From positions 5,251-69,250 of the forward strand of contig WTZQ01000003.1 of NCBI GenBank assembly GCA_009889635.1: a stretch of DNA of 64,000 nt, in the 5' to 3' direction. Source of the stretch: Candidatus Hikarchaeum yamanae (GTDB taxonomy: Archaea > Halobacteriota > Halobacteria > Halobacteriales > Hikarchaeaceae). This document shows positions 1 through 64,000 of this stretch, piece by piece. Positions within the stretch are counted from its first letter, which is position 1. Each line of letters begins with the position of its first letter. Both the position numbers and the translations under genes were made by a program. The notes beneath the pieces were generated by a model that saw only the letters and a list, made by a program, of their open reading frames with translations, made no database searches and was not told where the DNA came from.

Positions 1-2
1 AA

Positions 3-1025
3 GTTGGGAGAAACGGAAAGTCGAAGTATTATTCAACCCCTCTTAAACCCGATGCAGTACTTCCTGACCGACTCGTTTTTAGAAAAACTATAGAAGACAG
101 AAACGGTCGACACACTCACCAGGGCAGTCTTGTCATCCTCGGATTGAAAGGATCTGGAGAAACATTAGTCGACGACGTTCGACATCCATGGGGGCCAGAA
201 GATCTTATTATCCTTCCTATAAAACCAGGTGGCATTGAGCACCAACATTTCAATATGAGGGGACCCGATGACCCTGCGGAATGGATCGCATTCATTCACG
301 TACCGTATCTAGAAGAACTCGGTGCGGAACTCACTCAAAATGAAGTTTACAAAGAGTGGCAAGAAAAACACTCTCACATGATGTCTGCAGATGACTTCGA
401 AGAGTATGATGACCACTACGATTTATTTCTAGACTTCGACTATGCAGACTGGGCTGACTACACACCCCCTGAAACAACCAACAGCTTGTACGATGATCTA
501 GTCGTTTTACGAAACAATTACCGAAAAATGGTCGCCCAGGCACAAGGGGCTGGAAATTGGGCTGTAATCCGGGGCGAAGATCTAGAATACGAAATCAATC
601 CCCAAGGAAAAATGAAATGGTATCTCCACCCTTCCTTTGAAGACCGATCTATGCGATCTCTTCTATTCTATATTCAAGAAATTCCACCCGGAAGCCGAAG
701 TGGAAAACAACATCGACAAGGGGGATTAGTCCATTACATAATGGGGGGGAAAGGACATACTATTATAGATGGAGCTAGATACCCCGATGGACCAAAACGC
801 CTCGAATGGGAAGCCGAGGATTATATGGCAATACCTCTATCCCCCGAAGGATGTCAGTTCCAACATTTCAACGACGACCCAGAGAATCCGGCAAAAATGG
901 TCGTTACAGAACCCTCTCATGGCTATGAACTCGGATGGTTAGATCTAGGATGTGGATTTGAACAGTTAGAAAATTGTCCAGAGTACGACGCACTAGATGA
1001 CTCTGAAAAATCAACAGCAATCTAA
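3..1025 (+). CDS. bicupin-domain protein (dioxygenase/isomerase-like), 5'-partial at window edge
   Basis: Frame is open from nt 3 with no stop, so the TTG at 144 in the ORF track is probably internal. Two cupin modules: GRHTHQGSLVILGLKGSG...PGGIEHQHFN and GKQHRQGGLVHYIMGGKGHTIIDG...PEGCQFQHFN. Confidence 0.6.
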   Translation, partial: VGRNGKSKYYSTPLKPDAVLPDRLVFRKTIEDRNGRHTHQGSLVILGLKGSGETLVDDVRHPWGPEDLIILPIKPGGIEHQHFNMRGPDDPAEWIAFIHVPYLEELGAELTQNEVYKEWQEKHSHMMSADDFEEYDDHYDLFLDFDYADWADYTPPETTNSLYDDLVVLRNNYRKMVAQAQGAGNWAVIRGEDLEYEINPQGKMKWYLHPSFEDRSMRSLLFYIQEIPPGSRSGKQHRQGGLVHYIMGGKGHTIIDGARYPDGPKRLEWEAEDYMAIPLSPEGCQFQHFNDDPENPAKMVVTEPSHGYELGWLDLGCGFEQLENCPEYDALDDSEKSTAI

Positions 1026-1077
1026 CTAATTTTTCAAAAGTAAACACTTTATCCCCTCCTCCACCTGATATAGTATA

Positions 1078-3084
1078 ATGTTAGATTACGCAGCAATACA
1101 GATTTCAATGCGGGAATGGATTCGAACAGAACCCGCGACCGAGAAGGAGATCGAATATGCAGCAAAAATCCAACCTGGGATGTATGAAGTCTATTCCAAT
1201 AAGTTAGACGTGGCTCTCGATGAGGCTAGAACTGTGTTTGTCCGAACTGGAGTTTCTGCGTTTCTTCGATCCGGGGATCTAGTGGTTGGATTACATAATG
1301 CAAAAGGAGATCTAGTCTCTGCTAGTTGTGGTACTTATATCCACGCTGCCATAGCACAATTGCCGATAAAATATATAATCGATCTATACATTGATGGAAA
1401 TTCCAATGTCAAAGTTCGCCCAGGAGATATTTTTTATACCAATGAAGCACTTGTTGGGGGTCTGCACAACCCCGATCAATTCGCAATCATGCCTATTTTC
1501 TTCGAAGACGAATTGATAGCTTGGAGCTCTGCCGCAGTCCACCAACAAGAAACAGGCGCGATCGAACCCGGCGGGATGCCTCAAAAAGCAACTTCTCGAC
1601 ATGATGAAGGCATGCGTCTTACTCCTATTAAAATCGCTGAGAATTATGAAATTAGAGATGATCTGATGGATATGATGGTCAACTTTATTTCTCGTGCTCC
1701 GCAAATGCAAGAAATAGATGTCAGAGCGAGATGCACTGCTACGGATAAACTACGCCACAGGGTCCAAGAATTAGCCCAAGAAATTGGACCCGAACATGTC
1801 CATGGACTCTTCCGAAAAATAATCGATGCCGCAGAATCTGGAGCAAGAGCTAGAATTTCTTCCTGGACTGACGGGGTCTACAAATCTGTCGCATTCGTCG
1901 ATACCACCGGCAACGATGAAACTTTATTAAAAGTTGCATTAGCTGTACACAAAAAGGGGGATTCTATCCATTTAGATTTCACTGGCACTTCACCAGAATG
2001 TGATGGGTCTTACAATACCTATGGACATGGCGTGGCTGCATTCCTTGCGACATACATATATCCTTATGTTTTCCATGATCTCCCCGTCTCTACTGGGACG
2101 TTGGCACCTTTCACTTTTGAAGTCCCCGATGGGTCTCTTCTCAACGCAGGTCCTGAGAAATCTGTCTGCAATTGCGTCTATTTAGGAAGATCTGTCATTT
2201 CTCTGTGCTTCGACGCTTTCACACGCCTACTTTATTCCACAGACCCCACCCGCGCCGTGGCAGCCCCTAGCGCCCATTCTGGAGGGGGATCTTTCAAAGG
2301 AATCAATAATATTGGATGGCCAATTTCAGAGAGCTTTTCATTTACACTAAACACCGATGGCCAGGGGGCACGCCACGACAAAGACGGTATGAATGCTCAT
2401 GGGTTCTTTTACTCACCATGGGGGAAAACAAACAACCTAGAAGATTTCGAAGAACATGGTATTTTTCTCGGATTGACACGAAGGCATTTCAATGATGCCC
2501 ATGGGTTTGGTAAATACAGGGGCGGTGTTGGAACTCAAAATGTTAATGTAGTCATTTCTGGTCCTGTTGAAGTAACTTCTCGTGGGAAAGGATCTAGAAT
2601 TCCTCATGACAATGGGGTTTTTGGTGGCTATGCTTCCACTTCATTACCAGGAATCTCTATCATTGGAAGCGACGCACTAGATCTTTTAGAAAATGGAACT
2701 GACTTTCCCGTTTCCGTTCGAGACTTGGTCGTTGACAAATCCCTTTCTGGCGATTACCGATTCGAGCGAATCAATCGAAGTAATCGAACCCTTGACAAGG
2801 GCGACATCTGGATAACCCTATCTTCTGGTGGTGGTGGCTTTGGAGATCCAATCGAACGTGACCCTGAAGATGTTCTTTCTGATTTTAATAAACATTTCAT
2901 CTCTGAATGGACTGCAACAAACGTTTACCATGTTTGTATTCGCGATGGCGTTTTAGATCTCAATGAAACTTCCAAACTTAGGGAAGAAGCATTAAAATCC
3001 CGTTTATCCCGTGGAACTTCATACGACACCTTTTCTAATGCCTGGTCTAAACAAAGTCCCCCCATACCCGTTTCTACATTTTAA
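1078..3084 (+). CDS. hydantoinase B / oxoprolinase-family protein (acetone-carboxylase alpha-like)
   Basis: 668 aa. C-terminal signature SSGGGGFGDPIERDPEDVLSD...YHV is typical of the Hydantoinase_B family. Confidence 0.8.
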   Translation: MLDYAAIQISMREWIRTEPATEKEIEYAAKIQPGMYEVYSNKLDVALDEARTVFVRTGVSAFLRSGDLVVGLHNAKGDLVSASCGTYIHAAIAQLPIKYIIDLYIDGNSNVKVRPGDIFYTNEALVGGLHNPDQFAIMPIFFEDELIAWSSAAVHQQETGAIEPGGMPQKATSRHDEGMRLTPIKIAENYEIRDDLMDMMVNFISRAPQMQEIDVRARCTATDKLRHRVQELAQEIGPEHVHGLFRKIIDAAESGARARISSWTDGVYKSVAFVDTTGNDETLLKVALAVHKKGDSIHLDFTGTSPECDGSYNTYGHGVAAFLATYIYPYVFHDLPVSTGTLAPFTFEVPDGSLLNAGPEKSVCNCVYLGRSVISLCFDAFTRLLYSTDPTRAVAAPSAHSGGGSFKGINNIGWPISESFSFTLNTDGQGARHDKDGMNAHGFFYSPWGKTNNLEDFEEHGIFLGLTRRHFNDAHGFGKYRGGVGTQNVNVVISGPVEVTSRGKGSRIPHDNGVFGGYASTSLPGISIIGSDALDLLENGTDFPVSVRDLVVDKSLSGDYRFERINRSNRTLDKGDIWITLSSGGGGFGDPIERDPEDVLSDFNKHFISEWTATNVYHVCIRDGVLDLNETSKLREEALKSRLSRGTSYDTFSNAWSKQSPPIPVSTF

Positions 3085-3143
3085 CCCATTTTTCCTTTTT
3101 CTAAATATACAACTTAATTACGGTCACAGGTCTCTAAACCCCC

Positions 3144-3938
3144 ATGGAACCTTCTGATTTCCTTGGAAAAACTATTATTGTCACTGGGGCAGCCAGCGGC
3201 GTTGGAAAGGCAATAGCCACTCGTTTTATGAACGGAGGCGGCGATGTAGTGGTCGCTGATATAGATCTAAACCATGCAAAAGAAACTGCAGAATCTCTCA
3301 ACGGGGCTGGAACTTCTTACGCAGTACAAGTAGACGTAAGAGACGAACAGTCTGTCAAATCTATGGTTGAATATACACTCAAAAACTGCGATTCACTTGA
3401 TGTATTAGTAAATAACGCAGGAATCTTTCAAAAATCAATTCCGTCCATTGAACAATCTCTAGAAGAATGGACACGTGTCATGGATGTCCATGTACAAGGG
3501 ACTTATCTATGTTCGAAAATAGCCGCAGTCCCTATGTTGGAACAAAAACAAGGTGCCATTGTAAACATCTCTTCCAATGCCGGATTTGCTGCATTCCCAT
3601 ACCGAACCGGATACAGTACTGCAAAAGCAGCGATAAACATGTTGACAAAAGTGTTTGCCATTGAATGGGCCTCCGACGGGGTCCGAGTCAATGCAATAGC
3701 CCCCAATTTTGTGGAAAAAGATCGAACCATCGATAGAGCCCTCGGGGAAGAAACTGTAAGGACAATAGGGGGTGGTGCAGATTTAGATTCGATTTTAGCA
3801 CGAACTCCAACTCACCGCCTAACATCGCTCGGATCGATCTCCGAATCCGTTGCATTTCTAGCTTCTGATAAAATCCCAGATGTTACTGGGGCCATTCTCC
3901 CAGTCGATGGAGGCTGGACTGCATACGGCTATTATTGA
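3144..3938 (+). CDS. short-chain dehydrogenase/reductase (SDR)
   Basis: TGAASGVGKA Rossmann motif, NNAG, catalytic YSTAKAA (Y-x3-K); 264 aa. Confidence 0.9.
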   Translation: MEPSDFLGKTIIVTGAASGVGKAIATRFMNGGGDVVVADIDLNHAKETAESLNGAGTSYAVQVDVRDEQSVKSMVEYTLKNCDSLDVLVNNAGIFQKSIPSIEQSLEEWTRVMDVHVQGTYLCSKIAAVPMLEQKQGAIVNISSNAGFAAFPYRTGYSTAKAAINMLTKVFAIEWASDGVRVNAIAPNFVEKDRTIDRALGEETVRTIGGGADLDSILARTPTHRLTSLGSISESVAFLASDKIPDVTGAILPVDGGWTAYGYY

Positions 3939-3983
3939 ATTCATCAGCCTTTTATCCTCCATACTCTATTATTCATTACAAAT

Positions 3984-4340
3984 ATGGTTTCTGTCGAAAT
4001 TACTCCCTATTTAGATATAAACTTGGATTCTGAGATGTGGGTTTGTAGCTCTTGTAATGGAGATTTGATAGATTGCAATTCAAATTACAAAACTGGATGT
4101 ACAATCGCAGAGAGGGACCCCTCTGAAATACATCATTCTGAGATTGACACCGAATATAAATTTTCTCCAGACCCTAAATGGTGTAAAATTATTGAATTTT
4201 ATTGTCCCCATTGCGGAATCATGATCGAAAATGAATATTTGCCCCTTGGTCATCCTATAACTCATGACATAGACATAGATATTGACCAACTTCGCACAAA
4301 AATATCTGAAGGTAGCATCCACCTGCGCACAAAACCATGA
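3984..4340 (+). CDS. small Cys-rich protein resembling acetone carboxylase gamma subunit
   Basis: 118 aa with CSSC...NYK...CPHCG...LPLGHP. ATGA overlap with the downstream HyuA-like gene. Confidence 0.55.
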   Translation: MVSVEITPYLDINLDSEMWVCSSCNGDLIDCNSNYKTGCTIAERDPSEIHHSEIDTEYKFSPDPKWCKIIEFYCPHCGIMIENEYLPLGHPITHDIDIDIDQLRTKISEGSIHLRTKP

Positions 4341-6490
4341 CAAAAAAGCTTAACACAACCATTGATGTCGATATAGGTGGAACTTTCACTGACTGTTTCG
4401 TTCGCTCAAATGGAACTATAGTCACCGGAAAAGCAGAGACCACTAGTCACGATTTGTCCATTGGATTTCTCAATTCTATCATCTCCGCATCTAGAGATCT
4501 AAATGTTGACCCCAATGACCTAATTGCCAGTGCAACCGCAATTCGATACTCTACAACTTTCGCGTTAAACAAATTAATTTCTCGAAGTGGTTCAAAACTT
4601 GGAGTTCTTGTCACCAATGGACTTGAAGACATAGTCCCTGTTGGGCGCGGATCACAATGGACCGATGGGATGACGGTACATGAACAACGAAATGTTTCAC
4701 GATCCGATAAACCAGAACCCATAGTTCCTCAAGATATGATAGTCGGCGTTCGCGAACGAATCAATTTCAAAGGTGAAATCATGCGGCCACTCGACGAAGC
4801 CGATCTTCGCGATAAAGTACGATACCTGGTTGAACAAGGAGCCAGAGGGTTCGCCGTGTGCCTCGCATGGTCTCACAGAAATCCTACTCATGAACAAAAA
4901 GTCAGAGAAATAATATCCGATGAATACCCCGATGCATATCTCGGAAGTGCACCTGCATTTTTATCTTCTGAAATAAGCAGAAAAAAAGGTGAATATGAAC
5001 GCACAATTACAACTATGCTAAGTGCATATCTTCATCAATCTATGATCGATGAATTGTATGGCATTGGAGATGAACTTAGACAGCGCGGATATGTTAAACC
5101 ACTTCAAATGATTCACAACACCGGTGGGACTGCAGAAATCTTCCGAACGAGTGCAATTGATACATTCAAAGGCGGTCCTGCTTCTGCTCTGGTCGGTGGT
5201 TCTTATCTTGGTGGTATCTATGGTTATGAAAATGTGATTGCAGCAGACATGGGGGGAACTAGTTTTGATCTATCTTTGATCGCTGGAGGGGCTTCTCGAA
5301 CTTACAATCTTGAACCCGTCGTAGATCGCTGGAGGGTTCATAGCACCATGCTCAAAAGTCAGTCCATAGGTGCTGGTGGGGGGTCTATCGCACGAGTAAG
5401 GGTGGATCTAGACAACAAAATAGAAGTTGGACCAGAGAGTGCTGGATCAAATCCAGGCCCTGCCTGTTATAACCAAGGTGGACGGAATCCAACTGTAACT
5501 GATGCAGATGTTATCTTAGGCTATATAGATCCCTCTGGATTCCATGGGGGGGAAAAACCACTGAGTGTACGACACGCAGAGCGTGCAGTACAGCGACAAG
5601 TTGCAGATCCACTCGGAATAGATGTGGTCGAAGCAGCGAGTTTGATCCGCTCCATAACTGATGCTGAAATGGGAAGTACCATCTACAAGGAGACTGCACT
5701 CCGGGGGTATGATCCTCAAAATTTTGTTCTATTTGCCATTGGGGGCGCTGGACCAACACACGCAGAAGGATTCGCAAAACACGCCGGAGTGAACACAATC
5801 ATCGTATTCCCCTATTCCTCTGTATTTTCTGCTTTTGGTTCTAGTGTCATGGATACAAAACATATCTACGAACAGTCTTTACATATCCCTCTACTCCAAC
5901 CAGGGACTTTGGATCCTTACCAAAATTTCGACGAATTCAACCAAACAGTACTCGATCTCCAAGAACTAGCGATCCACGATTTTAATGGCGAGGGGTATGG
6001 GGAAGATCAACTTTCATTTGAATTATATCTTGACATGAAATACGGGGGGCAGTTGGATGTGACTCGCGTTACTTCTCCTCTAACTGAACTCACTTCCGAT
6101 CAGGATATCTCAACCATTTCATCCGCATTTGAGAAAGAGTACAATGAGGTGTATAGTCCGATATCTACTACTCCCCAAAACGGAGTGGAAATAGACAATT
6201 TTGTACTCCAAGCAACTGCCCCTCGTGACAAACCACTTCTAGCGGAATATCCATTGTCTGGATCCGACCCACAATCTGCAGAAACAGGATCAAGACCTGT
6301 CTATTGGCTTCCCGACGGTTTTCAATCTTCCATCATCTATGACTGGAGTAAATTACTCTCTGGAAATGTTGTCAATGGGCCTGCAATCATCGAAGCCCCT
6401 TTTACAACCATAGCTGTCCCACCAAACTCAACGTATACGGTCGATAACAAATTAACTGGAATCTTATCACTCTCGTTTGAATCTTCTTAA
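4337..6490 (+). CDS. hydantoinase A / oxoprolinase-family protein (acetone-carboxylase beta-like)
   Basis: 717 aa. N-terminal IDVDIGGTFTDCF and internal ADMGGTSFD are actin-like ATPase motifs typical of Hydantoinase_A. Confidence 0.85.
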   Translation: MTKKLNTTIDVDIGGTFTDCFVRSNGTIVTGKAETTSHDLSIGFLNSIISASRDLNVDPNDLIASATAIRYSTTFALNKLISRSGSKLGVLVTNGLEDIVPVGRGSQWTDGMTVHEQRNVSRSDKPEPIVPQDMIVGVRERINFKGEIMRPLDEADLRDKVRYLVEQGARGFAVCLAWSHRNPTHEQKVREIISDEYPDAYLGSAPAFLSSEISRKKGEYERTITTMLSAYLHQSMIDELYGIGDELRQRGYVKPLQMIHNTGGTAEIFRTSAIDTFKGGPASALVGGSYLGGIYGYENVIAADMGGTSFDLSLIAGGASRTYNLEPVVDRWRVHSTMLKSQSIGAGGGSIARVRVDLDNKIEVGPESAGSNPGPACYNQGGRNPTVTDADVILGYIDPSGFHGGEKPLSVRHAERAVQRQVADPLGIDVVEAASLIRSITDAEMGSTIYKETALRGYDPQNFVLFAIGGAGPTHAEGFAKHAGVNTIIVFPYSSVFSAFGSSVMDTKHIYEQSLHIPLLQPGTLDPYQNFDEFNQTVLDLQELAIHDFNGEGYGEDQLSFELYLDMKYGGQLDVTRVTSPLTELTSDQDISTISSAFEKEYNEVYSPISTTPQNGVEIDNFVLQATAPRDKPLLAEYPLSGSDPQSAETGSRPVYWLPDGFQSSIIYDWSKLLSGNVVNGPAIIEAPFTTIAVPPNSTYTVDNKLTGILSLSFESS

Positions 6491-6491
6491 C

Positions 6492-6929
6492 TTATCTTAT
6501 GTCTACGCCGTCTGGAATGACTGAAGAAGTATCTATAATTTTCTCCGGTAGAATCTGAATTAGATATCGTTCCTTTTTCTTTTGAAATGGGTATTCTTGT
6601 ACTCCCCATCTTCGTTGGGCCTCTTGGTCTAGAAATTCTTTCCCCCCTCGTTTTGACATGCTTACTACCTTTCCCCTAACTAAGTACACTTCATATGGGT
6701 TTTCTGGAGCAGAAATTGTAAGTGCTACTCTCGGGTCCCGTTTCATATTTGCATGCCTCACGTGCTCTATTCCTCCGGCAGTTATTATATATTCACCATC
6801 AATGCCCACCCATACTGGAACTACATGAGGGGATCCATCTTCCATTATGGTGGCGAGACTTGAAAAAACATTTTTTTCGAACATCTCTATGAATTTTTTT
6901 GACATTCTCATACTTCTTCCAGGGTCCAC
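6492..6929 (-). CDS. pyridoxamine 5'-phosphate oxidase-family (PPOX/flavin- or F420-binding split barrel) protein
   Basis: GSPHVVPVWVGIDGEYIIT...KRDPRVALTI pattern; 145 aa. Confidence 0.6.
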   Translation of the reverse strand: MDPGRSMRMSKKFIEMFEKNVFSSLATIMEDGSPHVVPVWVGIDGEYIITAGGIEHVRHANMKRDPRVALTISAPENPYEVYLVRGKVVSMSKRGGKEFLDQEAQRRWGVQEYPFQKKKERYLIQILPEKIIDTSSVIPDGVDIR

Positions 6930-7025
6930 CCACTCTTAATCCTATCTCAACCCCCTCTATTATTTGACCAGTTAGTCTGTTGAGATATCAAATAATTATT
7001 ATACTTAAGTGATCTCTCCGTACTT

Positions 7026-8012
7026 ATGGTTGATACCGAATTTGGCTATAAGGATGAAAGCTATTATAAAACTCCTTGGAAAAGTTACCAAGGCCATAAT
7101 GCAGATCCAATTGACACTTTGGATACTCCTCTAATAATAGAAGTCGCCCCTTGTGGATCATTTATAAAAAGAGATTTGAATCCCCACCAACCTTATGTGG
7201 CAGAAGAAGTTGCAGATCAGGTAATCGGGGCGATGAATGCTGGGGCTTCTATGGCACATCTCCACGTCCGCAGGGAGGATGGTATTCCCGATGCATCCCC
7301 TGAGACTATAGTTAAAACAATTAAACTAATCCAAAAAGAACACAATCCTATTACTACTATTAATGTAAGGAGCAACATCGAAGGTGCCACTTTTGGGGTC
7401 CCTCTTTTAGAACAAACTATCGGTAGGATTCTCGATGAGTACGGTCCTGGATATGTTGATATGGTTACTGGCTCCCCTTTGGGAGATGCCTTAGACCCTA
7501 GAGCCCCTTTCGTGATGAACCCTGATATTTTACAAGGATGGGTGAACTTCCTCCAAGACAATGGCCTCAAACCGGAAATGATGGCTTATTCTTACAAAGC
7601 ATACCCTCGACTCAAAAGATGGCTTGTTGACACAGGAGTCTGGAAAAAACCCTATTATGTAAACACAACTTGTGGTGATCACGCATACTTCACCTCCGGC
7701 CCAACCGCCCCTCACCCCTGGGGGGCACTATATTTAGCTTCTATGTGGGAAACAAACCCACTCCCTAGAGAAGACACCGTTCAGGGGAGTGTTGTAGGTG
7801 GAAGAAATTGGCTACCTCTGACAGTCGAGGCAATAATGATGGGGTATCAAGTCGTACGTATAGGTATGGAAGACACCGTATACATGTATCCTCATAAAGA
7901 TGAAAAAATAAAAACCTGCCAGCAAGTAGTCGAAACCGTAGTTAATATCTGTGAAAACCTTGGCCGTGAAATTGCTACACCAAAACAAGCAAGAAAAATT
8001 TTGGGAATTTAA
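7026..8012 (+). CDS. beta-keto acid cleavage enzyme (BKACE/DUF849, 3-keto-5-aminohexanoate cleavage-like)
   Basis: PLIIEVAPCGS and AGASMAHLHVRREDG motifs; 328 aa. Confidence 0.75.
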   Translation: MVDTEFGYKDESYYKTPWKSYQGHNADPIDTLDTPLIIEVAPCGSFIKRDLNPHQPYVAEEVADQVIGAMNAGASMAHLHVRREDGIPDASPETIVKTIKLIQKEHNPITTINVRSNIEGATFGVPLLEQTIGRILDEYGPGYVDMVTGSPLGDALDPRAPFVMNPDILQGWVNFLQDNGLKPEMMAYSYKAYPRLKRWLVDTGVWKKPYYVNTTCGDHAYFTSGPTAPHPWGALYLASMWETNPLPREDTVQGSVVGGRNWLPLTVEAIMMGYQVVRIGMEDTVYMYPHKDEKIKTCQQVVETVVNICENLGREIATPKQARKILGI

Positions 8013-8020
8013 TTCCATTT

Positions 8021-8494
8021 TCAATATAATTGGAAGTATCGGATCACTCCTATACTCCATGCTATAATCCAGATTATTAGAAATCCCATTACTCCTACTC
8101 TTAGTCTCCTTCTCCATAGATCAATCCCATCTCCCAATTCTTCAATTGGAATCGAGTCATCTGGAACTTGATATAGGTTCAAAGATCTCTTCGCATTAAA
8201 TATTTTGATTATTCCTGTCAATGCAAAGATCAAAAATGCATATGCCTGGAGGCCCACAAAAGTGTGTAACGCAATGTATCCATCTAACCGAGAAAAGGAT
8301 CTAGGTATCATCCACACAATAATGGGGAATGTAGTAAGTGCAAGACCTGTAAAAATAAATTTTAAATGGTGGACTAAAACCCCCCATGTAACTACTTTTT
8401 CTCTAAGAATTATCCATGCACCATATATGTAAAATGGAAAACTAGCCGTAACAGTAATTAAAACTATTGTGGCAATTATTGCATCTCCATTCAT
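8021..8494 (-). CDS. integral membrane protein, unknown function
   Basis: 157 aa, about 4-5 hydrophobic helices; no family recognised. Confidence 0.45.
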   Translation of the reverse strand: MNGDAIIATIVLITVTASFPFYIYGAWIILREKVVTWGVLVHHLKFIFTGLALTTFPIIVWMIPRSFSRLDGYIALHTFVGLQAYAFLIFALTGIIKIFNAKRSLNLYQVPDDSIPIEELGDGIDLWRRRLRVGVMGFLIIWIIAWSIGVIRYFQLY

Positions 8495-8564
8495 CCCGTT
8501 CGTTCAAACCAAACACCCTAAGATCACTTAATTTTTGCTCTTCGGTTAACAATATGAAAACACC

Positions 8565-9218
8565 TTGTCCAGCCCCAACGAAGAATCACTCACTCCACCT
8601 GACTCCGATCTCCCCTCTGATCTAGAATTTTCTATAGTTGGCAAAGAATTGTTAAATCGTGTAGAACTAGACATTAGAGATCGAATCTCTAGGCGGAATA
8701 TCATAGCCGCAATAGAAACAATCCATATTGACGACGAAGAGAATCTTTTAATCTATGACGATGCCGGATATGCTCTTATAGCACTCGACGGTTCAGTGAG
8801 TGGGATGGGTTCAATCCGAACCGAGATAGAAAATATAGTTGTACTTTGCTCTATGGACACTTACGATGTGCCCGAACTACCTGCAGGGGATTTCTCTCTC
8901 AATATTGATGCAATCTCCAAATCCTCCTCTGGAATTGGAAATAAATTGCTTCAAATATTGGCATCATCCTTCTTGATCATTGGAATTCTACTTCTTTTTT
9001 CACCCCTTTTTATAAACTTTCCCCGTCCCGGTTCCGGAATTCTCACCACTGTCTCTGGATTTGGTTTTATTTTTACCGGGCTATTCCTACTCTTAGTCGT
9101 AGTCCACTCGCGTCTATCTGATCGTTTTCGGTCCACGGAGTACGAAGATCGACTAAAAAAAATTGGAATTGGATCCGATTTCCGACCCGATTTTCTCCCC
9201 CCTTCTGATAAAAAATAA
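8565..9218 (+). CDS. hypothetical protein with acidic soluble N-domain and two C-terminal TM helices
   Basis: Long ORF with a TTG start in the track (start uncertain); TM segments LLQILASSFLIIGILLLF and GFGFIFTGLFLLLVVV. Confidence 0.4.
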   Translation: MSSPNEESLTPPDSDLPSDLEFSIVGKELLNRVELDIRDRISRRNIIAAIETIHIDDEENLLIYDDAGYALIALDGSVSGMGSIRTEIENIVVLCSMDTYDVPELPAGDFSLNIDAISKSSSGIGNKLLQILASSFLIIGILLLFSPLFINFPRPGSGILTTVSGFGFIFTGLFLLLVVVHSRLSDRFRSTEYEDRLKKIGIGSDFRPDFLPPSDKK

Positions 9219-9302
9219 GATCAATTTTCAGATATTTTATATCTCTGTTTATTTCACACATATCGGTGCCTTTATTGACCTCCTCTACTCATATTCCACT
9301 AT

Positions 9303-9965
9303 ATGCATCGGCGGCATTTCCTTCAATCTGCTACCGGGTCTCTTGCACTTCTTTTTACCTCTCCAATTGTTGCAGCGGCAGAAGTGCCTCCGTCAGCAGA
9401 AGAATCTGCCCAAACTCATGTGGTCGAAATGACCGACGCTATGATTTATGACCCCGATGTGATCACCATTGCACCCGGCGACACAGTCGAATGGATTACC
9501 GTTGGTCAAATGGGACATTCGATCACTGCCTATGAAAATGAATTGCCCGATGGGGCACCCTATTGGGCATCTGGTGGATTTGATTCCGAAGACGATGCCA
9601 GAAGCGGCTACCCCGGTGGAAACATTGCAAAAGACGAAACTTACTCCTATACCTTCGATATGGAAGGGGAATATGGCTATTTCTGTGTCCCTCACGAAAC
9701 CATCCAAATGATCGGTAAAGTAATAGTTAGTGAAGGAGGTGCAGCCACTGCATCAAGTAGCAGTGGCGGCCATGCAGCAGGAATGGGGGCAGGGGGAGAC
9801 GATCCACATTCCGAAGGAGAAGACCCCGAACACATGGGTGTGGCATTCCAAGCACACTGGGTCGGAATAGCAACACTTCTTGGAATATTCGCTTCTCTAG
9901 TATTCACATTTTTCTTCTTAAAGTACAACGAAACGCCACATTCAGGATACCCAAAACAAAAGTGA
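9303..9965 (+). CDS. halocyanin/plastocyanin-like type-1 copper protein, Tat signal, C-terminal membrane anchor
   Basis: MHRRHFLQS twin-Arg signal. Cu ligands GHSITA...YFCVPHETIQM (C-x2-H-x4-M). Gly/Ser/Ala linker, then TM WVGIATLLGIFASLVFTFFFL. Confidence 0.85.
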   Translation: MHRRHFLQSATGSLALLFTSPIVAAAEVPPSAEESAQTHVVEMTDAMIYDPDVITIAPGDTVEWITVGQMGHSITAYENELPDGAPYWASGGFDSEDDARSGYPGGNIAKDETYSYTFDMEGEYGYFCVPHETIQMIGKVIVSEGGAATASSSSGGHAAGMGAGGDDPHSEGEDPEHMGVAFQAHWVGIATLLGIFASLVFTFFFLKYNETPHSGYPKQK

Positions 9966-9969
9966 TAGT

Positions 9970-10359
9970 ATGACATCTCCAAGTAGTAAATATGGTTCTA
10001 TACACCGCTACGAACCTCCGCGAGAAAGCACGGCAGCAACAATAGCCATAGTTTTACTCACTGTGATTGAAGTCCTATTCGCGACCCTATTCACCTATGG
10101 TTTAATCTTCGGAGGCTGGGGATTCTCTGGAGTGGGAAATATGTATTTAGGAGGTCTACTAGCCCTACTATTTATTAATTTATCCTTCATCCTGGTTCTG
10201 TACCGAAGGGATTTTTTACCGGATGTCGTAATTGTAAAACAGCGCAGGAGAAAATGGGAAGACCTCTACACCAAACCAGAAGATGTACATGGCCATTCCA
10301 TAATTACCACTATGACCGATAAGATGAAAACCAATCTATACCTCTATAAGAAAAAATAA
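9970..10359 (+). CDS. small membrane protein (2 TM) within bc-complex operon
   Basis: 129 aa, two hydrophobic helices; 4 nt after the cupredoxin gene and 2 nt before the Rieske gene. Confidence 0.5.
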   Translation: MTSPSSKYGSIHRYEPPRESTAATIAIVLLTVIEVLFATLFTYGLIFGGWGFSGVGNMYLGGLLALLFINLSFILVLYRRDFLPDVVIVKQRRRKWEDLYTKPEDVHGHSIITTMTDKMKTNLYLYKKK

Positions 10360-10361
10360 CC

Positions 10362-11222
10362 ATGACTTCAGATGATAAATACCCCAAAGTTTCTGGAAGA
10401 AGGCGGTTTGTCAAAGGTGTCGTAGGCGGGGCCGCACTAGCAGGTATTGGAACTGCGACTAGCGGAACTGTAAACACCATGACCAATCCTTCTGGAGCTG
10501 GTGGTGGCGTAACCGAATACTTCGGAATCGAAAAATTATTTGGTCCTGCTCCTCGCGGAATGCCTCAAATACCCGTCGTCATCGACGACGATGGATTCCT
10601 TATGGGATTGTGGCCAAAAGTATCTGAAATAATTGAAGGAGGGAGGAAGGTAACTGTGGCCCAACAAGAAATAGCCGGTGTTACTTATTCCTCTGATTGG
10701 TTCCAATACTGTGGTGTCCAAACCTACCCTGGAGTAAAACCACTTGCAGATCAAGACAACTATTTCAGATATGCAAATAATCCCCCTTATAAGTGGCAAA
10801 AAGAAGAAGTTTCCCCCGGGGCAAAAGTACATATTGACGATTTTGAGGACTACGTGACTTGGGGTAATTCAATTGGAAAGGCGGGTGTGGGAAAGCCTGC
10901 ATTTGCTACCTGGAGGTCTCAAGATGTACCCCCTCAAGTACAGATGCCCGTGCAGCTCATTCGTAGTACAATAGTTGACAACCTAATCTCTAATGCACAA
11001 GGTGAAACAAAACAATGGCTTCAGGAAAGTTGCCGCCAAGGATTTATAGCCATATTAGACAAATGCACTCATTTTTGCTGCGTTCCCGGATTCAAATCAT
11101 TCACAGATAGTGAAAAATTTGATGGCGCAGATTTAATTTATTGCCAATGCCACCAATCCGTCTATGATCCTTTCAGCATAATCAAAGATCGATTTGTAGC
11201 TTTACCAAGGACTGAGGAATGA
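10362..11222 (+). CDS. Rieske [2Fe-2S] subunit of a cytochrome bc/b6f-type complex
   Basis: Tat signal SGRRRFVKG; cluster boxes CTHFCC and CQCHQS. Confidence 0.85.
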   Translation: MTSDDKYPKVSGRRRFVKGVVGGAALAGIGTATSGTVNTMTNPSGAGGGVTEYFGIEKLFGPAPRGMPQIPVVIDDDGFLMGLWPKVSEIIEGGRKVTVAQQEIAGVTYSSDWFQYCGVQTYPGVKPLADQDNYFRYANNPPYKWQKEEVSPGAKVHIDDFEDYVTWGNSIGKAGVGKPAFATWRSQDVPPQVQMPVQLIRSTIVDNLISNAQGETKQWLQESCRQGFIAILDKCTHFCCVPGFKSFTDSEKFDGADLIYCQCHQSVYDPFSIIKDRFVALPRTEE

Positions 11223-11223
11223 C

Positions 11224-12018
11224 ATGACCCCTGATTTAAAAGAACACTACGACTATTCCAAATGGCTATCTGAAAAGGAACTGACTCCCCTTGAAAAAAC
11301 CTATTTAACAATTCTCATCTGGGCAGATCAACGTCTCCGAATAGTAGATTACCTGGAGTCTATGGAAAATTTATACTACAAGATAAATATGCAAATGCCC
11401 CGTAGCCACACCGAACAATACAATCTTGATAATAAATTTTGGTATTGGTATCCACTATATGCACTTGGGACCTTCTCTGTAATTGCATATCTAGTCGCTG
11501 CCATCTCTGGGGCTTTGCTAGGATTCTATTATTCCCCCGCAACGGCTGGAGACCCCTCCGTTGCATACAACCAAATAACATATATCATGACCGATCTCAA
11601 TTTTGGATTCATGTTACGTTCCATCCATCGATGGTCTGCACAAGTTATGGTAGCTGCAGTTTTCCTCCATATGCTGCGTGTCTATTTCGTAGGGGCATAC
11701 AAAGAACCAAGAGAATTGAATTGGATAATAGGAATCATCTTGATCTCACTCACCCTGATGTTCGGCTACACTGGTTACCTCCTCCCCTGGGATCAACTTT
11801 CGTTCTGGGCCGGTCAAATTGGGGTTGAAATGGCACTCTCAATTCCTATATTGGGTGAATGGGTTGCACAACTAATGTTTGGCGGATTCTCCCTAGGACA
11901 AGCCACTTTACAACGTATGTATATCCTCCACGTATTCATACTTCCATTTGCGGTAACTACTGTGATTGCAATTCACATTGGAATTGTTTGGATGCAAGGA
12001 ATTGCAGAACCACATTGA
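11224..12018 (+). CDS. cytochrome b (b6-type, N-terminal four-helix part)
   Basis: RSIHRWSAQVMVAAVFLHMLRVYF and LHVFILPFAVTTVIAIH bis-His pairs; PRELNWIIG. Confidence 0.9.
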   Translation: MTPDLKEHYDYSKWLSEKELTPLEKTYLTILIWADQRLRIVDYLESMENLYYKINMQMPRSHTEQYNLDNKFWYWYPLYALGTFSVIAYLVAAISGALLGFYYSPATAGDPSVAYNQITYIMTDLNFGFMLRSIHRWSAQVMVAAVFLHMLRVYFVGAYKEPRELNWIIGIILISLTLMFGYTGYLLPWDQLSFWAGQIGVEMALSIPILGEWVAQLMFGGFSLGQATLQRMYILHVFILPFAVTTVIAIHIGIVWMQGIAEPH

Positions 12019-12025
12019 TGATATT

Positions 12026-12847
12026 ATGAAAAACAAAATATACAAAAAACAAAAAAACAACGTGGAATTCCCTATCCTCACCGATGGCTCTGGATTAATG
12101 CAAACCCCAGTCCCCCCTGATGATCAAACCCCTAGTTGGTCTGAGCGTAAATCTAGATCCACTGGGCTAGCCCAACTCACATATGAATATTTCGAACGGG
12201 CTAGACTTGAGGATCAAGACATTCGTTCCCGAGCTGACTATTTAGAACGGGAAGTATTGGGATTCCCAATGTGGCCACACGAAGTCGTCCGCGGATTTGC
12301 AATTACTAGCTTTTTCATAGGCATTATATTACTTCTTTCGGCCGTTGCACCTCCTCACATTGCCGCTCCTGCAAACCCAAGCCAAACCCCTGCGGTCATC
12401 CTCCCTGATTGGTACCTATATTGGTCATTTGGTCTTCTTAAGCTCGAACCGCTCAACCCTGCACTTTCCATATTAGGAGGTGACAAAATAATGCTAGATC
12501 GAACATTCGGAGTTCTTGCAAATCTAGTCGTCGTGGGGTTCTTGGCAGCCCTGCCATTTGTAAATAAAGGCAAAGCTAGACGGCCTGTAGAAGAACCATT
12601 TTGGGCAGCTTTCGGTGTCGCAGGTGTAGTTTTTGCATTCACCGTAAGTGTTCTTTCTGTCAAAAATCTGGTCCCTCTAAATTCCCATCTCCTCTTTGAT
12701 TTAACTTTCATTCTACCTGTTCTATTTGGGATTGTATTCTATTCCTTATTAAAAACCATGCGGGAAGGATATATGTATGAATTAAACAGACGTTACTATC
12801 GTCTTAGACCTCCTAAACCATATAGCCCCCCGAAACCTCCTAAATAA
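12026..12847 (+). CDS. cytochrome b C-terminal part / subunit IV-like protein
   Basis: PDWYLYWSFGLLK (PEWY-type Qo motif). The ATG at 12026 avoids the overlap created by the track start at 11966. Confidence 0.75.
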   Translation: MKNKIYKKQKNNVEFPILTDGSGLMQTPVPPDDQTPSWSERKSRSTGLAQLTYEYFERARLEDQDIRSRADYLEREVLGFPMWPHEVVRGFAITSFFIGIILLLSAVAPPHIAAPANPSQTPAVILPDWYLYWSFGLLKLEPLNPALSILGGDKIMLDRTFGVLANLVVVGFLAALPFVNKGKARRPVEEPFWAAFGVAGVVFAFTVSVLSVKNLVPLNSHLLFDLTFILPVLFGIVFYSLLKTMREGYMYELNRRYYRLRPPKPYSPPKPPK

Positions 12848-12856
12848 CTCATTACT

Positions 12857-13126
12857 ATGGGAAAAACAGACAGAGAAGTAATTGTTCCTAACCAACTTTA
12901 TAAAAGTATAGTTGTACTTTCAACTGCTTTTTCCATACTCTCCATCGTCATTGGTTTCATCCTACTTGACACGGCAACTCAAAGAGCAACCTCTCCATTT
13001 TCTCAGATAGACCCTTTATTAGCGTTAGTCGGCCTTTCTTCAATTGGAATCGGAACTGTAGTGTATGCATTCACTAGCCGTTTCAAAACACAGGGAATGA
13101 CAATAACTAAGGGCAAGGAGGATTAA
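12857..13126 (+). CDS. small membrane protein, possible accessory subunit of bc complex
   Basis: 89 aa, 2 TM; 9 nt after the subunit IV gene. Confidence 0.45.
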   Translation: MGKTDREVIVPNQLYKSIVVLSTAFSILSIVIGFILLDTATQRATSPFSQIDPLLALVGLSSIGIGTVVYAFTSRFKTQGMTITKGKED

Positions 13127-13135
13127 CTACAGACC

Positions 13136-13396
13136 ATGGCCGACGAATTCATGAAAGGTTTTGGTATATTTTCAATCGCAGGACTAGCTTGGATGATACT
13201 CTCTGGGTGGTTCACAACTCCTGGGTTTGAAACCACGCAGCTAATAGCACCCGTTCCTGAAAACTTGGATTTTTACGGGCAGTTTTCAATTGTACTCCGG
13301 GAAATTATGTTTTGGTTCGCCGTCGTTGGGGCCCTTACCTTTTGGGTTCTCATCCCTGCTATCAACGAAATCAAAGCGAAATCAAACGAAAAATAA
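13136..13396 (+). CDS. small membrane protein, possible accessory subunit of bc complex
   Basis: 86 aa, 2 TM; 9 nt after the previous gene. Confidence 0.45.
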   Translation: MADEFMKGFGIFSIAGLAWMILSGWFTTPGFETTQLIAPVPENLDFYGQFSIVLREIMFWFAVVGALTFWVLIPAINEIKAKSNEK

Positions 13397-13408
13397 AACC
13401 AATTTAAT

Positions 13409-13849
13409 TTATATCGGTATTAATGTGAGAAATTGATCTAGTGGTCCTGCAGGAAGTATGATTATGTATAGTATGTATACTAATACTAGCGCCGATCCGA
13501 CCATCGAACCCTTTGGCAATTCTATTTCCATTCCCCCTCTAGATTCTACAAGCCTAGCTTCAAACTCAAATATGTCTGCTAAAATCATTGCCAAAACCAT
13601 TAAAGATAAAACCATTCCTCCGTGATGATGAAGAGTCATATAGTATAGTGAAAATACTATCAATACCCCGTTGGAAATCTCATGGAATACAAAGTGTTTC
13701 AGGGACCCCTTCTCTTCTTCATTTTGTCGAATATGGGATCTATGGGCCAAATGCCGAGTGACTAGATTTATCACCACCCCAATCAGTAATATTGGCTCTA
13801 TGATTGGAGAAAAAATAGCATCAATTGGGCCTAATATAGCTGGGTCCAT
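13409..13849 (-). CDS. integral membrane protein, unknown function
   Basis: 146 aa, about 4 TM, His-rich loop MTLHHHGGM. Confidence 0.45.
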   Translation of the reverse strand: MDPAILGPIDAIFSPIIEPILLIGVVINLVTRHLAHRSHIRQNEEEKGSLKHFVFHEISNGVLIVFSLYYMTLHHHGGMVLSLMVLAMILADIFEFEARLVESRGGMEIELPKGSMVGSALVLVYILYIIILPAGPLDQFLTLIPI

Positions 13850-13888
13850 ACTTATTGTTCTTAACGCAACCGTTTAGCGGTTATCATT

Positions 13889-14146
13889 TTAAATAATCCC
13901 CTTTTCCTTCATTCCATCTATTAGATCTTCTATCAGATCTTCCACAGTTTCATAAGGGAAATCTTGTTTATCCGACAACCGCATACTCAATTCGATCACC
14001 GTCATCGAAAAGTCCCCCGACTCAAATCTAGTAGACATACCATTTGGTAACGTTGGAACTAGATCCATCTGATTGGATATTGGATATGTAGCGGGAGAGA
14101 ATGCTTCAAAAAACTGTTCACGTAATTCTTCTTCTATATTCTCCAT
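13889..14146 (-). CDS. small acidic protein, MTH865-like (tentative)
   Basis: 85 aa. The pattern YPISNQMDLVPTLPNG...F resembles the MTH865 family from memory only. Confidence 0.35.
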   Translation of the reverse strand: MENIEEELREQFFEAFSPATYPISNQMDLVPTLPNGMSTRFESGDFSMTVIELSMRLSDKQDFPYETVEDLIEDLIDGMKEKGII

Positions 14147-14240
14147 GACACTTTAGTAAACCCTATCCCTTAAAACATTTTTGACACCTTTCCAATCGTA
14201 TCGGTGCCTTTATGCAATTCCCATTCCGAGACTTTACTAT

Positions 14241-14432
14241 ATGGGATTCTCGCATTTTTTCAAATTTGCCATGGGATTTCTCGCACTTATTTTTTGCTCG
14301 GGGATAGCAGCAGCCGCGGGATCTTCTTTCTCTGACCCGGCGAAAAGCATATTAATAGCTTCTATTTTTGGAATGGTTGCAATTCTTTTTTTGTGTTATA
14401 TCCTACTCAAATACGGTGGAGAAGCACAATAG
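14241..14432 (+). CDS. small membrane protein (2 TM)
   Basis: ATG at 14241 (MGFSHFF...) is preferred over the track's TTG at 14181; two hydrophobic helices. Confidence 0.35.
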   Translation: MGFSHFFKFAMGFLALIFCSGIAAAAGSSFSDPAKSILIASIFGMVAILFLCYILLKYGGEAQ

Positions 14433-14468
14433 TTAATTTAATCCAGTTGCCAAACCTTTCGTTTTTTA

Positions 14469-15947
14469 GTGTCGCTCTTCATAACCAATTCCCTCACTGG
14501 AAAAAAAGAGAAATTTAAACCAATAACTCCAAATTCTGTTTCAATATATTTTTGTGGTTTAACAGTTTCCGACCTACCTCACTTGGGACATGCACGAGCA
14601 TGGGTCCACGTAGATGTTATGAGACGGTGGCTTGAATATTTGGGATTCTCTGTCACTTATGTTGAAAATTTCACGGATATAAATGAGAAAATTGTAGCTA
14701 GGTTGGGAGAATCCGATTACGGAAGTTCTGAATCTGAAGTTGCTACTTATTTTATCAATAAAGCCCTTGAAGATATGAATTCATTAGGTCTAAAAAGTGC
14801 CCACGTTTATCCAAAAGCATCCGAACATATACCTGAAATCATCGCCATTATCTCTTCCCTCATTGACTCAAATCACGCCTATGAGTCCAATGGTTCGGTA
14901 TATTTCGACGTAAGTTCATTTGACAATTATGGGGCATTATCTAAACCAAATTTAGACGAAGAATTTTTTTCAGATTCTCCCGAAGAAGTAAGTGATAAAA
15001 GACACCCCCACGACTTTGCTTTATGGAAATCGGGCCAAGTCCCTCCCGAATCCATTTCCAAATACCGCGATTCGAATCTGCCTCCTATAACTGCTCCTTC
15101 TGGAGACGTCTGGGATTCTCCATGGGGCCTTGGGAGGCCGGGCTGGCATATAGAGTGCTCTGCGATGTCTATGACTCACCTTTCGAATACTATTGATATT
15201 CATGCGGGGGGACAAGATCTGATGTTTCCTCACCACGAAAACGAAAAAGCACAGAGTGAAGCATCCACTGGGGAAAATTTTGCTAATTTTTGGATACACG
15301 TACGCCTTCTAGAAACCCACGGTGAAAAAATGAGTTCGAGCCTAAAAAATTATTTTTCTGTTGCCAATGCGATCTCCGAATTTGGTCCCAATTCCATTAA
15401 AATGTTTTTAATTTCAACTTCTTACCATAGTCATCAAGCTTATTCTGAGTCTGCCCTCCACGAGGCGGTAGAACGCTGGAGGAGACTGGAACGTGCATAC
15501 CTTCGAACTACAAACGCACTCCTAGAGCCATCACCCCACTCAACCACAACCGACGAAAATCTCCGAAAATCTATAGAATCTTCTGTACGGAATTTCCAAA
15601 CTGCATTGGATGATGATTTTAATACCCGGGAAGCACTCGTAGCAATTTTTGATGTTGTCAATTCCCTTAACCAACACCTTGAAACACACGAAGAATATGA
15701 TCATTTTGGATTGAACCTTGCGATTAAAACTCTGGACGATCTTGCCCGAGATGTACTTGGATTCTCTTTTGTTGTGGCCGATTCAAACGAATCATTCTCT
15801 GATACAATTACTTCCCTAATAGATTCCCGTGAGCAAGAGCGTTCTAAAGGCAATTATGATAAAGCCGACGAAATACGAAAAGAATTGGAGCTTCTTGGAA
15901 TTATTGTAGAAGATACCGCAGAGGAATCTACGTATCGGCATAAATAG
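14469..15947 (+). CDS. cysS: cysteine--tRNA ligase
   Basis: HLGHARAW (HIGH) and KMSSSL (KMSKS) motifs. GTG start about 28 nt downstream of an ATTTAAT box. Confidence 0.92.
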   Translation: MSLFITNSLTGKKEKFKPITPNSVSIYFCGLTVSDLPHLGHARAWVHVDVMRRWLEYLGFSVTYVENFTDINEKIVARLGESDYGSSESEVATYFINKALEDMNSLGLKSAHVYPKASEHIPEIIAIISSLIDSNHAYESNGSVYFDVSSFDNYGALSKPNLDEEFFSDSPEEVSDKRHPHDFALWKSGQVPPESISKYRDSNLPPITAPSGDVWDSPWGLGRPGWHIECSAMSMTHLSNTIDIHAGGQDLMFPHHENEKAQSEASTGENFANFWIHVRLLETHGEKMSSSLKNYFSVANAISEFGPNSIKMFLISTSYHSHQAYSESALHEAVERWRRLERAYLRTTNALLEPSPHSTTTDENLRKSIESSVRNFQTALDDDFNTREALVAIFDVVNSLNQHLETHEEYDHFGLNLAIKTLDDLARDVLGFSFVVADSNESFSDTITSLIDSREQERSKGNYDKADEIRKELELLGIIVEDTAEESTYRHK

Positions 15948-16021
15948 CCATCTCTACCTGCTATATCAATCTTCTCCTTGTAACAAAACTTAATAGGAAT
16001 TTGATCCCCTTTCGGTAGCAG

Positions 16022-16053
16022 TTTTATCCGAAAAGATCCCCAAGTCCTGCTGC
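16022..16053 (-). repeat. 32-nt exact repeat, copy 1 (3' end of the P1 gene)
   Basis: TTTTATCCGAAAAGATCCCCAAGTCCTGCTGC is identical at 16022-16053 and 16381-16412. It encodes AAGLGDLFG plus the stop. Confidence 0.95.
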
Positions 16054-16356
16054 GGATGCTGCCTCTTCTTCTTCTGTCTGTTTTGCTTCTTCCTCTGCAG
16101 ATGCTTTCGCTTCCTCAGCATTACCCGAGTCTGCAGCAGCCTCCTCACTACCTCCAACCGCTACTGCTGTGGGAATGGCAACTTGCCCTGCTTCCAATGC
16201 TTCTTCGATATTGACATCTTCCAGTGCCGCAACTAGTGCTTTAACACGTACGTCTTCGACTTTCACATCAGCTGCTTTTAGCACTGTTGTCAAACTTTCT
16301 TCGTTTATTTCTTTTTCCGATTCATGAAGGATTAATGCTGCGTATATATATTCCAT
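16024..16356 (-). CDS. rpl12: 50S ribosomal stalk protein P1 (L12e)
   Basis: [12 protein letters not shown]... N-terminus, Ala/Glu-rich hinge, C-terminal AAGLGDLFG. Confidence 0.95.
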
Positions 16357-16380
16357 TTTAATTCCTATTTATTTTATTTA

Positions 16381-16412
16381 TTTTATCCGAAAAGATCCCC
16401 AAGTCCTGCTGC
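16381..16412 (-). repeat. 32-nt exact repeat, copy 2 (3' end of the P0 gene)
   Basis: Same 32-mer as 16022-16053. Confidence 0.95.
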
Positions 16413-17399
16413 AGACGCTTCTTCTGTTGCATCTTCACTTTCAGCTTCGGTATCTTCTGTATTCTCTTGTTCAACGCTCTGTTCTTTTTTGTCTATCGAT
16501 TCATTTCTAGCTACGTTCTTCAGCGTTTCGGGCCGTGCATCCTCTTCCAAGGATACAGCCAATGTATGTGATTCTGCAGCTGCCTTATTTATCAATTCCA
16601 CAGCCAGATCTGGACTTTCAATAGCTGCCGAAATGCCTACTGATTTGGCATTTCTAAATCCATTAACTAACATGGTGGATATCGTTTGAGAAGTTGGGTA
16701 CCCACTGCCCACCGATAAACTCCTTGCATTATTTGCTGCTTTGATGAACTTTACTCTATATTCATCCGTGTCTATGTCAAGGGAACTTACCTCATAAGTA
16801 ACCCCTCCTGAATAAACCGCTTTTAAGTTCAACCCAACTTCTTTCGGTTCTATTCCAAGAGCACCTAATACATTAGCTAGTTTTGGAGTGATGACATCTC
16901 CCATCTCCGCAACAACACTAGATGCAGTCACTCGAATGGACCCGTCTGCTATTTGGGCAGCAGCCCCTACGGCTTGTAGATCTCCTACAAATGGACCTGG
17001 GGGAAATCCCGTGTCTCCTTCTGGTATGATAATTTGCTTGGTGGCTACATCTCCTGCATTTATTGGAGCTGGGGTTTTCGAACCTTTGAGCATTTGATAC
17101 AATGTAAAAGGATTGTCATTCGTACCAACAATGCCTACCTGCCCTTTTAGCTGATCTGCCATTGAATCCAGCCCTTTCACACCCTCTGCAGCAAGTTTAA
17201 CTAGTGTGTTTCTACTCACCTTGATTGCCACTTTCCCCCTGAGGCTTGCCCGCATTTGTTGAAACTGCCTACTTGGGATGCCTGAGACATCACAAACGCC
17301 AATACTCATGTGACTCAAAAGCCACTCTTTGACTTCTTCAACCTCTTGTGTCTTCCACTCCGGCAAATTATCTGTATGACGTTCCACTTGTGTAGACAT
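16383..17399 (-). CDS. rplP0: 50S ribosomal protein uL10 (acidic stalk protein P0)
   Basis: 338 aa, position between L1 and P1, same AAGLGDLFG tail. Confidence 0.93.
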   Translation of the reverse strand: MSTQVERHTDNLPEWKTQEVEEVKEWLLSHMSIGVCDVSGIPSRQFQQMRASLRGKVAIKVSRNTLVKLAAEGVKGLDSMADQLKGQVGIVGTNDNPFTLYQMLKGSKTPAPINAGDVATKQIIIPEGDTGFPPGPFVGDLQAVGAAAQIADGSIRVTASSVVAEMGDVITPKLANVLGALGIEPKEVGLNLKAVYSGGVTYEVSSLDIDTDEYRVKFIKAANNARSLSVGSGYPTSQTISTMLVNGFRNAKSVGISAAIESPDLAVELINKAAAESHTLAVSLEEDARPETLKNVARNESIDKKEQSVEQENTEDTEAESEDATEEASAAGLGDLFG

Positions 17400-18037
17400 T
17401 ATGCTACCCTCTCTGAAGGTCCCATAGTGGTCTTAACATAGATCGAATCTACATTTAGGGCCCCGTTTTTCAATGCTGCATGAAGTCTCCTAATCACCAC
17501 TTCTATGTTTGTGGCTATATCTGTTGCAGACATATCTTGTGCCCCAACACGTGCGTGGAACGTCCGATTATCCCGACTCCGTAGCTGAACTGTATTTTTC
17601 ATTCTATTCACTACATCAACCACATCTTCTTCTGGTTGAAGTGGTCTTGGCATTTTTCCTCTTGGCCCTAGTACTTTTCCCAAGAGTCTTGCTATGTCTT
17701 GCATCAATCCAACATCTGCGACAAAAAAGTCAGTTGAATTTGCAAGCGCCTTCGCAGCTTCTGCGTCATCCCCTAATTCTTTTATCTGTACAGATCCCAG
17801 TACTTCTTCAACTACCTTCTCACCCAAAACGGCGTTTTCTCCTGTTGCAAATAATACAACCTTTGTTTCTCGACCAGTACCACTAGGGAGAACCACTGTT
17901 TCATCCACACGATTGGTTGGATCCCTAAGATCCAATCCTTTTAAATTAATTGCAAGATCAACTGATTCTCTAAAATTCCGACTCGGGGCGGTTTCTAGTG
18001 CGCGTATAACAGCTTCTTCTATTTCTTTATCTGCCAT
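17399..18037 (-). CDS. rpl1: 50S ribosomal protein uL1
   Basis: 212 aa, conserved order L11-L1-P0-P1; sequence matches the uL1 pattern. Confidence 0.92.
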
Positions 18038-18200
18038 TTTTTCCTCCGTAGTCCGCCATACGGCTACTACAGTATATGTCAGGCATTCGCCTGTTATCTG
18101 AAATTTGGTTTATGTGGGGGCATAAACCCGTCGTAATGAATATCTCCAGCCCGCCCCATGCCCAAAGGCCAATTTAATTTTTTCGGAAAATTTTCTATCC

Positions 18201-18213
18201 CGCGTCAGACGCG
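18201..18213. promoter_or_regulatory. perfect 6-1-6 palindrome CGCGTCAGACGCG in the L11/L1 spacer
   Basis: Read directly from the sequence. The same GCGTC-N-GACGC core occurs at 53130-53142. Confidence 0.4.
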
Positions 18214-18223
18214 CTCTCTCTTA

Positions 18224-18721
18224 TCATTCAGATAAGATATCATCGTACGCACCACTGTCCACTTTCTCTTTAAAATCTCTTGGATTTTTTCCATCGATAG
18301 TAATGCCCAATGCAACACATGTTCCTGCAATTTCTTTTGCAGCATTTTTCACATCATATGATAGAAGCCCTGGTAATTTTTGAATCGCGATCTTTTTTAT
18401 TTGCTCCACGGATATATTTGCGACAAAACTCCTCTTTGCATATCCTGATCCTTTTTCAATACCTAACTCTTTCTTGATCAAAGCGGCTGTTGGCGGACTG
18501 CCAACTTCTAATTCAAAACTCCCGTCATCTTCATAAACTATCTTGACTGGAACTTGCGTTCCATCATAAGCAGCAGTTACTTCATTTATCTTACTAACCA
18601 CTGCTTGAACATCCACTGGTGTAGGGCCTAAAACTGGTCCAATCGGAGGTCCCGGATTTGCCCGGCCACCTTCTACAAGTACATCTACGGTACCACTCAT
18701 ACCCTGACGGAAACCTACCAT
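18224..18721 (-). CDS. rpl11: 50S ribosomal protein uL11
   Basis: GGRANPGPPIGPVLGP motif; 165 aa (start may be the internal MSGTVDV). Confidence 0.92.
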   Translation of the reverse strand: MVGFRQGMSGTVDVLVEGGRANPGPPIGPVLGPTPVDVQAVVSKINEVTAAYDGTQVPVKIVYEDDGSFELEVGSPPTAALIKKELGIEKGSGYAKRSFVANISVEQIKKIAIQKLPGLLSYDVKNAAKEIAGTCVALGITIDGKNPRDFKEKVDSGAYDDILSE

Positions 18722-18775
18722 TGGTTTTAAACTTTCTCTTTTGTCCTATCCCTTTCGCACAAAGACGCAGATTTT

Positions 18776-18783
18776 TTTATCTA
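18776..18783 (+). promoter_or_regulatory. TATA-like box (TTTATCTA) for the DRG GTPase gene; near-leaderless
   Basis: 28 nt upstream of the GTG at 18804; preceded by GACGC at 18764-18768. Confidence 0.45.
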
Positions 18784-18803
18784 TCCGGATACAGTAGTGG
18801 GCA

Positions 18804-19916
18804 GTGGCACTAGAGCAGGAAATTGAAGAACTCGAACGGGAAATACGTGAAACGTCGAAAAACAAAGCAACTGAGTCTCATCTCGGCAGATTAAAAGCAA
18901 AATTAGCAGACAAAAAAGCACAGGTAGAACGACAATCCTCTTCGGGAGGGGGCGGGGGGTATGGCGTTCGAAAAAGTGGTGACGCGACTGTAGCTTTAGT
19001 CGGATTCCCTAGTGTAGGCAAATCCACTTTATTAAATGTTCTTACCAATGCCGAGAGCGAAGTAGGAGAATATGCTTTCACCACTCTAGGAGTGACCCCT
19101 GGGATGCTCCATCTCCACGGTGCAAACATCCAAATTCTAGATTTACCCGGCTTGATCGAAGGAGCATCTTCGGGACGTGGGCGCGGGAAAGAGGTCCTCT
19201 CCGTCGTCAGAACAGCAGACCTTGTGATTTTTGTCTTAGATGCACAACACATACAATTATATTCCACTCTTTTATCTGAACTCCATGAAAACCGCATCCG
19301 AATCAACGCAACCCCTCCTCAAATTAAAATATCTAGGACTAGCAGGGGTGGAATCACTATCTTTCACAGCGTCGATTTGGGTCTTGAAGAATCTACCATT
19401 AAAGGAGTCTTGATGGAATATGGAATCGTAAACGCGGATGTGACCATTCGAGAAACCCTTGACCTTGATAGCTTGATCGATGGAATCATGGGAAATTGTG
19501 TGTATAAAAAATCATTAGTTGTAATCAATAAATCCGATTCAATTAGCGCTTCCACATTAAACACCATTTCAAATGAATTGACGGACTACGGAGTGTCCCC
19601 CGAATGCATACTCCACATAAGTGCAAAAGAGGAGCTTGGAATTGTAGAATTTAAGGATGCAATTTGGGACTCCCTAGGTTTCATTCGAATATATATGGAC
19701 AAACCAGGAAGGGGACCCGACTATGAAGAACCACTTATCCTCCAAAAAGGTGCAACAGTTAAGGATGCTTGCCATGAACTTGGCGGCGATTTCTTAACAA
19801 CTTTCAGATTTGCACGCATAACTGGACCTAGTGCAAAACACGATGATCAAATAGTGGGAATCGATCATGAACTTTTGGAAGAAGATGTCCTCCGATTAGT
19901 CCTCAAACGGCAATAA
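18804..19916 (+). CDS. DRG/Obg-family GTPase with C-terminal TGS domain
   Basis: GFPSVGKSTLLN (G1), DLPGLIEGAS (G3), NKSD (G4). GTG start 28 nt after a TTTATCTA box. Confidence 0.88.
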   Translation: MALEQEIEELEREIRETSKNKATESHLGRLKAKLADKKAQVERQSSSGGGGGYGVRKSGDATVALVGFPSVGKSTLLNVLTNAESEVGEYAFTTLGVTPGMLHLHGANIQILDLPGLIEGASSGRGRGKEVLSVVRTADLVIFVLDAQHIQLYSTLLSELHENRIRINATPPQIKISRTSRGGITIFHSVDLGLEESTIKGVLMEYGIVNADVTIRETLDLDSLIDGIMGNCVYKKSLVVINKSDSISASTLNTISNELTDYGVSPECILHISAKEELGIVEFKDAIWDSLGFIRIYMDKPGRGPDYEEPLILQKGATVKDACHELGGDFLTTFRFARITGPSAKHDDQIVGIDHELLEEDVLRLVLKRQ

Positions 19917-19938
19917 TAGTCCGTCCCCTTTCTTAAAC

Positions 19939-20685
19939 TTATAAATGCATCTCTGTAAATGATTCTAGTGCTTCCATTTCCATATGGTGTAACTCCCCTG
20001 GTATTACCATCAAATGTAATGGTTTTCCAAAATCCATCTTTGACAATTTTTCCAACCTACCAGTGACCACACGTGGATTTTTACTCCCTGCCCTTGCTAT
20101 GATTATGCCTATCCAATCTTCTCCGATCCCCATTAATTTTTTCGCAGCTTCATTCCCCTTCATATATTTATTTTGCTCAATCTTTATATCTAAATATACC
20201 AATGTGTGTAATCCCCTTTCTCTATTCCCCTCAATCGTCTGATATACGCTATCTGGCAACTTTTCTACTGGTTCAAATGGCACTGTGGTGGATTTTCCAA
20301 ATCTGTAGTTTTGCAATCCTGTAAGTCCACACGCGGCGGTACTTGCACTAGTCCCGTGTATCACCTCAGTTTCTATCCCCCTTACATTCGCCCGAAGCCT
20401 AAGGTCTACATGGGTAGTGGCAATCATGGGATCTCCTGCTATTAGTATCGCAACCTCGCCTTCTTTCGCAGCTTCTAATACCTTCTCTGGATTCACTTCC
20501 ACATCCTCTCTTTGAAGAATCTCAATATTCTTTCCATAGTATTTTTCCAATTCTTCAACCTCCGACCCCCCTAGTTTACTCGTATAATTTTCAAGAAACA
20601 CAAAATCCGCCTCTCTAATCACTTCTGCACCCCTCACTGTGATCGATTTTACATCATATAACCCCAAACCGACAAATGAGAGCAT
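19939..20685 (-). CDS. dph5: diphthine synthase
   Basis: MLSFVGLGLYDVKSITVRGAEVIREADFVFLENYTS N-terminus is typical of Dph5. Confidence 0.9.
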   Translation of the reverse strand: MLSFVGLGLYDVKSITVRGAEVIREADFVFLENYTSKLGGSEVEELEKYYGKNIEILQREDVEVNPEKVLEAAKEGEVAILIAGDPMIATTHVDLRLRANVRGIETEVIHGTSASTAACGLTGLQNYRFGKSTTVPFEPVEKLPDSVYQTIEGNRERGLHTLVYLDIKIEQNKYMKGNEAAKKLMGIGEDWIGIIIARAGSKNPRVVTGRLEKLSKMDFGKPLHLMVIPGELHHMEMEALESFTEMHL

Positions 20686-20787
20686 ACTCGATTCTCGTTT
20701 TCGATCAATTAAACCCCTCCGTTAAAACACCCTGAAAATTCGAATAAACATCCTTATGAATTTGTTTGATCTCTGTGCAATCATATA

Positions 20788-22188
20788 ATGGCAAAGGACC
20801 TTCGAACTTATCTAGAAATCCTCGAGCGAGAATCGCCTTCTCAGTTGGCCTATATTGACAAAGAAGTCGACCCCAAATATGAAATAGCATCCATCGTCCG
20901 GAAATTACAAGACGAACCAGACGGTGCTTACCCTGCTATATTTTGCACAAATGTTAAAGGGTTCCCCGACTGGAGTGTAGTCACCAATTTGTGTGGGACC
21001 GATTATCGCATGGCACTTGGGATCGATGCGACACCCGAAGAAGCAATACGAGAGTACACAGAACGCGTTACAAACCCCATACCACCCATCGAAGTATCCA
21101 CCGGACCTGTAAAAGATGTAATCAAAATAGGGGATGAAGCTGATATCAATGAAATACCTCTTTTGAGTCACACAGTAGAAGAACCCGCTCCCTTCATGGA
21201 TGGGGAGGTTTTCGTTCTCTATGACCAAGAAAATTCTAGGTACAATACGGGAATCTATCGTATGATGAAAAAGGCTCCTCGGAAAACTGGAATATTTTTC
21301 GCCCAGGGAACGCATGCATATTCCATTCTTAGCCAGGCAGAAGCCAGAGACGAGCCTCTAGAATTTGCTGCCGTAGTTGGGCACCATCCTGCCTTTATTT
21401 ATGGCTGCCAAGTCCAAACGGTCGAAGACGAATACAATGCTATTGGAGGTGTAATGGGCGAACCACTCGAACTAGTAGATTGCGAAACTGTTGATCTCAA
21501 AGTCCCCGCAAATGCAGAGCTAGTAGTCGAAGGGGTAATCCAACCTCATGTCCGAGAAAAAGAAGGTCCATTTTGTGAATTCACATACTTACTCGGAAAA
21601 GCACGTGAATCTCCCGTCTGCGAAATAACTGCGATCACTCACCGAAAAGATCCTATTTACTTTGATGTTTACAATCCCGGGGTAGAACACGTGAACATAG
21701 GAAAACTCCCTATGGAAGTGGATATCTATCGAAAAGCAAAAGATTCAGTATCCCAGGTTATGGATGTCTTCATGCCTGCAGAAGCAAGTAGGACTGTAGC
21801 AATAGTCAAAGTAAGAAATGAATACCCCGGAGTTGGAAAACAAGCAGCAATAGCAGCAGCATCTGCAAAATACTTCCCCAAGATCATAACCGTTGTAGAC
21901 GAAGAACAAAATATCCGAGACCCCCACGATGTTTGGTGGGCAATGGCAATGAAATGCCGCCCCGACCGGGACTTTAATTTCGTCAAAGATGCATATGTGG
22001 AAAATTTAATCCCTGTCGCAACTACTGGTCGTGGCTGGCCCGATACGCACGGTGGTGTAGATACCAAATTGTTCATTGACGCAACCAAACCGCTCGATGT
22101 TGATTACCCACCACATTGTGAACCACCTGCAGAGATTTGGCAAAATATGGATCTCGACGAATACATCCGTGGAAGAAAATCAAGCTAG
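20788..22188 (+). CDS. UbiD-family (prenylated-FMN dependent) decarboxylase
   Basis: 466 aa; N-terminal DLRTYLEILERE and overall UbiD-like layout. Confidence 0.8.
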   Translation: MAKDLRTYLEILERESPSQLAYIDKEVDPKYEIASIVRKLQDEPDGAYPAIFCTNVKGFPDWSVVTNLCGTDYRMALGIDATPEEAIREYTERVTNPIPPIEVSTGPVKDVIKIGDEADINEIPLLSHTVEEPAPFMDGEVFVLYDQENSRYNTGIYRMMKKAPRKTGIFFAQGTHAYSILSQAEARDEPLEFAAVVGHHPAFIYGCQVQTVEDEYNAIGGVMGEPLELVDCETVDLKVPANAELVVEGVIQPHVREKEGPFCEFTYLLGKARESPVCEITAITHRKDPIYFDVYNPGVEHVNIGKLPMEVDIYRKAKDSVSQVMDVFMPAEASRTVAIVKVRNEYPGVGKQAAIAAASAKYFPKIITVVDEEQNIRDPHDVWWAMAMKCRPDRDFNFVKDAYVENLIPVATTGRGWPDTHGGVDTKLFIDATKPLDVDYPPHCEPPAEIWQNMDLDEYIRGRKSS

Positions 22189-22469
22189 CACTATTTTTCA
22201 ATGAATCCTCTCGCGGCTTAGGGATTTATTCAATACAATTCACCACTTGATAGCAACTGCTCTAACTGCAGCAGGAGTAAAAAAAGCCCATAAAGAAGAC
22301 GAATTCCGATAAATGAGGCACCGTTATTTGTATTGCCACCGGAACTAGGATTAAATGGCCCCGTGGAATCTCACCTCCATTTGACCCCGTACCTACAATT
22401 TCCCCTACGTTAGAATCTCTGAAAGATGCCACTTCTTTTATTTTTAAAGAGCAAGAATAAAATAGTCCC

Positions 22470-22829
22470 TCACTTGGATTTTTTCAACTGATTTTCCATG
22501 TGATGTATCTGTTCCTGGTGCAGCGAAATCAACATACTTGATAGGGATGATAGAATAAGCATTTGAACTCCCAATAAAATCCCAAACGCAGAAACTATGG
22601 CGAGAACTTCGTGGCCAGTATGATTCACAAACCAATCATATCCTACAAAAATCGCCATCATAATTCCCACTAATGTGGATAACAATCCAGTTCCTATGAT
22701 CAATTTATGACGGGTTTTGATCACTTCCAGTCCTTTATTTCCCCATTCCATGCGTTTCTCTATACTCTCCCCGTTCTTATTTTCTTTGATATCTAAACGC
22801 TTAACACTCCCAATCCCCGAGATATTCAC
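22470..22829 (-). CDS. membrane protein (2 TM), unknown
   Basis: 119 aa. TM helices LIIGTGLLSTLVGIMMAIFV and VLAIVSAFGILLGVQMLILSSL. Confidence 0.4.
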   Translation of the reverse strand: MNISGIGSVKRLDIKENKNGESIEKRMEWGNKGLEVIKTRHKLIIGTGLLSTLVGIMMAIFVGYDWFVNHTGHEVLAIVSAFGILLGVQMLILSSLSSMLISLHQEQIHHMENQLKKSK

Positions 22830-22835
22830 ATACCT

Positions 22836-23432
22836 ATGGATTCTGAAGACCCAGATTCGAACGCCGAATTTAATTTTGATAATTTCACAACACCCTCTGT
22901 AGTTGATTATGATGACTCTCTCATTCTAACACAAACAGTTGATCCCTCTGGAAGTAGCGGAGTCCGTTTATACCAACTTGAAGATTCTGTCTTCGCATTT
23001 ACAACCTTTAGTCGTGATATTCATTCTGGAACCGGCTGGTCTGAATTTTTACTCGCGAAAGGAACTCTCAATATTCACCCTCCCTCTTTTGATATGGACG
23101 CCTTATCTAATTCAATCGGAGACCTCTCTGTAAAAATATCCGAAAATCAAGTGAACGACGCCCTTGAAATCTATAAAACCCAATGTGTCACCGTAGTGGA
23201 ATCTGCTTTATTTGACCCTGATTCAAAATACGAAGTTGTTTTTAGAGGGCCTATTGCATACGTCGAAGATTTCTCCTGGCCAACCTCCCTTCTGGATAAA
23301 CTTTCTTCAGTTTTGGAACCCGACCAATTAGGCTTGGTACCTCCCATTTTTCTCCAACACCGAGAAGGGATGGAAGAAGATTCCTGGATTCAATTGCGTG
23401 GTCACTACATGGCTCTACTTGAAATTCTATAA
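22836..23432 (+). CDS. hypothetical acidic protein
   Basis: 198-aa ORF with no recognisable motif. Confidence 0.4.
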   Translation: MDSEDPDSNAEFNFDNFTTPSVVDYDDSLILTQTVDPSGSSGVRLYQLEDSVFAFTTFSRDIHSGTGWSEFLLAKGTLNIHPPSFDMDALSNSIGDLSVKISENQVNDALEIYKTQCVTVVESALFDPDSKYEVVFRGPIAYVEDFSWPTSLLDKLSSVLEPDQLGLVPPIFLQHREGMEEDSWIQLRGHYMALLEIL

Positions 23433-23441
23433 TCAAACTCT

Positions 23442-23789
23442 CTAAACTTCTATTTCTTGTTTTCTCGAAGTCGCTTCCTCTCTAATCACCACGCAAAACC
23501 TTTCTGAGCTAATGCCATATATTGTATTTCCCTCCTGAGTTCTATATTTTTTAATATCACATACTGGTATGTCATCCATTCTAATTTCCCAATCATCTAG
23601 GTATCTCACATCTATCCCTATAAATAGAATCTCGCATTCTAGCTCTTCCTCTAGGGCTGGAACTATTGTATGGGTGTATGTGCCGTCTTCAAACCTAGGG
23701 GGGTCATAAAATGGGAGGTCCATTCCCGATTTTATGGATTGGTTTTCAATCCACCAATCAGGTAATTCGTCTCTCCCATCTATCATCAT
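23442..23789 (-). CDS. hypothetical protein, translationally coupled to Rieske ferredoxin
   Basis: 115 aa; ATGA overlap with the upstream gene; motif ELPDWWIEN...PFYDPPRFEDGTY. No family assigned. Confidence 0.5.
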   Translation of the reverse strand: MMIDGRDELPDWWIENQSIKSGMDLPFYDPPRFEDGTYTHTIVPALEEELECEILFIGIDVRYLDDWEIRMDDIPVCDIKKYRTQEGNTIYGISSERFCVVIREEATSRKQEIEV

Positions 23790-24151
23790 AAAGTAACTAT
23801 GATCTTTCCGTCTTCAACACGCACAGGATATGAAGGAAGTTTGACAGATCTCCTAGATAAGCAAGTCCCCGTTTTTATATCATATTCCCAACCGTGCCAC
23901 GGACAGTTCAATATTTTTCCTTCTTTTATCCAATTCAGCCTAGTTTCTAGAGTGTCTCTATTAAACTCACCTTCAAACGTCCCTGTAAGGGTCCCTTCAC
24001 ACCAGGGTCCACCTTGATGAGCACACCAATTAGCAAACGCATAATACTCTCCATCTATATAAAATATTCCAATTTCTCTTCCCTTCAATTCAACAAGAAT
24101 TCTCTCTCCCTCTTTTATCTCTGAAACTTCTGCAACTACGTGATCTGCCAT
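23786..24151 (-). CDS. Rieske [2Fe-2S] domain ferredoxin
   Basis: CAHQGGP and CPWHGWEY cluster boxes; 121 aa. Confidence 0.88.
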   Translation of the reverse strand: MADHVVAEVSEIKEGERILVELKGREIGIFYIDGEYYAFANWCAHQGGPWCEGTLTGTFEGEFNRDTLETRLNWIKEGKILNCPWHGWEYDIKTGTCLSRRSVKLPSYPVRVEDGKIIVTL

Positions 24152-25221
24152 TAAATCCCGTACACCTCTTTGGCATTTCCTGACAATACTTTTTTTCTAT
24201 CCTTCGCAGGTATATTCACCCTAAGGAATTTCTCCAAACCCTCTGGATGGTCAAAATCGAAGTGTGGATAATCCGAAGAAAACATCATCCTATCAAATCC
24301 GATCACTTCCATTATCTTCCTCATGTCTTCTTGATTATTTGGCTCTCCAACGGGTTGGGTGGATATGTAGAATTGATCTTTGATATACTCTTCTGGAGTT
24401 TTTGTTAACATCGGCGCATCAAACCTTCGGATTGAGTGCACTTTGTTTAATCGATACATCATGTACGGGAGCCAGGTAACTCCCCCTTCTAAGAAAATAA
24501 ATTTTAGGTCTGGGAATTTCTCGGGAACTCCGTGTTCAAAGAGGCTAGTCATTGTTAGAAAGTGGGCATATGGGTGTGTTAACACATGCACTGCGAAGAA
24601 TGATTCTACTCCTGCATTTTGTCTTGGAAAATCAACGATAAATCCACTGTCATATGCATGATAAGATACAGGGAGTCCCTTGTCTTCTGCCGCTCGATAT
24701 ACTACGTCATATCGTGGGTCGCCTAGTGGCGGGTTTGGACCTGTATTGTCTATAAAAACCCCGATATATTGCTTTTCATCTGCCATTCTGTAAATTTCTT
24801 CTGCTGCCGCTTCTGGATCTTGCATTGCGACTGTTATCAAACCATAAAAGTGAGGATAGTCGTCCAAATATTTCTGTAGAACTAAATCATTATACCCTTT
24901 CATGAGCGCAACAGCAAGCCGAGACATAGATGCCTTTCCCAACTTCCCAAATGAATTTATTATTGGATGGTCGATGTGGAACTCTTCACATAACTTTTCG
25001 TGAATATCCTCTGGCCCCGTAATTTGTCTCTTTTCTATTTTCCCCGCCATACTTCTGTCCCACCCCGAATCTGGAAGTGGGTTCCCAATATGGCCCTTTG
25101 TCATTATACTTTTAAATGGCTCGTCGACCCATTTCGCAATCTCTTCAGGTTTTACCTGGAGATGGACATCTGTATCAATAATCGTCTCCTTTTTCAGTGA
25201 TAAATTTCTCTCATTTGCCAT
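24151..25221 (-). CDS. amidohydrolase-2 family protein (ACMSD/LigW-like decarboxylase or hydratase)
   Basis: IIDTDVHL near the N-terminus and FSSDYPHFD near the C-terminus; 356 aa. Confidence 0.8.
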   Translation of the reverse strand: MANERNLSLKKETIIDTDVHLQVKPEEIAKWVDEPFKSIMTKGHIGNPLPDSGWDRSMAGKIEKRQITGPEDIHEKLCEEFHIDHPIINSFGKLGKASMSRLAVALMKGYNDLVLQKYLDDYPHFYGLITVAMQDPEAAAEEIYRMADEKQYIGVFIDNTGPNPPLGDPRYDVVYRAAEDKGLPVSYHAYDSGFIVDFPRQNAGVESFFAVHVLTHPYAHFLTMTSLFEHGVPEKFPDLKFIFLEGGVTWLPYMMYRLNKVHSIRRFDAPMLTKTPEEYIKDQFYISTQPVGEPNNQEDMRKIMEVIGFDRMMFSSDYPHFDFDHPEGLEKFLRVNIPAKDRKKVLSGNAKEVYGI

Positions 25222-25279
25222 TTTAATTACTTATTCTGGTCCCATATGTAATAATCACACCGGATGGTGACAGAAAAAT

Positions 25280-26173
25280 TTAATACCCTTCACTAACCTT
25301 TTCGATCAAACCCGCCAATTTATCATAAAATAAAGGTGAATACTTTTCTTCTTGATCAATAGTAGGTCTGGCGTTCGTTTCGTTTATTACAACCCTATCT
25401 TTATTCACCAAGATATCTATCCCTACATATTTTATCCCAAGTAATGAAGCAACCTCTTCTGCAATTTTTCTGATGGGTCCTGGCATTTCAGCTTTCACCG
25501 CAATCGCATTTCTGTGGACATTTTTTTTCCATTTTTTACCTTCTAAATCGCTTTCTACAAATCTCCTTTCAACAGCACCCACATATTCTCCATCAATTAC
25601 CATAACTCGGTAATCTTTCGCATCAGGAATGTATTCTTGAATTAAGAATGATTTGTCTCCTGTTTCCACCCTATCCTGAATCAATCTAATATAATCCACA
25701 ATCCCTTCAAATGAGTCCACATCATCTACAAGAGCAATCCCCAATCCTCTAGTAGCCGAATTTGGTTTTATTATCATTGGATTTTCTATTTTTTCATATG
25801 CATCTCTTAACCCCTCTTCCCCAATGGGATTTGAAATCATGACGGTCGATGGGACATCAAATCCATTTTTATTCAGTATTGTTAGCACCCTCCCTTTATT
25901 CCTAGAAAGCACGACAGATTCCAATCCATTTACCCACGGAACTTCTAAAAATGCATCAATCACTCCTCCTTCCATAATACGAGATGGATATACAAAACCC
26001 ACATCTATACCTTGGAGCTCAATAGGATTTTCTTTAGAAATTGATATCCCTCTCCCATAAACATCAATATACCGGGCCAGTATTCCTCGATCTTTAAGAG
26101 GATCCTTCATCCTGTTAAAGGTCTCCTCATGAGTGATAACTGCTAATTCCAGCATACTCTTCGTTAATCTCAC
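25280..26173 (-). CDS. ATP-grasp ligase, RimK family
   Basis: 297 aa. MIIKPNSATRGLGI, FLIQEYIP, INETNARP are ATP-grasp motifs. Confidence 0.75.
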   Translation of the reverse strand: MRLTKSMLELAVITHEETFNRMKDPLKDRGILARYIDVYGRGISISKENPIELQGIDVGFVYPSRIMEGGVIDAFLEVPWVNGLESVVLSRNKGRVLTILNKNGFDVPSTVMISNPIGEEGLRDAYEKIENPMIIKPNSATRGLGIALVDDVDSFEGIVDYIRLIQDRVETGDKSFLIQEYIPDAKDYRVMVIDGEYVGAVERRFVESDLEGKKWKKNVHRNAIAVKAEMPGPIRKIAEEVASLLGIKYVGIDILVNKDRVVINETNARPTIDQEEKYSPLFYDKLAGLIEKVSEGY

Positions 26174-26189
26174 TGAAATTTCAACGTTA

Positions 26190-26717
26190 CTACTTTATAA
26201 GTTCTTGGCCACGTTCAACTACAATCCTACACGGGGGGGATAACTTATTGTACGCCCGCCTTAGTGCCTCTTTTGTAACATTCACTTGATCCACATCACA
26301 ATAAACTGTAAAAACAATATCCCCTTTGTTCACCCTAGCGGCGGTACCGACAGGTTTCCCAAAAGACAATCTCATCCCATCGGAAACACGGTCGGCACCC
26401 GCCCCTGTAGCAACCTTGTTTTCACGGAGAATTTGATGCGGGAATTTATTAAGTAAAAATGTGTAGTTCCCCTCTCCCAATTCTGCAGCCAAGTGGCGAT
26501 TGGAAGTCAAACGTGCCGCTTCAAGGGAAGTATGCCTCAATTGACATGACTCTTCCACTTTTAAGCAAATTTTAACAGGATAATCTTCATGGGATTTATG
26601 CACATCCCCCATGATATGTCGTACAATTCTCGATCCAGGAATTCCAGTTACGTAGTCTCTCCGTGTATAGGCGACTTTATTCTTTTTCCTATACATGGAA
26701 GCAGGCTTTCGGGCCAT
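26190..26717 (-). CDS. rpl10e: 50S ribosomal protein uL16 (L10e)
   Basis: [32 protein letters not shown]-terminus. Confidence 0.93.
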
Positions 26718-26826
26718 AGTTACCAGAAAGAAGCTCTCACCTCTGCATAAAGGCTCCGAACCGTTCTTATCCTTTCACACCAGATTTCTCCACGTTATAT
26801 ATATTTTCCCCCATCGAGTGACATCT

Positions 26827-26843
26827 GTCAGACAAGGTCTGAC
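26827..26843. promoter_or_regulatory. 7-3-7 inverted repeat GTCAGAC-AAG-GTCTGAC
   Basis: Read directly from the sequence. It could be a hairpin or a protein site, and it shares GTCTGACGC with the 53.13 kb site. Confidence 0.4.
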
Positions 26844-26848
26844 GCACC

Positions 26849-26856
26849 TTTATGTA
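26849..26856 (+). promoter_or_regulatory. orphan TATA-like box (TTTATGTA) facing the non-coding region
   Basis: Preceded by GTCTGACGC, as at 53134-53142. No plus-strand ORF lies downstream. Confidence 0.3.
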
Positions 26857-26869
26857 GTTACAGAACTCA

Positions 26870-27080
26870 AAATCTTATACTCCTGCTTAAAACCCATCGC
26901 AGCGGTTATCACAACCACTGTTCGCCTCGACAACAGGAACAGCGGGAGTGGGTGCCACATACAGCAAATCATGGCTGATCTTATTGGCACCGTTTCTACC
27001 TTCTAAAGTGCCAACTTTATTCACTCATTACCCAACAAAACGTCGGACCATTTTTCTACTATCTCTTTTTTCAATCCAGG
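26870..27080. ncRNA. candidate structured non-coding RNA / leader (family unknown, strand unresolved)
   Basis: About 400 nt without a credible ORF. Helices: 26900-26907/26913-26920, 26915-26923/26937-26945, 26951-26957/26985-26991, 26983-26990/27008-27015. A TTTATGTA box at 26849 and T-runs at 27050-27076 favour the plus strand. Two G-U versus C-A positions favour the minus strand. Confidence 0.3.
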
Positions 27081-27121
27081 AGATCCCTCTGCAACTTTCG
27101 CGAAACTATCTTTTTGTACGC

Positions 27122-27502
27122 TTATTCTATCTCTATTTCCCTAGTTTCAAAACCTTCTTCGATTTTTGGACACGTTACTACTAGAATTCCATTTCTATAT
27201 TTTGCCTTCACCAAGTCTGAATTTCCAATTTTTGGAAGTACAATTTGTTCATTAATTTCTAGATCTATGTTTTTTGCGTTAATCATGAGAACAAATCCAT
27301 TACATTTAATCGATATCTCTTCCTTTTCAAACCCTTGTAGGTCCACTGTGATTATCATCTCCTCCTCCAATTCCTGAATATCAGTTTGGATCCCCGAACC
27401 ACTTTGGATTTTCCCTTCTTCTTCCACTGAGCCTATTATGGAGCCCACCATTGCTTGAATCTCTTCAAAAATATCTTCGAAAGGATCGTCAAAATTACGC
27501 AT
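27122..27502 (-). CDS. small heat-shock protein (Hsp20/alpha-crystallin)
   Basis: ITVDLQGFEKEEISIK...AKYRNGILVVTCPK alpha-crystallin domain. Confidence 0.88.
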   Translation of the reverse strand: MRNFDDPFEDIFEEIQAMVGSIIGSVEEEGKIQSGSGIQTDIQELEEEMIITVDLQGFEKEEISIKCNGFVLMINAKNIDLEINEQIVLPKIGNSDLVKAKYRNGILVVTCPKIEEGFETREIEIE

Positions 27503-27557
27503 TTTATACCCTACGAAAAGTCATGTATCAGCTTAAGTTTTGCATTCTGATTTATAT

Positions 27558-28601
27558 CTACCTCCTCAGTCCCATTCCCATTGTCTTATCTGTTAAATTC
27601 ATACTTTCCTCCTGGCCACATTCATTAACTATGGCCCGAATCGCATCTATATTTTCAGGAACCACGTCTGCTTCTTGGTGTATGGCCTGGAATAAATACA
27701 CCTCTTTACTTTTAACCGAAACCGATTCTTCCCACACACAATTTTCCCATAAATCCCCTCGTGGTCGTTCCAGATCTAGAGCCAACTCCTTAAGTCCTGC
27801 AATCCCCTTTATTCCTTCTTCCTCTGCAACCATGTGGATTCTAGACTCACCTGATAACAATCTACACATATCTTCCTTGCTCGTATCTTTTTCCAATGCT
27901 ATGTTCACCACGTGGACGTGCATTAGCGTTGTAGGCACTTTCAAAGCAAGTGTATCTATGTTTATATTCGGAAGAACGCTCTTAACATCCGGTCCATGGT
28001 GAGATGGGAGGTATACTGGATCTAAGATCACATCATTAATTGGTCCTTTCCCAGGTTGGCCTGGGTCCGCCCCTCTCCGAATCAATGTAACGCGCACTTG
28101 GTCAATTCCGTATGTCTCTTCTATAGGAGTTAGCAACCTAGCCAATCCTGTTGAATTACATGAAACAACTCTCACCAAGTTCTTTCCAATTGAGTTTTCA
28201 AAGTTAGCCCTAGCATTAAAACTAGACTCTACTGAATCTTTTGCCTCACCCCCTTGTACTATCACCGGAGTTCTCATTCCCTTATACAATTCATAATTTC
28301 TAACTCCCACTCCCGAAGGGGTCGCATCCACTACTACATCTGCACTATCCCACATTTCTTCTACAGTACCTTCGAATTCGATACCTGCCTCTGCAAATGA
28401 TTTTTTTGATTCTTTAACCACGTACAATGGATATTTTTTCCCCCCTGCCGTTTTGGCTTCATGATTCGGTCTAGTTTTTGAAACTCCTACCAATTTCATG
28501 TCTGGCTGCTGGACCACTGCATCAGCAACCCGTTTGCCTATCGTGCCATACCCATTAACAGCAACATTGATCATATGTCCGATGTCCATTTCTATCGACA
28601 A
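27558..28601 (-). CDS. gap: glyceraldehyde-3-phosphate dehydrogenase, archaeal type II
   Basis: VAVNGYGTIGKRVADAV and active-site VSCNSTGL. Confidence 0.92.
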   Translation of the reverse strand: MSIEMDIGHMINVAVNGYGTIGKRVADAVVQQPDMKLVGVSKTRPNHEAKTAGGKKYPLYVVKESKKSFAEAGIEFEGTVEEMWDSADVVVDATPSGVGVRNYELYKGMRTPVIVQGGEAKDSVESSFNARANFENSIGKNLVRVVSCNSTGLARLLTPIEETYGIDQVRVTLIRRGADPGQPGKGPINDVILDPVYLPSHHGPDVKSVLPNINIDTLALKVPTTLMHVHVVNIALEKDTSKEDMCRLLSGESRIHMVAEEEGIKGIAGLKELALDLERPRGDLWENCVWEESVSVKSKEVYLFQAIHQEADVVPENIDAIRAIVNECGQEESMNLTDKTMGMGLRR

Positions 28602-28685
28602 AACGATTTCGGGGCGATGTTTGTGGCATTTAGCTTCTACATTTCTTTAAAAAAGGCTATCTAAGTTGGTATTAATTATCCTAGT

Positions 28686-29636
28686 ATGTCCCTCAAACAA
28701 GCCTCTTTCATAGCACTTTCCCAGTGCATGGGACTCCAACAAGGAGAATCTTGCCTCATAATCACTGACTCTGTCTGTAAAGATATAGGGGAATGTCTCT
28801 ACGAGGTAGCTTTAGATCTAACCACCGACGTCACTCTATTACTTTACCCTCCTGGAAATCAACATGGAGAAGAGCCCCCTTCTGATGTGGCAGCCGCCAT
28901 GCTGGAATATGACGTTTTTCTAGCTGCAACTAGTAAAAGCATCACTCATACTATGGCTAGAACTGAAGCCACCAATTCTGGCTCTCGTGGTGCAACTTTG
29001 CCAGGAATAACCAAGGAAGTAATGATAAAAGGTCTGTGTTCCAACTATGGCGCAATCCGTTCAACGTGCGACGATTTAATCCGCACTCTCGAGGGCTCCA
29101 AAACAATCCGTCTAACATCCCATTCAGGAACCGACATTGAGTTCAATCTAGGTTCTCGCAGTTGGCACTCTGACCATGGTATAAATCACAATCCCGGAGA
29201 TTTTTCCAATTTACCTGCTGGAGAGATCTATATTAGTCCCCTAAGTGCAGATGGAAAATTTATAGTAGATGGTACTATGATGCCCCATGGACTTTTAAAA
29301 GAACCAATAGAATTTGAAGTCTCAGGTGGATATGTGACTTATATTTCTGATAACGACATTAAAAACCAAGTCGAAATCGCCGCAAAGGATGTTGGGAAAA
29401 ATGCGTATAATTTGGCAGAGCTAGGAATTGGAACCAACCTCGATGTTGTTGAATTAATTGGATCCGTTTTGCTAGATGAAAAAGCAGCAGGAACTGTCCA
29501 TGTGGCAATAGGGGATGACAAAGGAATTGGAGGCGATGTAGAAGCACCATTGCACCTCGATGGGATCATTCGAAACCCCACCCTTTATGCAGATGGAATT
29601 AAAATTAGTCTACCTTCTTCCTCAATACAACTGTAA
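28686..29636 (+). CDS. aminopeptidase-like protein (M29/AmpS-type, COG2309-like)
   Basis: 316 aa. NLPAGEIYISP and GTVHVAIGDD patterns recalled for this family. Confidence 0.5.
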   Translation: MSLKQASFIALSQCMGLQQGESCLIITDSVCKDIGECLYEVALDLTTDVTLLLYPPGNQHGEEPPSDVAAAMLEYDVFLAATSKSITHTMARTEATNSGSRGATLPGITKEVMIKGLCSNYGAIRSTCDDLIRTLEGSKTIRLTSHSGTDIEFNLGSRSWHSDHGINHNPGDFSNLPAGEIYISPLSADGKFIVDGTMMPHGLLKEPIEFEVSGGYVTYISDNDIKNQVEIAAKDVGKNAYNLAELGIGTNLDVVELIGSVLLDEKAAGTVHVAIGDDKGIGGDVEAPLHLDGIIRNPTLYADGIKISLPSSSIQL

Positions 29637-29642
29637 CAATTC

Positions 29643-30287
29643 ATGACTAATACCCACTCCAATCGCTGCCCTATTTGCTCTCCTATTATGGAACTCGATC
29701 ATACAATATTACATACTACTAAAGACACCCTCACTTTACAATGTCCGAATTGCAATTATGTCCATAAAAACCACATTCCATCTCCAAAATTAATCAATTG
29801 CAATGTTATCGTTTCTCAACATGAAGATTCTCTCTCAACTACAATCCCGCTCTCCCAAGACACCATTCTTCAACTGGGAGATGAATTCATAGTTGATACT
29901 GAAGAAGCCATTTTCGTCGTTACAATAACTTCTCTTGAATCTTTATCCTCTGCAAAACGTGTTGCAAAGACAACTGCACAGAATGTAAAAACCATATGGA
30001 CTCGGGCCATCGATAATGTTTATGTTAATGTAACCATTCATTCACTCGGGTCCGAAAGACATCAGAGCCGGAGTATGAAATTTGGAGTTCCAGGGGATTA
30101 TCTCTTCGAGATAGGGAAGATCACTACTTTGGATAATTCCTCATTTTTAATTGAAGGAATACATCTCCGCCAGGATCTCCAAAACAATCCGGTTCCCAAA
30201 CTTAAAAATAGAGGTGAAGCGGCGCTAGCAAAAGATATCAAACGCATATATGCTAGTGAACCAAAGTATTCCATTTCTTATAGATGA
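29643..30287 (+). CDS. zinc-ribbon protein of unknown function
   Basis: N-terminal CPICS...CPNCN ribbon; 214 aa; ATGA overlap with the first crcB gene. Confidence 0.5.
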   Translation: MTNTHSNRCPICSPIMELDHTILHTTKDTLTLQCPNCNYVHKNHIPSPKLINCNVIVSQHEDSLSTTIPLSQDTILQLGDEFIVDTEEAIFVVTITSLESLSSAKRVAKTTAQNVKTIWTRAIDNVYVNVTIHSLGSERHQSRSMKFGVPGDYLFEIGKITTLDNSSFLIEGIHLRQDLQNNPVPKLKNRGEAALAKDIKRIYASEPKYSISYR

Positions 30288-30685
30288 ACTCTTCGATTCA
30301 CCCTTTAAAAGAAATCCCTCCCCGTTTCGTAGATTCCATTGTGTTTCTCTCTTTAGGGGGATTTCTCGGAGCAACCACCAGATATGTTTCCACAATTCTC
30401 TTTCCCACTCTGTTTGCCACAATTTTTGTCAATACCCTTGGGAGTTTCTTCATAGGAATACTTTTTTATACAGGTACTTTTACCGAACGTTCCAATCCAA
30501 TGCTTCATTTTCTCTTGGTAATTGGATTCCTTGCATCATTCACTACGTATAGTACATTCGCTCTCGAAACTTTCCTCTCCCCTCGATTTGCTATGTTGAA
30601 CATTCTACTGACCTATATCTTGGGATTTGTTGGAGTATTATTTGGAAAATTTATCAGTCAAAAATTACAACAAGGGGGATTATGA
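30284..30685 (+). CDS. crcB: fluoride channel CrcB/Fluc, paralog 1
   Basis: GGFLGATTRY motif, 4 TM, 133 aa. Confidence 0.85.
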   Translation: MNSSIHPLKEIPPRFVDSIVFLSLGGFLGATTRYVSTILFPTLFATIFVNTLGSFFIGILFYTGTFTERSNPMLHFLLVIGFLASFTTYSTFALETFLSPRFAMLNILLTYILGFVGVLFGKFISQKLQQGGL

Positions 30686-31047
30686 TGCCCGATCTATACT
30701 CAATAGAAACTTTCGCTCTAGTTGGTATTGGCGGCGCATTTGGGGCCCTCGCAAGATATGCTGTAATTCGAGTTGTCCCATCTCAAAACTTTCCCGTGGG
30801 CACTTTCATAGTGAATGTGATTGGTAGTTTCATACTGGGTGCATTTACATTTTCTAATAGCTCCTCGGGAATTCTCCTTATGGTGGGGGTGGGAATCTGC
30901 GGATCTTTCACTACCTTTTCAACATTCTCCCTTGATACCGTCCGCCTAATTGAAGAAAACAATCTATTGTATGCGGCTATCAACTCTATAGGAACTCTTA
31001 CTGCATCCCTATTCGCAATTTTACTCGCCTGGGTCGTCTTTCTCTGA
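30682..31047 (+). CDS. crcB: fluoride channel CrcB/Fluc, paralog 2
   Basis: GIGGAFGALARY and GSFTTFSTF motifs; 121 aa; 4-nt overlap with paralog 1. Confidence 0.88.
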   Translation: MMPDLYSIETFALVGIGGAFGALARYAVIRVVPSQNFPVGTFIVNVIGSFILGAFTFSNSSSGILLMVGVGICGSFTTFSTFSLDTVRLIEENNLLYAAINSIGTLTASLFAILLAWVVFL

Positions 31048-31064
31048 GTGCGGTCTTTACTCTT

Positions 31065-32249
31065 CTATTCCAACTTTCTGTATGTTTCTTCCAGTCCTGC
31101 TTTTACATCTATTGTGGCCCCTTCCTTTTGAAGAGCACTCCCAAATGCCATCATGAAATAAGAAATATTATGTGCATTTGCAGAATGCCCCATACAACCA
31201 ACTCTAAATATTTTCCCACTCAAATCTCCGAGACCTCTTGCAATCTCTAAGTTATATTTCTGAAGAAGTATCTTTACCACATTTATATCATTCACACCCT
31301 CTGGAACTCGAATCGCGTTAAGACTTGGAAGCCAATATTCCGCTTTTGAATTCATTTCTATGCCCATTGCTTCCACACCTGATTTTAGCGCGGATGCCAA
31401 TCCAAGATGTCGTTCCCATCTATTCTCTATGCCTTCTTCATTTACTAACCTAAGTGCTTCTCTTATTGCATATATGCTTGTTATCGGAGCGGTGTGATGG
31501 TATGTCCTATCGTCACCCCAATATCCATTCAAAAGACCTAAATCTAAATACCACGATCTGCAAAGCGTTTCTCTCTTCTCTATTTTCTCCAGAGCACTCT
31601 CATTCAACGTTAATGGACTTGCCCCCGGAGGGCAGGAAAGACATTTTTGCGCCCCTGAATATGCAACATCAATGCCCCATTTATCCACTTCCAGTTCCAC
31701 CCCACCCAAAGATGTAACTGTATCTGCAATGACAATGGCCTCATTTTCATGTGCAATAGAAGTTAATTCTTCGACGGAGTGTTGAAGTGCCCCCGTACTC
31801 GTTTCGGCATGCACAAATGCAAACACATCTGGGGAATTTTCTTCAAAGGCACGGGAAACTTCTTCGACTTGTAGCGGCTCTCCCCAGGGGGCATCTACAT
31901 AAACTATTTCCCCACCGGCTCGCATTGCCATTGATTCCATTCTCTTTCCAAAATACCCATTAGTCGGAACTAACACAGTGTCTCCTGGTTCAACTACGTT
32001 TGCAAAAGCAGCCTCCATCGCGGCAGACCCTGTACCACTTACTGGGATTGTATATTCATTTTTTGTTCGGAACGTATATCTAAGCAATTCTTGTGTCTCT
32101 TCCATAATTTGAAGGAAATAAGGATCCAAGTGCCCTACTAATGGAGTACTCATAGCTCGCAATACTCTTGGATGGACATTACTCGGACCTGGTCCCATCA
32201 ATATTCTGGTAGGGGGATTTAAATCGTCTATCTGCAAATTTTTAGTCAT
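31065..32249 (-). CDS. class V aminotransferase (serine-pyruvate / alanine-glyoxylate type)
   Basis: 394 aa. SGAQKCL PLP-lysine motif; LMGPGPSNVHPRV N-terminus. Confidence 0.85.
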   Translation of the reverse strand: MTKNLQIDDLNPPTRILMGPGPSNVHPRVLRAMSTPLVGHLDPYFLQIMEETQELLRYTFRTKNEYTIPVSGTGSAAMEAAFANVVEPGDTVLVPTNGYFGKRMESMAMRAGGEIVYVDAPWGEPLQVEEVSRAFEENSPDVFAFVHAETSTGALQHSVEELTSIAHENEAIVIADTVTSLGGVELEVDKWGIDVAYSGAQKCLSCPPGASPLTLNESALEKIEKRETLCRSWYLDLGLLNGYWGDDRTYHHTAPITSIYAIREALRLVNEEGIENRWERHLGLASALKSGVEAMGIEMNSKAEYWLPSLNAIRVPEGVNDINVVKILLQKYNLEIARGLGDLSGKIFRVGCMGHSANAHNISYFMMAFGSALQKEGATIDVKAGLEETYRKLE

Positions 32250-32300
32250 ATTCTGTCTAATATTTCCACATCTGCAACCAAAACTCCATTGAATCTTTTT

Positions 32301-33815
32301 TTACATTGAAAGAGATGTTTCAGTTAAATTTTCTGCAAGCTTGGAGAACTTCGAAAGATACTCTTTACGCTCTTCTTTCAATGACCCTAAAATCCCACTG
32401 TAATCCTCAAAATAATCTGGTGGGTAGAACTCTTTTATATCCATTCCATTCACATATAGTGGAATGCTTAATCCTATCTTATCATCCCTTTTCCATTCTA
32501 TATCCCCTTTGGCTATTTCTCGTAAAATTGCCACGCTGTGTTCTATTTCAACCGACCTCGAATCTACATTCCCAACCTTTCCTGTATTAATTATAAAACA
32601 CTCTACTTCTGCTTGCTTTATCAGTTCTAAAAATCTATTGCCCTCCTCTCCTTTGGAACCAATTATGAACGGGTTCGTTCCCACAACCCGGATGGGTTCT
32701 CCAGCCTTCGTAGGATCTCCCGCGCTTGTCTCAATTGACTCACCAAGCATGAATGCGGCGGCTGCTTCTTCTTCTGTCAATTTAGCTACAGGTGGCATTA
32801 ATGGATTCCTCGTGATGAAAAATATTTGGTGCGCCTCTTCCAGATCAATACTATCTGCGGCATTTGGCAAGTCGGAACGCAAAATAGATGCCCTCCCATT
32901 ATCTGTCAAATTTCCATCATAAAAATCCACATCTCCTGACTTTCCCACGGCAACGTTTTCCAAAACCGCATCATCAGAAATGGTGGCGTCATAGATCTCT
33001 GGCTGGTCTTCTTTAGATAATCCAATAGTTTTAATATATAATCCGCCCCCTTCACTCCCTGCAACCAACCCATCTGGGAACAATGCACAGACATCATCCT
33101 GGACCAAATTTGCATTTTCAGCACCAGTAAGGCCAAACCCATGGCACGTAAGTGTCGTCTTCCCCGTGGCACTTAAGCCCATGAAGATCTGCCCAACTCG
33201 CCTTTCCCCCACTTTCGTGTTTATACAAACTTGTTTGGTCCCTGCATGCAATCCTAACCCATTTCTCTGCTTGGCGTAATACATAAACATCCTCAAAAAT
33301 GATTTTTTTGCCTCCCCTGTATAATCACTTCCTAGTACATATGTCACACCATCCTCTGGAAATATTCTTATTCGGGTTTCTTCCCAATCTGGAATGTGTA
33401 CTGTACATAAATCGGGATCCTCTCCGTTACTTGGTTCAAGCAAAGTCGCCCAAGAAAGTGCAATCCTCGCGTATTTTTTAGGAACGAACAATCTGCACGT
33501 AAACGATAATCTTGGATGGCTGCCCATCTTTCTATCAATACAAACAAAAGGCTCTGAGAAAACTCGCTCTACAGCATTGAAGATGTGAGTTTCATCATCA
33601 CTATCAAATTCATCATCTATATTGTTCTTTGTCTTACTCGAACTCCGAGACCTAATCTCACTAACATAGTTTGGACTCCCATATTCTGTAGCCTGTTCTA
33701 ATTCTTCAGAAAATCGACGCAAATCCTCGAACGTGGGATTATAAATAATATTACTCGCGTCGATGCTTGGAAACTTATGTTTCATTCTATATCCTCTTAC
33801 GGCGAACTCCGGCAA
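32301..33815 (-). CDS. pckA: phosphoenolpyruvate carboxykinase (ATP)
   Basis: GLSATGKTTL kinase-1a motif in a PckA-like context. The start may be the ATG at 33785 (MKHKF...). Confidence 0.88.
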   Translation of the reverse strand: MPEFAVRGYRMKHKFPSIDASNIIYNPTFEDLRRFSEELEQATEYGSPNYVSEIRSRSSSKTKNNIDDEFDSDDETHIFNAVERVFSEPFVCIDRKMGSHPRLSFTCRLFVPKKYARIALSWATLLEPSNGEDPDLCTVHIPDWEETRIRIFPEDGVTYVLGSDYTGEAKKSFLRMFMYYAKQRNGLGLHAGTKQVCINTKVGERRVGQIFMGLSATGKTTLTCHGFGLTGAENANLVQDDVCALFPDGLVAGSEGGGLYIKTIGLSKEDQPEIYDATISDDAVLENVAVGKSGDVDFYDGNLTDNGRASILRSDLPNAADSIDLEEAHQIFFITRNPLMPPVAKLTEEEAAAAFMLGESIETSAGDPTKAGEPIRVVGTNPFIIGSKGEEGNRFLELIKQAEVECFIINTGKVGNVDSRSVEIEHSVAILREIAKGDIEWKRDDKIGLSIPLYVNGMDIKEFYPPDYFEDYSGILGSLKEERKEYLSKFSKLAENLTETSLSM

Positions 33816-33894
33816 TTCACCTAGATATCATTAGATATTTCTTTTTTGGTATTTATTGACTCCGCTATCGATCGCACCGTGTCACTAATAGGCA

Positions 33895-34455
33895 TTATTC
33901 CTTCCATTTAATCCCGCACCCTATTGAAGGAGACACAGTCCCCTTCCATTTTTTCCCTTTCAAACATGCATCAATAACCTCTTTCATTTCGTGTTTTTTT
34001 GGCACATCATCTGGATTTGTTGCATCGTCCAGTCTCCCATGGTATACTAGCACGAATTTACTCCCTTTTACAACAAACAAAAATGGATCAGGAGTGCACT
34101 CTGCCCCATAATCCCTTGCAACAGTTTGGTCACCGTCATATAGGTAATAATCATATGAAATTTTTCCACTTTCAACCCACTCGGTCATCATTTCAAGCGA
34201 ATCTTCAGGGTATGCTTCCATATCATTTGAACTAATTCCAACAACCGCCATTTCTGAATACTCCTCTGCCAATTCGTTAAGAACCGGGATTTTTGCTTGG
34301 GCATACGGACAATGATTGCACGTAAAACAAACCAGGAGTAGTTTATAATAGACAAAATCCTCTAGGGTGTGTTGATTTCCATCTGTACCAATCAATTTAA
34401 ACGCAGGGGCTTCACTACCAATTTTTAGTACTTCATTCGACTCTGAAAGGACCAT
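33895..34455 (-). CDS. thioredoxin-fold (redoxin/TlpA-like) protein
   Basis: FTCNHCPYAQ CxxC motif in a 186-aa thioredoxin-like fold. Confidence 0.7.
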   Translation of the reverse strand: MVLSESNEVLKIGSEAPAFKLIGTDGNQHTLEDFVYYKLLLVCFTCNHCPYAQAKIPVLNELAEEYSEMAVVGISSNDMEAYPEDSLEMMTEWVESGKISYDYYLYDGDQTVARDYGAECTPDPFLFVVKGSKFVLVYHGRLDDATNPDDVPKKHEMKEVIDACLKGKKWKGTVSPSIGCGIKWKE

Positions 34456-34495
34456 ATCTTATAATTTCACTTAAACCTTACAAACTTTCTGAATC

Positions 34496-36226
34496 TCATT
34501 TCTTCCATTTTGGATCATTCAATTTTCGTTGGAATACTCGTTCTCCAAATTTAATATCAAGCTCCCTGTATGCAACCAACTCACTCCTCCTTTTTGTAGA
34601 AGCTATGATTTCTTCTATAGCCAATTCTATCGTAGGTTTTGCTATCAAATTTGGCATTGGCTGATACTCCTCCCCACTTTGTTCTTTATCTATGCCTTCA
34701 ATTCTAATTCCACCTTCTATTGGTACTATTGTCTTTGCAATATGGGTGGAAAAAACCCCCATTGATTCTCCCCGATCTGCGAGATGCAAAACCCATCTAA
34801 GTATCTCTGGTGCATCCTTCATCCCAGTCACCATCTCTATTTCATCAACTAGTAACAATGTCTTTTTCTCCTCCACAATTGGAGGGACCATTGACTTCAA
34901 CATTTCTCTCGCTTCTGCTATTTTCTGTTTCCCCGAACATTTTTGCAATATGATCGAATCAAATAATCCCACCTCTGCATATTCTGCAGGAACTGGAAGT
35001 CCCATATTCGATAGTACTGTGATATGAAATACCGTGTCTAACAATGTGGTCTTCCCACTCCCTGCCCTCCCCGTCAACACGGCGAGTCTCTCACTTTCCA
35101 CTTGGGGCTGAGTTTCAGACGTCCCGATAGTATAATTTATTGGCGTTACTTCCTCCCTCTGCGAACTCAACATAGATAAATTCCGTCCTTTTTTGACCTT
35201 TACACACAAGATGTCTTTTTTCACTATCGGCTTAGACATGTCAAAATGCAGTGCAAAGAGAGCCAACGATAGATAAAACGCAATTTTGTCAATTGTCTCA
35301 ATGGATTTGTTTATGTCGCCCCTTGACCTTTCAATAAATTCTCGATTCTCTTCATCCAATTTTCTTTTTTCTTCATCAATTTCACCTCGAAATTTAGTTT
35401 TTAATTTTCTAATTATTTCTAATATAAACTCATCTGCTTCTATCAATTCTTCCACTTCTATATCTCTTATTAGACTCCCGTCGATTCCCGTTTTTCTAGT
35501 TAGGGACGCATATACTTCTTCTTTAAACTCTATGAAACCACTAACATTCTTTTTCTTGATATCTTCTATAATTTGGTAGACCTCCTCTTCCATCTGGACC
35601 AAACTCTCGATACTCTCTATAGGTGGCCTTATTCTTTCAGCATCCACTTCAAGGGGAGTCTGCTTCAACTGATTCATGGCCCTTTCAACTTTCTTCAGAG
35701 TCTCTATGTTCAAAGTTTCTATTTCTTGAAAAACACCACCCAAATTCCCCATGTCATATAAAAATGTAGAAATCCCCACCGTGGTTCGCCCGATTCCCTC
35801 TACATCATCGCACCACTTCAAACGCTCCAATATCATTTTTCTATTCTCTTCTGGCAGCAATTTCCATGCCTCAACTGTGTCAAAAATTAAATCAAGCTGT
35901 TCATTAATCAAACCAATCGATGACATCGGGGCTAAAATTTTTATCTTATTTTTTACCCTCGAAGACACAGAAAATTTTTGCACTATTTCAAGTATATTTT
36001 TATACCCATTTCTAGAATCCACCGATCCAAAAGCATCTATATTCTTCCCCTCTCCCACTCTTCTCAATATGGACACTATTCTTCCAAGACCAACTCCTGT
36101 GGACAACAAGGAATCAAAGTCCGAGTAAAGAACTGCCCGTTGAGCCCCATCCACCCCTAATTTATCTTCAAATTTTTCCCTAGTCTTAGGTCCAATCCCC
36201 CAATACCTCTCAAGTTCCAATCCCAT
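34496..36226 (-). CDS. MutS-family ATPase lacking the mismatch-binding domain, with N-terminal HhH
   Basis: WGIGPKTREKF (HhH); Walker A TGRAGSGKTTLL; Walker B LLLVDEIE; FSTH. E/K-rich helical middle region. Confidence 0.7.
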   Translation of the reverse strand: MGLELERYWGIGPKTREKFEDKLGVDGAQRAVLYSDFDSLLSTGVGLGRIVSILRRVGEGKNIDAFGSVDSRNGYKNILEIVQKFSVSSRVKNKIKILAPMSSIGLINEQLDLIFDTVEAWKLLPEENRKMILERLKWCDDVEGIGRTTVGISTFLYDMGNLGGVFQEIETLNIETLKKVERAMNQLKQTPLEVDAERIRPPIESIESLVQMEEEVYQIIEDIKKKNVSGFIEFKEEVYASLTRKTGIDGSLIRDIEVEELIEADEFILEIIRKLKTKFRGEIDEEKRKLDEENREFIERSRGDINKSIETIDKIAFYLSLALFALHFDMSKPIVKKDILCVKVKKGRNLSMLSSQREEVTPINYTIGTSETQPQVESERLAVLTGRAGSGKTTLLDTVFHITVLSNMGLPVPAEYAEVGLFDSIILQKCSGKQKIAEAREMLKSMVPPIVEEKKTLLLVDEIEMVTGMKDAPEILRWVLHLADRGESMGVFSTHIAKTIVPIEGGIRIEGIDKEQSGEEYQPMPNLIAKPTIELAIEEIIASTKRRSELVAYRELDIKFGERVFQRKLNDPKWKK

Positions 36227-36240
36227 TTCTTATTCTGTGT

Positions 36241-36450
36241 TCACTTTTCTTTCCGGACGGGAAAACTAAATTCACCTCCGTTCAATTTCCATCTCCATAG
36301 ATCGTACCCAAACGCCAACATCCCGACTATAATCAATCCAATTCCCCACCTTAATTCTCCGTTCAACAATGAGTTTATGCCGAACAGAAAAAACACTGCA
36401 TCCAGTGCCCATTGCCACCATTTCACGTTTTCTACTGGGATCTTAGCCAT
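36241..36450 (-). CDS. small membrane protein (2 TM)
   Basis: 69 aa, Trp-rich, two helices; 14 nt upstream of the MutS-like gene. Confidence 0.4.
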   Translation of the reverse strand: MAKIPVENVKWWQWALDAVFFLFGINSLLNGELRWGIGLIIVGMLAFGYDLWRWKLNGGEFSFPVRKEK

Positions 36451-36459
36451 TTTCCAACC

Positions 36460-36699
36460 TCACTCCGTCTCCCCGTGATGGTGCCTAAAAGTCTCCACTG
36501 CCAACTGAATTTCCCCTGCATTTGCACTATTTTTTGTACCAATTCGGTGACAGATACGACTCCAGCGTATATTTTGTTCCACTTCCCACATTTGGTCAAT
36601 ATCGTGCATTATCTGTATTCCTTTTTCTTTATCCCCTCCTATCGTTTCTTCATAAAATTCATAATCTTCACCACAAACCGGACAATTTTTTGCTCCCAT
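36460..36699 (-). CDS. small CPVCG-containing protein, unknown
   Basis: 79 aa; N-terminal CPVCG, later ICH and HHH; 9 nt upstream of the 69-aa gene. Confidence 0.4.
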   Translation of the reverse strand: MGAKNCPVCGEDYEFYEETIGGDKEKGIQIMHDIDQMWEVEQNIRWSRICHRIGTKNSANAGEIQLAVETFRHHHGETE

Positions 36700-36769
36700 A
36701 CTTCCCCCTTTGGACTTCCTCCAACTTAAGTCGATTTTCTCCCAATTAGTTTAGATAATTAGCAAACTT

Positions 36770-36777
36770 CTTATCAA
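36770..36777 (+). promoter_or_regulatory. TATA-like box (CTTATCAA) for the Mrp/ApbC gene; near-leaderless
   Basis: About 30 nt upstream of the ATG at 36801. Confidence 0.35.
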
Positions 36778-36800
36778 ACATGTGACATATATTTGTCTAC

Positions 36801-37850
36801 ATGGATGCGCAAGAAGTCCAGGATTTACTTAGTTCTATTCCCGATCCGCGCCTTGGAAATGACATAGTCTCTCTCGGATTGGTTAATTCTATAACCATCG
36901 AAGAATCTACAATCAAAATATCCCTTGTTCTGGGGGCTCCTTACTCCACCGAAGAACGATCAATAGCCAAACAAATTAGAGATTTATTTTCAAATTCCAA
37001 ATTTGAAGTGGAAATATCTGCGCGATCCGAAAAAAATGTTTCACCCGAGGACGACCTTTTACCCACTGTCAAGAACGTAATCGCAGTAGCGTCCGGAAAA
37101 GGTGGGGTAGGAAAATCTACTGTTTCTGTAAATCTTGCCACCGAATTGGCGAGACTTGGCGCCAGAGTGGGCCTGTTCGATGCTGATGTTTATGGCCCAA
37201 ATACTCCTCGGATGATCGGCCACACGGACGAACCCCTTGAAACAAAAGATGGGAAAATCCAACCTCCTGAACAATTTGGAGTAAAATTCATTAGTCTAGG
37301 CCTTCTTGTCGGGGAAAATGACCCTGTAATCTGGAGGGGGCCTATGGTTCATAAAATAATTTCACAGTTACTTTCGGATGTAAATTGGGGTTCATTGGAC
37401 TATTTAATCATAGACTTGCCACCTGGAACGGGGGATGCCCAGTTGACCCTACTTCAAATTGTATCCGTAACTGGGGCCGTGATAGTCACCACGCCACAAT
37501 CGGTTGTCCTTGACGATGCCGAAAAAAGCCTTAAAATGTTTGATACACATGGAACTCCTATTTTGGGGTTAGTAGAAAATATGAGTGGATTTTTGTGCCC
37601 CTCTTGCAACACCGTCCACGACCTGTTTGGAACGGGAACTTCCGAGATATTTGCAAATGAATTGGAACTCCCATTCCTCGGACGAATTCAATTGGACCCT
37701 CTTGTTAGGAAGGGATCTGACGACGGATTTCCTGCCGTCCTCAATCCTGATTCAATAGCCCAGTCAGATTTTCAGACAGTTTGCCAAAATATAATCAATA
37801 ATGTAGGTGCATTAACCCGAAAATTACATTCTGATAATTGTGCAGATTAA
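36801..37850 (+). CDS. Mrp/NBP35/ApbC-family Fe-S cluster carrier ATPase
   Basis: N-terminal DUF59-like region, deviant Walker A VASGKGGVGKST, CPSC motif. Confidence 0.9.
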   Translation: MDAQEVQDLLSSIPDPRLGNDIVSLGLVNSITIEESTIKISLVLGAPYSTEERSIAKQIRDLFSNSKFEVEISARSEKNVSPEDDLLPTVKNVIAVASGKGGVGKSTVSVNLATELARLGARVGLFDADVYGPNTPRMIGHTDEPLETKDGKIQPPEQFGVKFISLGLLVGENDPVIWRGPMVHKIISQLLSDVNWGSLDYLIIDLPPGTGDAQLTLLQIVSVTGAVIVTTPQSVVLDDAEKSLKMFDTHGTPILGLVENMSGFLCPSCNTVHDLFGTGTSEIFANELELPFLGRIQLDPLVRKGSDDGFPAVLNPDSIAQSDFQTVCQNIINNVGALTRKLHSDNCAD

Positions 37851-37988
37851 TTATTTAGGATATGTTGAAATCGATACCAATAGTCGCATTTATGCCACCA
37901 TTATAAATTAATCTATCATGATTATTCATATTTATTGGGGCAAAGTCTTTTACATGTCAAGTTCCAATCAAATTCCAGTGCATAAATA

Positions 37989-39842
37989 ATGGATTCAGAG
38001 CTCATTTGGCGTATTTCGGGAGGGTCCGGGGATGGCATAGTTTCTACTAGTGATAATTTTGGCAAGGCAATCATGAGATCTGGCCTGAATGTTTTCACCC
38101 ACCGACATTACCCATCTCGCATTCGAGGGGGGCATACCTACGCCGAAATAAGAGCGGGTCCTACGGAATTAAAATCACGTGGCGATGGTTACAATTTCCT
38201 CTTGGCATTGGGGGATTCATTTGGCAGAAACCAGAAGATAGATTCTGCATATTATGGAAATGAACGAATAAAGCCCTTAACTGAGAATCTATACGATTTA
38301 CACAATGGTGGTGTAATTGTATACGACACGGGGATAATCGACATAGAAGATGTACCTGACTTCTCCGAACAAGTGGCTGAAAATAATTGGCATGTCTATC
38401 CAATTGATCTGCGTTCCATCGCAAAAGAAGAAGGCAGGGATATCATGCGAAATACTGCTGGTATAGGGGCCACAGCCGCGCTATTGGAAATGGAATTGGC
38501 CCCCATCGAAGCGCTGATGAAAGCCGCAATGAAGGGGCCTATATTTGAACAAAATCTAACCATTCTTAGAAATACGTACTCTATGGTGGCTGACACCTTT
38601 GAATTTACACATGACATCAGATTCCCCTCTGGCGAGCACAACGAAACCCAAGCTCTCGTATCGGGAAGTCACGCAATAGCTTATGCTGCCCTCGACGAAG
38701 GGTGCCGATTTATTGCAGGGTACCCTATGACACCTTGGACTGCTGCATTTACGATTATGTGTGGGATCCTTCCCGATGTTGGTGGTATATCCGAACAAGT
38801 TGAGGACGAAATAGCCGCAGCAGCACTTGCCATTGGAGCGTCCCACGCAGGGGTAAAAGCAATGTCAGGATCTGCAGGAGGTGGGTTTTCATTAATGTCT
38901 GAACCACTAGGCCTAGCAGAAATGGTTGAACAACCTATAGTCCTCCTAGAGGCCCAGCGCGCAGGCCCTGCAACCGGGATGCCAACTAAGACTGAACAGG
39001 CAGATCTAGAGCACGTTCTATATACTAGCCAAGGAGACTCCACCCGCATAGTGTTGGCCCCCGGGGACCCCAAAGAAGCATACGACCAAACCCGTATGGC
39101 GTTCCAGATTGCGTATGGGTATAATATCCCTGTGATTCTTTTATACGATCAAAAACTCGGGGCAGAATTGCGAAACATACCTCTTAGTTTCTTCGACCGT
39201 GATCCTGATCCTTCCATGCCTGGAACCATCCCCGAATCCGATCTAATCGATGCTCCCCACCATCCCTCTGGCAAGTATCATCGCTATAACTATGACGCAA
39301 AAGATGGGGTATCTCTTCGATCCATACCTGGACAGAAACACGGAAGATTCCATGCTTCTGGCAATGAACATACTCAAGAAGGACACATATCTGAAGACCC
39401 CATCAATCGAGTTCTACAAATGGACCGACGTAGGAGTAAAATAGCCGCAATAAGGACTTACCTAGATGACCAAAATGTGTCAAATAATACCCCGTATGGT
39501 CCTATTTCCTCCCCCTATGGGATCTTAACATGGGGCTCTAACAAAGGAACCGTTGAAGAAGCGGTTGACCGACTTAATTCGTCTGGAACCTCTATAGTAA
39601 AAGCACTTTCTGTAAGTGACCTCTGCCCATTCCCTATTCAAGAAGTCACTTCTTTCGTTGAAAGTGTTTCCAAGATCTTAGTCGTGGAAATGAATGCAAC
39701 GGGCCAATTCCAAGGACTTGTGAAACAACAACTTGGGGCATACGGGGATAAATTATATGCGTTGCTCAAATATGATGGGAATCCATTCGAACCCGCTGAG
39801 ATTGTAGCAGGATTCGAAGAAAAAATAATGGGAGAAAATTAA
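37989..39842 (+). CDS. 2-oxoacid:ferredoxin oxidoreductase, alpha subunit (fused gamma-alpha)
   Basis: 617 aa. GGSGDGIVS N-terminus (gamma-like domain) followed by an alpha-type domain; adjacent beta subunit. Confidence 0.85.
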   Translation: MDSELIWRISGGSGDGIVSTSDNFGKAIMRSGLNVFTHRHYPSRIRGGHTYAEIRAGPTELKSRGDGYNFLLALGDSFGRNQKIDSAYYGNERIKPLTENLYDLHNGGVIVYDTGIIDIEDVPDFSEQVAENNWHVYPIDLRSIAKEEGRDIMRNTAGIGATAALLEMELAPIEALMKAAMKGPIFEQNLTILRNTYSMVADTFEFTHDIRFPSGEHNETQALVSGSHAIAYAALDEGCRFIAGYPMTPWTAAFTIMCGILPDVGGISEQVEDEIAAAALAIGASHAGVKAMSGSAGGGFSLMSEPLGLAEMVEQPIVLLEAQRAGPATGMPTKTEQADLEHVLYTSQGDSTRIVLAPGDPKEAYDQTRMAFQIAYGYNIPVILLYDQKLGAELRNIPLSFFDRDPDPSMPGTIPESDLIDAPHHPSGKYHRYNYDAKDGVSLRSIPGQKHGRFHASGNEHTQEGHISEDPINRVLQMDRRRSKIAAIRTYLDDQNVSNNTPYGPISSPYGILTWGSNKGTVEEAVDRLNSSGTSIVKALSVSDLCPFPIQEVTSFVESVSKILVVEMNATGQFQGLVKQQLGAYGDKLYALLKYDGNPFEPAEIVAGFEEKIMGEN

Positions 39843-39844
39843 CT

Positions 39845-40783
39845 ATGAATACTACCTTTAGTGCCATTGGAGAACACAGAACCGTTGACGCAAATGAATT
39901 TACACCCGAAATCGAACCCCAACCAACGTGGTGTCCCGGATGTGGAGATTTCTCAGTACTAAACGCTTTGAAGAAAGCTGTCTCTGAAGTCGGCAGGTCC
40001 CCCGAGGAAGTTCTTCTTGTTACTGGGGTTGGTTGCTCTAGTAAAATCAGTAGTTATTTCGAGTGTTATGGGTTCCACTCTTTACATGGACGGTCTCTCC
40101 CAATTGCACGGGCGGCAAAGTTGGCGAATCCAGATTTACTTGTCATAGCCGCTGGAGGGGATGGAGATGGATATGGAATTGGTGGAAACCATTTCATGCA
40201 TACTGCTCGTGAAAATCACGATATTGTATATATAGTATTCAACAATGAAGTTTTTGGATTGACAAAAGGCCAAGCTTCTCCCACTTCATTAAAGGGACAC
40301 AAATCCAAAGAACAACCCCTAGGCAGTGCAAAAGACCCCATTCGACCTTTGTCCATGGGACTTGCAGCTGGTGCATCTTATATAGCAAGAACCGCTGCAG
40401 TAAATCCTTCCCAAGCAAAGGACATTCTTGTAGAGGCAATTCAACATGAAGGATTTGCACACATCGATTTCCTTACACAATGTCCCACTTGGAATAAAGA
40501 TGCAAAACAATATGTTCCATATGTCGATGTTCAGAAATCAGAAGAATATGACTTTGACCCTCGAAACCGCGTGCAAGCGGCACAGATGATGTATGAAACT
40601 GAAACTTCACTAGCCGAAGGAAAAATACTCACCGGACGTTATTTCATCGACGATCGGCCTTCTTATCAGCAAGAAAAAATAGCCCGGGGATCTATGCCAA
40701 AAGATCCTTTGGCATATCGATACACCGATGAAAAATACTCCTGGGAAAGGTCTTTTGACTATGTTCAAAAGAGACACACGTAG
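39845..40783 (+). CDS. 2-oxoacid:ferredoxin oxidoreductase, beta subunit (TPP-binding)
   Basis: WCPGCGDF and GGDGDGYGIGGNH motifs. Confidence 0.9.
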   Translation: MNTTFSAIGEHRTVDANEFTPEIEPQPTWCPGCGDFSVLNALKKAVSEVGRSPEEVLLVTGVGCSSKISSYFECYGFHSLHGRSLPIARAAKLANPDLLVIAAGGDGDGYGIGGNHFMHTARENHDIVYIVFNNEVFGLTKGQASPTSLKGHKSKEQPLGSAKDPIRPLSMGLAAGASYIARTAAVNPSQAKDILVEAIQHEGFAHIDFLTQCPTWNKDAKQYVPYVDVQKSEEYDFDPRNRVQAAQMMYETETSLAEGKILTGRYFIDDRPSYQQEKIARGSMPKDPLAYRYTDEKYSWERSFDYVQKRHT

Positions 40784-40795
40784 TGACTTTAAATT

Positions 40796-41935
40796 CTATT
40801 GATTATCTTCAATAAATTTTCCTATTCTTTCTATTGCTACCTTCAAATCTTCCATTCCTGTGGCATATGAGAGTCTAAGACAATTTTCTACGGACCCTCC
40901 AAAATCTGCCCCCGGTGTAGTGGCCACCCCCACTTCATCTAACAACCTATTGGAAATATCAAATGCATCTCCCAACTCACTAACATCTATCAAAAGATAA
41001 TAAGCCCCCTCTGGGACATATCCCATTCCTACTCCTAATTTCTCCACCCCTTCAATGAGGACGTCTCTCCTCTTTCTATACACATCTCTCATTTTTGGAA
41101 CTAAATCGTCTGACATTTGTAAGGCGGCTATCCCTGCGTCTTGTACAAAGTTAGTCGCACAGATGACTAAATTTTGCGTCAATCTGTTTATCACATCTAT
41201 ACATTCGGGTGGACATACAATCCATCCCAAGCGCCACCCAGTCATTGCAAATCTCTTTGAAAAACCATCCACCACAAACGCATCGTCCGTGTGTTCTAAT
41301 ATGCTGTGTGTTTCTGTATCGTAGTATATGCCGTGGTACACTTCGTCCGAAACGATAGTTGTTTTATTTCTCTGTGCAATTCTTGCCAACTCTCCTATTT
41401 CCGAATTTTTTAACACGGAACCCGTTGGATTTGAAGGGGAATTTAATAACATCACCTTGGTACTTTCGCTCATAGATTCTTCAAAAAGTTTTATATTCGG
41501 CGCAAAACCTGCAGATATATCTAATGGAACTGTGTTGATAGTACCGCCAGTTTGTCTAATAAAATTGGGGTAACAAGCATAATAAGGATCTGTAAGAATC
41601 GCCTCATCCCCCTCCTCGAGCAGAGCTAGACAGACCATAGTAAGTGCAGCCGAAGTCCCGGGGGTGATTACTATTCTATCTATTCCAATATCTAAGTCGT
41701 ACGTCCTTTGATAGTAATCTGAAACCGCTTCTCTTAGTTTTATTTTCCCCCTAGAAGTTGTATACCCTGAATTGCCATTCAACATCGACTCGATTGCCGA
41801 ATCTATCACTTCTGCCGGAGGTTCAAAATCTGGCTCTCCAACTTCAAGGTGAACCACGTCTTCCATTTTTTGTGCCCGTTCTAATACAGACATGGCTCTG
41901 AAAGGGGTAGTTTCCTTCGCACGTTTCGTTAGCAT
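40796..41935 (-). CDS. class I/II aminotransferase (aspartate aminotransferase-like)
   Basis: SFSKRFAMTGWRLGW PLP-lysine motif, NPSNPTG. Start moved to MLTKRAKE (ATG at 41935). Confidence 0.85.
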   Translation of the reverse strand: MLTKRAKETTPFRAMSVLERAQKMEDVVHLEVGEPDFEPPAEVIDSAIESMLNGNSGYTTSRGKIKLREAVSDYYQRTYDLDIGIDRIVITPGTSAALTMVCLALLEEGDEAILTDPYYACYPNFIRQTGGTINTVPLDISAGFAPNIKLFEESMSESTKVMLLNSPSNPTGSVLKNSEIGELARIAQRNKTTIVSDEVYHGIYYDTETHSILEHTDDAFVVDGFSKRFAMTGWRLGWIVCPPECIDVINRLTQNLVICATNFVQDAGIAALQMSDDLVPKMRDVYRKRRDVLIEGVEKLGVGMGYVPEGAYYLLIDVSELGDAFDISNRLLDEVGVATTPGADFGGSVENCLRLSYATGMEDLKVAIERIGKFIEDNQ

Positions 41936-42032
41936 TCTTACCCCGAAAAAGGCAGAAGAGAACATCAACTTGGCTATTTCAATTCCCAATTTAAAACATA
42001 TATTTTATATTCGTTTAAAAGGAATCAAAAAC

Positions 42033-42512
42033 ATGCCTATTTTCACTAAATCTTCTCGTATAATCTCTCCATTTGAGGATGTGTGGAACTTTCATTCAAA
42101 TATAGCAGGACTTGAACAATTAACCCCTCCTTGGATGAATCTTAAAATCGAGTCTATAGTAGATTCCAAAGGAAACCAAATTCAAGGCAATCTCCCTAAA
42201 GGTGCCAAAATAGTAGCCACAATTCAGCCTTTCAAAATAGGCTCTCCCATTGTTTGGAACGTCACAATACTCGAAATCGATGAAAAATCAAATAGTGCAT
42301 TCTTCCGGGACGATGTGTCCGGGAAACCATTCCAAAGGTGGATCCATACTCATAGTTTTTCATCCCAAGGAGATCACACAATTTTAACAGACAAGGTCGA
42401 GTATAATCTAGGTGGATTTCTTAGCCCATTTTCCCTTTTCTGCTACCCATTGTTCTGGGTAATGTTCACTATGCGTCATTATCAACTCAACAAATTACTC
42501 CAAGAAAGCTAA
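42033..42512 (+). CDS. SRPBCC (START/cyclase-dehydrase-like) ligand-binding protein
   Basis: MPIFTKSSRI...LTPPW...FQRWIHTHSF pattern. The ATG at 42033 is preferred over the track start at 41892, which overlaps the aminotransferase gene. Confidence 0.5.
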   Translation: MPIFTKSSRIISPFEDVWNFHSNIAGLEQLTPPWMNLKIESIVDSKGNQIQGNLPKGAKIVATIQPFKIGSPIVWNVTILEIDEKSNSAFFRDDVSGKPFQRWIHTHSFSSQGDHTILTDKVEYNLGGFLSPFSLFCYPLFWVMFTMRHYQLNKLLQES

Positions 42513-42572
42513 TCCCCACCACCATTCGACTTTAGTCCTACAAACGTATGAAATATTTTTGAGATGGTTTAA

Positions 42573-42580
42573 TTTATCAC
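42573..42580 (+). promoter_or_regulatory. TATA-like box (TTTATCAC) for tfx; leaderless geometry
   Basis: 26 nt upstream of the ATG at 42599. Confidence 0.45.
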
Positions 42581-42598
42581 CGGGTCCTATCCATCCGT

Positions 42599-43039
42599 AT
42601 GACTCGAACTATACCCAATGCCGGAGATACCTTCCTTACGCAAAGACAAATCGAAGTGCTGTCTCTTAGGGAACGCGGAGTGACTCAAAAAAGCATCGCG
42701 TCTCAACTTGGAACAAGTGTGGCAAATATCAGCACAATAGAAACTTCTGCACGTGTTAACATATCTAAAGCAGAACAAACAATCACTTTATCTAAACTGC
42801 TTAAGTGCAACATCATCTTCAATGCACAGGAAGGAACTGAATTATGGGATCTAGTATCTCGAATTTACACCATGGCTGACAACGGTGATACAAAATTGGC
42901 CTACACTGAACCTGAACTCGTGGCATTTCTAAACCGGGGGCTTAAACATGTTTTCAACGATAGAAAATTAACCGCCAGTGCCGAAATTGGATTGACTCCT
43001 GATGGAAACTTGATTATAAATCCTACAATCCAAGATTAA
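42599..43039 (+). CDS. tfx: Tfx-family DNA-binding transcription regulator
   Basis: LTQRQIEVLSLRERGVTQKSIASQLGTSVANISTIE HTH; 146 aa; TTTATCAC box 26 nt upstream of the ATG. Confidence 0.8.
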   Translation: MTRTIPNAGDTFLTQRQIEVLSLRERGVTQKSIASQLGTSVANISTIETSARVNISKAEQTITLSKLLKCNIIFNAQEGTELWDLVSRIYTMADNGDTKLAYTEPELVAFLNRGLKHVFNDRKLTASAEIGLTPDGNLIINPTIQD

Positions 43040-43110
43040 ATAGATTTAGTTGATCAATTTGGTAATATTAAACCCTTAAGCTTAAATTCTCTTGGCGAGA
43101 ATATACCCAT

Positions 43111-44100
43111 GTGTTAAAAGATTCGTTTGGAAGGGAGGTCAACAGCGTCCGGATGTCGCTAACTGATCGATGCAATTTCGATTGCGTTTATTGCCACAAC
43201 GAAGGGTTGGGGGATACCCGGGGGCCATTAGACCCTCAAATGGATGAAATCTCAACTGACGATGTCGTTCGATTCCTCGAAGTTTGCGAGGAGTTTGAGA
43301 TAAATTCTGTTAAATTCACAGGAGGGGAGCCCATGCTACGTCAAGATCTAGAAGAAATCATACGTAGGACTCCCGACTCTTTTGAGATTTCTCTTACAAC
43401 TAATGGGACTTTCTTACCCGGGAGGGCCCAAGCACTGGCCGATGCTGGGCTCGATCGTGTAAATATTTCTTTGGATGCACTTGATAGGGAATCATTTGCA
43501 AAATTAACAAAAAGTGGGGCCTTCGACCGGGTGTTATTGGGGATAGATTCTGCCCTCGAAGCCAATCTCGCCCCTGTAAAACTCAACATGGTCGTCTTTC
43601 GACAAACGGCAGGATTCATCCCGTCTATGGTTGACTTCATCTCTCAAAGAGAGGGGCTCCACCTGCAACTCATTGAATATATGCCCGAATTAACTGGAAA
43701 TTCCGATTGGGCAGTCAACATATCCGATGTCCACGCTTGGTTCGAATCCCGGGCCGATAAAGTGGAACAACGGCATATGCATTCTAGAAAACGATATTGG
43801 TTTGGCAAAGGAATGGTCGAAATAGTCGACCCTGTTGGAAATTCGGATTTCTGTTCCAATTGTCACCGTATACGTGTCACACATGATGGGTATCTGAAAG
43901 GGTGCTTGAATCGAAACGACGATCTAAAATCAATGGGGGAGATGACCAAACGAGAAATCAGAAATGCCCTAATAGAAACCATATCTGAAAGAGTACCATT
44001 TTATGGTGCATACTTAACTAAGAACGAAAATGAACATTGGGTTTTCAATGAAAAGTACCAAAATTCTATCGGAGATCGAAAGCCATACCTATATACCTAA
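43111..44100 (+). CDS. moaA: GTP 3',8-cyclase (molybdenum cofactor biosynthesis protein A), radical SAM
   Basis: [12 protein letters not shown] radical-SAM box and C-terminal [10 protein letters not shown] cluster motif; GTG start. Confidence 0.9.
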
Positions 44101-45305
44101 ACCGTCAGATTTATCGCGAAAAAACTTATCAATCCTACTGCAACTACTGTGATGAATCCAATCAAAAACGATTGGGGGCCAAGATCTCTAATTTTTTGAA
44201 GTTTGGTGCTTAGGCCCACTCCTGCCAAGGCCACTATGAACAATCCATTAGATATCATTTCAACTGAACTTATCATCTGAACCCACTCGACTTGATCTAT
44301 CACCCAGTATGCAGTTCCCCCCTTTCCAATCTCCCAATCTCCTATTGTCCGGACCATGGAAAGAATTAAAAATCCTATGATAAATTTTGGGAAGTATTGG
44401 AAATAATTTTGCCCAATCTTGCACAATCTTAAATGGCCTTTCAAACCAATTTCACTAGTCCTCTCTAGGCCCCCTGAATAGACAATCGCAACTATGGGTA
44501 TTATTATCACCATGAACACATTTCGTATTACTTTTGTGAGACTTGCAATGTCTATAGTCATAGGGGAGTTCCACACTTGTGAATATATCAACGCCGCCCC
44601 CACTACTTGTGATGTATCTTGAATGGAGGTCCCTAACCATAACCCCACTTTTGTTGGATCTCCTCCAAATAGGAGGTGGCCCAAAATTGGATATATGAGA
44701 ACTGCGACCAATCCAAATAATGTAACCACTGCTATGGCGTAAGCTGTTTCTTCTTCCGTGGCTTCAATCGCGGTACTCGTTGCTAAAATAGCAGATATGC
44801 CACATATTGAGGTCCCAACTGCTATTAACGAACCCAAGCGTCTCGGTTGATTCAATTTATTACTTAAAAAATATGTGACCAACAACGCAGTCCCTATACA
44901 ACCAATAATTATTGGCAATCCCATCAATCCTAGCTTAAAAACATCCCCTATCGCAAGTTTAATCCCAATTAGAACAATCCCTAATCGTAGCAATGCCCCT
45001 TGGCTGAATTTAATCCCTGGGCGAACTGAATTTGGGACTGTAAATACATTTCCAAGGATAATGCCAAGTAACAACGCTAGTATGACTGCAGGGATGTTTA
45101 TGTCAAACCCGTCTATTATTTTAAATTCTAATATTTGCCCTAAAAATAGCGATAAGCCTAGCAAAATAGTAGTCAAAACTAACCCTGGAACTATTGTACC
45201 CACTTCCGAAACGGGGACTCCTAGCAATCCCTCCCCCCATTTTCTAAACTTTTCCCGAAAAAATTTTATCACTACTACTCTGACCCATTCCCCTCGCTTA
45301 GCCAT
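44097..45305 (-). CDS. YeiH/UPF0324-type membrane transporter (putative sulfate exporter family)
   Basis: Polytopic, [11 protein letters not shown] motif. Start set at MAKRGEW (ATG at 45305), because the track start at 45443 overlaps the tRNA. Confidence 0.55.
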
Positions 45306-45429
45306 TTCTGTCTGAATATCATACAATTTTAATCCGTTGTCCTTAAATAGCACACACGAATACCATATCCCACGTAATAGATGTAGGGGTCCCTCCCCGA
45401 GTCCCACAGTGGGCGACGAGAACCAACAT

Positions 45430-45516
45430 GTCGTGGTAGCCAAGTCTGGTCCAAGGCGCAGGGTTGCTAACCCTGTGGCGATTTCCGCCTCCGGGGTTCA
45501 AATCCCCGCCGCGACG
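45430..45516 (+). tRNA. tRNA-Ser (anticodon GCU), class II with long variable arm
   Basis: Acceptor GTCGTGG/CCGCGAC (one G-U); anticodon arm CAGGG-TTGCTAA-CCCTG; variable arm GGCG-ATTTC-CGCC; T arm CGGGG-TTCAAAT-CCCCG; discriminator G; no encoded CCA. Confidence 0.9.
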
Positions 45517-45546
45517 TCAATTGCATCTATACAAAACTATGAAAAA

Positions 45547-46026
45547 ATGAGCACCAAAGAAGAACCTACTGAAACAAACGAAATACGATACTTCGTCAGG
45601 ATAAAAAACTTTGACCTTGATGGGACGAAGAGCATAGAGCGTGCTCTTCTTAGCTTACCTGGAATTGGTAGAAGGATCGCTGGCCTAATAATTAACCAAG
45701 CCGATCTCAACCCAAAAGCAACACTTGGTCTACTCGACGACAATTCAATCGAAAAACTCACCGCTAAGATAGACGAATTCCCCTCTGGAATCCCCACATG
45801 GGCCACAAATCGGCAAAATGATTTCTTTACAGGCGAAGATCGTCATCTTATTGGAACTGACGTTAACCTAGTCCATCAACAAGATCTTAACAGGATGAAA
45901 AAAATAGGCACTTACCGCGGCCTTAGACACCGAGAATCACTCAAAGTACGTGGACAAAGAACCAAATCAACTGGAAGAAAAGGAGCAAAAGTCGGAGTAA
46001 GCGTTAAAAATAGAGGGGGGAGTTAA
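45547..46026 (+). CDS. rps13: 30S ribosomal protein uS13
   Basis: [30 protein letters not shown]. The ATG at 45547 lies downstream of the tRNA. Confidence 0.92.
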
Positions 46027-46028
46027 TC

Positions 46029-46568
46029 TTGGCCCTCGGGAATAATACCAAATTCTACGAAACCCCTAACCACCCATTCCAAAGTGGACGTATAGCCGAA
46101 GAACGCGAATTACTAACACTCTATGGGTTGAAAAACAAAGTCGAACTTTGGCGCGCCCAATCAGAACTTCGATCTTATCGACGCGAAGCCCGAAAACATC
46201 TTGCAAGACTCGGTGAAGCCAATCAAGAAGAGACTCTGTTTCTTGCTAAATTAAAACGATATGGAATTGTGGGTCCAGACTCTCAGCTAGACGACATTCT
46301 TACTCTTGATGTTAACACAATCCTTGAACGCCGTTTACAAACTCTCGTATATCGTTCCGGGCTAGCAAACACAATTAAACAAGCTAGACAATTCGTCGTC
46401 CATGGTCATATTTCTCTAAATGGACATTGTGTGGACATTCCTTCTTATAAAGTCAAAGTAGAAGAGGAATCGAGTCTTCAGTATGATCAATACAGTTCAA
46501 TTTCAGATGAATCCCACCCCATCCGAAAACCACCCGAACCAATAGTAAAAGAGGTGTCTGAAGAATGA
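46029..46568 (+). CDS. rps4: 30S ribosomal protein uS4
   Basis: [10 protein letters not shown]...[11 protein letters not shown]...[11 protein letters not shown]; TTG start. Confidence 0.92.
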
Positions 46569-46948
46569 GCGAAGCAGATAAAACATGGGGGATAGCCCAT
46601 ATATATTCTTCATTCAATAACACTATCATCACACTAACCGATGAAACTGGGGCCGAAACTCTAGCTAAGTGTTCTGGAGGTGCCGTGGTGAAACAAAGTA
46701 GAGATGAAGCTTCTCAATATGCCTCCATGCAAATCGCAGAAAGAATCGCTGAAGCTGCCGTAGCAGCAGGGATTTCTTCCATTCATATACGCGTCCGAGG
46801 TCCTGGGGGGACTTCTAGGATGGGATCTGGACCTGGGGCCCAGGCTTCAATACGAACTCTCGCTAGATCTGGACTTGAAATTGGAAGGATAGAAGACGTA
46901 ACTCCGCGCCCACACGATGGGTGCCGCGCTCCACGGGTGGCGAGATAA
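46565..46948 (+). CDS. rps11: 30S ribosomal protein uS11
   Basis: [19 protein letters not shown] motif. Confidence 0.93.
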
Positions 46949-46949
46949 T

Positions 46950-47699
46950 ATGGCCCAAACCAAAGTAAAAATCGATATGATAGATCACTCTGATAGGTTT
47001 GTCACATTTGTTGTCCAAGGTTTGACTCCTGCATTTGCAAATGGCATTCGAAGAGCGATGCTAACTGATGTTCCTACTCTTTCCATTGATACAATCCGTG
47101 TGACTGAAAATACCAGTGTTTTGTTCGATGAGATCATAGGCCATAGATTGTGCCTTGTTCCTCTTACAACACCTACAGACGAATTTGAATACACGGACGT
47201 AGTCACTTTGACCCTTGATGTGCAGGGACCCGCGACTGTTTATTCTGGCGATCTAGTTTCGCCTGAAAAGTTGGTTGAACCGGCCGATAAACGAATACCT
47301 ATTGTAGACCTCAAGGAAAACCAGCGCCTTGCCTTTGAAGCAGATGCTGTTCTTGGAACTGGACGTACTCACGCAAAATTCCAAGGCGGTGTGGCAATTG
47401 GATATACCTATCTCCAATCAATCAATGTGCTTGGCACACTGAAAAAAGGAGATGAACAAACCCCTTTAATCGTTCGTGGGGCCATCGAGGATTCTGGAAA
47501 AATAATCCCAACTAGTGAATTTGGACATAACCTCTCGAACAAATATCCTAAGAAAAAAGTAGAAGTGACGGATGTGCCCAATACTTTCGTTTTCCACGTG
47601 GAGACGGACGGTTCTATGTCCAGCGACGAACTAATTACCAGCTCAGTCCAGTCATTATGCAATCGTGCCGATGCATTGGGGGAGGGAATAAGCATATGA
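46950..47699 (+). CDS. rpoD: DNA-directed RNA polymerase subunit D (Rpo3)
   Basis: FANGIRRAMLTDVPTLSID motif and operon position. The ATG at 46950 (MAQTKVK) is preferred to the track start. Confidence 0.9.
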   Translation: MAQTKVKIDMIDHSDRFVTFVVQGLTPAFANGIRRAMLTDVPTLSIDTIRVTENTSVLFDEIIGHRLCLVPLTTPTDEFEYTDVVTLTLDVQGPATVYSGDLVSPEKLVEPADKRIPIVDLKENQRLAFEADAVLGTGRTHAKFQGGVAIGYTYLQSINVLGTLKKGDEQTPLIVRGAIEDSGKIIPTSEFGHNLSNKYPKKKVEVTDVPNTFVFHVETDGSMSSDELITSSVQSLCNRADALGEGISI

Positions 47700-48049
47700 G
47701 TAAAATGGACCCAAGACTTAACAGTCTTATAAGTGAATTAAAAGCTGTCTCTCGCGAAACAGGCACTGAATTGTGGAGTGAAATTGCCCATCAATTAGAA
47801 GGCCCCCGAAGAAATTACGCAGAAGTAAATCTCGGACACATAGAAAGATATGCCAAGGAGAATGAGACTATTGTTGTTCCTGGGAAAGTCCTTGGGAGTG
47901 GCATTCTTAACAAAGGTGTTACTATTGCTGCAGTTGATTTTTCCAAGAGTGCAGAAATGAAAATAAAACAAGCCAATGGTGAACCAATGCGCCTAGAACA
48001 AATTCTCGGGCGGAATAAAGATGGTTCCAATGTGAGGATTTTCCGATGA
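47696..48049 (+). CDS. rpl18e: 50S ribosomal protein eL18 (L18e)
   Basis: NYAEVNLGHIERY...VVPGKVLGSG. ATGA overlap with the rpoD stop. Confidence 0.9.
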   Translation: MSKMDPRLNSLISELKAVSRETGTELWSEIAHQLEGPRRNYAEVNLGHIERYAKENETIVVPGKVLGSGILNKGVTIAAVDFSKSAEMKIKQANGEPMRLEQILGRNKDGSNVRIFR

Positions 48050-48483
48050 ATCATCGAAAATTCCAACCCGATCGCATAATCGACGCGAGTGGGTGTGTCC
48101 TCGGTAGAGTTTCTAGCCAAATAGCCCAACTCTCGCTCGAAGGGAATAAAGTGGCCATTATCAATGCAGAACGTGCAGTGATCACTGGATCTGAACAAGA
48201 TATTCTAAGCCGATTCCAAAAACGAATGGAAATTGGTTCCGACCAAGGACCTTACTATCCCAAACGCCCCGACAGAATAATCAAAAGGGCGATTCGGGGC
48301 ATGTTGCCATACAAACGAAAGAAAGGGAGAGATGCACTCGAACGTATTCGTGTCTATGTGGGAAATCCATTTGAAACTGAGGGTGAGGTTCTCGCCAATA
48401 CTTCTCTTGAGGATCCCTCTCAAATACGATACGTCGAACTTGGACTCATATCCGAAAAATTAGGAGCGAAAATAACATGGTAA
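48046..48483 (+). CDS. rpl13: 50S ribosomal protein uL13
   Basis: [18 protein letters not shown]-terminus and operon position. Confidence 0.92.
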
Positions 48484-48881
48484 AAACTATCAATACAAGT
48501 GGTAAGAAGAAAACAGCAATAGCAAGGGCATCAATTAAAAAAGGGACTGGGAAGGTTCGAGTCAATTCAATTCCAATAGAATTAGTAGAACCCGAATCCT
48601 CCCGCCTTAAAATGTTAGACCCCTTCGATATAGCAGAAGACAAATTACGTGACAAGATTGACATAACTGTTAAAGTTAATGGTGGGGGATACTCTGGACA
48701 AGCAGATGCTGTTCGAACCGCCATCGCTAGGGCATTGGTGGAGTTCACCGAAGACATAGAACTCCGGGATCTGTACATGGCTATTGATCGAACGCTTCTA
48801 GTTAACGATGTCCGTCAACGCGAATCTAAAAAGTGGGGTGGACCCGGTGCAAGGGCACGCTTCCAAAAATCTTACAGGTGA
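48477..48881 (+). CDS. rps9: 30S ribosomal protein uS9
   Basis: [10 protein letters not shown] start and C-terminal [17 protein letters not shown]. Confidence 0.93.
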
Positions 48882-48889
48882 CTTAAAAT

Positions 48890-49090
48890 ATGATAATTCC
48901 AGTTCGTTGTTTCACATGCGGAAAGGTCATCTCAGAGCATTGGGAAGACTACGTTTCAAGATCTAATACAAAAGACGGAGAAGAAAGTCCTGCCGATGTA
49001 CTTGATGACCTTGGTATCACCCGGTATTGCTGCCGAAGAATGTTCGTTTCACACATCGATCTTATAGACGTTGTGTCACCCTACCAATAA
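48890..49090 (+). CDS. rpoN: DNA-directed RNA polymerase subunit N (Rpo10)
   Basis: [14 protein letters not shown]...YCCRRM zinc motif; 66 aa. Confidence 0.93.
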
Positions 49091-49290
49091 TGCAAAATTT
49101 AGAACACAATAGACACGAAAAAGCCCGTATCATTGGTGCAAGGGCACTGCAAATAGCCCACGGTGCTCCTTTACTCATAGACACCAACCACTCACAGCCC
49201 ATCATAGTAGCAGCTGCAGAATATGATGCTGATGTACTACCATTCTCAGTTCAAAGACGGATACTCTCAAAAGAGGAGGCCCCCGAATAA
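49090..49290 (+). CDS. rpoK: DNA-directed RNA polymerase subunit K (Rpo6)
   Basis: [19 protein letters not shown]. The ATG at 49090 shares one nt with the rpoN stop. Confidence 0.88.
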
Positions 49291-49291
49291 A

Positions 49292-50503
49292 GTGTCAATA
49301 ATCAATTCAATACACCTCGGCCGCGTTTTCGATTCCAGGGGAAACTTGACTGTGGAAGCATCCATCCAAACACAAAATGGTGGATTTGGAAGGGCAATTG
49401 CCCCAAGTGGAGCTAGTACTGGAGAATACGAGGCAATTGAATTACCTACTTCAGATGCTATTTCTGCTGCAAAAAAACATGCTTTGCACATGCTAGAAGG
49501 AAAAGTGGATTCTACCAACCAAACTTTGGTTGATAACACTCTTAGATCTGCAGACGGGACTGAAAATTTTTCAGTCATTGGGGCAAATAGTGCAGTTGCA
49601 ATTTCTTTGGCCAACGCCAAAGCTGCAGCTAATTCCTTGAATGTTCCTCTCTATCAACACATAGGATCTCCTTCCAAAAAGGATTCCTTCCCCATTCCTC
49701 TAGGAAATGTAATCGGTGGTGGGGCCCACGCGGCAGACTCTACATATATACAAGAATTTCTTTCAGTTCCTGTAGGTGCTCCCTGCGTTTTCGATGCGAT
49801 TTTCGCGAACACAGAGGTACACAAATTGACTGGAACGCTGTTGTCAGATCGTGGGTATATTCGTGCCAAAGGAGACGAAGGCGGGTGGGCAGCACCTATC
49901 TCTGATGAGGTAGCTTTCGACGTCATGTCCGAATCGATCTCTAATATTTCAAACAAAGTTGGCTTTGAAATTAAAATGGGTGTGGACATGGCCGCATCCG
50001 AACTCTATGACTCCACTCAAGATTGTTATGATTACGGAGACATTTCCAGATCTGTAGACGAACAAATCGACTACGTTTCGGACCTCTCTCGTATTTATTC
50101 CTTGGCATATATTGAAGATCCACTCGACCAAGATGACTTTGAAGGGTTTTCTAAACTCACAAATTCCATTGGGGAGAGCTCTCTAGTCTGCGGAGATGAT
50201 TTATTCGCAACAAATGTCACACGATTAAAGAAAGGAATCGACCTCAAAGCAGCAAATTCCATCTTGATTAAACCCAATCAAATAGGGACTTTGACAGAAA
50301 CCTTGGAAGCTATTAACCTCGCCAAGAAAAATAATATCACTCCAGTCGTTTCCCACCGAAGTGGGGAAACTGAAGATACCACAATTTCTCATATAGCCTT
50401 TGCAACCCATGCTCCCTACATTAAGACCGGAGCCGTTGGAGGCGAGAGGACTACAAAATTAAATGAATTGATAAGAATTGAACAAGAGATAAAAACACTA
50501 TGA
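49292..50503 (+). CDS. eno: enolase
   Basis: [29 protein letters not shown] motifs. The GTG at 49292 is preferred over the track start, which overlaps rpoK. Confidence 0.92.
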
Positions 50504-51243
50504 CTGATACGGAAACTATTGACACAGAAACTCCTGAATTGACAAACGAAAAACAAGAAACTACTCCTCTCGACGGGGAAGTTCCTGAAGATACTACCCA
50601 TTTCGTGGACATAGATTCTGCACCAGGAGTCGTGGACTATGAAGACACTTTCGACGATGAGGGGGTGGATCTTCTCTTACCTGTGGAAGATTATCTTTCT
50701 GCAGGAGTGCATATTGGAACTCAACAAAAAACGAAAGACATGTCTCGGTTTATCCACCGTGTCAGGGCAGATGGATTGTACATTCTAGATCTCGTCCAAA
50801 CTGATAAACGTATTAGAGAAGCAGCCCGCCTGTTATCTCGTTATCCCCCCGAACGAGTTATTGTTTCCTCGTCCCGGCAGTACGGCCATCACCCCGCCAC
50901 AACCTTTGCAGAATCTATTGGGGCTATGGTTTCCACCGGGCGATTTATACCTGGAACACTTACAAATCCGGTTTACCCCGGATTCATAGAACCTGACATC
51001 GCAGTTGTAACCGATCCAATCGGAGATGCACAAGTAATCGGGGAGGCAATTGCTATTGGAATCCCTGTCATCGCCATGTGCGATTCAAACAATGCAACTA
51101 GTCACGTAGACCTAGTTATTCCTACTAACAACAAAGGCAGAAAGGCCCTCGCTACTGTTTACTGGCTTCTTGCAAATGAAACATTAGACAACCGCGGCGT
51201 AACTCCGGATTTATCATTATCCGACTTCGATTTAGAGTTATAG
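50500..51243 (+). CDS. rps2: 30S ribosomal protein uS2 with acidic N-terminal extension
   Basis: [19 protein letters not shown] core. ATGA overlap with the enolase stop. Confidence 0.9.
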
Positions 51244-51287
51244 AGTCAACTCTATGTTTTTATCCATTCCATACAATTTGTAATATA

Positions 51288-52253
51288 ATGCCATCCTCAT
51301 CTGCTCCAGGGAAGGTCTATTTGTTCGGAGAACACGCAGTAGTTTATGGCGAGCCCGCGGTCCCATGTGCAATAGATAGGAGGATAACTGTTTCTTGTAC
51401 CAAATCAAATGATAATTTAATTTCCATTCAAGCTCCCCAAATAGGTACAAACGATTTCAGCATAGAATTTTCTGAATCCTCTCTGAAATCGAATCTATCA
51501 AAAGTGGAACCTCATCTTCACTATATTCTCACAGCAATTGGCCTATCTTTGAATTTTTCTGAAACTACTTTTAATGGATTAGAAATAGTTGTTGAAAGTG
51601 ATATCCCCTTAGGGGCGGGGCTTGGATCTTCTGCAGCCGTTTCTGTTGCTACTGTGGATGCAGTGTCTAGAACCTGTGACGTAATCCACCCTTTAGAACA
51701 AATAGCCACTCTCGCCCATGAAGTAGAACAAACCGTCCAAGGCCGCGCATCTCGGGCAGATACCTTTTGCTCTACGATGGGGGGGTTTGTTTGCGTAGAA
51801 GGAAAGAAATGTAATAAATTACCTTTTTCACAATTACCCCTTACAATCGGGTACGACGGTGGTTTCGGGTCTACAAAAGAATTAGTCTCAATGGTGCGGA
51901 CTAACAAAGAAAATTATGAGTTTATAGAGTCTATTATAACTTCTATTGGCCGTATTTCGAAACTTGGAATGGTTGCTCTAGAAAATCAGAACCTGGCTAC
52001 TATAGGGGATTTAATGAATATTAACCACGGTTTGCTATCCTCTCTAGGCGTTTCTTCCAATTCTTTGGATGAGATGGTGTGGGCGGCAAGAAATTCAGGG
52101 GCTTTCGGTGCAAAACTCACTGGGGCAGGAGGTTCTGGATGCATTGTTGCATTAGATCCTGATATGTCTTCCATTCCATCTCTACTTTCCACCGATAGCT
52201 GCAAATCTGCATTTTCAGTGGACATCTCTGAAAAGGGGTTAATCCGAAAATGA
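51288..52253 (+). CDS. mvk: mevalonate kinase
   Basis: APGKVYLFGEHAVVYG and PLGAGLGSSAA GHMP-kinase motifs. Confidence 0.9.
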   Translation: MPSSSAPGKVYLFGEHAVVYGEPAVPCAIDRRITVSCTKSNDNLISIQAPQIGTNDFSIEFSESSLKSNLSKVEPHLHYILTAIGLSLNFSETTFNGLEIVVESDIPLGAGLGSSAAVSVATVDAVSRTCDVIHPLEQIATLAHEVEQTVQGRASRADTFCSTMGGFVCVEGKKCNKLPFSQLPLTIGYDGGFGSTKELVSMVRTNKENYEFIESIITSIGRISKLGMVALENQNLATIGDLMNINHGLLSSLGVSSNSLDEMVWAARNSGAFGAKLTGAGGSGCIVALDPDMSSIPSLLSTDSCKSAFSVDISEKGLIRK

Positions 52254-52999
52254 CTTCGATTGAACCGGTCACTTTATTAAAACTTGGGGGTAGTGTAATC
52301 ACCAAAAAAGACCAACCAGAGACGCTGAACGAAACCCATATTGACACCGCGGCAACAATCATTTCCAACCACCGTCCAAAAAATCTCATTGTGGTCCATG
52401 GAGGTGGGAGTTTTGGCCATTTCCACGCTTCCAATTTTAATGTGACCATTGAGAATGGGACTCATGATGTAGCCGAGGTGGATACCATACATTCTTCTAT
52501 GATCTGCCTTTGCGATGCCGTAGTCCACGCGTTTCACTCCTTAGACATACCTGCAATCCCTATACATCCATTATCCGTTGCATGGAGAGATTCAGATTCA
52601 CTACTTCATTTTCCTTCTCAGCACGTTTTATCACTTCTAGAATCTGGATTTGTACCTGTGATTCATGGAGATATTGTCACCACTGCAGAAAAAGGAGCAA
52701 CCATAGTTAGTGGGGATGAACTAGTAACCAATCTATCCAACTCAATCCCTACCAAGCGCATTGGATTTTGTACCTCAACACCTGGCGTTTTAGACCCCTC
52801 CGGAAATGTCATACCTCGCCTTTCTTCCCAACAAAAAGAAAATAGTTCAATCACACATTCTTCTGCAACCGATGTCACTGGAGGGATGGCCGGAAAAATC
52901 AAAGAATTAGCAAATGCAAATGCTCCAGTTTCAATCTTTGATCTCCCTAATTTAGAAGCTTTCTTAAAAGGATCAAACCCTGGAACTTTGGTGCATTAA
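52250..52999 (+). CDS. isopentenyl phosphate kinase
   Basis: LLKLGGSVITKK and VHGGGSFGH amino-acid-kinase-fold motifs; 4-nt overlap with mvk. Confidence 0.85.
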   Translation: MTSIEPVTLLKLGGSVITKKDQPETLNETHIDTAATIISNHRPKNLIVVHGGGSFGHFHASNFNVTIENGTHDVAEVDTIHSSMICLCDAVVHAFHSLDIPAIPIHPLSVAWRDSDSLLHFPSQHVLSLLESGFVPVIHGDIVTTAEKGATIVSGDELVTNLSNSIPTKRIGFCTSTPGVLDPSGNVIPRLSSQQKENSSITHSSATDVTGGMAGKIKELANANAPVSIFDLPNLEAFLKGSNPGTLVH

Positions 53000-53129
53000 C
53001 ACAGCTACTCGGAATCCCCATTGTCCACTTTGTCAGACGCTCAGATCAAATTCAGTTGACTTTTACCCCTGCGAACCATAACATGTACCAACCGGTAGTC
53101 ACACTACCTTCGAACATGTCCTATTGTGA

Positions 53130-53142
53130 GGCGTCTGACGCC
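53130..53142. promoter_or_regulatory. perfect 6-1-6 palindrome GGCGTCTGACGCC
   Basis: Read directly from the sequence. It lies 4 nt upstream of the TTTATCAC box. Confidence 0.4.
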
Positions 53143-53146
53143 AAAC

Positions 53147-53154
53147 TTTATCAC
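53147..53154 (+). promoter_or_regulatory. TATA-like box (TTTATCAC) upstream of the RNase J-like gene
   Basis: Identical octamer to the tfx box. It is immediately preceded by the palindrome GGCGTCTGACGCC (53130-53142). A second A/T box, TTTAAAAGG, lies at 53161. Confidence 0.35.
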
Positions 53155-53192
53155 AGGCAGTTTAAAAGGTGGTTCTACTCGGAGGGTTAACT

Positions 53193-54533
53193 ATGGAAAT
53201 TGAAATTGCCACAATAGGTGGATTCGAAGAAGTTGGACGGCAAATGACCGCCGTTCGTGTAGGCTCTGATATCGTTATCTTCGATATGGGTCTGGACCTT
53301 TCTAAGATTCTCCTTCACGATGATATTGAAACCGAAAGAATGCACAGCCTAGATCTAATTGACATGGGTGCGATCCCCGATGATCGTGTAATGTCGAATC
53401 TCCCCGGAGATGTCAAAGCGATTGTCCCTACCCATGGACATTTAGACCACATAGGGGCGATAACTAAGCTCGCCCACCGGTATAATGCTCCCATTATTGC
53501 AACCCCCTTTACACTTGAACTTGTCAGGCAGCTGATACAATCCGAAGAAAAATTCAAAGTGAACAACGATTTGGTAGCCATGAATGCGGGCGAAAGAATA
53601 CCTCTAAGTGACACCTTAGAACTAGAATTTGTCAATGTGACTCATTCTATCATTGATGCAATCAATCCCGTTCTTCATACCCCTGAAGGTGCAATCATTT
53701 ACGGACTTGACAAACGGATGGATCACACCCCCACACTAGGGGATCCTATTGACATGAAACGTTTTAAAGAACTAGGAAATGAAGGGGTTTTGTGTTATAT
53801 TGAAGATTGCACAAATGCAAACGTGAAAGGTAGAACTCCTAGTGAGGCGGTAGCAAAACAACATCTCAAAGATGTGATGTTCTCTATGGCAGATTACAAA
53901 GGTGGAATTGTTGCAACCACGTTCTCTAGCCATATAGCTAGGGTAGCAAGTATTGTCGAATTTGCCCAAGAAATCGGTAGACAACCTGTTTTACTCGGAC
54001 GTTCCATGGAAAAATACTCTGGAACTGCAGAACGACTAAATTTTGTTGAATTCCCCGGAGATCTAGGAATGTATGGACACCGGAAATCAGTGGACAGAAC
54101 GTTTTCTAGAATCATGAAAGAAGGAAAAGAAAAATACCTTCCTATCGTCACGGGGCACCAGGGTGAACCAAATGCAATGCTCACTCGAATGGGAAAAGGA
54201 GAGACTCCATACGAATTAAGTGAAGGTGACAAAGTCATTTTCTCTGCACGACTTATTCCTGAACCAACTAATGAAGGCCAGCGTTACCAGGCAGAAACAC
54301 TCCTCCGAATGAGGGGGGCTAGAATTTACGACGATGTTCACGTTTCTGGACATTGCTCACAAGAAGGCTTGTACGAGATGTTAACTACACTTAAACCAAC
54401 TCACATAATTCCTGCTCATCAAACGATTGCTGGTGCTTCAGGGTATGTCAACATAGCACGAAAACAGGGATACGTCCTAGGGCGAGATATTCACATTTCC
54501 TATAACGGAAACCGAGTCTCATTGACAAACTAA
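53193..54533 (+). CDS. beta-CASP/metallo-beta-lactamase ribonuclease (archaeal RNase J-like)
   Basis: [22 protein letters not shown]-terminus; [11 protein letters not shown] (HxHxDH). The ATG at 53193 is preceded by GGAGGG at 53181-53186. Confidence 0.8.
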
Positions 54534-54537
54534 ATTT

Positions 54538-55578
54538 ATGGACGAAAAGGATTCTTCTCGGATTTTAGATGCTCTTTCTAGTAGGAGAACTATAGTTAAC
54601 CAATGTTTGACTAGCCACATAGATACCATTGGACCCGACCAACTTTCTGAAGCATCAAATCACCTTTTCATTGCGGGAGGAAAACGACTCCGCCCAGTTG
54701 TTTGTCTCATAGCTGCAGAAACAATCTATAATCAAGACCTGTCACCATTCCCTTACCAGGGGCTCATTGATTCTACGGGAACCTCTGTAAATATGCTCGA
54801 TGCAGCATCAAGCTTAGAACTCATTCATATTTTTACACTCATTCACGATGACATAATGGATGACGACGATCTCAGACGTGGGGTCCCCTCCGTTCATCAA
54901 AAATTTAACACCAATACTGCAATACTTGCGGGAGACATTCTCTATTCAAAAGCCTTTGAAACACTAGGAAACTCTGCAGAACATTCTTCAAATGTATCCC
55001 GTGCACTAACAAGTTTGGCAACCGTTTGCTCAGATATCTGTGAGGGCCAAGCACTAGATGTTCAATTTGGAAAAATGGATCTGGTATCTATTGAAGAATA
55101 TCTCAGAATGATTGAACTTAAAACTGGTGTTCTTTTTGCAGAATCTGCAGCTTTACCCGCTCAGCTTCTTGGACAACCTCCCGAGGTCATAGATGCATTA
55201 TACAATTTTGGGTTACTCGCCGGAAAGGCCTTTCAAATTTATGACGACCTACTCGATCTAACTACTCCTAGTTCTGTTCTTGGAAAGCAACGTGGAAGTG
55301 ATATATCTGAGCAAAAACAAACCATACTTACAATCCACGCCACCAACTCCGGTGTTGATCTGAATTCATTCCACAACGATCAGAATTCGTGCCCTTCTGA
55401 ATCCGATATGGATTCTCTAGTCGAAGCCCTTGAGGACTCGGGAACAATTTCATATGCACACGAACTTTCCCACGACCTATCTACTCAGGCCAAGCAACAA
55501 CTGGAACTTCTCCCTTCTAACCCCTCTCGAGAACTATTATCAGACATAGTCGACTTTTTCTGTCAACGAGACCATTAA
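54538..55578 (+). CDS. polyprenyl (geranylgeranyl) diphosphate synthase
   Basis: First DDxxD box LIHDDIMDDDDLRRG and second box FQIYDDLLD. Confidence 0.9.
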   Translation: MDEKDSSRILDALSSRRTIVNQCLTSHIDTIGPDQLSEASNHLFIAGGKRLRPVVCLIAAETIYNQDLSPFPYQGLIDSTGTSVNMLDAASSLELIHIFTLIHDDIMDDDDLRRGVPSVHQKFNTNTAILAGDILYSKAFETLGNSAEHSSNVSRALTSLATVCSDICEGQALDVQFGKMDLVSIEEYLRMIELKTGVLFAESAALPAQLLGQPPEVIDALYNFGLLAGKAFQIYDDLLDLTTPSSVLGKQRGSDISEQKQTILTIHATNSGVDLNSFHNDQNSCPSESDMDSLVEALEDSGTISYAHELSHDLSTQAKQQLELLPSNPSRELLSDIVDFFCQRDH

Positions 55579-55588
55579 CCCACCAAGA

Positions 55589-57307
55589 ATGGACGCTGAA
55601 CTCAAAGAGATCTTATTAATTGAGGCAGAAAAACATGCACTCTATAACGCACTAAAATATCAAGGTCCCTCTCAGGTTAAAACAGTAATGGGAATTCTCA
55701 TGGCAGACTATCCTGACTTCCGAAAGTTTGCAAATGAAATCCCTGCCCTGATCAGTCCTCTTATTGAGCAGGTGAATTCTCTTGAAAATTCAGCCCAACT
55801 CCAAAAACTAACAAATCTAGCTCCCAATTTAGTCGAACAATTGGAAGAAGAATTCGTAGAAGTGCCCAAGCGCCAATTGCCCGATCTACCAAATGCCAAT
55901 TCCTATGATCAAATTAGAATGCGCGTTGCCCCCAATCCCAATGGGCCCTGGCACATTGGACATGCTAGGATGCCTTCTGTAATTGGGACTTACAAATCTC
56001 TATATGATGGGTGGTTCGCTTGTCGTTTTGACGATACAGATCCTGCGACTAAACGCCCTCTTCTTGAAGCATATGATTGGATTCTGGAAGATATTCAGTA
56101 CCTGGGGTTCGAACCCGATGAAGTCATAATGGCAAGCGATAGATTGAATCTTTATTATGATCATGCCCTCCAATTAATTAATCTGAATGGGGCCTATACC
56201 TGTACATGTCCCTCTTCGGATTTCTCTAATTTAAAGAATTCAGGTCACCCATGCCCTCACCGAGAAAATTCTATTGAACAAACACTCAACGAATTCCAAG
56301 ACATGATAGATGGAAATTTTTCTGCAGGAGAAGTAGTCCTTCGTGTCAGAACTGATCTATCTAACTCAAACCCCGCACTCCGCGATTGGGTTGCCTTTCG
56401 AATGGTCGACGTTCCCCACCCACGTGAAGTGGCACAAACACATAGATGCTGGCCGTTGTTAGACTTCCAAAGTGCGATAGACGATCATTTACTCGAAATT
56501 ACTCATATAATACGGGGGATTGATTTACAAGATTCTGCAAAGCGCCAACAATATCTATATAATTATTTCAATTGGAACTACCCCGAAGTTGTCCACTGGG
56601 GGCGAATTAATATTGATGATCATTCGGTTCCATTATCCACATCTAGTATGTCCAATTCCATTGAATCTGGAAGTTTTACAGGGTGGTCTGACCTCCAATT
56701 ACCTATCTTAAGAAATTTCAAAAAACGAGGTATACATGGGGATGCAATTACATCCTCCATGATTGAACTAGGGACTTCTACAAATAACATTACATTATCC
56801 ATTTCCACGATCTATTCTAAAAATCGATCTCACATCGATAAAGTTGCAGACCGTTTGTTCTTTATTAAAAATCCATCTGAGAAACAAATATTCGGACGGA
56901 ATCTCCCCGAAACTGTAGAAATTCCCATGCACCCCGATCACACCGAACGTGGCTTTAGAAAACTTGCAATAACGCCTTCTATTTTCATCGACAGCTCTGA
57001 CATACCCGGGGCTGAAGACATTTTGTACCTAAAGGGAATTGGTTCGGTTAGGTATACTCGAGATTCCTTTGAGTTTATTGAAAACGATTTTAGCTCGGCC
57101 CAGTCACAGTCATTGCCCATTATCCACTGGTTACCCTCTACCCATGAACAACTATGTTTAAAAACTTCTCAAGGAGAATTTAACGGAATTGTTGAATCAA
57201 CCATTTGTAACTACAATTCTGGTGATTTAATTCAGTTTGAAAGGGTGGGATTTGCAAAGTTAGATATTAGTTCTGGAGTCTATGCTGCTTATTTTTCACA
57301 CCCTTGA
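55589..57307 (+). CDS. gltX: glutamate--tRNA ligase (archaeal type)
   Basis: RVAPNPNGPWHIGHAR (HIGH); 572 aa with archaeal/eukaryal GluRS layout. Confidence 0.88.
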   Translation: MDAELKEILLIEAEKHALYNALKYQGPSQVKTVMGILMADYPDFRKFANEIPALISPLIEQVNSLENSAQLQKLTNLAPNLVEQLEEEFVEVPKRQLPDLPNANSYDQIRMRVAPNPNGPWHIGHARMPSVIGTYKSLYDGWFACRFDDTDPATKRPLLEAYDWILEDIQYLGFEPDEVIMASDRLNLYYDHALQLINLNGAYTCTCPSSDFSNLKNSGHPCPHRENSIEQTLNEFQDMIDGNFSAGEVVLRVRTDLSNSNPALRDWVAFRMVDVPHPREVAQTHRCWPLLDFQSAIDDHLLEITHIIRGIDLQDSAKRQQYLYNYFNWNYPEVVHWGRINIDDHSVPLSTSSMSNSIESGSFTGWSDLQLPILRNFKKRGIHGDAITSSMIELGTSTNNITLSISTIYSKNRSHIDKVADRLFFIKNPSEKQIFGRNLPETVEIPMHPDHTERGFRKLAITPSIFIDSSDIPGAEDILYLKGIGSVRYTRDSFEFIENDFSSAQSQSLPIIHWLPSTHEQLCLKTSQGEFNGIVESTICNYNSGDLIQFERVGFAKLDISSGVYAAYFSHP

Positions 57308-57511
57308 GCAGATCCTCCCTCTCTTTTTAACCCCCATGCTAGCAATATGCATGGCCCACAATCGCACGCAGTGACCTTTATAGGGGAGTTTTTATGTGAG
57401 GCCTAACTACTCTTGCGTAGAATCTCTATAAAAGTCAATGATCCATACCTTCTGTAAGGAGTTATCTCAGAGTTTGTGGGTGAGCTTTTATTGGGACCAA
57501 AGTGAACAATC

Positions 57512-57880
57512 ATGCCAATATACGTAACATTTGACGTACCTGACGATCTCCAGCAAGCTGCTCTAGAAGCACTTGCAGCCGCACGAGACACTGGGTCTGT
57601 TAAAAAAGGAACGAATGAAACGACAAAAACCATTGAACGTGGAAGTGCAAAATTAGTTTTTATAGCAGAAGACGTACAACCTGAAGAAATCGTAATGCAC
57701 CTGCCCGAACTCTCCATTGAGAAAGGAATTCCATTTTTATTTGTACCAACACAAGAAGAAATAGGAAATGCAACGGGATTGTCTGTACCAAGTGCAGCAG
57801 CTGCAATTGTTGATCCGGGAAGTGCAAAGGATTCTGTCGAAGACCTATCTGCCAAACTTGAGGACCTCCGTAAAGCATGA
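57512..57880 (+). CDS. rpl7ae: 50S ribosomal protein eL8 (L7Ae), K-turn binding
   Basis: [32 protein letters not shown] motif. Confidence 0.95.
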
Positions 57881-58089
57881 GCATTGAAGATTCCACACCC
57901 GCTGAGGTGGTGGAAATCGTTGGTAAGACAGGAATGCATGGAGAAGCCATGCAAATAAAATGTAGAATTAAAGACGGATCGAATAAGGGACAAGTTATAA
58001 CTAGAAATTGCATTGGGCCCGTTCGAATTGGAGATATAATTCAACTAAGAGAAACTGCAAGAGAAGCAGATTCTATCGGGGGAAGGTGA
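57877..58089 (+). CDS. rps28e: 30S ribosomal protein eS28
   Basis: [24 protein letters not shown]...[13 protein letters not shown]. Confidence 0.93.
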
Positions 58090-58095
58090 TCATCC

Positions 58096-58350
58096 GTGCC
58101 TGATTTTAGATCTTGTGATTTTTGTGGATCTCCCATGGAACCTGGCACTGGACTGTTATTCGTACGAACAGATGGGAGGACTGCCTATTTTTGTTCCTCA
58201 AAATGTGATAAAAACTCAAAACTTGGTAGAAAATCTAGGAGACTCCCCTGGACTGCTCGGGGTAGGCATGTCAAAGCTAGCAAAGCTCCTCAGACTTCCA
58301 ATCCAACCGCACAAACCGTAGAAATAGATTTGGAATTAATTGAAGAATAA
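58096..58350 (+). CDS. rpl24e: 50S ribosomal protein eL24
   Basis: [21 protein letters not shown]...FCSSKC zinc ribbon; GTG start. Confidence 0.92.
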
Positions 58351-58808
58351 TGACTCAAGAGCGAACCTTCGTGTTAATTAAACCGGACGGGGTTCAACGC
58401 GGCCTCATAGGAACTATCATTTCCCGATTTGAAAAACGTGGGCTCAAACTTGTGGGATCGAAGCTTTTAACCATTAATTTAGAACTAGCGCAAAAGCACT
58501 ATTCAGAACATGTTGGAAAGCCCTTTTTTGATGGATTGGTTGAATTCATCTGTTCGGGTCCTTCCTTTGCCATGGTTTTAGAGGGAAAAAATGCGGTCAG
58601 TATCGTTCGTCAAATGATGGGTTCTACCGACCCTTCAGAATCACCGCCTGGGACTATAAGGGGCGATTTTGGAATTGATCTTGGGCGAAACGTCATTCAT
58701 GGGTCCGATACCAACCCTGGGTCTAACGAACGTGAAATAAATCTATTCTTTGATGAACTTGAATTTTCATCGTATGAGCGTATAGACGAAACCTGGCTTT
58801 ATGAATAG
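58350..58808 (+). CDS. ndk: nucleoside diphosphate kinase
   Basis: [18 protein letters not shown] and NVIHGSD active-site His motif. Confidence 0.93.
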
Positions 58809-58812
58809 CATT

Positions 58813-59859
58813 TCATTTTACCACTTCTATCTCTCCCCGATCCAATTCTTCTTCAACCATGCGCGTGGCCTTGACCATATTTACCATCTTTTTATAAGCT
58901 ACTTCTCTCGATAAGAGCTTAAGCCCGCAGTCTGGACTAACTGTTAGCCGATCAGGAGGGACTACTTCCAAACCTTTTAAAATTCGCTCTCTAACTTCCT
59001 CCACGGATTCTATCCTAGAATCGTGTACATCAATTACCCCGAATCCAATATCTTTCGTAAAGGGAACTTTCTTGAATACTTCTAGCTGGCTATAATTTCC
59101 ATTGGCCAGTTCTACATCAAATTCATCAACCGGAAAATCCAATATTTTTGGAAAAATTCTTGAATAATCCCCGTAACACACATGAAGTCCAACTCTCACA
59201 TCATCTGCAATTCCATTTGTTATTCTCTCTAAACACTTCCTCACCACTTTATGATCCTCCGGGGTAGTGGCTAGTGCTGGTTCATCAATTTGAATATATC
59301 TCACCCCTGCACCAACTAGATTCTTTATTTCCATGTTGACAAGTTCTGCCAATTCATAGGACAGCGCATCTTCATCTTTATAAAATTCATTGAAACTCCA
59401 ATTTGCTAGCGTGTATGGCCCTGTTATGGGGACCTTTATAGGCTTTTCAGAGATCTTTACATTGCATTTGTATTCTTCAAGAAGCCACGGTTCTCTGTAT
59501 GACACCTTTTCAACCACGGATGGTTTATCAAAATAATTATGGCCCCAGACTTTTACTGGCCCATTAAATTCATATCCTTGTATCCTTTCTGCAAAATACT
59601 CAACCATTTCATTCCTTCTCATTTCTCCATCCACCACAACGTCTAGACCGGCCTCTTCATGCTCTTTTATAATTATTGTGGATGCATCATTTTTTGCTTC
59701 AGTATATTGATCCCTTGAATCTTTGTTAGAATGAACATGATATGATTCACGGGCTCGATTGAGCCATTTTGGTTTAGGATATGAACCAACCACCGTTGTC
59801 AGTATGAAATGGTCATTCGGATGATCCACTGGACGAAATTGAGACCTATTGTCCCTCAC
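58813..59859 (-). CDS. metE: cobalamin-independent methionine synthase, catalytic (MetE C-terminal-like) protein
   Basis: Zn-ligand motifs GLHVCYGDY (H-x-C) and SPDCGLK; 348 aa; GTG start overlapping the upstream stop (GTGA). Confidence 0.8.
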   Translation of the reverse strand: MRDNRSQFRPVDHPNDHFILTTVVGSYPKPKWLNRARESYHVHSNKDSRDQYTEAKNDASTIIIKEHEEAGLDVVVDGEMRRNEMVEYFAERIQGYEFNGPVKVWGHNYFDKPSVVEKVSYREPWLLEEYKCNVKISEKPIKVPITGPYTLANWSFNEFYKDEDALSYELAELVNMEIKNLVGAGVRYIQIDEPALATTPEDHKVVRKCLERITNGIADDVRVGLHVCYGDYSRIFPKILDFPVDEFDVELANGNYSQLEVFKKVPFTKDIGFGVIDVHDSRIESVEEVRERILKGLEVVPPDRLTVSPDCGLKLLSREVAYKKMVNMVKATRMVEEELDRGEIEVVK

Positions 59860-60857
59860 AATGCCTCCTCCATACCTGCAATAGAACCCAATACTGTTAA
59901 TTTTTCTGTAAATCGATTCTCAGGCAAATAAAATAATCCCGTATTGGGATTTACAACCACGCGTTGTATGTCCGGATTTTTTTCAAGCATTCCTTTAATT
60001 AGATTTTGGACCTCCTCAGGGGACTCGACGTTGGTATTTTGCCCATTAATTGCCCCCACAGAGGCCATTTTTGGGGCCCCTTGTTCACTTAATAATTTCA
60101 AATTGGATTCTGCTGCTGTAACAAAATCAAAACCAATTCCCACACCCAATTCAAGTAATGTGGCATACGTTTCTTCGTCGAATGCACCCCAATAAGTTTG
60201 GATAATAAGTTCTTTTTTCACCACACTTTTTATTTTTTTGAGTAGATCGGCGATTAATTCTTTTTCGTCACCGTGAGGTGGGTCAACTGCCAATGATGGT
60301 TCCAGCAATGTTAAATAACTCATTTCAGGGAATCCTTGAATTTCTTCTCGCACAAATCCCCCCATTGCTTCAAGAAACTTAGTTTCTGAACCATAGTATT
60401 CATCCGTAGCAAGTTTTGATAGTGAATATGGGCCTGGAAATATCGCACTAGGCGTGCTGACCAATTCAGACGTTTTTTCTAGTTCTCTTGCCACATCTCC
60501 ATTGCTAGTAAGTTCACCCACAACTACCGGTTCTCTATAGAAATTATTATTGTCATAATACCGAACCAAACCCCTTGCTTCCACCGACTCGTGGACAATA
60601 AGTGGGTGGACCAGCATATCGTCCCACCTAAGCTGCCCTTCCACAATTAAGTCTATACCTGCAGTTTGCTGCTCCCCTATTATAAACTCCCTTGCAGAAT
60701 CATAAACAGCATTAATCAATGAGCTTTCATTCCCACTAATAAGTCCATCCCTTTGGTGGCCTTTTAATTTAGATAATTCATCTTTCGTCCAATCAGGGAG
60801 TGGATATAAACCCAATGAGGACGACATAATCTCAACCATGAAACTATACTCGTTCAT
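59856..60857 (-). CDS. MetE N-terminal-domain-like protein (no Zn ligands)
   Basis: 333 aa, same barrel-like layout as the neighbour, but IQTYWGAFDE and NPNTGLFYLP replace the H-x-C and C motifs. Confidence 0.65.
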   Translation of the reverse strand: MNEYSFMVEIMSSSLGLYPLPDWTKDELSKLKGHQRDGLISGNESSLINAVYDSAREFIIGEQQTAGIDLIVEGQLRWDDMLVHPLIVHESVEARGLVRYYDNNNFYREPVVVGELTSNGDVARELEKTSELVSTPSAIFPGPYSLSKLATDEYYGSETKFLEAMGGFVREEIQGFPEMSYLTLLEPSLAVDPPHGDEKELIADLLKKIKSVVKKELIIQTYWGAFDEETYATLLELGVGIGFDFVTAAESNLKLLSEQGAPKMASVGAINGQNTNVESPEEVQNLIKGMLEKNPDIQRVVVNPNTGLFYLPENRFTEKLTVLGSIAGMEEAL

Positions 60858-61002
60858 GTGACCACATTAATATTCCCTTTCCAAATTATGTGGAATAGCA
60901 TATATTGATATATCCTCACAGTTGTCTTTATTGAATTTTTGTTCCATTGGAACCAAAGGGCACCATAAATGCAATACGAAGAGCTATGTGAAAGTGAAAT
61001 TT

Positions 61003-61551
61003 TTAATAAGGTTTAATCTTAAAAACAACCAATTTTTCATCGTGATAAGTGTCCTCCGCAATAGTATTGGCATCAAATCCTTTTTCTTTTGCATACATTT
61101 CAACTTCAAATATCCCTGTTTTAGTACTGGCTAGTAGCAATGCACATCCCGATGGTGTTAACACACGTTTCAAATCATCAAGGAAATTTTCTATAATTTC
61201 CCTTCCTGTCTCCCCACCCACAGTTGCCATCTCAAACCATTCTTCAAATACATGTCCATCTTCTGGTAGGTAAGGAGGGTTGAATAGCACTATGTCAAAT
61301 GAATTTTTATCAAATGCATCCATTAAGTTCGATCGTACAATGTCAATGTTATTCTTTTTTGCGTGAGTACATGCATGGGGATTGATGTCAGATCCAATGA
61401 CTCTCAAACACTTTCCTTCTATTTTTGAAGCCACATAACCAGAACCCGTACCAATATCTAATACACAATCCATTTCTCCGACACTTTCCATTGCGCAGTT
61501 AGCCAACAGGGCCGAATCTTCTGCAGGTTTGTAAAATTTTTTTTCCATCAT
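61003..61551 (-). CDS. HemK/Mtq2-like N5-glutamine (SAM-dependent) methyltransferase
   Basis: VLDIGTGSGY SAM motif and catalytic NPPY (VLFNPPYLP). Confidence 0.8.
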   Translation of the reverse strand: MMEKKFYKPAEDSALLANCAMESVGEMDCVLDIGTGSGYVASKIEGKCLRVIGSDINPHACTHAKKNNIDIVRSNLMDAFDKNSFDIVLFNPPYLPEDGHVFEEWFEMATVGGETGREIIENFLDDLKRVLTPSGCALLLASTKTGIFEVEMYAKEKGFDANTIAEDTYHDEKLVVFKIKPY

Positions 61552-62384
61552 TAATCATCTGTAGAGTTTGCCAGAATATTGGCCAATATTGCAAAATCAG
61601 CAGGTGTCAATTCCCCGGGCCGAGAGTTCATCAACTCTTCATCTGCTAGTTCAATTAAAATAGTAGGGTTTTCTATGTGAGAAATATGGGTGGTATTTTT
61701 AATAGAATTAACCATTTTTTTACGTCTTTGTGTAAACACTGCAGTAACTAGCTGTAAAAAGGCAGCCTCATTTTCCACAATATAATCTGGTTTTGAAGGA
61801 ACCAACTTAACGATTGCACTTTCCACAGCGGGTCTAACGTTGAATGCGAGGGGGGAAACCGTTTCTATAATTTCTATATCTGCATAATGCCCTGCTGTTA
61901 TTGTGAGTCTCCCATATTCTGGTGTGTTTGGTTTTGCAACGAGACGTTGGGCAAACTCTTTTTGTACCATCAAGACTAGTGGCATTTTACTTGGAAGCAA
62001 TCTAAATAATATTTTACTAGATAATTCGTATGGCAAATTGGATACAGACACAGTATAGGGGGGCAATTGAACTTCCAAGATATCTCCTTGAATTAAATGC
62101 AATTTTTTTGTAGATATTTCCTCTTTGAATTCAAGCGAGAGAAAATCCACCAAGAGAGGATCTATTTCTATTGCAGTAACACCTCCTGAGATCTCAACAA
62201 GTTTATCGGTTAAATTCCCAATCCCTGCTCCAATTTCAAGTATGTGGTCACAATCAAATTCACGTGCATATGATTGCAATCTATTGAGGACCCCTTCGTC
62301 CATCAAAAAATATTGGTCTAAATTTTGATTTCCTTTGGTTCTTGCTTTTTTTAATAGATCTTTCGGTTTCCGCATTATATCCAA
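61551..62384 (-). CDS. rsmA: 16S rRNA (adenine1518/1519-N6) dimethyltransferase (KsgA/Dim1)
   Basis: QYFLMDEGVLNRL, ILEIGAGIGNLT, VSNLPYELSS motifs. Confidence 0.9.
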   Translation of the reverse strand: MDIMRKPKDLLKKARTKGNQNLDQYFLMDEGVLNRLQSYAREFDCDHILEIGAGIGNLTDKLVEISGGVTAIEIDPLLVDFLSLEFKEEISTKKLHLIQGDILEVQLPPYTVSVSNLPYELSSKILFRLLPSKMPLVLMVQKEFAQRLVAKPNTPEYGRLTITAGHYADIEIIETVSPLAFNVRPAVESAIVKLVPSKPDYIVENEAAFLQLVTAVFTQRRKKMVNSIKNTTHISHIENPTILIELADEELMNSRPGELTPADFAILANILANSTDD

Positions 62385-62399
62385 TAACTACCTTGTTAT

Positions 62400-62954
62400 T
62401 CATTTTGTATTGACGAATATATGATATTTGATATCTGGATTTTTTAGTTCATCTAGAATTCGATTGAGTATTATCTCTTGAGGGTTGTACAACCCCTCGA
62501 TTTTCTCTTCTAGGTCCTCGAAACTTTCAAAAGAAGAATATTTTCTCGAATTGAGGATCCTGTCCCTGATTTTCCCCCCAATCCCGGGGAGCAGATTTAG
62601 TTGATGTAATCTGATGCTTATTGGATTTGAATTGTTGAAAAAGTCGACAAATTTTTGGCTATCATTTTGGATAATTTCACGGATAATATGTTCTAATTCA
62701 GTTTTCGCCCCAACAGATAGGTCCTCATATCCAATCTCTCGAATGAATTCAATATATTCGGGATACTCGTTTACATTCAGTGGATCTCCTATAGTTCCCA
62801 ATGGACCTTGTTTAAGAACAAGTTCACACAAGACAAAGCCCTCTTCTTTTATTACTTGCAATAATTGTGGTTTTCGATATTGTGGAGATTCGTCCCCCTC
62901 CCGTCCATGTGCCAAATAGTCCAAAACTGTTACCAACTGAATATCGTGTAACAT
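62400..62954 (-). CDS. DUF655-family HhH nucleic-acid-binding protein
   Basis: FFNNSNPISIRLHQLNLLPGIGGKIRDRIL. Conserved archaeal neighbour of ksgA and rpoF. Confidence 0.8.
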   Translation of the reverse strand: MLHDIQLVTVLDYLAHGREGDESPQYRKPQLLQVIKEEGFVLCELVLKQGPLGTIGDPLNVNEYPEYIEFIREIGYEDLSVGAKTELEHIIREIIQNDSQKFVDFFNNSNPISIRLHQLNLLPGIGGKIRDRILNSRKYSSFESFEDLEEKIEGLYNPQEIILNRILDELKNPDIKYHIFVNTK

Positions 62955-63022
62955 AGACCTATCACTACATGGGTATAGATTTAAACACTTAAATAGATAA
63001 TGCCAATAAATTCAATTATTTT

Positions 63023-63379
63023 TTAGACGTATTCGGCCACTATTGATATAATTTTGTCCAATTCGTCGCCATCCAGATTATGGCGATCTTGTGCATATAC
63101 TGAACGTACTTCATCTCGGGATTGAGGGAGTAAATCCGCAATTTTACATGCATTTTGTGGACTTACCTTTTCTAATTCTAACAATTTTTTCACCAATGCT
63201 CTCGCGTCTTTTGCACTTAACACCGAAAAACGATTTACATGCTCAATTGTTCTCGCAAGTTCATAGGGCAACTCCCGCTCCTCATCCTCTACTCGTTCTT
63301 TTTCTATTTTCTGCAGATGTTGTTTCACCTCAGATACGGTCAAATAATCTTCTGAAATAATTTCTTGGAATATTGTCAT
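63023..63379 (-). CDS. rpoF: DNA-directed RNA polymerase subunit F (Rpo4)
   Basis: 118 aa. Position L21e-RpoF-DUF655-KsgA, and the pattern LTVSEVKQHL...HVNRFS...LLPQSRDEVRSVY. Confidence 0.8.
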   Translation of the reverse strand: MTIFQEIISEDYLTVSEVKQHLQKIEKERVEDEERELPYELARTIEHVNRFSVLSAKDARALVKKLLELEKVSPQNACKIADLLPQSRDEVRSVYAQDRHNLDGDELDKIISIVAEYV

Positions 63380-63384
63380 AATTG

Positions 63385-63675
63385 TTATTTTTGGGCTTTC
63401 AGGTGGGCAGCAACTGAAATTAAAACCTTTGTCTTTCCTCCATCGGTTATTTGGACTTTAAAGGCAGATCCTTGCTTTCCAACCACCTCTCCTGTGTGCC
63501 CATTGAATCTAGGGTGGAACCTCCCATCTTGTACACTTGGGTCGATTCTGAGGTGGACTTTTTGTCCATTTTCAAACTGTTGAACTATTCGCTGAGGTGG
63601 GGAAGTTCCTCTATCTCGAAGTTTATTTGTCAACTTTCGTCGAGTTTTGCTACGTGGTCCCTTTGAACTTGGCAT
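63385..63675 (-). CDS. rpl21e: 50S ribosomal protein eL21
   Basis: [15 protein letters not shown]...[15 protein letters not shown]...[13 protein letters not shown]. Confidence 0.93.
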
Positions 63676-63717
63676 AATCTTATATATGAAATGTTAATTT
63701 AAGCAGCTTAAAACTCT

Positions 63718-63984
63718 CTATATTAGCCCCACTGCCTCAACAGCAACACTACCAACACCTTCTACCTTGGAAAGAGCCTCTTCGATCTTATCAGTTCCAC
63801 CCTCCCCATCGGGGATTAGAACTGTAGGATATAGTGCAACTAGTCCAAATGCAATGGGCTGGCGTTCAATTCCTTTTAACTCAGCCCCATCGGGGATTGC
63901 ACCTTCAATATTTTTTTCTAGCTCTTCAATATCAATTTCTGAAGTTTCTGGCATGATCTTGATTTTTGCGGCTACAGTCCCCAT
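63718..63984 (-). CDS. translation elongation factor aEF-1 beta
   Basis: 88 aa. VAAKIKIMPE...QPIAFGLVALY...VEGVGSVAVEAV pattern. Confidence 0.88.
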   Translation of the reverse strand: MGTVAAKIKIMPETSEIDIEELEKNIEGAIPDGAELKGIERQPIAFGLVALYPTVLIPDGEGGTDKIEEALSKVEGVGSVAVEAVGLI

Positions 63985-64000
63985 GGTAGCTATGGTCCCT

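Follow-up and report, generated by a model that had tools for sequence, protein, structure and literature searches.

Acetophenone carboxylase (Apc; ApcABCDE, PDB 5L9W) from Aromatoleum aromaticum EbN1 (Weidenweber et al. 2017, PMC5214803) and acetone carboxylase (Acx; AcxABC, PDB 5M45/5SVB) from Xanthobacter autotrophicus (Mus et al. 2017, PMC5543143) carry out ATP-dependent ketone carboxylation. They share a superfamily with the ATP-dependent hydantoinases, 5-oxoprolinases and caprolactamases (HyuAB/OplAB/CapAB; PDB 6YRA, 7HK5), two-subunit hydrolases with homologous A and B proteins that bear the Hydantoinase_A and Hydantoinase_B Pfam domains. The gamma, alpha' and epsilon subunits are known only from carboxylases and are absent from the hydantoinase-type (Hyd) enzymes (PMC5214803); Acx, encoded in the order acxABC, has a gamma Zn-ribbon subunit and lacks alpha' and epsilon. 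Function inside the Apc branch is poorly constrained, since one enzyme of this branch has been characterised so far (PMC5214803). We found no characterised archaeal member in the literature, in line with the preliminary description of the DNA studied here.

We compare these systems with a gene block from Candidatus Hikarchaeum yamanae (Marine Group IV), an uncultured open-ocean archaeon. Its genes are a real, uncharacterised version of a known enzyme class, and the closest relative of all of its subunits is Apc.

Results

The genes lie in the first part of the window, by which we mean the whole stretch of 64,000 nucleotides that was analysed (Table 1). When the coordinates were re-read, the seven open reading frames of the preliminary description, their 45-59 nt spacers and the ATGA overlap were all recovered, and every one of its family calls passes the Pfam thresholds. 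The spacers inside the co-directional block measure 52, 59 and 45 nt (bicupin/beta, beta/SDR and SDR/gamma). The BKACE gene had been described as part of this neighbourhood; it is indeed nearby, but it lies outside the co-directional operon, on the far side of the minus-strand PPOX gene (the two are divergently transcribed across 96 nt), and is a transcription unit of its own, apart from the carboxylase genes.

Table 1. Features of the carboxylase gene block and its flank, in window coordinates
Feature	Position	Strand	Remarks
Bicupin	3-1025	+	Cut by window edge; first gene of co-directional block
Apc beta-type subunit (ApcD/HyuB-like), 668 aa	1078-3084	+	Pfam, NCBIfam, PDB comparison
Classical SDR, 264 aa	3144-3938	+	Between beta and gamma genes
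Apc gamma-type Zn-ribbon subunit (ApcB-like), 118 aa, Cys-rich	3984-4340	+	Pfam, NCBIfam, PDB comparison
ATGA start/stop overlap, gamma/alpha coupling	4337-4340	+	Read directly in sequence
Apc alpha-type ATP-binding subunit (ApcC/HyuA-like), 717 aa	4337-6490	+	Pfam, NCBIfam, PDB, tree
PPOX/PNPOx-like (F420/FMN-type) small flavoprotein	6492-6929	-	Tail-to-tail with alpha gene
Divergent BKACE/DUF849-family protein, 328 aa	7026-8012	+	Pfam BKACE

The carboxylase subunits

Beta matches Pfam Hydantoinase_B (5e-92), and alpha matches Hydantoinase_A together with its N and C domains (4e-72, 1e-37 and 3e-37). The small reading frame, previously read as a gamma subunit from its CSSC, NYK, CPHCG and LPLGHP motifs, all of which are present, is confirmed as such by Acetone_carb_G (1.2e-31; 110 bits against a cut-off of 21) and by the Apc gamma chain (5L9W_C, 2.4e-37), in which the Zn ligands C22, C25, C75 and C78 align with C21, C24, C74 and C77. 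In beta, the metal site D67/H130/D133/H155 is conserved; it matches the Asp/His/Asp/His site of Apc beta and corresponds to the catalytic Mn ligands E89, H150, D153 and H175 of Acx. The glycine-rich segments seen in the fold of Apc beta are likewise present. Alpha carries the motifs DIGGTFTD (12), DMGGT (304) and GSNPGP (370) and the alpha-specific fingerprint RERINFKG, which also matches Apc. Residue roles were taken from PMC5214803 and PMC5543143.

Among solved structures, 5L9W outscores Acx, Cap and NMH by a wide margin with each of the three subunits: 731, 501 and 131 bits for alpha, beta and gamma, compared with 359/164/35 bits for Acx and, lowest of all, 331/101 and 271/124 bits for the two-subunit hydrolases. 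Subunit lengths likewise match Apc, whereas the beta-type subunit of Acx is more than 100 aa longer, its gamma subunit has an N-terminal extension of ~50 aa that is missing here, and the B proteins of the hydrolases are shorter. In a neighbour-joining tree (200 bootstraps), sequences from Hikarchaeia and Haloarchaea form one clade (100%) that joins authentic ApcC at 98%, while the Acx branch and the Hyd/Cap branch separate at 100%. The A and B proteins could have nested among 5-oxoprolinases or N-methylhydantoinases; both instead fall in the gamma-linked Apc branch. Judged by sequence, the alpha, beta and gamma genes are assigned to the Apc branch rather than to the acetone carboxylase or hydantoinase/oxoprolinase branches, on the strength of the 5L9W scores relative to Acx, the 98% bootstrap, the conserved gamma Cys4 and beta metal sites, and the ATP motifs.

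This placement bears on the idea that alpha and beta, with or without gamma, form an ATP-dependent hydrolase (a lactamase, hydantoinase or oxoprolinase-like enzyme) or a mere kinase acting on a carbonyl compound. ATP-dependent amidohydrolases dominate the superfamily, the NCBI annotation of these proteins goes no further than 'hydantoinase/oxoprolinase family protein', and carboxylation in the Apc branch rests on its one characterised enzyme. Against these points, the genome encodes subunits of the types known only from carboxylases, the gamma-less loci all fall in a separate tree branch, and the beta subunit resembles Apc beta in length, compared with ~570-580 aa in Hyd/Cap enzymes. We regard a non-carboxylase as very unlikely.

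A second locus encodes alpha' and an epsilon-like protein

The preliminary description proposed a three-subunit A/B/gamma enzyme of the acetone carboxylase type. This gives way to an Apc-type enzyme, as the same species also encodes alpha' and an epsilon-like protein. For alpha' (WP_415487188.1), the ApcA score exceeds the ApcC score, the ATP motifs are intact, and the tree puts the protein inside the alpha' clade (100%), where haloarchaeal alpha' is its sister. Its locus lies outside the window, unlinked to the beta-SDR-gamma-alpha block, and adjoins an OFA/lactate-type MFS transporter. The adjacent 298-aa protein matches an in-cluster haloarchaeal protein at 1.4e-49, and its homologues fill the apcE position in ~15 bacterial Apc-branch loci, where they reach 81-90 bits against the ApcE model; scored directly, the H. 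yamanae protein gives weak values (ApcE 21.7 bits, MtaA 29 bits), so that its epsilon assignment follows from transitive homology and synteny. We infer that the alpha' and epsilon-like proteins act jointly with the window-encoded subunits in an Apc-type enzyme whose five subunits are spread over two loci. Of the apcABCDE organisation, only the apcB-apcC adjacency is kept, the gamma gene standing directly upstream of the alpha gene in all related loci.

The substrate pocket

All three window subunits miss the NCBIfam equivalog cut-offs, with scores at 35-60% of them (ApcD on beta, 562 bits under a cut-off of 1500; ApcB on gamma, 153 bits). In alpha, the putative substrate-pocket signature reads LFKPVKS, compared with LFNPIQT in Apc, and LFKPV[K/R]S holds in all Hikarchaeal sequences; the changes N282K and Q344K/R, both from neutral to basic, affect 2 of the 7 proposed pocket residues, whose assignment is itself tentative in the Apc structure paper (PMC5214803). 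The missed cut-offs and the two basic residues make a substrate other than acetophenone probable and suggest that the ketone is more polar, or anionic.

A true orthologue of the Aromatoleum enzyme, fed with acetophenone from 1-phenylethanol, might have been expected from the best matches of all subunits, from the SDR gene inside the cluster and from the aromatic substrates on which the authors describing Hikarchaeia have speculated (PMC7599335). The scores and pocket changes speak against it, as do the differing gene order and the lack of a benzoylacetate-CoA ligase gene in the cluster, where BKACE is the neighbour instead. Nor is the SDR like 1-phenylethanol dehydrogenase (Ped): the parallel drawn earlier between the two did not hold, the SDR being generic and showing no special similarity to that enzyme in PDB comparison. 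Overall, we consider orthology in this strict sense highly improbable.

The embedded SDR and the neighbouring genes

The SDR (Pfam adh_short, 8e-52) contains the motifs TGAASGVG (14), NNAG (90), NISS (141) and YSTAK (157). Its VVVAD at 35-39, with beta2 ending in an acidic residue, suggests NAD(H) as the cofactor. Its best PDB matches are 3-hydroxybutyrate, 2-hydroxypropyl-CoM and butanediol dehydrogenases.

The BKACE protein is covered over its full length by Pfam BKACE (3e-44) and keeps the H-x-H (AHLHV) plus Glu (IGMED) metal-ligand pattern of this family (DUF849; Kce, 3-keto-5-aminohexanoate cleavage enzyme, and relatives). It is highly divergent from any characterised BKACE, falling under every equivalog cut-off (best NCBIfam match Kce, 113 bits against 382) and reaching at most 66 bits to solved structures. 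Its reaction type is not guaranteed, because the fold also covers cis-epoxysuccinate hydrolase, a non-BKACE activity. We found no published pairing of a BKACE with a ketone carboxylase in the literature.

The window bicupin (Cupin_2, 9e-8; 397 aa at full length in locus L001) is a member of an uncharacterised family with a distant resemblance to gentisate/salicylate 1,2-dioxygenase; its N-terminal cupin bears an invariant metal motif, H-x-H...H-x-H. Outside the window, ~3.4 kb upstream, lies a 392-aa paralogue that is 67% identical. Given their likeness to gentisate dioxygenase, the two bicupins are a hint that the compound class may be aromatic. The PPOX-like gene (PNPOx_N, 2e-11) is present in all Hikarchaeal copies; its start codon is uncertain, with 117-145 aa among gene calls.

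Conservation of the cluster

Hikarchaeal contigs keep the order MFS / bicupin / CDC48 (-) / bicupin / beta / SDR / gamma / alpha / PPOX (-) / BKACE in full down to 80% alpha identity; at this range (80-96%), the shared order may be a matter of general synteny and not of selection. The proposed linkage of SDR, gamma and BKACE stood among the Hikarchaeal contigs and did not extend further: neither the haloarchaeal sister clusters nor any of the 80 bacterial loci that were examined showed SDR, BKACE and bicupin linkage. The uncharacterised haloarchaeal clusters (for example Haloferacaceae MAG locus L009, and L006 and L008) belong to the sister clade, with alpha ~60% and alpha' ~50% identical and an epsilon-like gene in L006. 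Unlike the Hikarchaeal genes, their subunit genes are all clustered (gamma-alpha-epsilon-beta-alpha' or similar) beside ABC transporters, with no SDR, BKACE, bicupin or PPOX, and the two pocket positions that are Lys and Lys/Arg in Hikarchaeia are Asn and Glu in their proteins.

Discussion

Our preferred reading, to which we give a probability of about 60% as a whole, is a two-locus ketone carboxylase of the Apc branch, with the SDR feeding in the ketone, the BKACE taking up the product, and a substrate that is probably not acetophenone. The region 1078-6490 would encode beta, gamma and alpha of an ATP-dependent, biotin-independent enzyme, and the second locus would supply alpha' and the epsilon-like protein. 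By analogy with Apc, alpha would phosphorylate the enol form of a methyl ketone, while alpha', the second ATP-binding subunit, would convert bicarbonate to carboxyphosphate. Reaction of the two activated intermediates would then yield a beta-keto acid; the conserved metal site of beta may be where this takes place, as in Acx. The ketone would most likely derive from a secondary alcohol oxidised by the embedded, probably NAD-dependent SDR, and the BKACE would most likely convert the beta-keto acid and acetyl-CoA to an acyl-CoA and acetoacetate, a step that would stand in for the CoA ligase and thiolase of Aromatoleum. The route from alcohol to ketone, beta-keto acid and acyl-CoA put forward in the preliminary description would be plausible in this form.

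Alternatively, the carboxylase and the SDR/BKACE pair could belong to different pathways, with the SDR oxidising a beta-hydroxy acid to a beta-keto acid that the BKACE cleaves with acetyl-CoA, and their adjacency reflecting packing in a streamlined 1.2-Mb genome. Such SDR and BKACE pairing is described for deoxyribonate or carnitine catabolism (10.1101/205583), 3-hydroxybutyrate dehydrogenases are among the top SDR matches, and coding density in the Hikarchaeia lineage is very high (PMC7599335); the separate BKACE transcription unit and the missing linkage in other Apc-branch loci agree with this view. An unrelated function is, however, difficult to square with an SDR gene that sits, at short distance, between two subunit genes (beta and gamma) of a single enzyme. 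The chemistry fits strikingly well, with a carboxylase as the producer of beta-keto acids beside a consumer of such acids, and one Hikarchaeal contig (L011) keeps the arrangement despite a different downstream flank. We consider separate pathways unlikely.

The enzyme could also take the role of an acetone carboxylase despite its Apc-branch descent, scavenging volatile acetone or butanone from seawater. The organism comes from oxic open-ocean water, high expression of a marine acetone carboxylation pathway is reported for a gammaproteobacterium of the Arctic Ocean (10.64898/2026.08.16.745133), the 2-hydroxypropyl-CoM and butanediol dehydrogenase matches of the SDR would suit such substrates, and on chemical grounds butanone would yield propionyl-CoA and acetoacetate via the BKACE. 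Acetone, on the other hand, would give acetoacetate, a compound with which BKACE and acetyl-CoA would undergo a degenerate reaction. The sequences fall in the Apc rather than the Acx branch, and neither the basic pocket substitutions nor two dioxygenase-like bicupins suit a small neutral ketone. We consider this role quite unlikely.

Under the preferred reading of an Apc-branch carboxylase acting between SDR and BKACE, the gene set suggests a putative archaeal route that would join a ketone to CO2 and feed the product into central metabolism.

Gene block and genomic setting

Seven open reading frames fill the left end of the window, each exactly where the preliminary description had placed it. 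A second reading of the window sequence gave spacers of 52, 59 and 45 nt, within the 45-59 nt that it had reported, and the same ATGA overlap, and all of its family calls were upheld by Pfam profile searches with wide margins; the bicupin also matches Cupin_2. The five genes from the bicupin to the HyuA-like gene are co-directional, as had been described, but the BKACE gene lies outside this series. The HyuA-like gene and the PPOX-like gene meet tail to tail, their stop codons 1 nt apart (window 6488-7025), which leaves no space for terminators. The divergent PPOX-like and BKACE genes have a 96-nt intergenic region in common, from which they may be co-regulated. In what follows, alpha, beta and gamma denote the HyuA-like, HyuB-like and Cys-rich proteins of the window, respectively.

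Features of the window and of the second carboxylase locus
Feature	Coordinates	Strand	Remarks
Bicupin	3-1025	+	runs off left window edge; full protein 397 aa in the source contig L001
HyuB-like (Apc beta-type)	1078-3084	+	Hydantoinase_B 5e-92 (Pfam)
SDR	3144-3938	+	adh_short 8e-52 (Pfam)
Gamma, 118-aa Cys-rich ORF	3984-4340	+	Acetone_carb_G 1.2e-31 (Pfam)
HyuA-like (Apc alpha-type)	4337-6490	+	Hydantoinase_A plus N and C domains (Pfam)
PPOX-like ORF	6492-6929	-	PNPOx_N (Pfam)
BKACE	7026-8012	+	BKACE 3e-44 (Pfam)
Respiratory complex-III-like cluster	8021-12847		on to ~14000; L001 13603-19431
Halocyanin	9303-9965		in complex-III-like cluster
286-aa ORF	10362-11222		Rieske-type CTH...CQCH motif; no Pfam match recorded
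Split cytochrome b	11224-12018 and 11966-12847		in complex-III-like cluster
UbiD-family decarboxylase	20788-22188	+	further along window
Amidohydro_2 protein	24151-25221	-	further along window
tRNA-Ser (GCT)	45429-45518		5' end overlaps start of mechanical ORF 44097-45443 (-); inside mechanical ORF 45337-46026 (+)
Locus 2: alpha', ApcE-like 298-aa URO-D-fold protein, MFS transporter	L099 10001-14163		outside window, same species

Candidatus Hikarchaeum yamanae belongs to Marine Group IV. This sister lineage of Haloarchaea has streamlined genomes of ~1.2 Mb at ~41% GC (PMC7599335); GC content in the window is 0.38-0.46. Searched by exact sequence, the CysRS, ribosomal protein L10 and BKACE of the window correspond to RefSeq proteins that bear the name of this species. 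The gamma protein recurs in identical form on Tara Oceans marine contigs, and P0001, a HyuA homologue 96% identical to window alpha, falls in a cluster that includes RefSeq WP_415489071.1. For one bin, a supplementary table of the study that described the lineage carries homologues with the Prokka labels 'Acetophenone carboxylase gamma/beta subunit' and 'Glucose 1-dehydrogenase 2' (PMC7599335), and neither its main text nor its supplementary discussion mentions the carboxylase or SDR homologues. NCBI names the carboxylase proteins only 'hydantoinase/oxoprolinase family protein'.

Beyond the block, six small DUF73xx membrane proteins (DUF7321, 7319, 7318, 7315, 7314 and 7313) are interspersed in the complex-III-like cluster and may represent its lineage-specific subunits. 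GC skew is -0.1 to -0.3 at 16-38 kb and near zero or positive at 38-50 kb, a shift that may reflect only a switch of the dominant coding strand. The tRNA-Ser gene is the sole RNA gene detected in the window.

Alpha, beta and gamma belong to the acetophenone carboxylase branch

All three window proteins score highest against the acetophenone carboxylase (Apc) of Aromatoleum aromaticum (PDB 5L9W). Alpha reaches 731 bits, compared with 359 for acetone carboxylase (Acx), 331 for caprolactamase and 271 for N-methylhydantoinase, and gamma reaches 131 bits versus 35 for Acx, caprolactamase and N-methylhydantoinase being without a gamma subunit. Beta was assigned to the branch by score ratio only (501 bits versus 164, 101 and 124 in the same order). 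The NCBIfam ranking agrees, with best models ApcC (776 bits), ApcD (562) and ApcB (153), although the equivalog cut-offs of 1500, 1500 and 250 bits are missed.

The phylogeny of alpha points the same way. In a neighbor-joining tree of 123 alpha-type sequences, with reference sequences transcribed from PDB alignments and bootstrap values from 200 replicates on a 46-sequence subset, the window protein falls inside the gamma-linked Apc-alpha branch. Hikarchaeia and Haloarchaea form one clade (bootstrap 100%), which 98% of replicates join to authentic ApcC and the acidobacterial and myxobacterial relatives of ApcC; support is 100% each for the Acx clade, for the split of Acx plus hydantoinase/caprolactamase (Hyd/Cap) and for the alpha' clade. 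Because the alpha tree puts the window protein in the Apc branch, the nesting within oxoprolinase or N-methylhydantoinase clades that the preliminary description had named as a danger to its proposal is not seen.

Subunit lengths give a further means of discrimination. The proteins of Ca. H. yamanae measure 668 (beta), 118 (gamma), 717 (alpha) and 648 aa (alpha', treated below), compared with 684, 129, 732 and 658 aa in Apc, and the criteria published in 2017 for the Apc branch are ~670-685 aa for beta, ~120-130 aa for gamma and ~650 aa for alpha'. The lengths thus agree with Apc, whereas those of Acx (776 aa for the beta-type subunit, 168 aa for gamma) and Hyd (beta ~570 aa) do not.

The residues to inspect were taken from the structure papers on Apc (PMC5214803) and Acx (PMC5543143). 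In an ungapped alignment, gamma C21, C24, C74 and C77 correspond to the zinc ligands C22, C25, C75 and C78 of Apc gamma, and this, together with the Acetone_carb_G match, bears out the earlier identification of the small ORF as a gamma subunit. Beta D67/H130/D133/H155 align with D65/H123/D126/H148 of Apc beta and with the catalytic Mn site E89/H150/D153/H175 of Acx. Of the Apc beta fold, beta also retains the glycine-rich segments GQGA, GKYRGGVG, FGGY and GGGGFGDP, and alpha has the ATP motifs DIGGTFTD, DMGGT and GSNPGP. A fingerprint of the Apc branch, R/KERiDsxG, occurs in alpha only and not in alpha' (2017 Apc paper); it reads RERINFKG in window alpha and separates alpha from alpha'.

An acetone carboxylase of the AcxABC type does not fit the gene order, the subunit lengths, a gamma without extension, the branch occupied in the tree and the presence of alpha'. 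Acx has the order acxABC, three subunits, a long HyuB-type subunit and an N-terminal extension of gamma, none of which is matched here; of its features, the metal-site ligands alone are kept. The family assignments are right and the finding is real. A single enzyme of the Apc branch has been characterised so far (PMC5214803). Sphingobium AcvCDEF was considered as a second, acting on a phosphorylated substrate, and was set aside, AcvCDE being biotin-dependent according to a preprint.

A probable five-subunit set encoded at two loci

No second HyuA-like or HyuB-like gene is present in the window or upstream of it in L001, and for this reason a three-subunit enzyme, as proposed in the preliminary description, was considered first. 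In most of the haloarchaeal sister clusters, however, a further HyuA-like gene of shorter length is present, and in a survey of 80 bacterial loci all 35 gamma-containing ones have two HyuA-like genes, the additional one mostly upstream of gamma as in apcA-B-C-D. A search with haloarchaeal alpha' returned ~50%-identical proteins of ~650 aa from marine samples, among them P0308 (WP_415487188.1) of Ca. H. yamanae itself. This protein scores higher on ApcA than on ApcC (384 versus 331 bits in NCBIfam; the ApcA equivalog cut-off of 1250 is missed), falls in the alpha' clade with a bootstrap of 100% as sister to haloarchaeal alpha', the same pattern as in the alpha tree, and has all three ATP motifs (DVGGTFTD, DMGGTSLD and GANPGP). 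P0308, encoded by the same species at a second locus, therefore speaks against a three-subunit enzyme, one with the alpha-beta-gamma make-up of Acx but inside the Apc branch, and this reading was rejected.

The genes for the 298-aa URO-D-fold protein and the MFS transporter follow directly after P0308 on the opposite strand; the transporter is of the OFA (oxalate/formate-lactate) type (TIGR00890, 265 bits). The surroundings are housekeeping genes (CofH, archaeosine genes, Pus10 and SecDF). Scored directly, the 298-aa protein matches ApcE less well than MtaA (21.7 versus 29 bits), and because of this weak score its assignment as epsilon was built on transitive homology and synteny. It matches a protein inside the haloarchaeal gamma-alpha-X-beta-alpha' cluster at 1.4e-49, and the epsilon-like protein of a related Hikarchaeal lineage has ApcE as its best NCBIfam match (32 bits, 6e-8). 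An iterated search placed homologues in ~15 bacterial loci of the Apc branch, with three further loci marginal. Their genes directly follow beta (the position of apcE), stand between those for gamma and alpha, or lie beside alpha'; against the ApcE model, two of these bacterial ORFs reach 81-90 bits. The putative epsilon is less certain than alpha'.

Apc requires five subunits. We conclude from these sequence comparisons that Ca. H. yamanae encodes all members of an Apc-type set, divided between two loci, and we infer that the products of locus 1 (the window block) and locus 2 act together. The Apc genes form one cluster, apcA-B-C-D(-E), corresponding to alpha'-gamma-alpha-beta(-epsilon), whereas the order here is beta-SDR-gamma-alpha with alpha' and epsilon apart; the gamma-alpha adjacency is the sole part of the gene order that is kept.

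Other arrangements were seen in the survey. One haloarchaeal locus (L008 9666-14354) has gamma-alpha-beta only, and neither alpha' nor an epsilon-like gene lies within 10 kb of it; split or reduced arrangements are thus not confined to Hikarchaeia. A large bacterial sub-branch (loci L027-L046), 36-40% identical to window alpha, has the layout alpha'-gamma-alpha-beta; it includes a four-gene Apc-type cluster of the gastric Helicobacter baculiformis (L046 7615-14300), in contrast to the acxABC arrangement of H. pylori. An Amidohydro_2 and Rieske-ferredoxin pair lies 4 kb upstream of the locus 2 genes. The idea that locus 2 is the remnant of an ancestral cluster, as judged from this Amidohydro_2 protein, is left without support because the Hikarchaeal and haloarchaeal proteins are only 20-22% identical.

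The SDR, BKACE and bicupin

The SDR has all the marks of a classical member (TGxxxGxG, NNAG, catalytic Ser and YxxxK). Its beta2 strand ends in Asp (VVVAD), and an acidic residue at this position goes with NAD in SDRs, which suggests NAD as the cofactor. Its closest solved structures are generic (3-hydroxybutyrate, 2-hydroxypropyl-CoM and butanediol dehydrogenases), and it matches 241 NCBIfam models with a single one near its cut-off. A relationship to 1-phenylethanol dehydrogenase was discarded, as that enzyme is absent from the best 60 PDB matches.

The BKACE protein covers positions 1-274 of the 274 in its profile (PF05853; 152 bits versus a cut-off of 24.8). Its AHLHV and IGMED motifs align with IHLHA and VGLED of 8RIP. 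Presumably, as in the Kce structure, H-x-H and Glu are the zinc ligands of this family. It does not exceed 66 bits to any PDB structure and is very distant from every characterised member; NCBIfam models for individual substrate classes (Kce, 3-oxoadipate, 3,5-dioxohexanoate and others) yielded no assignment (113 versus 382, 84 versus 430 and 70 versus 350 bits). The PDB comparison shows that cis-epoxysuccinate hydrolase has the BKACE fold as well.

The bicupin, whose family is automatically labelled gentisate or quercetin dioxygenase-like, has a 67%-identical paralogue upstream (the pair lies at L001 2008-3186 and 5414-6607). In the family alignment H94, H96, H137 and H139 of the N-terminal cupin are invariant, and the protein is probably a metalloenzyme. 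Since its H-x-H is not followed by Glu, the site looks gentisate-dioxygenase-like rather than oxalate-decarboxylase-like. In the C-terminal cupin Q344 and N347 are invariant and H345 nearly so. Against TIGR02272 (gentisate/salicylate 1,2-dioxygenase-type) the protein scores 25-31 bits, versus a cut-off of 442. The AF2 model confirms the bicupin fold (pLDDT 90), and the best Foldseek match is 3BU7 (2.7e-16, TM only ~0.5). Despite the confident model, function could not be read from structure: in Foldseek, oxalate decarboxylase and seed storage proteins match it about as well as gentisate/salicylate dioxygenases do (TM ~0.5). Bacterial bicupin homologues occur in differing contexts, with UbiD/UbiX and Zn-ADH (the UbiX / UbiD / binding-protein / bicupin / Zn-ADH operon at L102 5173-10198) or elsewhere with acyl-CoA dehydrogenases and Hydantoinase_B.

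Conservation of the linkage

In Hikarchaeia the block has the order MFS / bicupin / CDC48 (-) / bicupin / beta / SDR / gamma / alpha / PPOX (-) / BKACE. It is present as a whole in L001, L010 and L014, and contigs down to 80% alpha identity keep it as far as they reach; one block-bearing contig has a different downstream flank. The arrangement is absent from all three haloarchaeal loci inspected. The 80 bacterial loci have no BKACE (apart from one 35-bit match), no PPOX and no such bicupin, and SDRs are sporadic. An enrichment of SDRs near other Apc-branch clusters was also dismissed (~6 of 38 loci within 10 kb, which by a rough estimate is no more than chance). The linkage of SDR, gamma and BKACE, whose absence from relatives the preliminary description had named as a danger to its proposal, is thus kept in Hikarchaeia but missing from the haloarchaeal and bacterial loci; being restricted to one lineage, it speaks in part against that proposal.

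Block conservation at 80-96% alpha identity says little about function. The case for a common pathway is best made from position and chemistry: an SDR gene is flanked by the genes for two subunits of a single enzyme, and an enzyme that would form a beta-keto acid is encoded beside one that would consume it. In the literature searched, no paper names BKACE together with acetone or acetophenone carboxylase, and on archaeal Apc-type enzymes there is nothing beyond a Dead Sea fosmid listed in a table of lateral transfers.

Substrate, pathway and significance

The best-supported reading of the window enzyme is a ketone carboxylase of the Apc type, ATP-dependent and made up of five subunits, with unusual split loci; its substrate, stoichiometry and pathway we infer. 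The acetophenone pocket of Apc alpha has tentatively been ascribed to seven residues, L81, F281, N282, P285, I333, Q344 and T345 (PMC5214803). The resulting signature, LFNPIQT in authentic Apc, is LFNPIE[A/T] in Haloarchaea, MYNPI[E/D]T in Paenibacillus and NaphS2 relatives, and LFKPV[K/R]S in all of the Hikarchaeal sequences inspected, the form in window alpha being L, F, K, P, V, K, S. This tentative pocket is thus not conserved in Hikarchaeia, where N is replaced by K and Q by K/R throughout. Together with the missed equivalog cut-offs, the N-to-K and E/Q-to-K/R changes hint at a substrate more polar or more anionic than acetophenone.

The UbiD and Amidohydro_2 families both include aromatic-acid (de)carboxylases. 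The members further along the window and the dioxygenase-like bicupins are compatible with substituted aromatic compounds, and the authors who described the Hikarchaeia speculated in general terms on aromatic substrates (PMC7599335). Alternatively, the substrate may be an aliphatic keto acid or a small ketone. For a polar or anionic methyl ketone, the candidates would be an aryl methyl ketone bearing a hydroxy or carboxy group, or levulinate, whose carboxylation would yield 3-oxoadipate.

The carboxylase may be coupled with an alcohol dehydrogenase (the SDR) and BKACE in a route without prior description. In its full form, the proposal is of a Hikarchaeal catabolic module not described before, in which a split-locus five-subunit Apc-type carboxylase would join bicarbonate to a polar or anionic methyl ketone, and BKACE, in place of a CoA ligase plus thiolase, would convert the beta-keto acid to acyl-CoA and acetoacetate; we put its probability at roughly one in four. 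If true, neither a ketone carboxylase from archaea nor a pathway from a carboxylase to BKACE would have a precedent, and an abundant ocean archaeon with a streamlined genome would have a heterotrophic route for incorporating CO2. The coupling would then offer a new, cheaper entry of the carboxylation product into CoA metabolism, with a bearing on biocatalytic C-C bond formation.

The split loci also call for caution in annotation, as cluster-based rules would call such an enzyme three-subunit and Acx-like. The Apc branch is widespread in bacteria and, as documented here, also in Haloarchaea and the marine lineage that is sister to them, and the value of the finding lies in the organism, its streamlined genome and the possible carboxylase-BKACE coupling. 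Apc converts 2 ATP to 2 ADP per carboxylation. That a 1.2-Mb genome retains a large five-subunit enzyme whose characterised relative costs two ATP argues for a substrate of ecological relevance in oligotrophic seawater, and links the enzyme to two topics of rising interest, the cycling of ketones and volatile organic carbon in the sea and the assimilation of CO2 by heterotrophs.

Follow-up and report, generated by a model that had tools for sequence, protein, structure and literature searches.

The gap of 404 nt between the hsp20 and uL16 genes of Candidatus Hikarchaeum yamanae raises the question whether a functional RNA is encoded in it, on which strand such an RNA would lie and what it would act upon. 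The gap was analysed in the window, a stretch of 64,000 nucleotides to which all the positions given below refer. Marine Group IV or Hikarchaeia is an uncultured deep-ocean clade which has been studied as an intermediate between methanogens and haloarchaea. The top-ranked titles and abstracts retrieved by a full-text search on the clade names described no non-coding RNA for it. A sequence-only reading of the window had proposed a structured gap of 400 nt with two pairs of mutually exclusive helices, representing either an unclassified small RNA or a switch-like leader or 3' UTR element, preferably on the minus strand. The analysis pointed to the following candidate.

26879-26999, plus strand: candidate small RNA, with a folded core at 26879-26991 and a 3' end predicted somewhere around 26995-27020.

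The neighbourhood of the candidate was analysed. The uL16 protein encoded there is identical to one assigned to Ca. Hikarchaeum yamanae. Marine Group IV genomes assembled from metagenomes showed 96-98% identity to the uL16 protein of the window, and the identity to any uL16 of the Halobacteria was 73% or less. The minus strand carries every gene around the element, that is GAPDH, hsp20, uL16, a RimK-like ATP-grasp protein and an amidohydrolase. Downstream of the element the plus strand runs antisense to UbiD/hsp20, and its next gene starts at 28686, leaving at least 1.6 kb without a plus-strand gene. The genes and the remains of a further gene on the hsp20 side of the gap are as follows.

27502-27122, minus strand: hsp20 (Pfam HSP20).
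26717-26190, minus strand: uL16 (Pfam Ribosomal_L16).
27021-27116, minus strand: relic of a UbiD-family decarboxylase gene, about 96 nt comprising the last 31 codons and the TGA stop codon; it holds the T-runs and the 3' arm of helix H5.
27112-27117, minus strand: deletion junction with the 6-nt microhomology ACAAAA, located by comparison with positions 1110-1190 and 2560-2640 of L001.

Two arrangements were found among contigs with an identical uL16 protein. In the window hsp20 is adjacent to uL16 with the 404-nt gap, while in the second arrangement a 505-aa UbiD-family gene separates hsp20 and uL16 and the gap is 303 nt. The translation of the relic, QKDSFAKVAEGSPGLKKEIVEKWSDVLLGNE*, is the C-terminus of this intact 505-aa UbiD ORF (Pfam PF01977) in L001, L206 and L208. 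A deletion of 1.45 kb between two copies of ACAAAA removed the rest of the UbiD gene, and close relatives are without the deletion. The relic drifts at the neutral rate, with 82% identity against 80% at neutral sites. From these comparisons, the hsp20-uL16 gap of 404 nt is a composite of the UbiD relic, the uL16 promoter and leader, a palindrome and a conserved structured element, and its part 27116-27021 is not included in the ancestral spacer. Since the adjacency of hsp20 and the element was made by the UbiD deletion, the hsp20 link is accidental and the element is not in cis to hsp20; the association with hsp20 in the earlier reading was a product of the deletion. The T-runs at 27050-27076, which had been taken as the possible end of a plus-strand RNA, do exist, but they are antisense to Lys and Glu codons of the relic, shrink to T3 in L002 and L001, and are not a terminator.

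The uL16 side of the gap revealed the regulatory features of that gene.

26796-26812, minus strand: uL16 promoter, in which a purine-rich BRE-like GGGGGAAAA precedes the TATA box TATATATA (TTTATATA in relatives).
26718-26775, minus strand: uL16 5' leader, with a possible pairing between UUCGG (26760-26756) and CCGAA (26712-26708, in codons 2-4).
26827-26843, both strands: palindrome GTCAGAC-AAG-GTCTGAC, flanked by two divergent TATA boxes.

The near-consensus BRE and TATA box of uL16 are kept in all the lineages and separate the element from the start codon of uL16. From the position of the TATA box in the sequence and the usual archaeal spacing, the transcription start of uL16 is predicted near 26773, giving a leader of about 56 nt. 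The fold of this leader was weak (-7.7 kcal/mol by RNAalifold); in lineages E and F one of its pairs is A-U instead of G-C. The arms of the palindrome are conserved and its centre of 3-4 nt is variable (AAG, TCC, ATG, AGA, AAAA); lineage E carries the symmetric changes GGCAGAC/GTCTGCC. The palindrome is probably an operator.

The conservation of the element was assessed in spacers collected by anchoring on uL16. These were 16 distinct spacers, later more, from about seven lineages which are all close kin.

Lineage A: the window, L206, L002.
Lineage B: L001.
Lineage C: L003.
Lineage D: L217, L245, L246.
Lineage E: L004, L220.
Lineage F (decayed): L202, L213.
Lineage G: L236-238.

The four-fold degenerate sites of uL16 were used as the neutral yardstick. 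The core 26879-26991 of the window was 99.1% identical to that of L002, where the four-fold sites gave 80%. The corresponding values were 86% and 52% for L003, and 85% and 56% for L217. The 5' domain of L004 showed 84.5% identity to the window core against 34% at the four-fold sites. Measured by this yardstick, the core 26879-26991 is under purifying selection. The element was present in every Hikarchaeia lineage recovered and decayed in one of them, lineage F. There the spacer between the TATA-like box and helix P1 is deleted, and the copy is 78% identical to that of its sister lineage E, with 71% at the four-fold sites. Its fold is poor, at -25.6 kcal/mol, and the covariance model built for the element gives it 45-50 bits, compared with 105-141. 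This suggests a pseudogene pattern, with evolution at the neutral rate after the loss of a putative promoter.

The covariance model gave 136 bits at the window element and 90-141 bits across all the non-decayed relatives. It found a single copy in the window; apparent second copies at 37131 (a 14-bit match that lacks the core and lies in a 349-aa ORF) and at 1531 were rejected as chance matches. Applied to 76 Halobacteria loci, the model gave no match within 3 kb of uL16. A metagenome scan with the pattern AACCCATCN{15,35}TTCGCCTCGAC yielded two true homologues, L168 and L191, among the 120 matches listed, the rest being chance. The element was thus recovered in one clade.

The fold of the element was then derived from the aligned spacers and from single sequences, and its parts are as follows.

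26879-26887 (ACUCCUGCU) with 26941-26949 (AGCGGGAGU), plus strand: P1, 9 bp with an invariant U26884-G26944 wobble.
26888-26899, plus strand: junction J1/2, UAAAACCCAUCG, in which AACCCAUC is invariant and predicted unpaired.
26900-26907 with 26913-26920, plus strand: H1 hairpin with a variable loop.
26925-26927 (CCU) with 26935-26937 (AGG), plus strand: P3 stem with the loop CGACAAY, preceded by an invariant UUCG and followed by AAC (segment 26921-26940).
26951-26957 (GGUGCCA) with 26985-26991 (UGGCACC), plus strand: H3, the 3' hairpin, with an inner pairing of CAGC 26962-26965 with GCUG 26974-26977.

RNAalifold detected P1 on either strand. Seven variants have it 100% paired, and it is invariant apart from the last pair, which changes from UA to UG in lineage E. 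Its 3' arm AGCGGGAGU includes the second copy of CAGCGG, which is also used by H2, so that P1 competes with H2 and H5. P1, the strongest helix of the element, had been missed by the sequence-only reading. The helices H1 to H5 of that reading are all present where it had placed them, and the direct repeat of CAGCGG at 26900 and 26940 was found as described. P1 encloses H1 and P3. The strands AACCCAUC and UUCGCCUCGAC of the junction do not vary and are predicted unpaired. H1 showed two covarying pairs (U-A/A-U/C-G and U-A/G-C) and G-U pairs in lineages B and E. In P3 the CCU and AGG are invariant and the length variation of the segment lies entirely inside the loop (7-10 nt); lineage G carries an insertion of 17 nt there, which folds into a hairpin of its own. 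H3 is kept in lineages A-D and G; it includes a G-U in D and is extended to 8 bp in L245/L246. Lineage E has an unrelated 14-bp hairpin followed by T6 at this position.

All ten non-F variants, folded singly, gave the P1/H1/P3/H3 structure with energies of -38.6 to -52.5 kcal/mol. The 121-nt core of the window folded better than chance, with z = -3.48 on the plus strand and -2.40 on the minus strand, and the plus-strand centroid was the same as the minimum-energy structure. Across the ten non-decayed variants the plus-strand z ranged from -3.2 to -6.0. The full gap of 404 nt folded no better than chance (z = -1.19 minus, -2.23 plus), so the structured gap claimed earlier narrows to this core. 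In an alignment of seven sequences 95.2% of the cells were paired, against 32-58% when the partners were slid by 1-3 columns. Alignment of the spacers of relatives, as the earlier reading had proposed, revealed a conserved core and few compensatory changes. Covariation was modest: three to four pairs only carried double changes, H1 had two covarying pairs, and P1 and P3 were invariant. The count of covarying pairs did not exceed that of shuffles, of which 227/500 and 326/500 reached the observed value. The structural support is consistent but thin.

The strand of the RNA was examined from the pairing cells across the relatives, which paired in 150 of 154 cases on the plus strand and in 139 of 154 on the minus strand. 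Wobble cells that pair on the plus strand only numbered 13, coming from 5-6 independent events which include the invariant U-G of P1, and two cells were minus-only. The P1 wobble U26884-G26944 becomes a C-A mismatch on the minus strand. The z value was more negative on the plus than on the minus strand in 10/10 non-F variants. The minus-strand preference of the sequence-only reading had been built on positions 26917 and 26983/27015, where the window sequence indeed gives G-U for a minus-strand RNA and C-A for a plus-strand RNA. The C-A at 26917 turned out to be a SNP private to the window variant, all the other relatives having C-G, and the pair 26983/27015 belongs to H4, a helix that lineage E has not conserved. 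With 13 plus-only wobble cells against two, the minus-strand sense did not hold overall. Against the plus strand stand the H1 mismatch of the window itself and three H1 mismatches of lineage F, which are wobbles on the minus strand. Taken together, these data make it quite likely that the RNA lies on the plus strand.

The idea of a plus-strand RNA starting after a promoter-like box, which the earlier reading had given second place, gained support from the region upstream of P1.

26849-26856, plus strand: TATA-like box TTTATGTA, at -30 to -23 relative to A26879.

The box and the GTCTGACGC preceding it were verified in the sequence. In the relatives the TATA-like 8-mer is TTTATTTA, CTTATTTA or CTTATTAA. 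Its distance to the ACUCC of P1 is constant at 22-23 nt, over a poorly conserved spacer. The distance from the TATA box to the first base of P1 fits the geometry of archaeal TATA boxes and start sites. No purine-rich BRE was evident at this plus-strand box. TATA boxes are near-palindromic, so the plus-strand box alone cannot fix the direction. At the other end, H3 is followed in lineages A-D by UUUCU only, with no T-run of four or more; the T6 after the 3' hairpin of lineage E is on the plus strand.

On balance, the element at 26879-26991, perhaps extending to about 27020, is best explained as an independent plus-strand gene for a structured small RNA of about 115-140 nt, specific to Hikarchaeia; this reading, held with some reserve, is based on sequence comparison and predicted folds. 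Transcription would start at A26879 from the TATA box at 26849-26856. The promoter of the small RNA would be divergent from that of uL16, and the intervening palindrome may be an operator shared by both. The RNA is predicted to fold as a three-way junction of P1, H1 and P3 followed by the 3' hairpin H3, which would stabilise or terminate the transcript. The invariant unpaired nucleotides could act in trans, as the functional surface that binds a protein or another RNA. The unclassified small RNA, one of the two proposals of the sequence-only reading, is in accordance with the purifying selection, with the same fold in every functional variant and with the lack of an Rfam match at the element.

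The identity of the element was searched among known RNA families, as the earlier reading had advised. Rfam 15 at gathering thresholds gave tRNA-Ser at 45430 as the only match in the window. In E-value mode the region 26600-27250 gave two matches, SmY at 15 bits (threshold 39) and sR58 at 13.8 bits (threshold 55), neither of them in the core, and no match was obtained at the element in the relatives L003, L004, L217, L236 and L245. The covariance-model check thus assigned no known family to the element. ARAGORN found no tRNA or tmRNA at the element and only the tRNA-Ser at 45429-45518. On the plus strand no C box (RUGAUGA) within one mismatch and one CUGA were found; the minus strand lacks CUGA and carries a single C-like box (one mismatch), which falls in the non-conserved H1 loop. 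No pseudouridylation pocket of the H/ACA type was seen, H1 being an uninterrupted stem of 8-9 bp. An ACA box is absent 3' of H3, where GUUUCU stands, and ACA triplets occur only inside the P3 loop or H3. Antisense complementarity of 9-12-mers across the 64-kb window stayed at the chance level. Mimicry of 23S rRNA was considered from the 8-mer UUGGCACC and the 6-mer CCUCGA; it was dropped, as such match lengths are presumably expected by chance between an RNA of 120 nt and an rRNA of 2.9 kb.

The coding capacity of the gap was also evaluated. Mechanical ORFs of 45-103 aa are present in it and are broken by frameshifting indels in the relatives. No conserved ORF spans the gap, in agreement with the earlier statement that it holds no credible ORF. 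The element is regarded as non-coding because the indels are not multiples of three, because of the codon changes between lineages E and F and because the frame is broken in all the other lineages. A small protein gene on the uL16 strand was nevertheless weighed, as ORFs of 85 aa in lineage E and 76 aa in lineage F are called in many contigs and differ by 27 nt in frame. The differences between these ORFs fall 17/13/10 on the three codon positions, and of the codon changes 29 are non-synonymous and 2 synonymous. In lineages A-D and G, as in the window, the frame is interrupted, and no Pfam hit is on record. A protein is hardly credible here.

Among the remaining explanations, a cis-acting element on the minus strand would be a structured 3' UTR belonging to the upstream gene, which was UbiD ancestrally and became hsp20 through the deletion, or else a long leader of uL16, in which the element might be an autoregulatory binding site for uL16. 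Its sense would match all the neighbouring genes, the linkage to uL16 is kept in all the lineages, the minus strand also beats chance folding (z -2.3 to -5.7), and the H1 SNP of the window and the H1 changes of lineage F are wobbles on that strand. Such an element would have to accommodate the invariant U-G of P1 and five more wobble events as C-A mismatches, as well as the BRE and TATA box of uL16, which intervene before the start codon in every lineage. It lacks a conserved minus-strand promoter upstream and a conserved T-run downstream, and the 99% conservation of the core survived when the deletion replaced the upstream gene. The minus-strand explanation is rather unlikely, and the element is probably not part of the uL16 mRNA. 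The proposal of a leader or 3' UTR switch is not supported either, the uL16 promoter lying between the element and the start codon, and on the other strand no plus-strand gene follows downstream. Regulation at the level of DNA, by direct or inverted protein-binding repeats upstream of uL16 and with no functional RNA, would agree with the position upstream of the uL16 promoter, with the repeated hexamers and with the clear palindrome at 26827-26843. The compensatory changes in H1 and the replacement of the H3 hairpin keep complementarity rather than sequence, however, the strand asymmetry of the wobbles is unexpected for sites in duplex DNA, and the long invariant stretches are unrepeated. This reading is given very little credence.

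A two-state switch or attenuator would place P1 and H1 against H2, accompanied by pairing of the P1 5' arm with the H1 5' arm, and H3 against H4, controlling read-through or activity. The pattern of a-b'-a repeats is present twice, as CAGCGG/CCGCUG/CAGCGG and GUGCCA/UGGCAC/GUGCCA. H2 can form in lineages A-E and G with 8-10 bp, and the 2-nt insertions in both of its arms in lineage E keep 9/10 pairs; in lineages A and D it can be forced at a cost of only +1.6 kcal/mol. H4 is maintained in lineages B and C by plus-strand G-U pairs. The mutual exclusivity of H1/H2 and H3/H4 claimed earlier is real in the sequence, but nearly all variants are predicted to have P1 with H1, and H3, as their ground state. 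The origin of H2 and H4 lies in the two copies of CAGCGG and of GUGCCA, which flank their own complement. Because H1 and P1 share AGCGG, the core of H2 arises automatically and no independent covariation is available for it; its extra pairs are UUC/GAA only, invariant except in lineage E. The pairing probability of P1 is at least 0.73 in every variant, forcing H2 costs +4 to +7 kcal/mol in lineages C and E (+1.6 to +7.1 kcal/mol overall), and H4 is not conserved in lineage E. No controllable plus-strand gene is found for at least 1.6 kb downstream and no riboswitch family matches. H2 and H4 as alternative states have no independent comparative support; they are disfavoured energetically and the comparative data do not require a two-state RNA. 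A switch or attenuator is accordingly improbable. The same low standing is given to a two-state riboregulator specific to Hikarchaeia, in which the binding of a ligand or protein would shift the register between P1 with H1 and H2, co-controlled with uL16 through the shared palindromic operator; if true, it would tie the RNA to ribosome supply. H5 (GAGTG/CACTC) was rejected, its 5' arm being part of P1 and its 3' arm overlapping the stop codon of the relic; lineages C and E lack it.

The preferred reading of an independent plus-strand small RNA was compared with known systems. In Haloferax volcanii intergenic small RNAs have their own TATA promoters. The element resembles the haloarchaeal intergenic small RNAs in its size of about 100-150 nt, its intergenic position, its own predicted TATA promoter, its stable 3' hairpin and its restriction to a clade, and its host clade is sister to the Halobacteria. 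It differs in having no similarity to any curated family, and the model is empty near uL16 in the 76 Halobacteria loci. Like the ribosomal-protein leaders (bacterial L10, L20 and S15, and the archaeal L1 mRNA mimic) it is a structured conserved RNA element linked to a ribosomal-protein gene, but it lies upstream of the own promoter of uL16 and most likely on the opposite strand. Mutually exclusive helices from a-b'-a repeats, a three-way junction and invariant junction nucleotides are shared with riboswitches and attenuators; a same-strand downstream gene is missing, one conformer is predicted to dominate and no family matches. The archaeal C/D and H/ACA guide RNAs are likewise small, non-coding and often intergenic, but the element is without a C/D box pair, a pseudouridylation pocket or an ACA directly 3' of a stem.

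A conserved structured RNA in every recovered lineage would give a first handle on RNA-based regulation in Hikarchaeia, and the covariance model is ready for use in annotation. The existing annotation is corrected at two points: the ORF of 76-85 aa called over the element in lineages E and F is spurious, and the spacer of 400 nt includes a gene relic from a deletion at the population level. Beside the stop codon of that relic one further small structure was noted.

27005-27018, plus strand: small hairpin AAAGU-GCCA-ACUUU, overlapping the 3' arm of H4.

This hairpin appears in the minimum-energy folds of lineages A-C with weak conservation, and from these folds it may mark a 3' end or act as a terminator for convergent transcripts.

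The copies of the RNA element, the candidate plus-strand small RNA between hsp20 and uL16, and its flanks were compared among relatives' contigs (L-numbers) aligned at the uL16 locus. The features concerned are as follows.

26708-26775 of the window, minus strand: uL16 leader pairing, UUCGG (26760-26756) with CCGAA (26712-26708, codons 2-4)
26827-26843 of the window: palindrome GTCAGAC-N3-GTCTGAC, between the divergent TATA boxes
27021-27121 of the window, 1148-2598 of L001, also in L206 and L208: UbiD-family gene or deletion region
1220-1477 of L220 and 1244-1474 of L213: called ORFs over the RNA element

In L220, L213 and numerous further contigs from lineages E and F, public annotation has an ORF of 85 or 76 aa called across the RNA element, in the same sense as uL16. 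The differences by codon position were 17/13/10, with 2 synonymous versus 29 non-synonymous codon changes, and this substitution pattern rules out coding selection on the ORF. In lineage F (L202, L203, L213 and L216) a 25-27-nt deletion removed the spacer from the TATA-like box to helix P1, after which the element diverged at the neutral rate; these changes suggest that the copy has become an RNA pseudogene in this one lineage. In L236-L238 (locus positions 301-438) the P3 loop carries a 17-nt insertion that folds into its own 5-bp hairpin, GUUCU/AGAAC. The covariance model also gave a weak match of 14 bits at 37131-37207 of the window (plus strand). This match lacks the whole junction core, lies inside a 349-aa ORF and was judged a chance hit.

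Among contigs with the identical uL16 protein, some keep the UbiD-family gene and others lack it. The deletion is bounded by two copies of ACAAAA. Its junction is common to the window and L002, though L002 is the more divergent, with 80% identity at neutral sites (four-fold degenerate sites of uL16), while L206 and L208, both closer to the window, retain the gene. This distribution suggests either that the polymorphism is old or that recombination has spread the deletion allele.

The potential leader pairing encloses the uL16 start codon, and lineages E and F have A-U in place of one of its G-C pairs. The fold is weak (-7.7 kcal/mol predicted); the predicted pairing could serve translational control of uL16. 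The palindrome has conserved arms and a variable centre, and could be a hairpin or an operator serving both promoters. A recurrent A/G variant in one arm would make G-U on the plus strand only, and lineage E carries symmetric changes, GGCAGAC/GTCTGCC.
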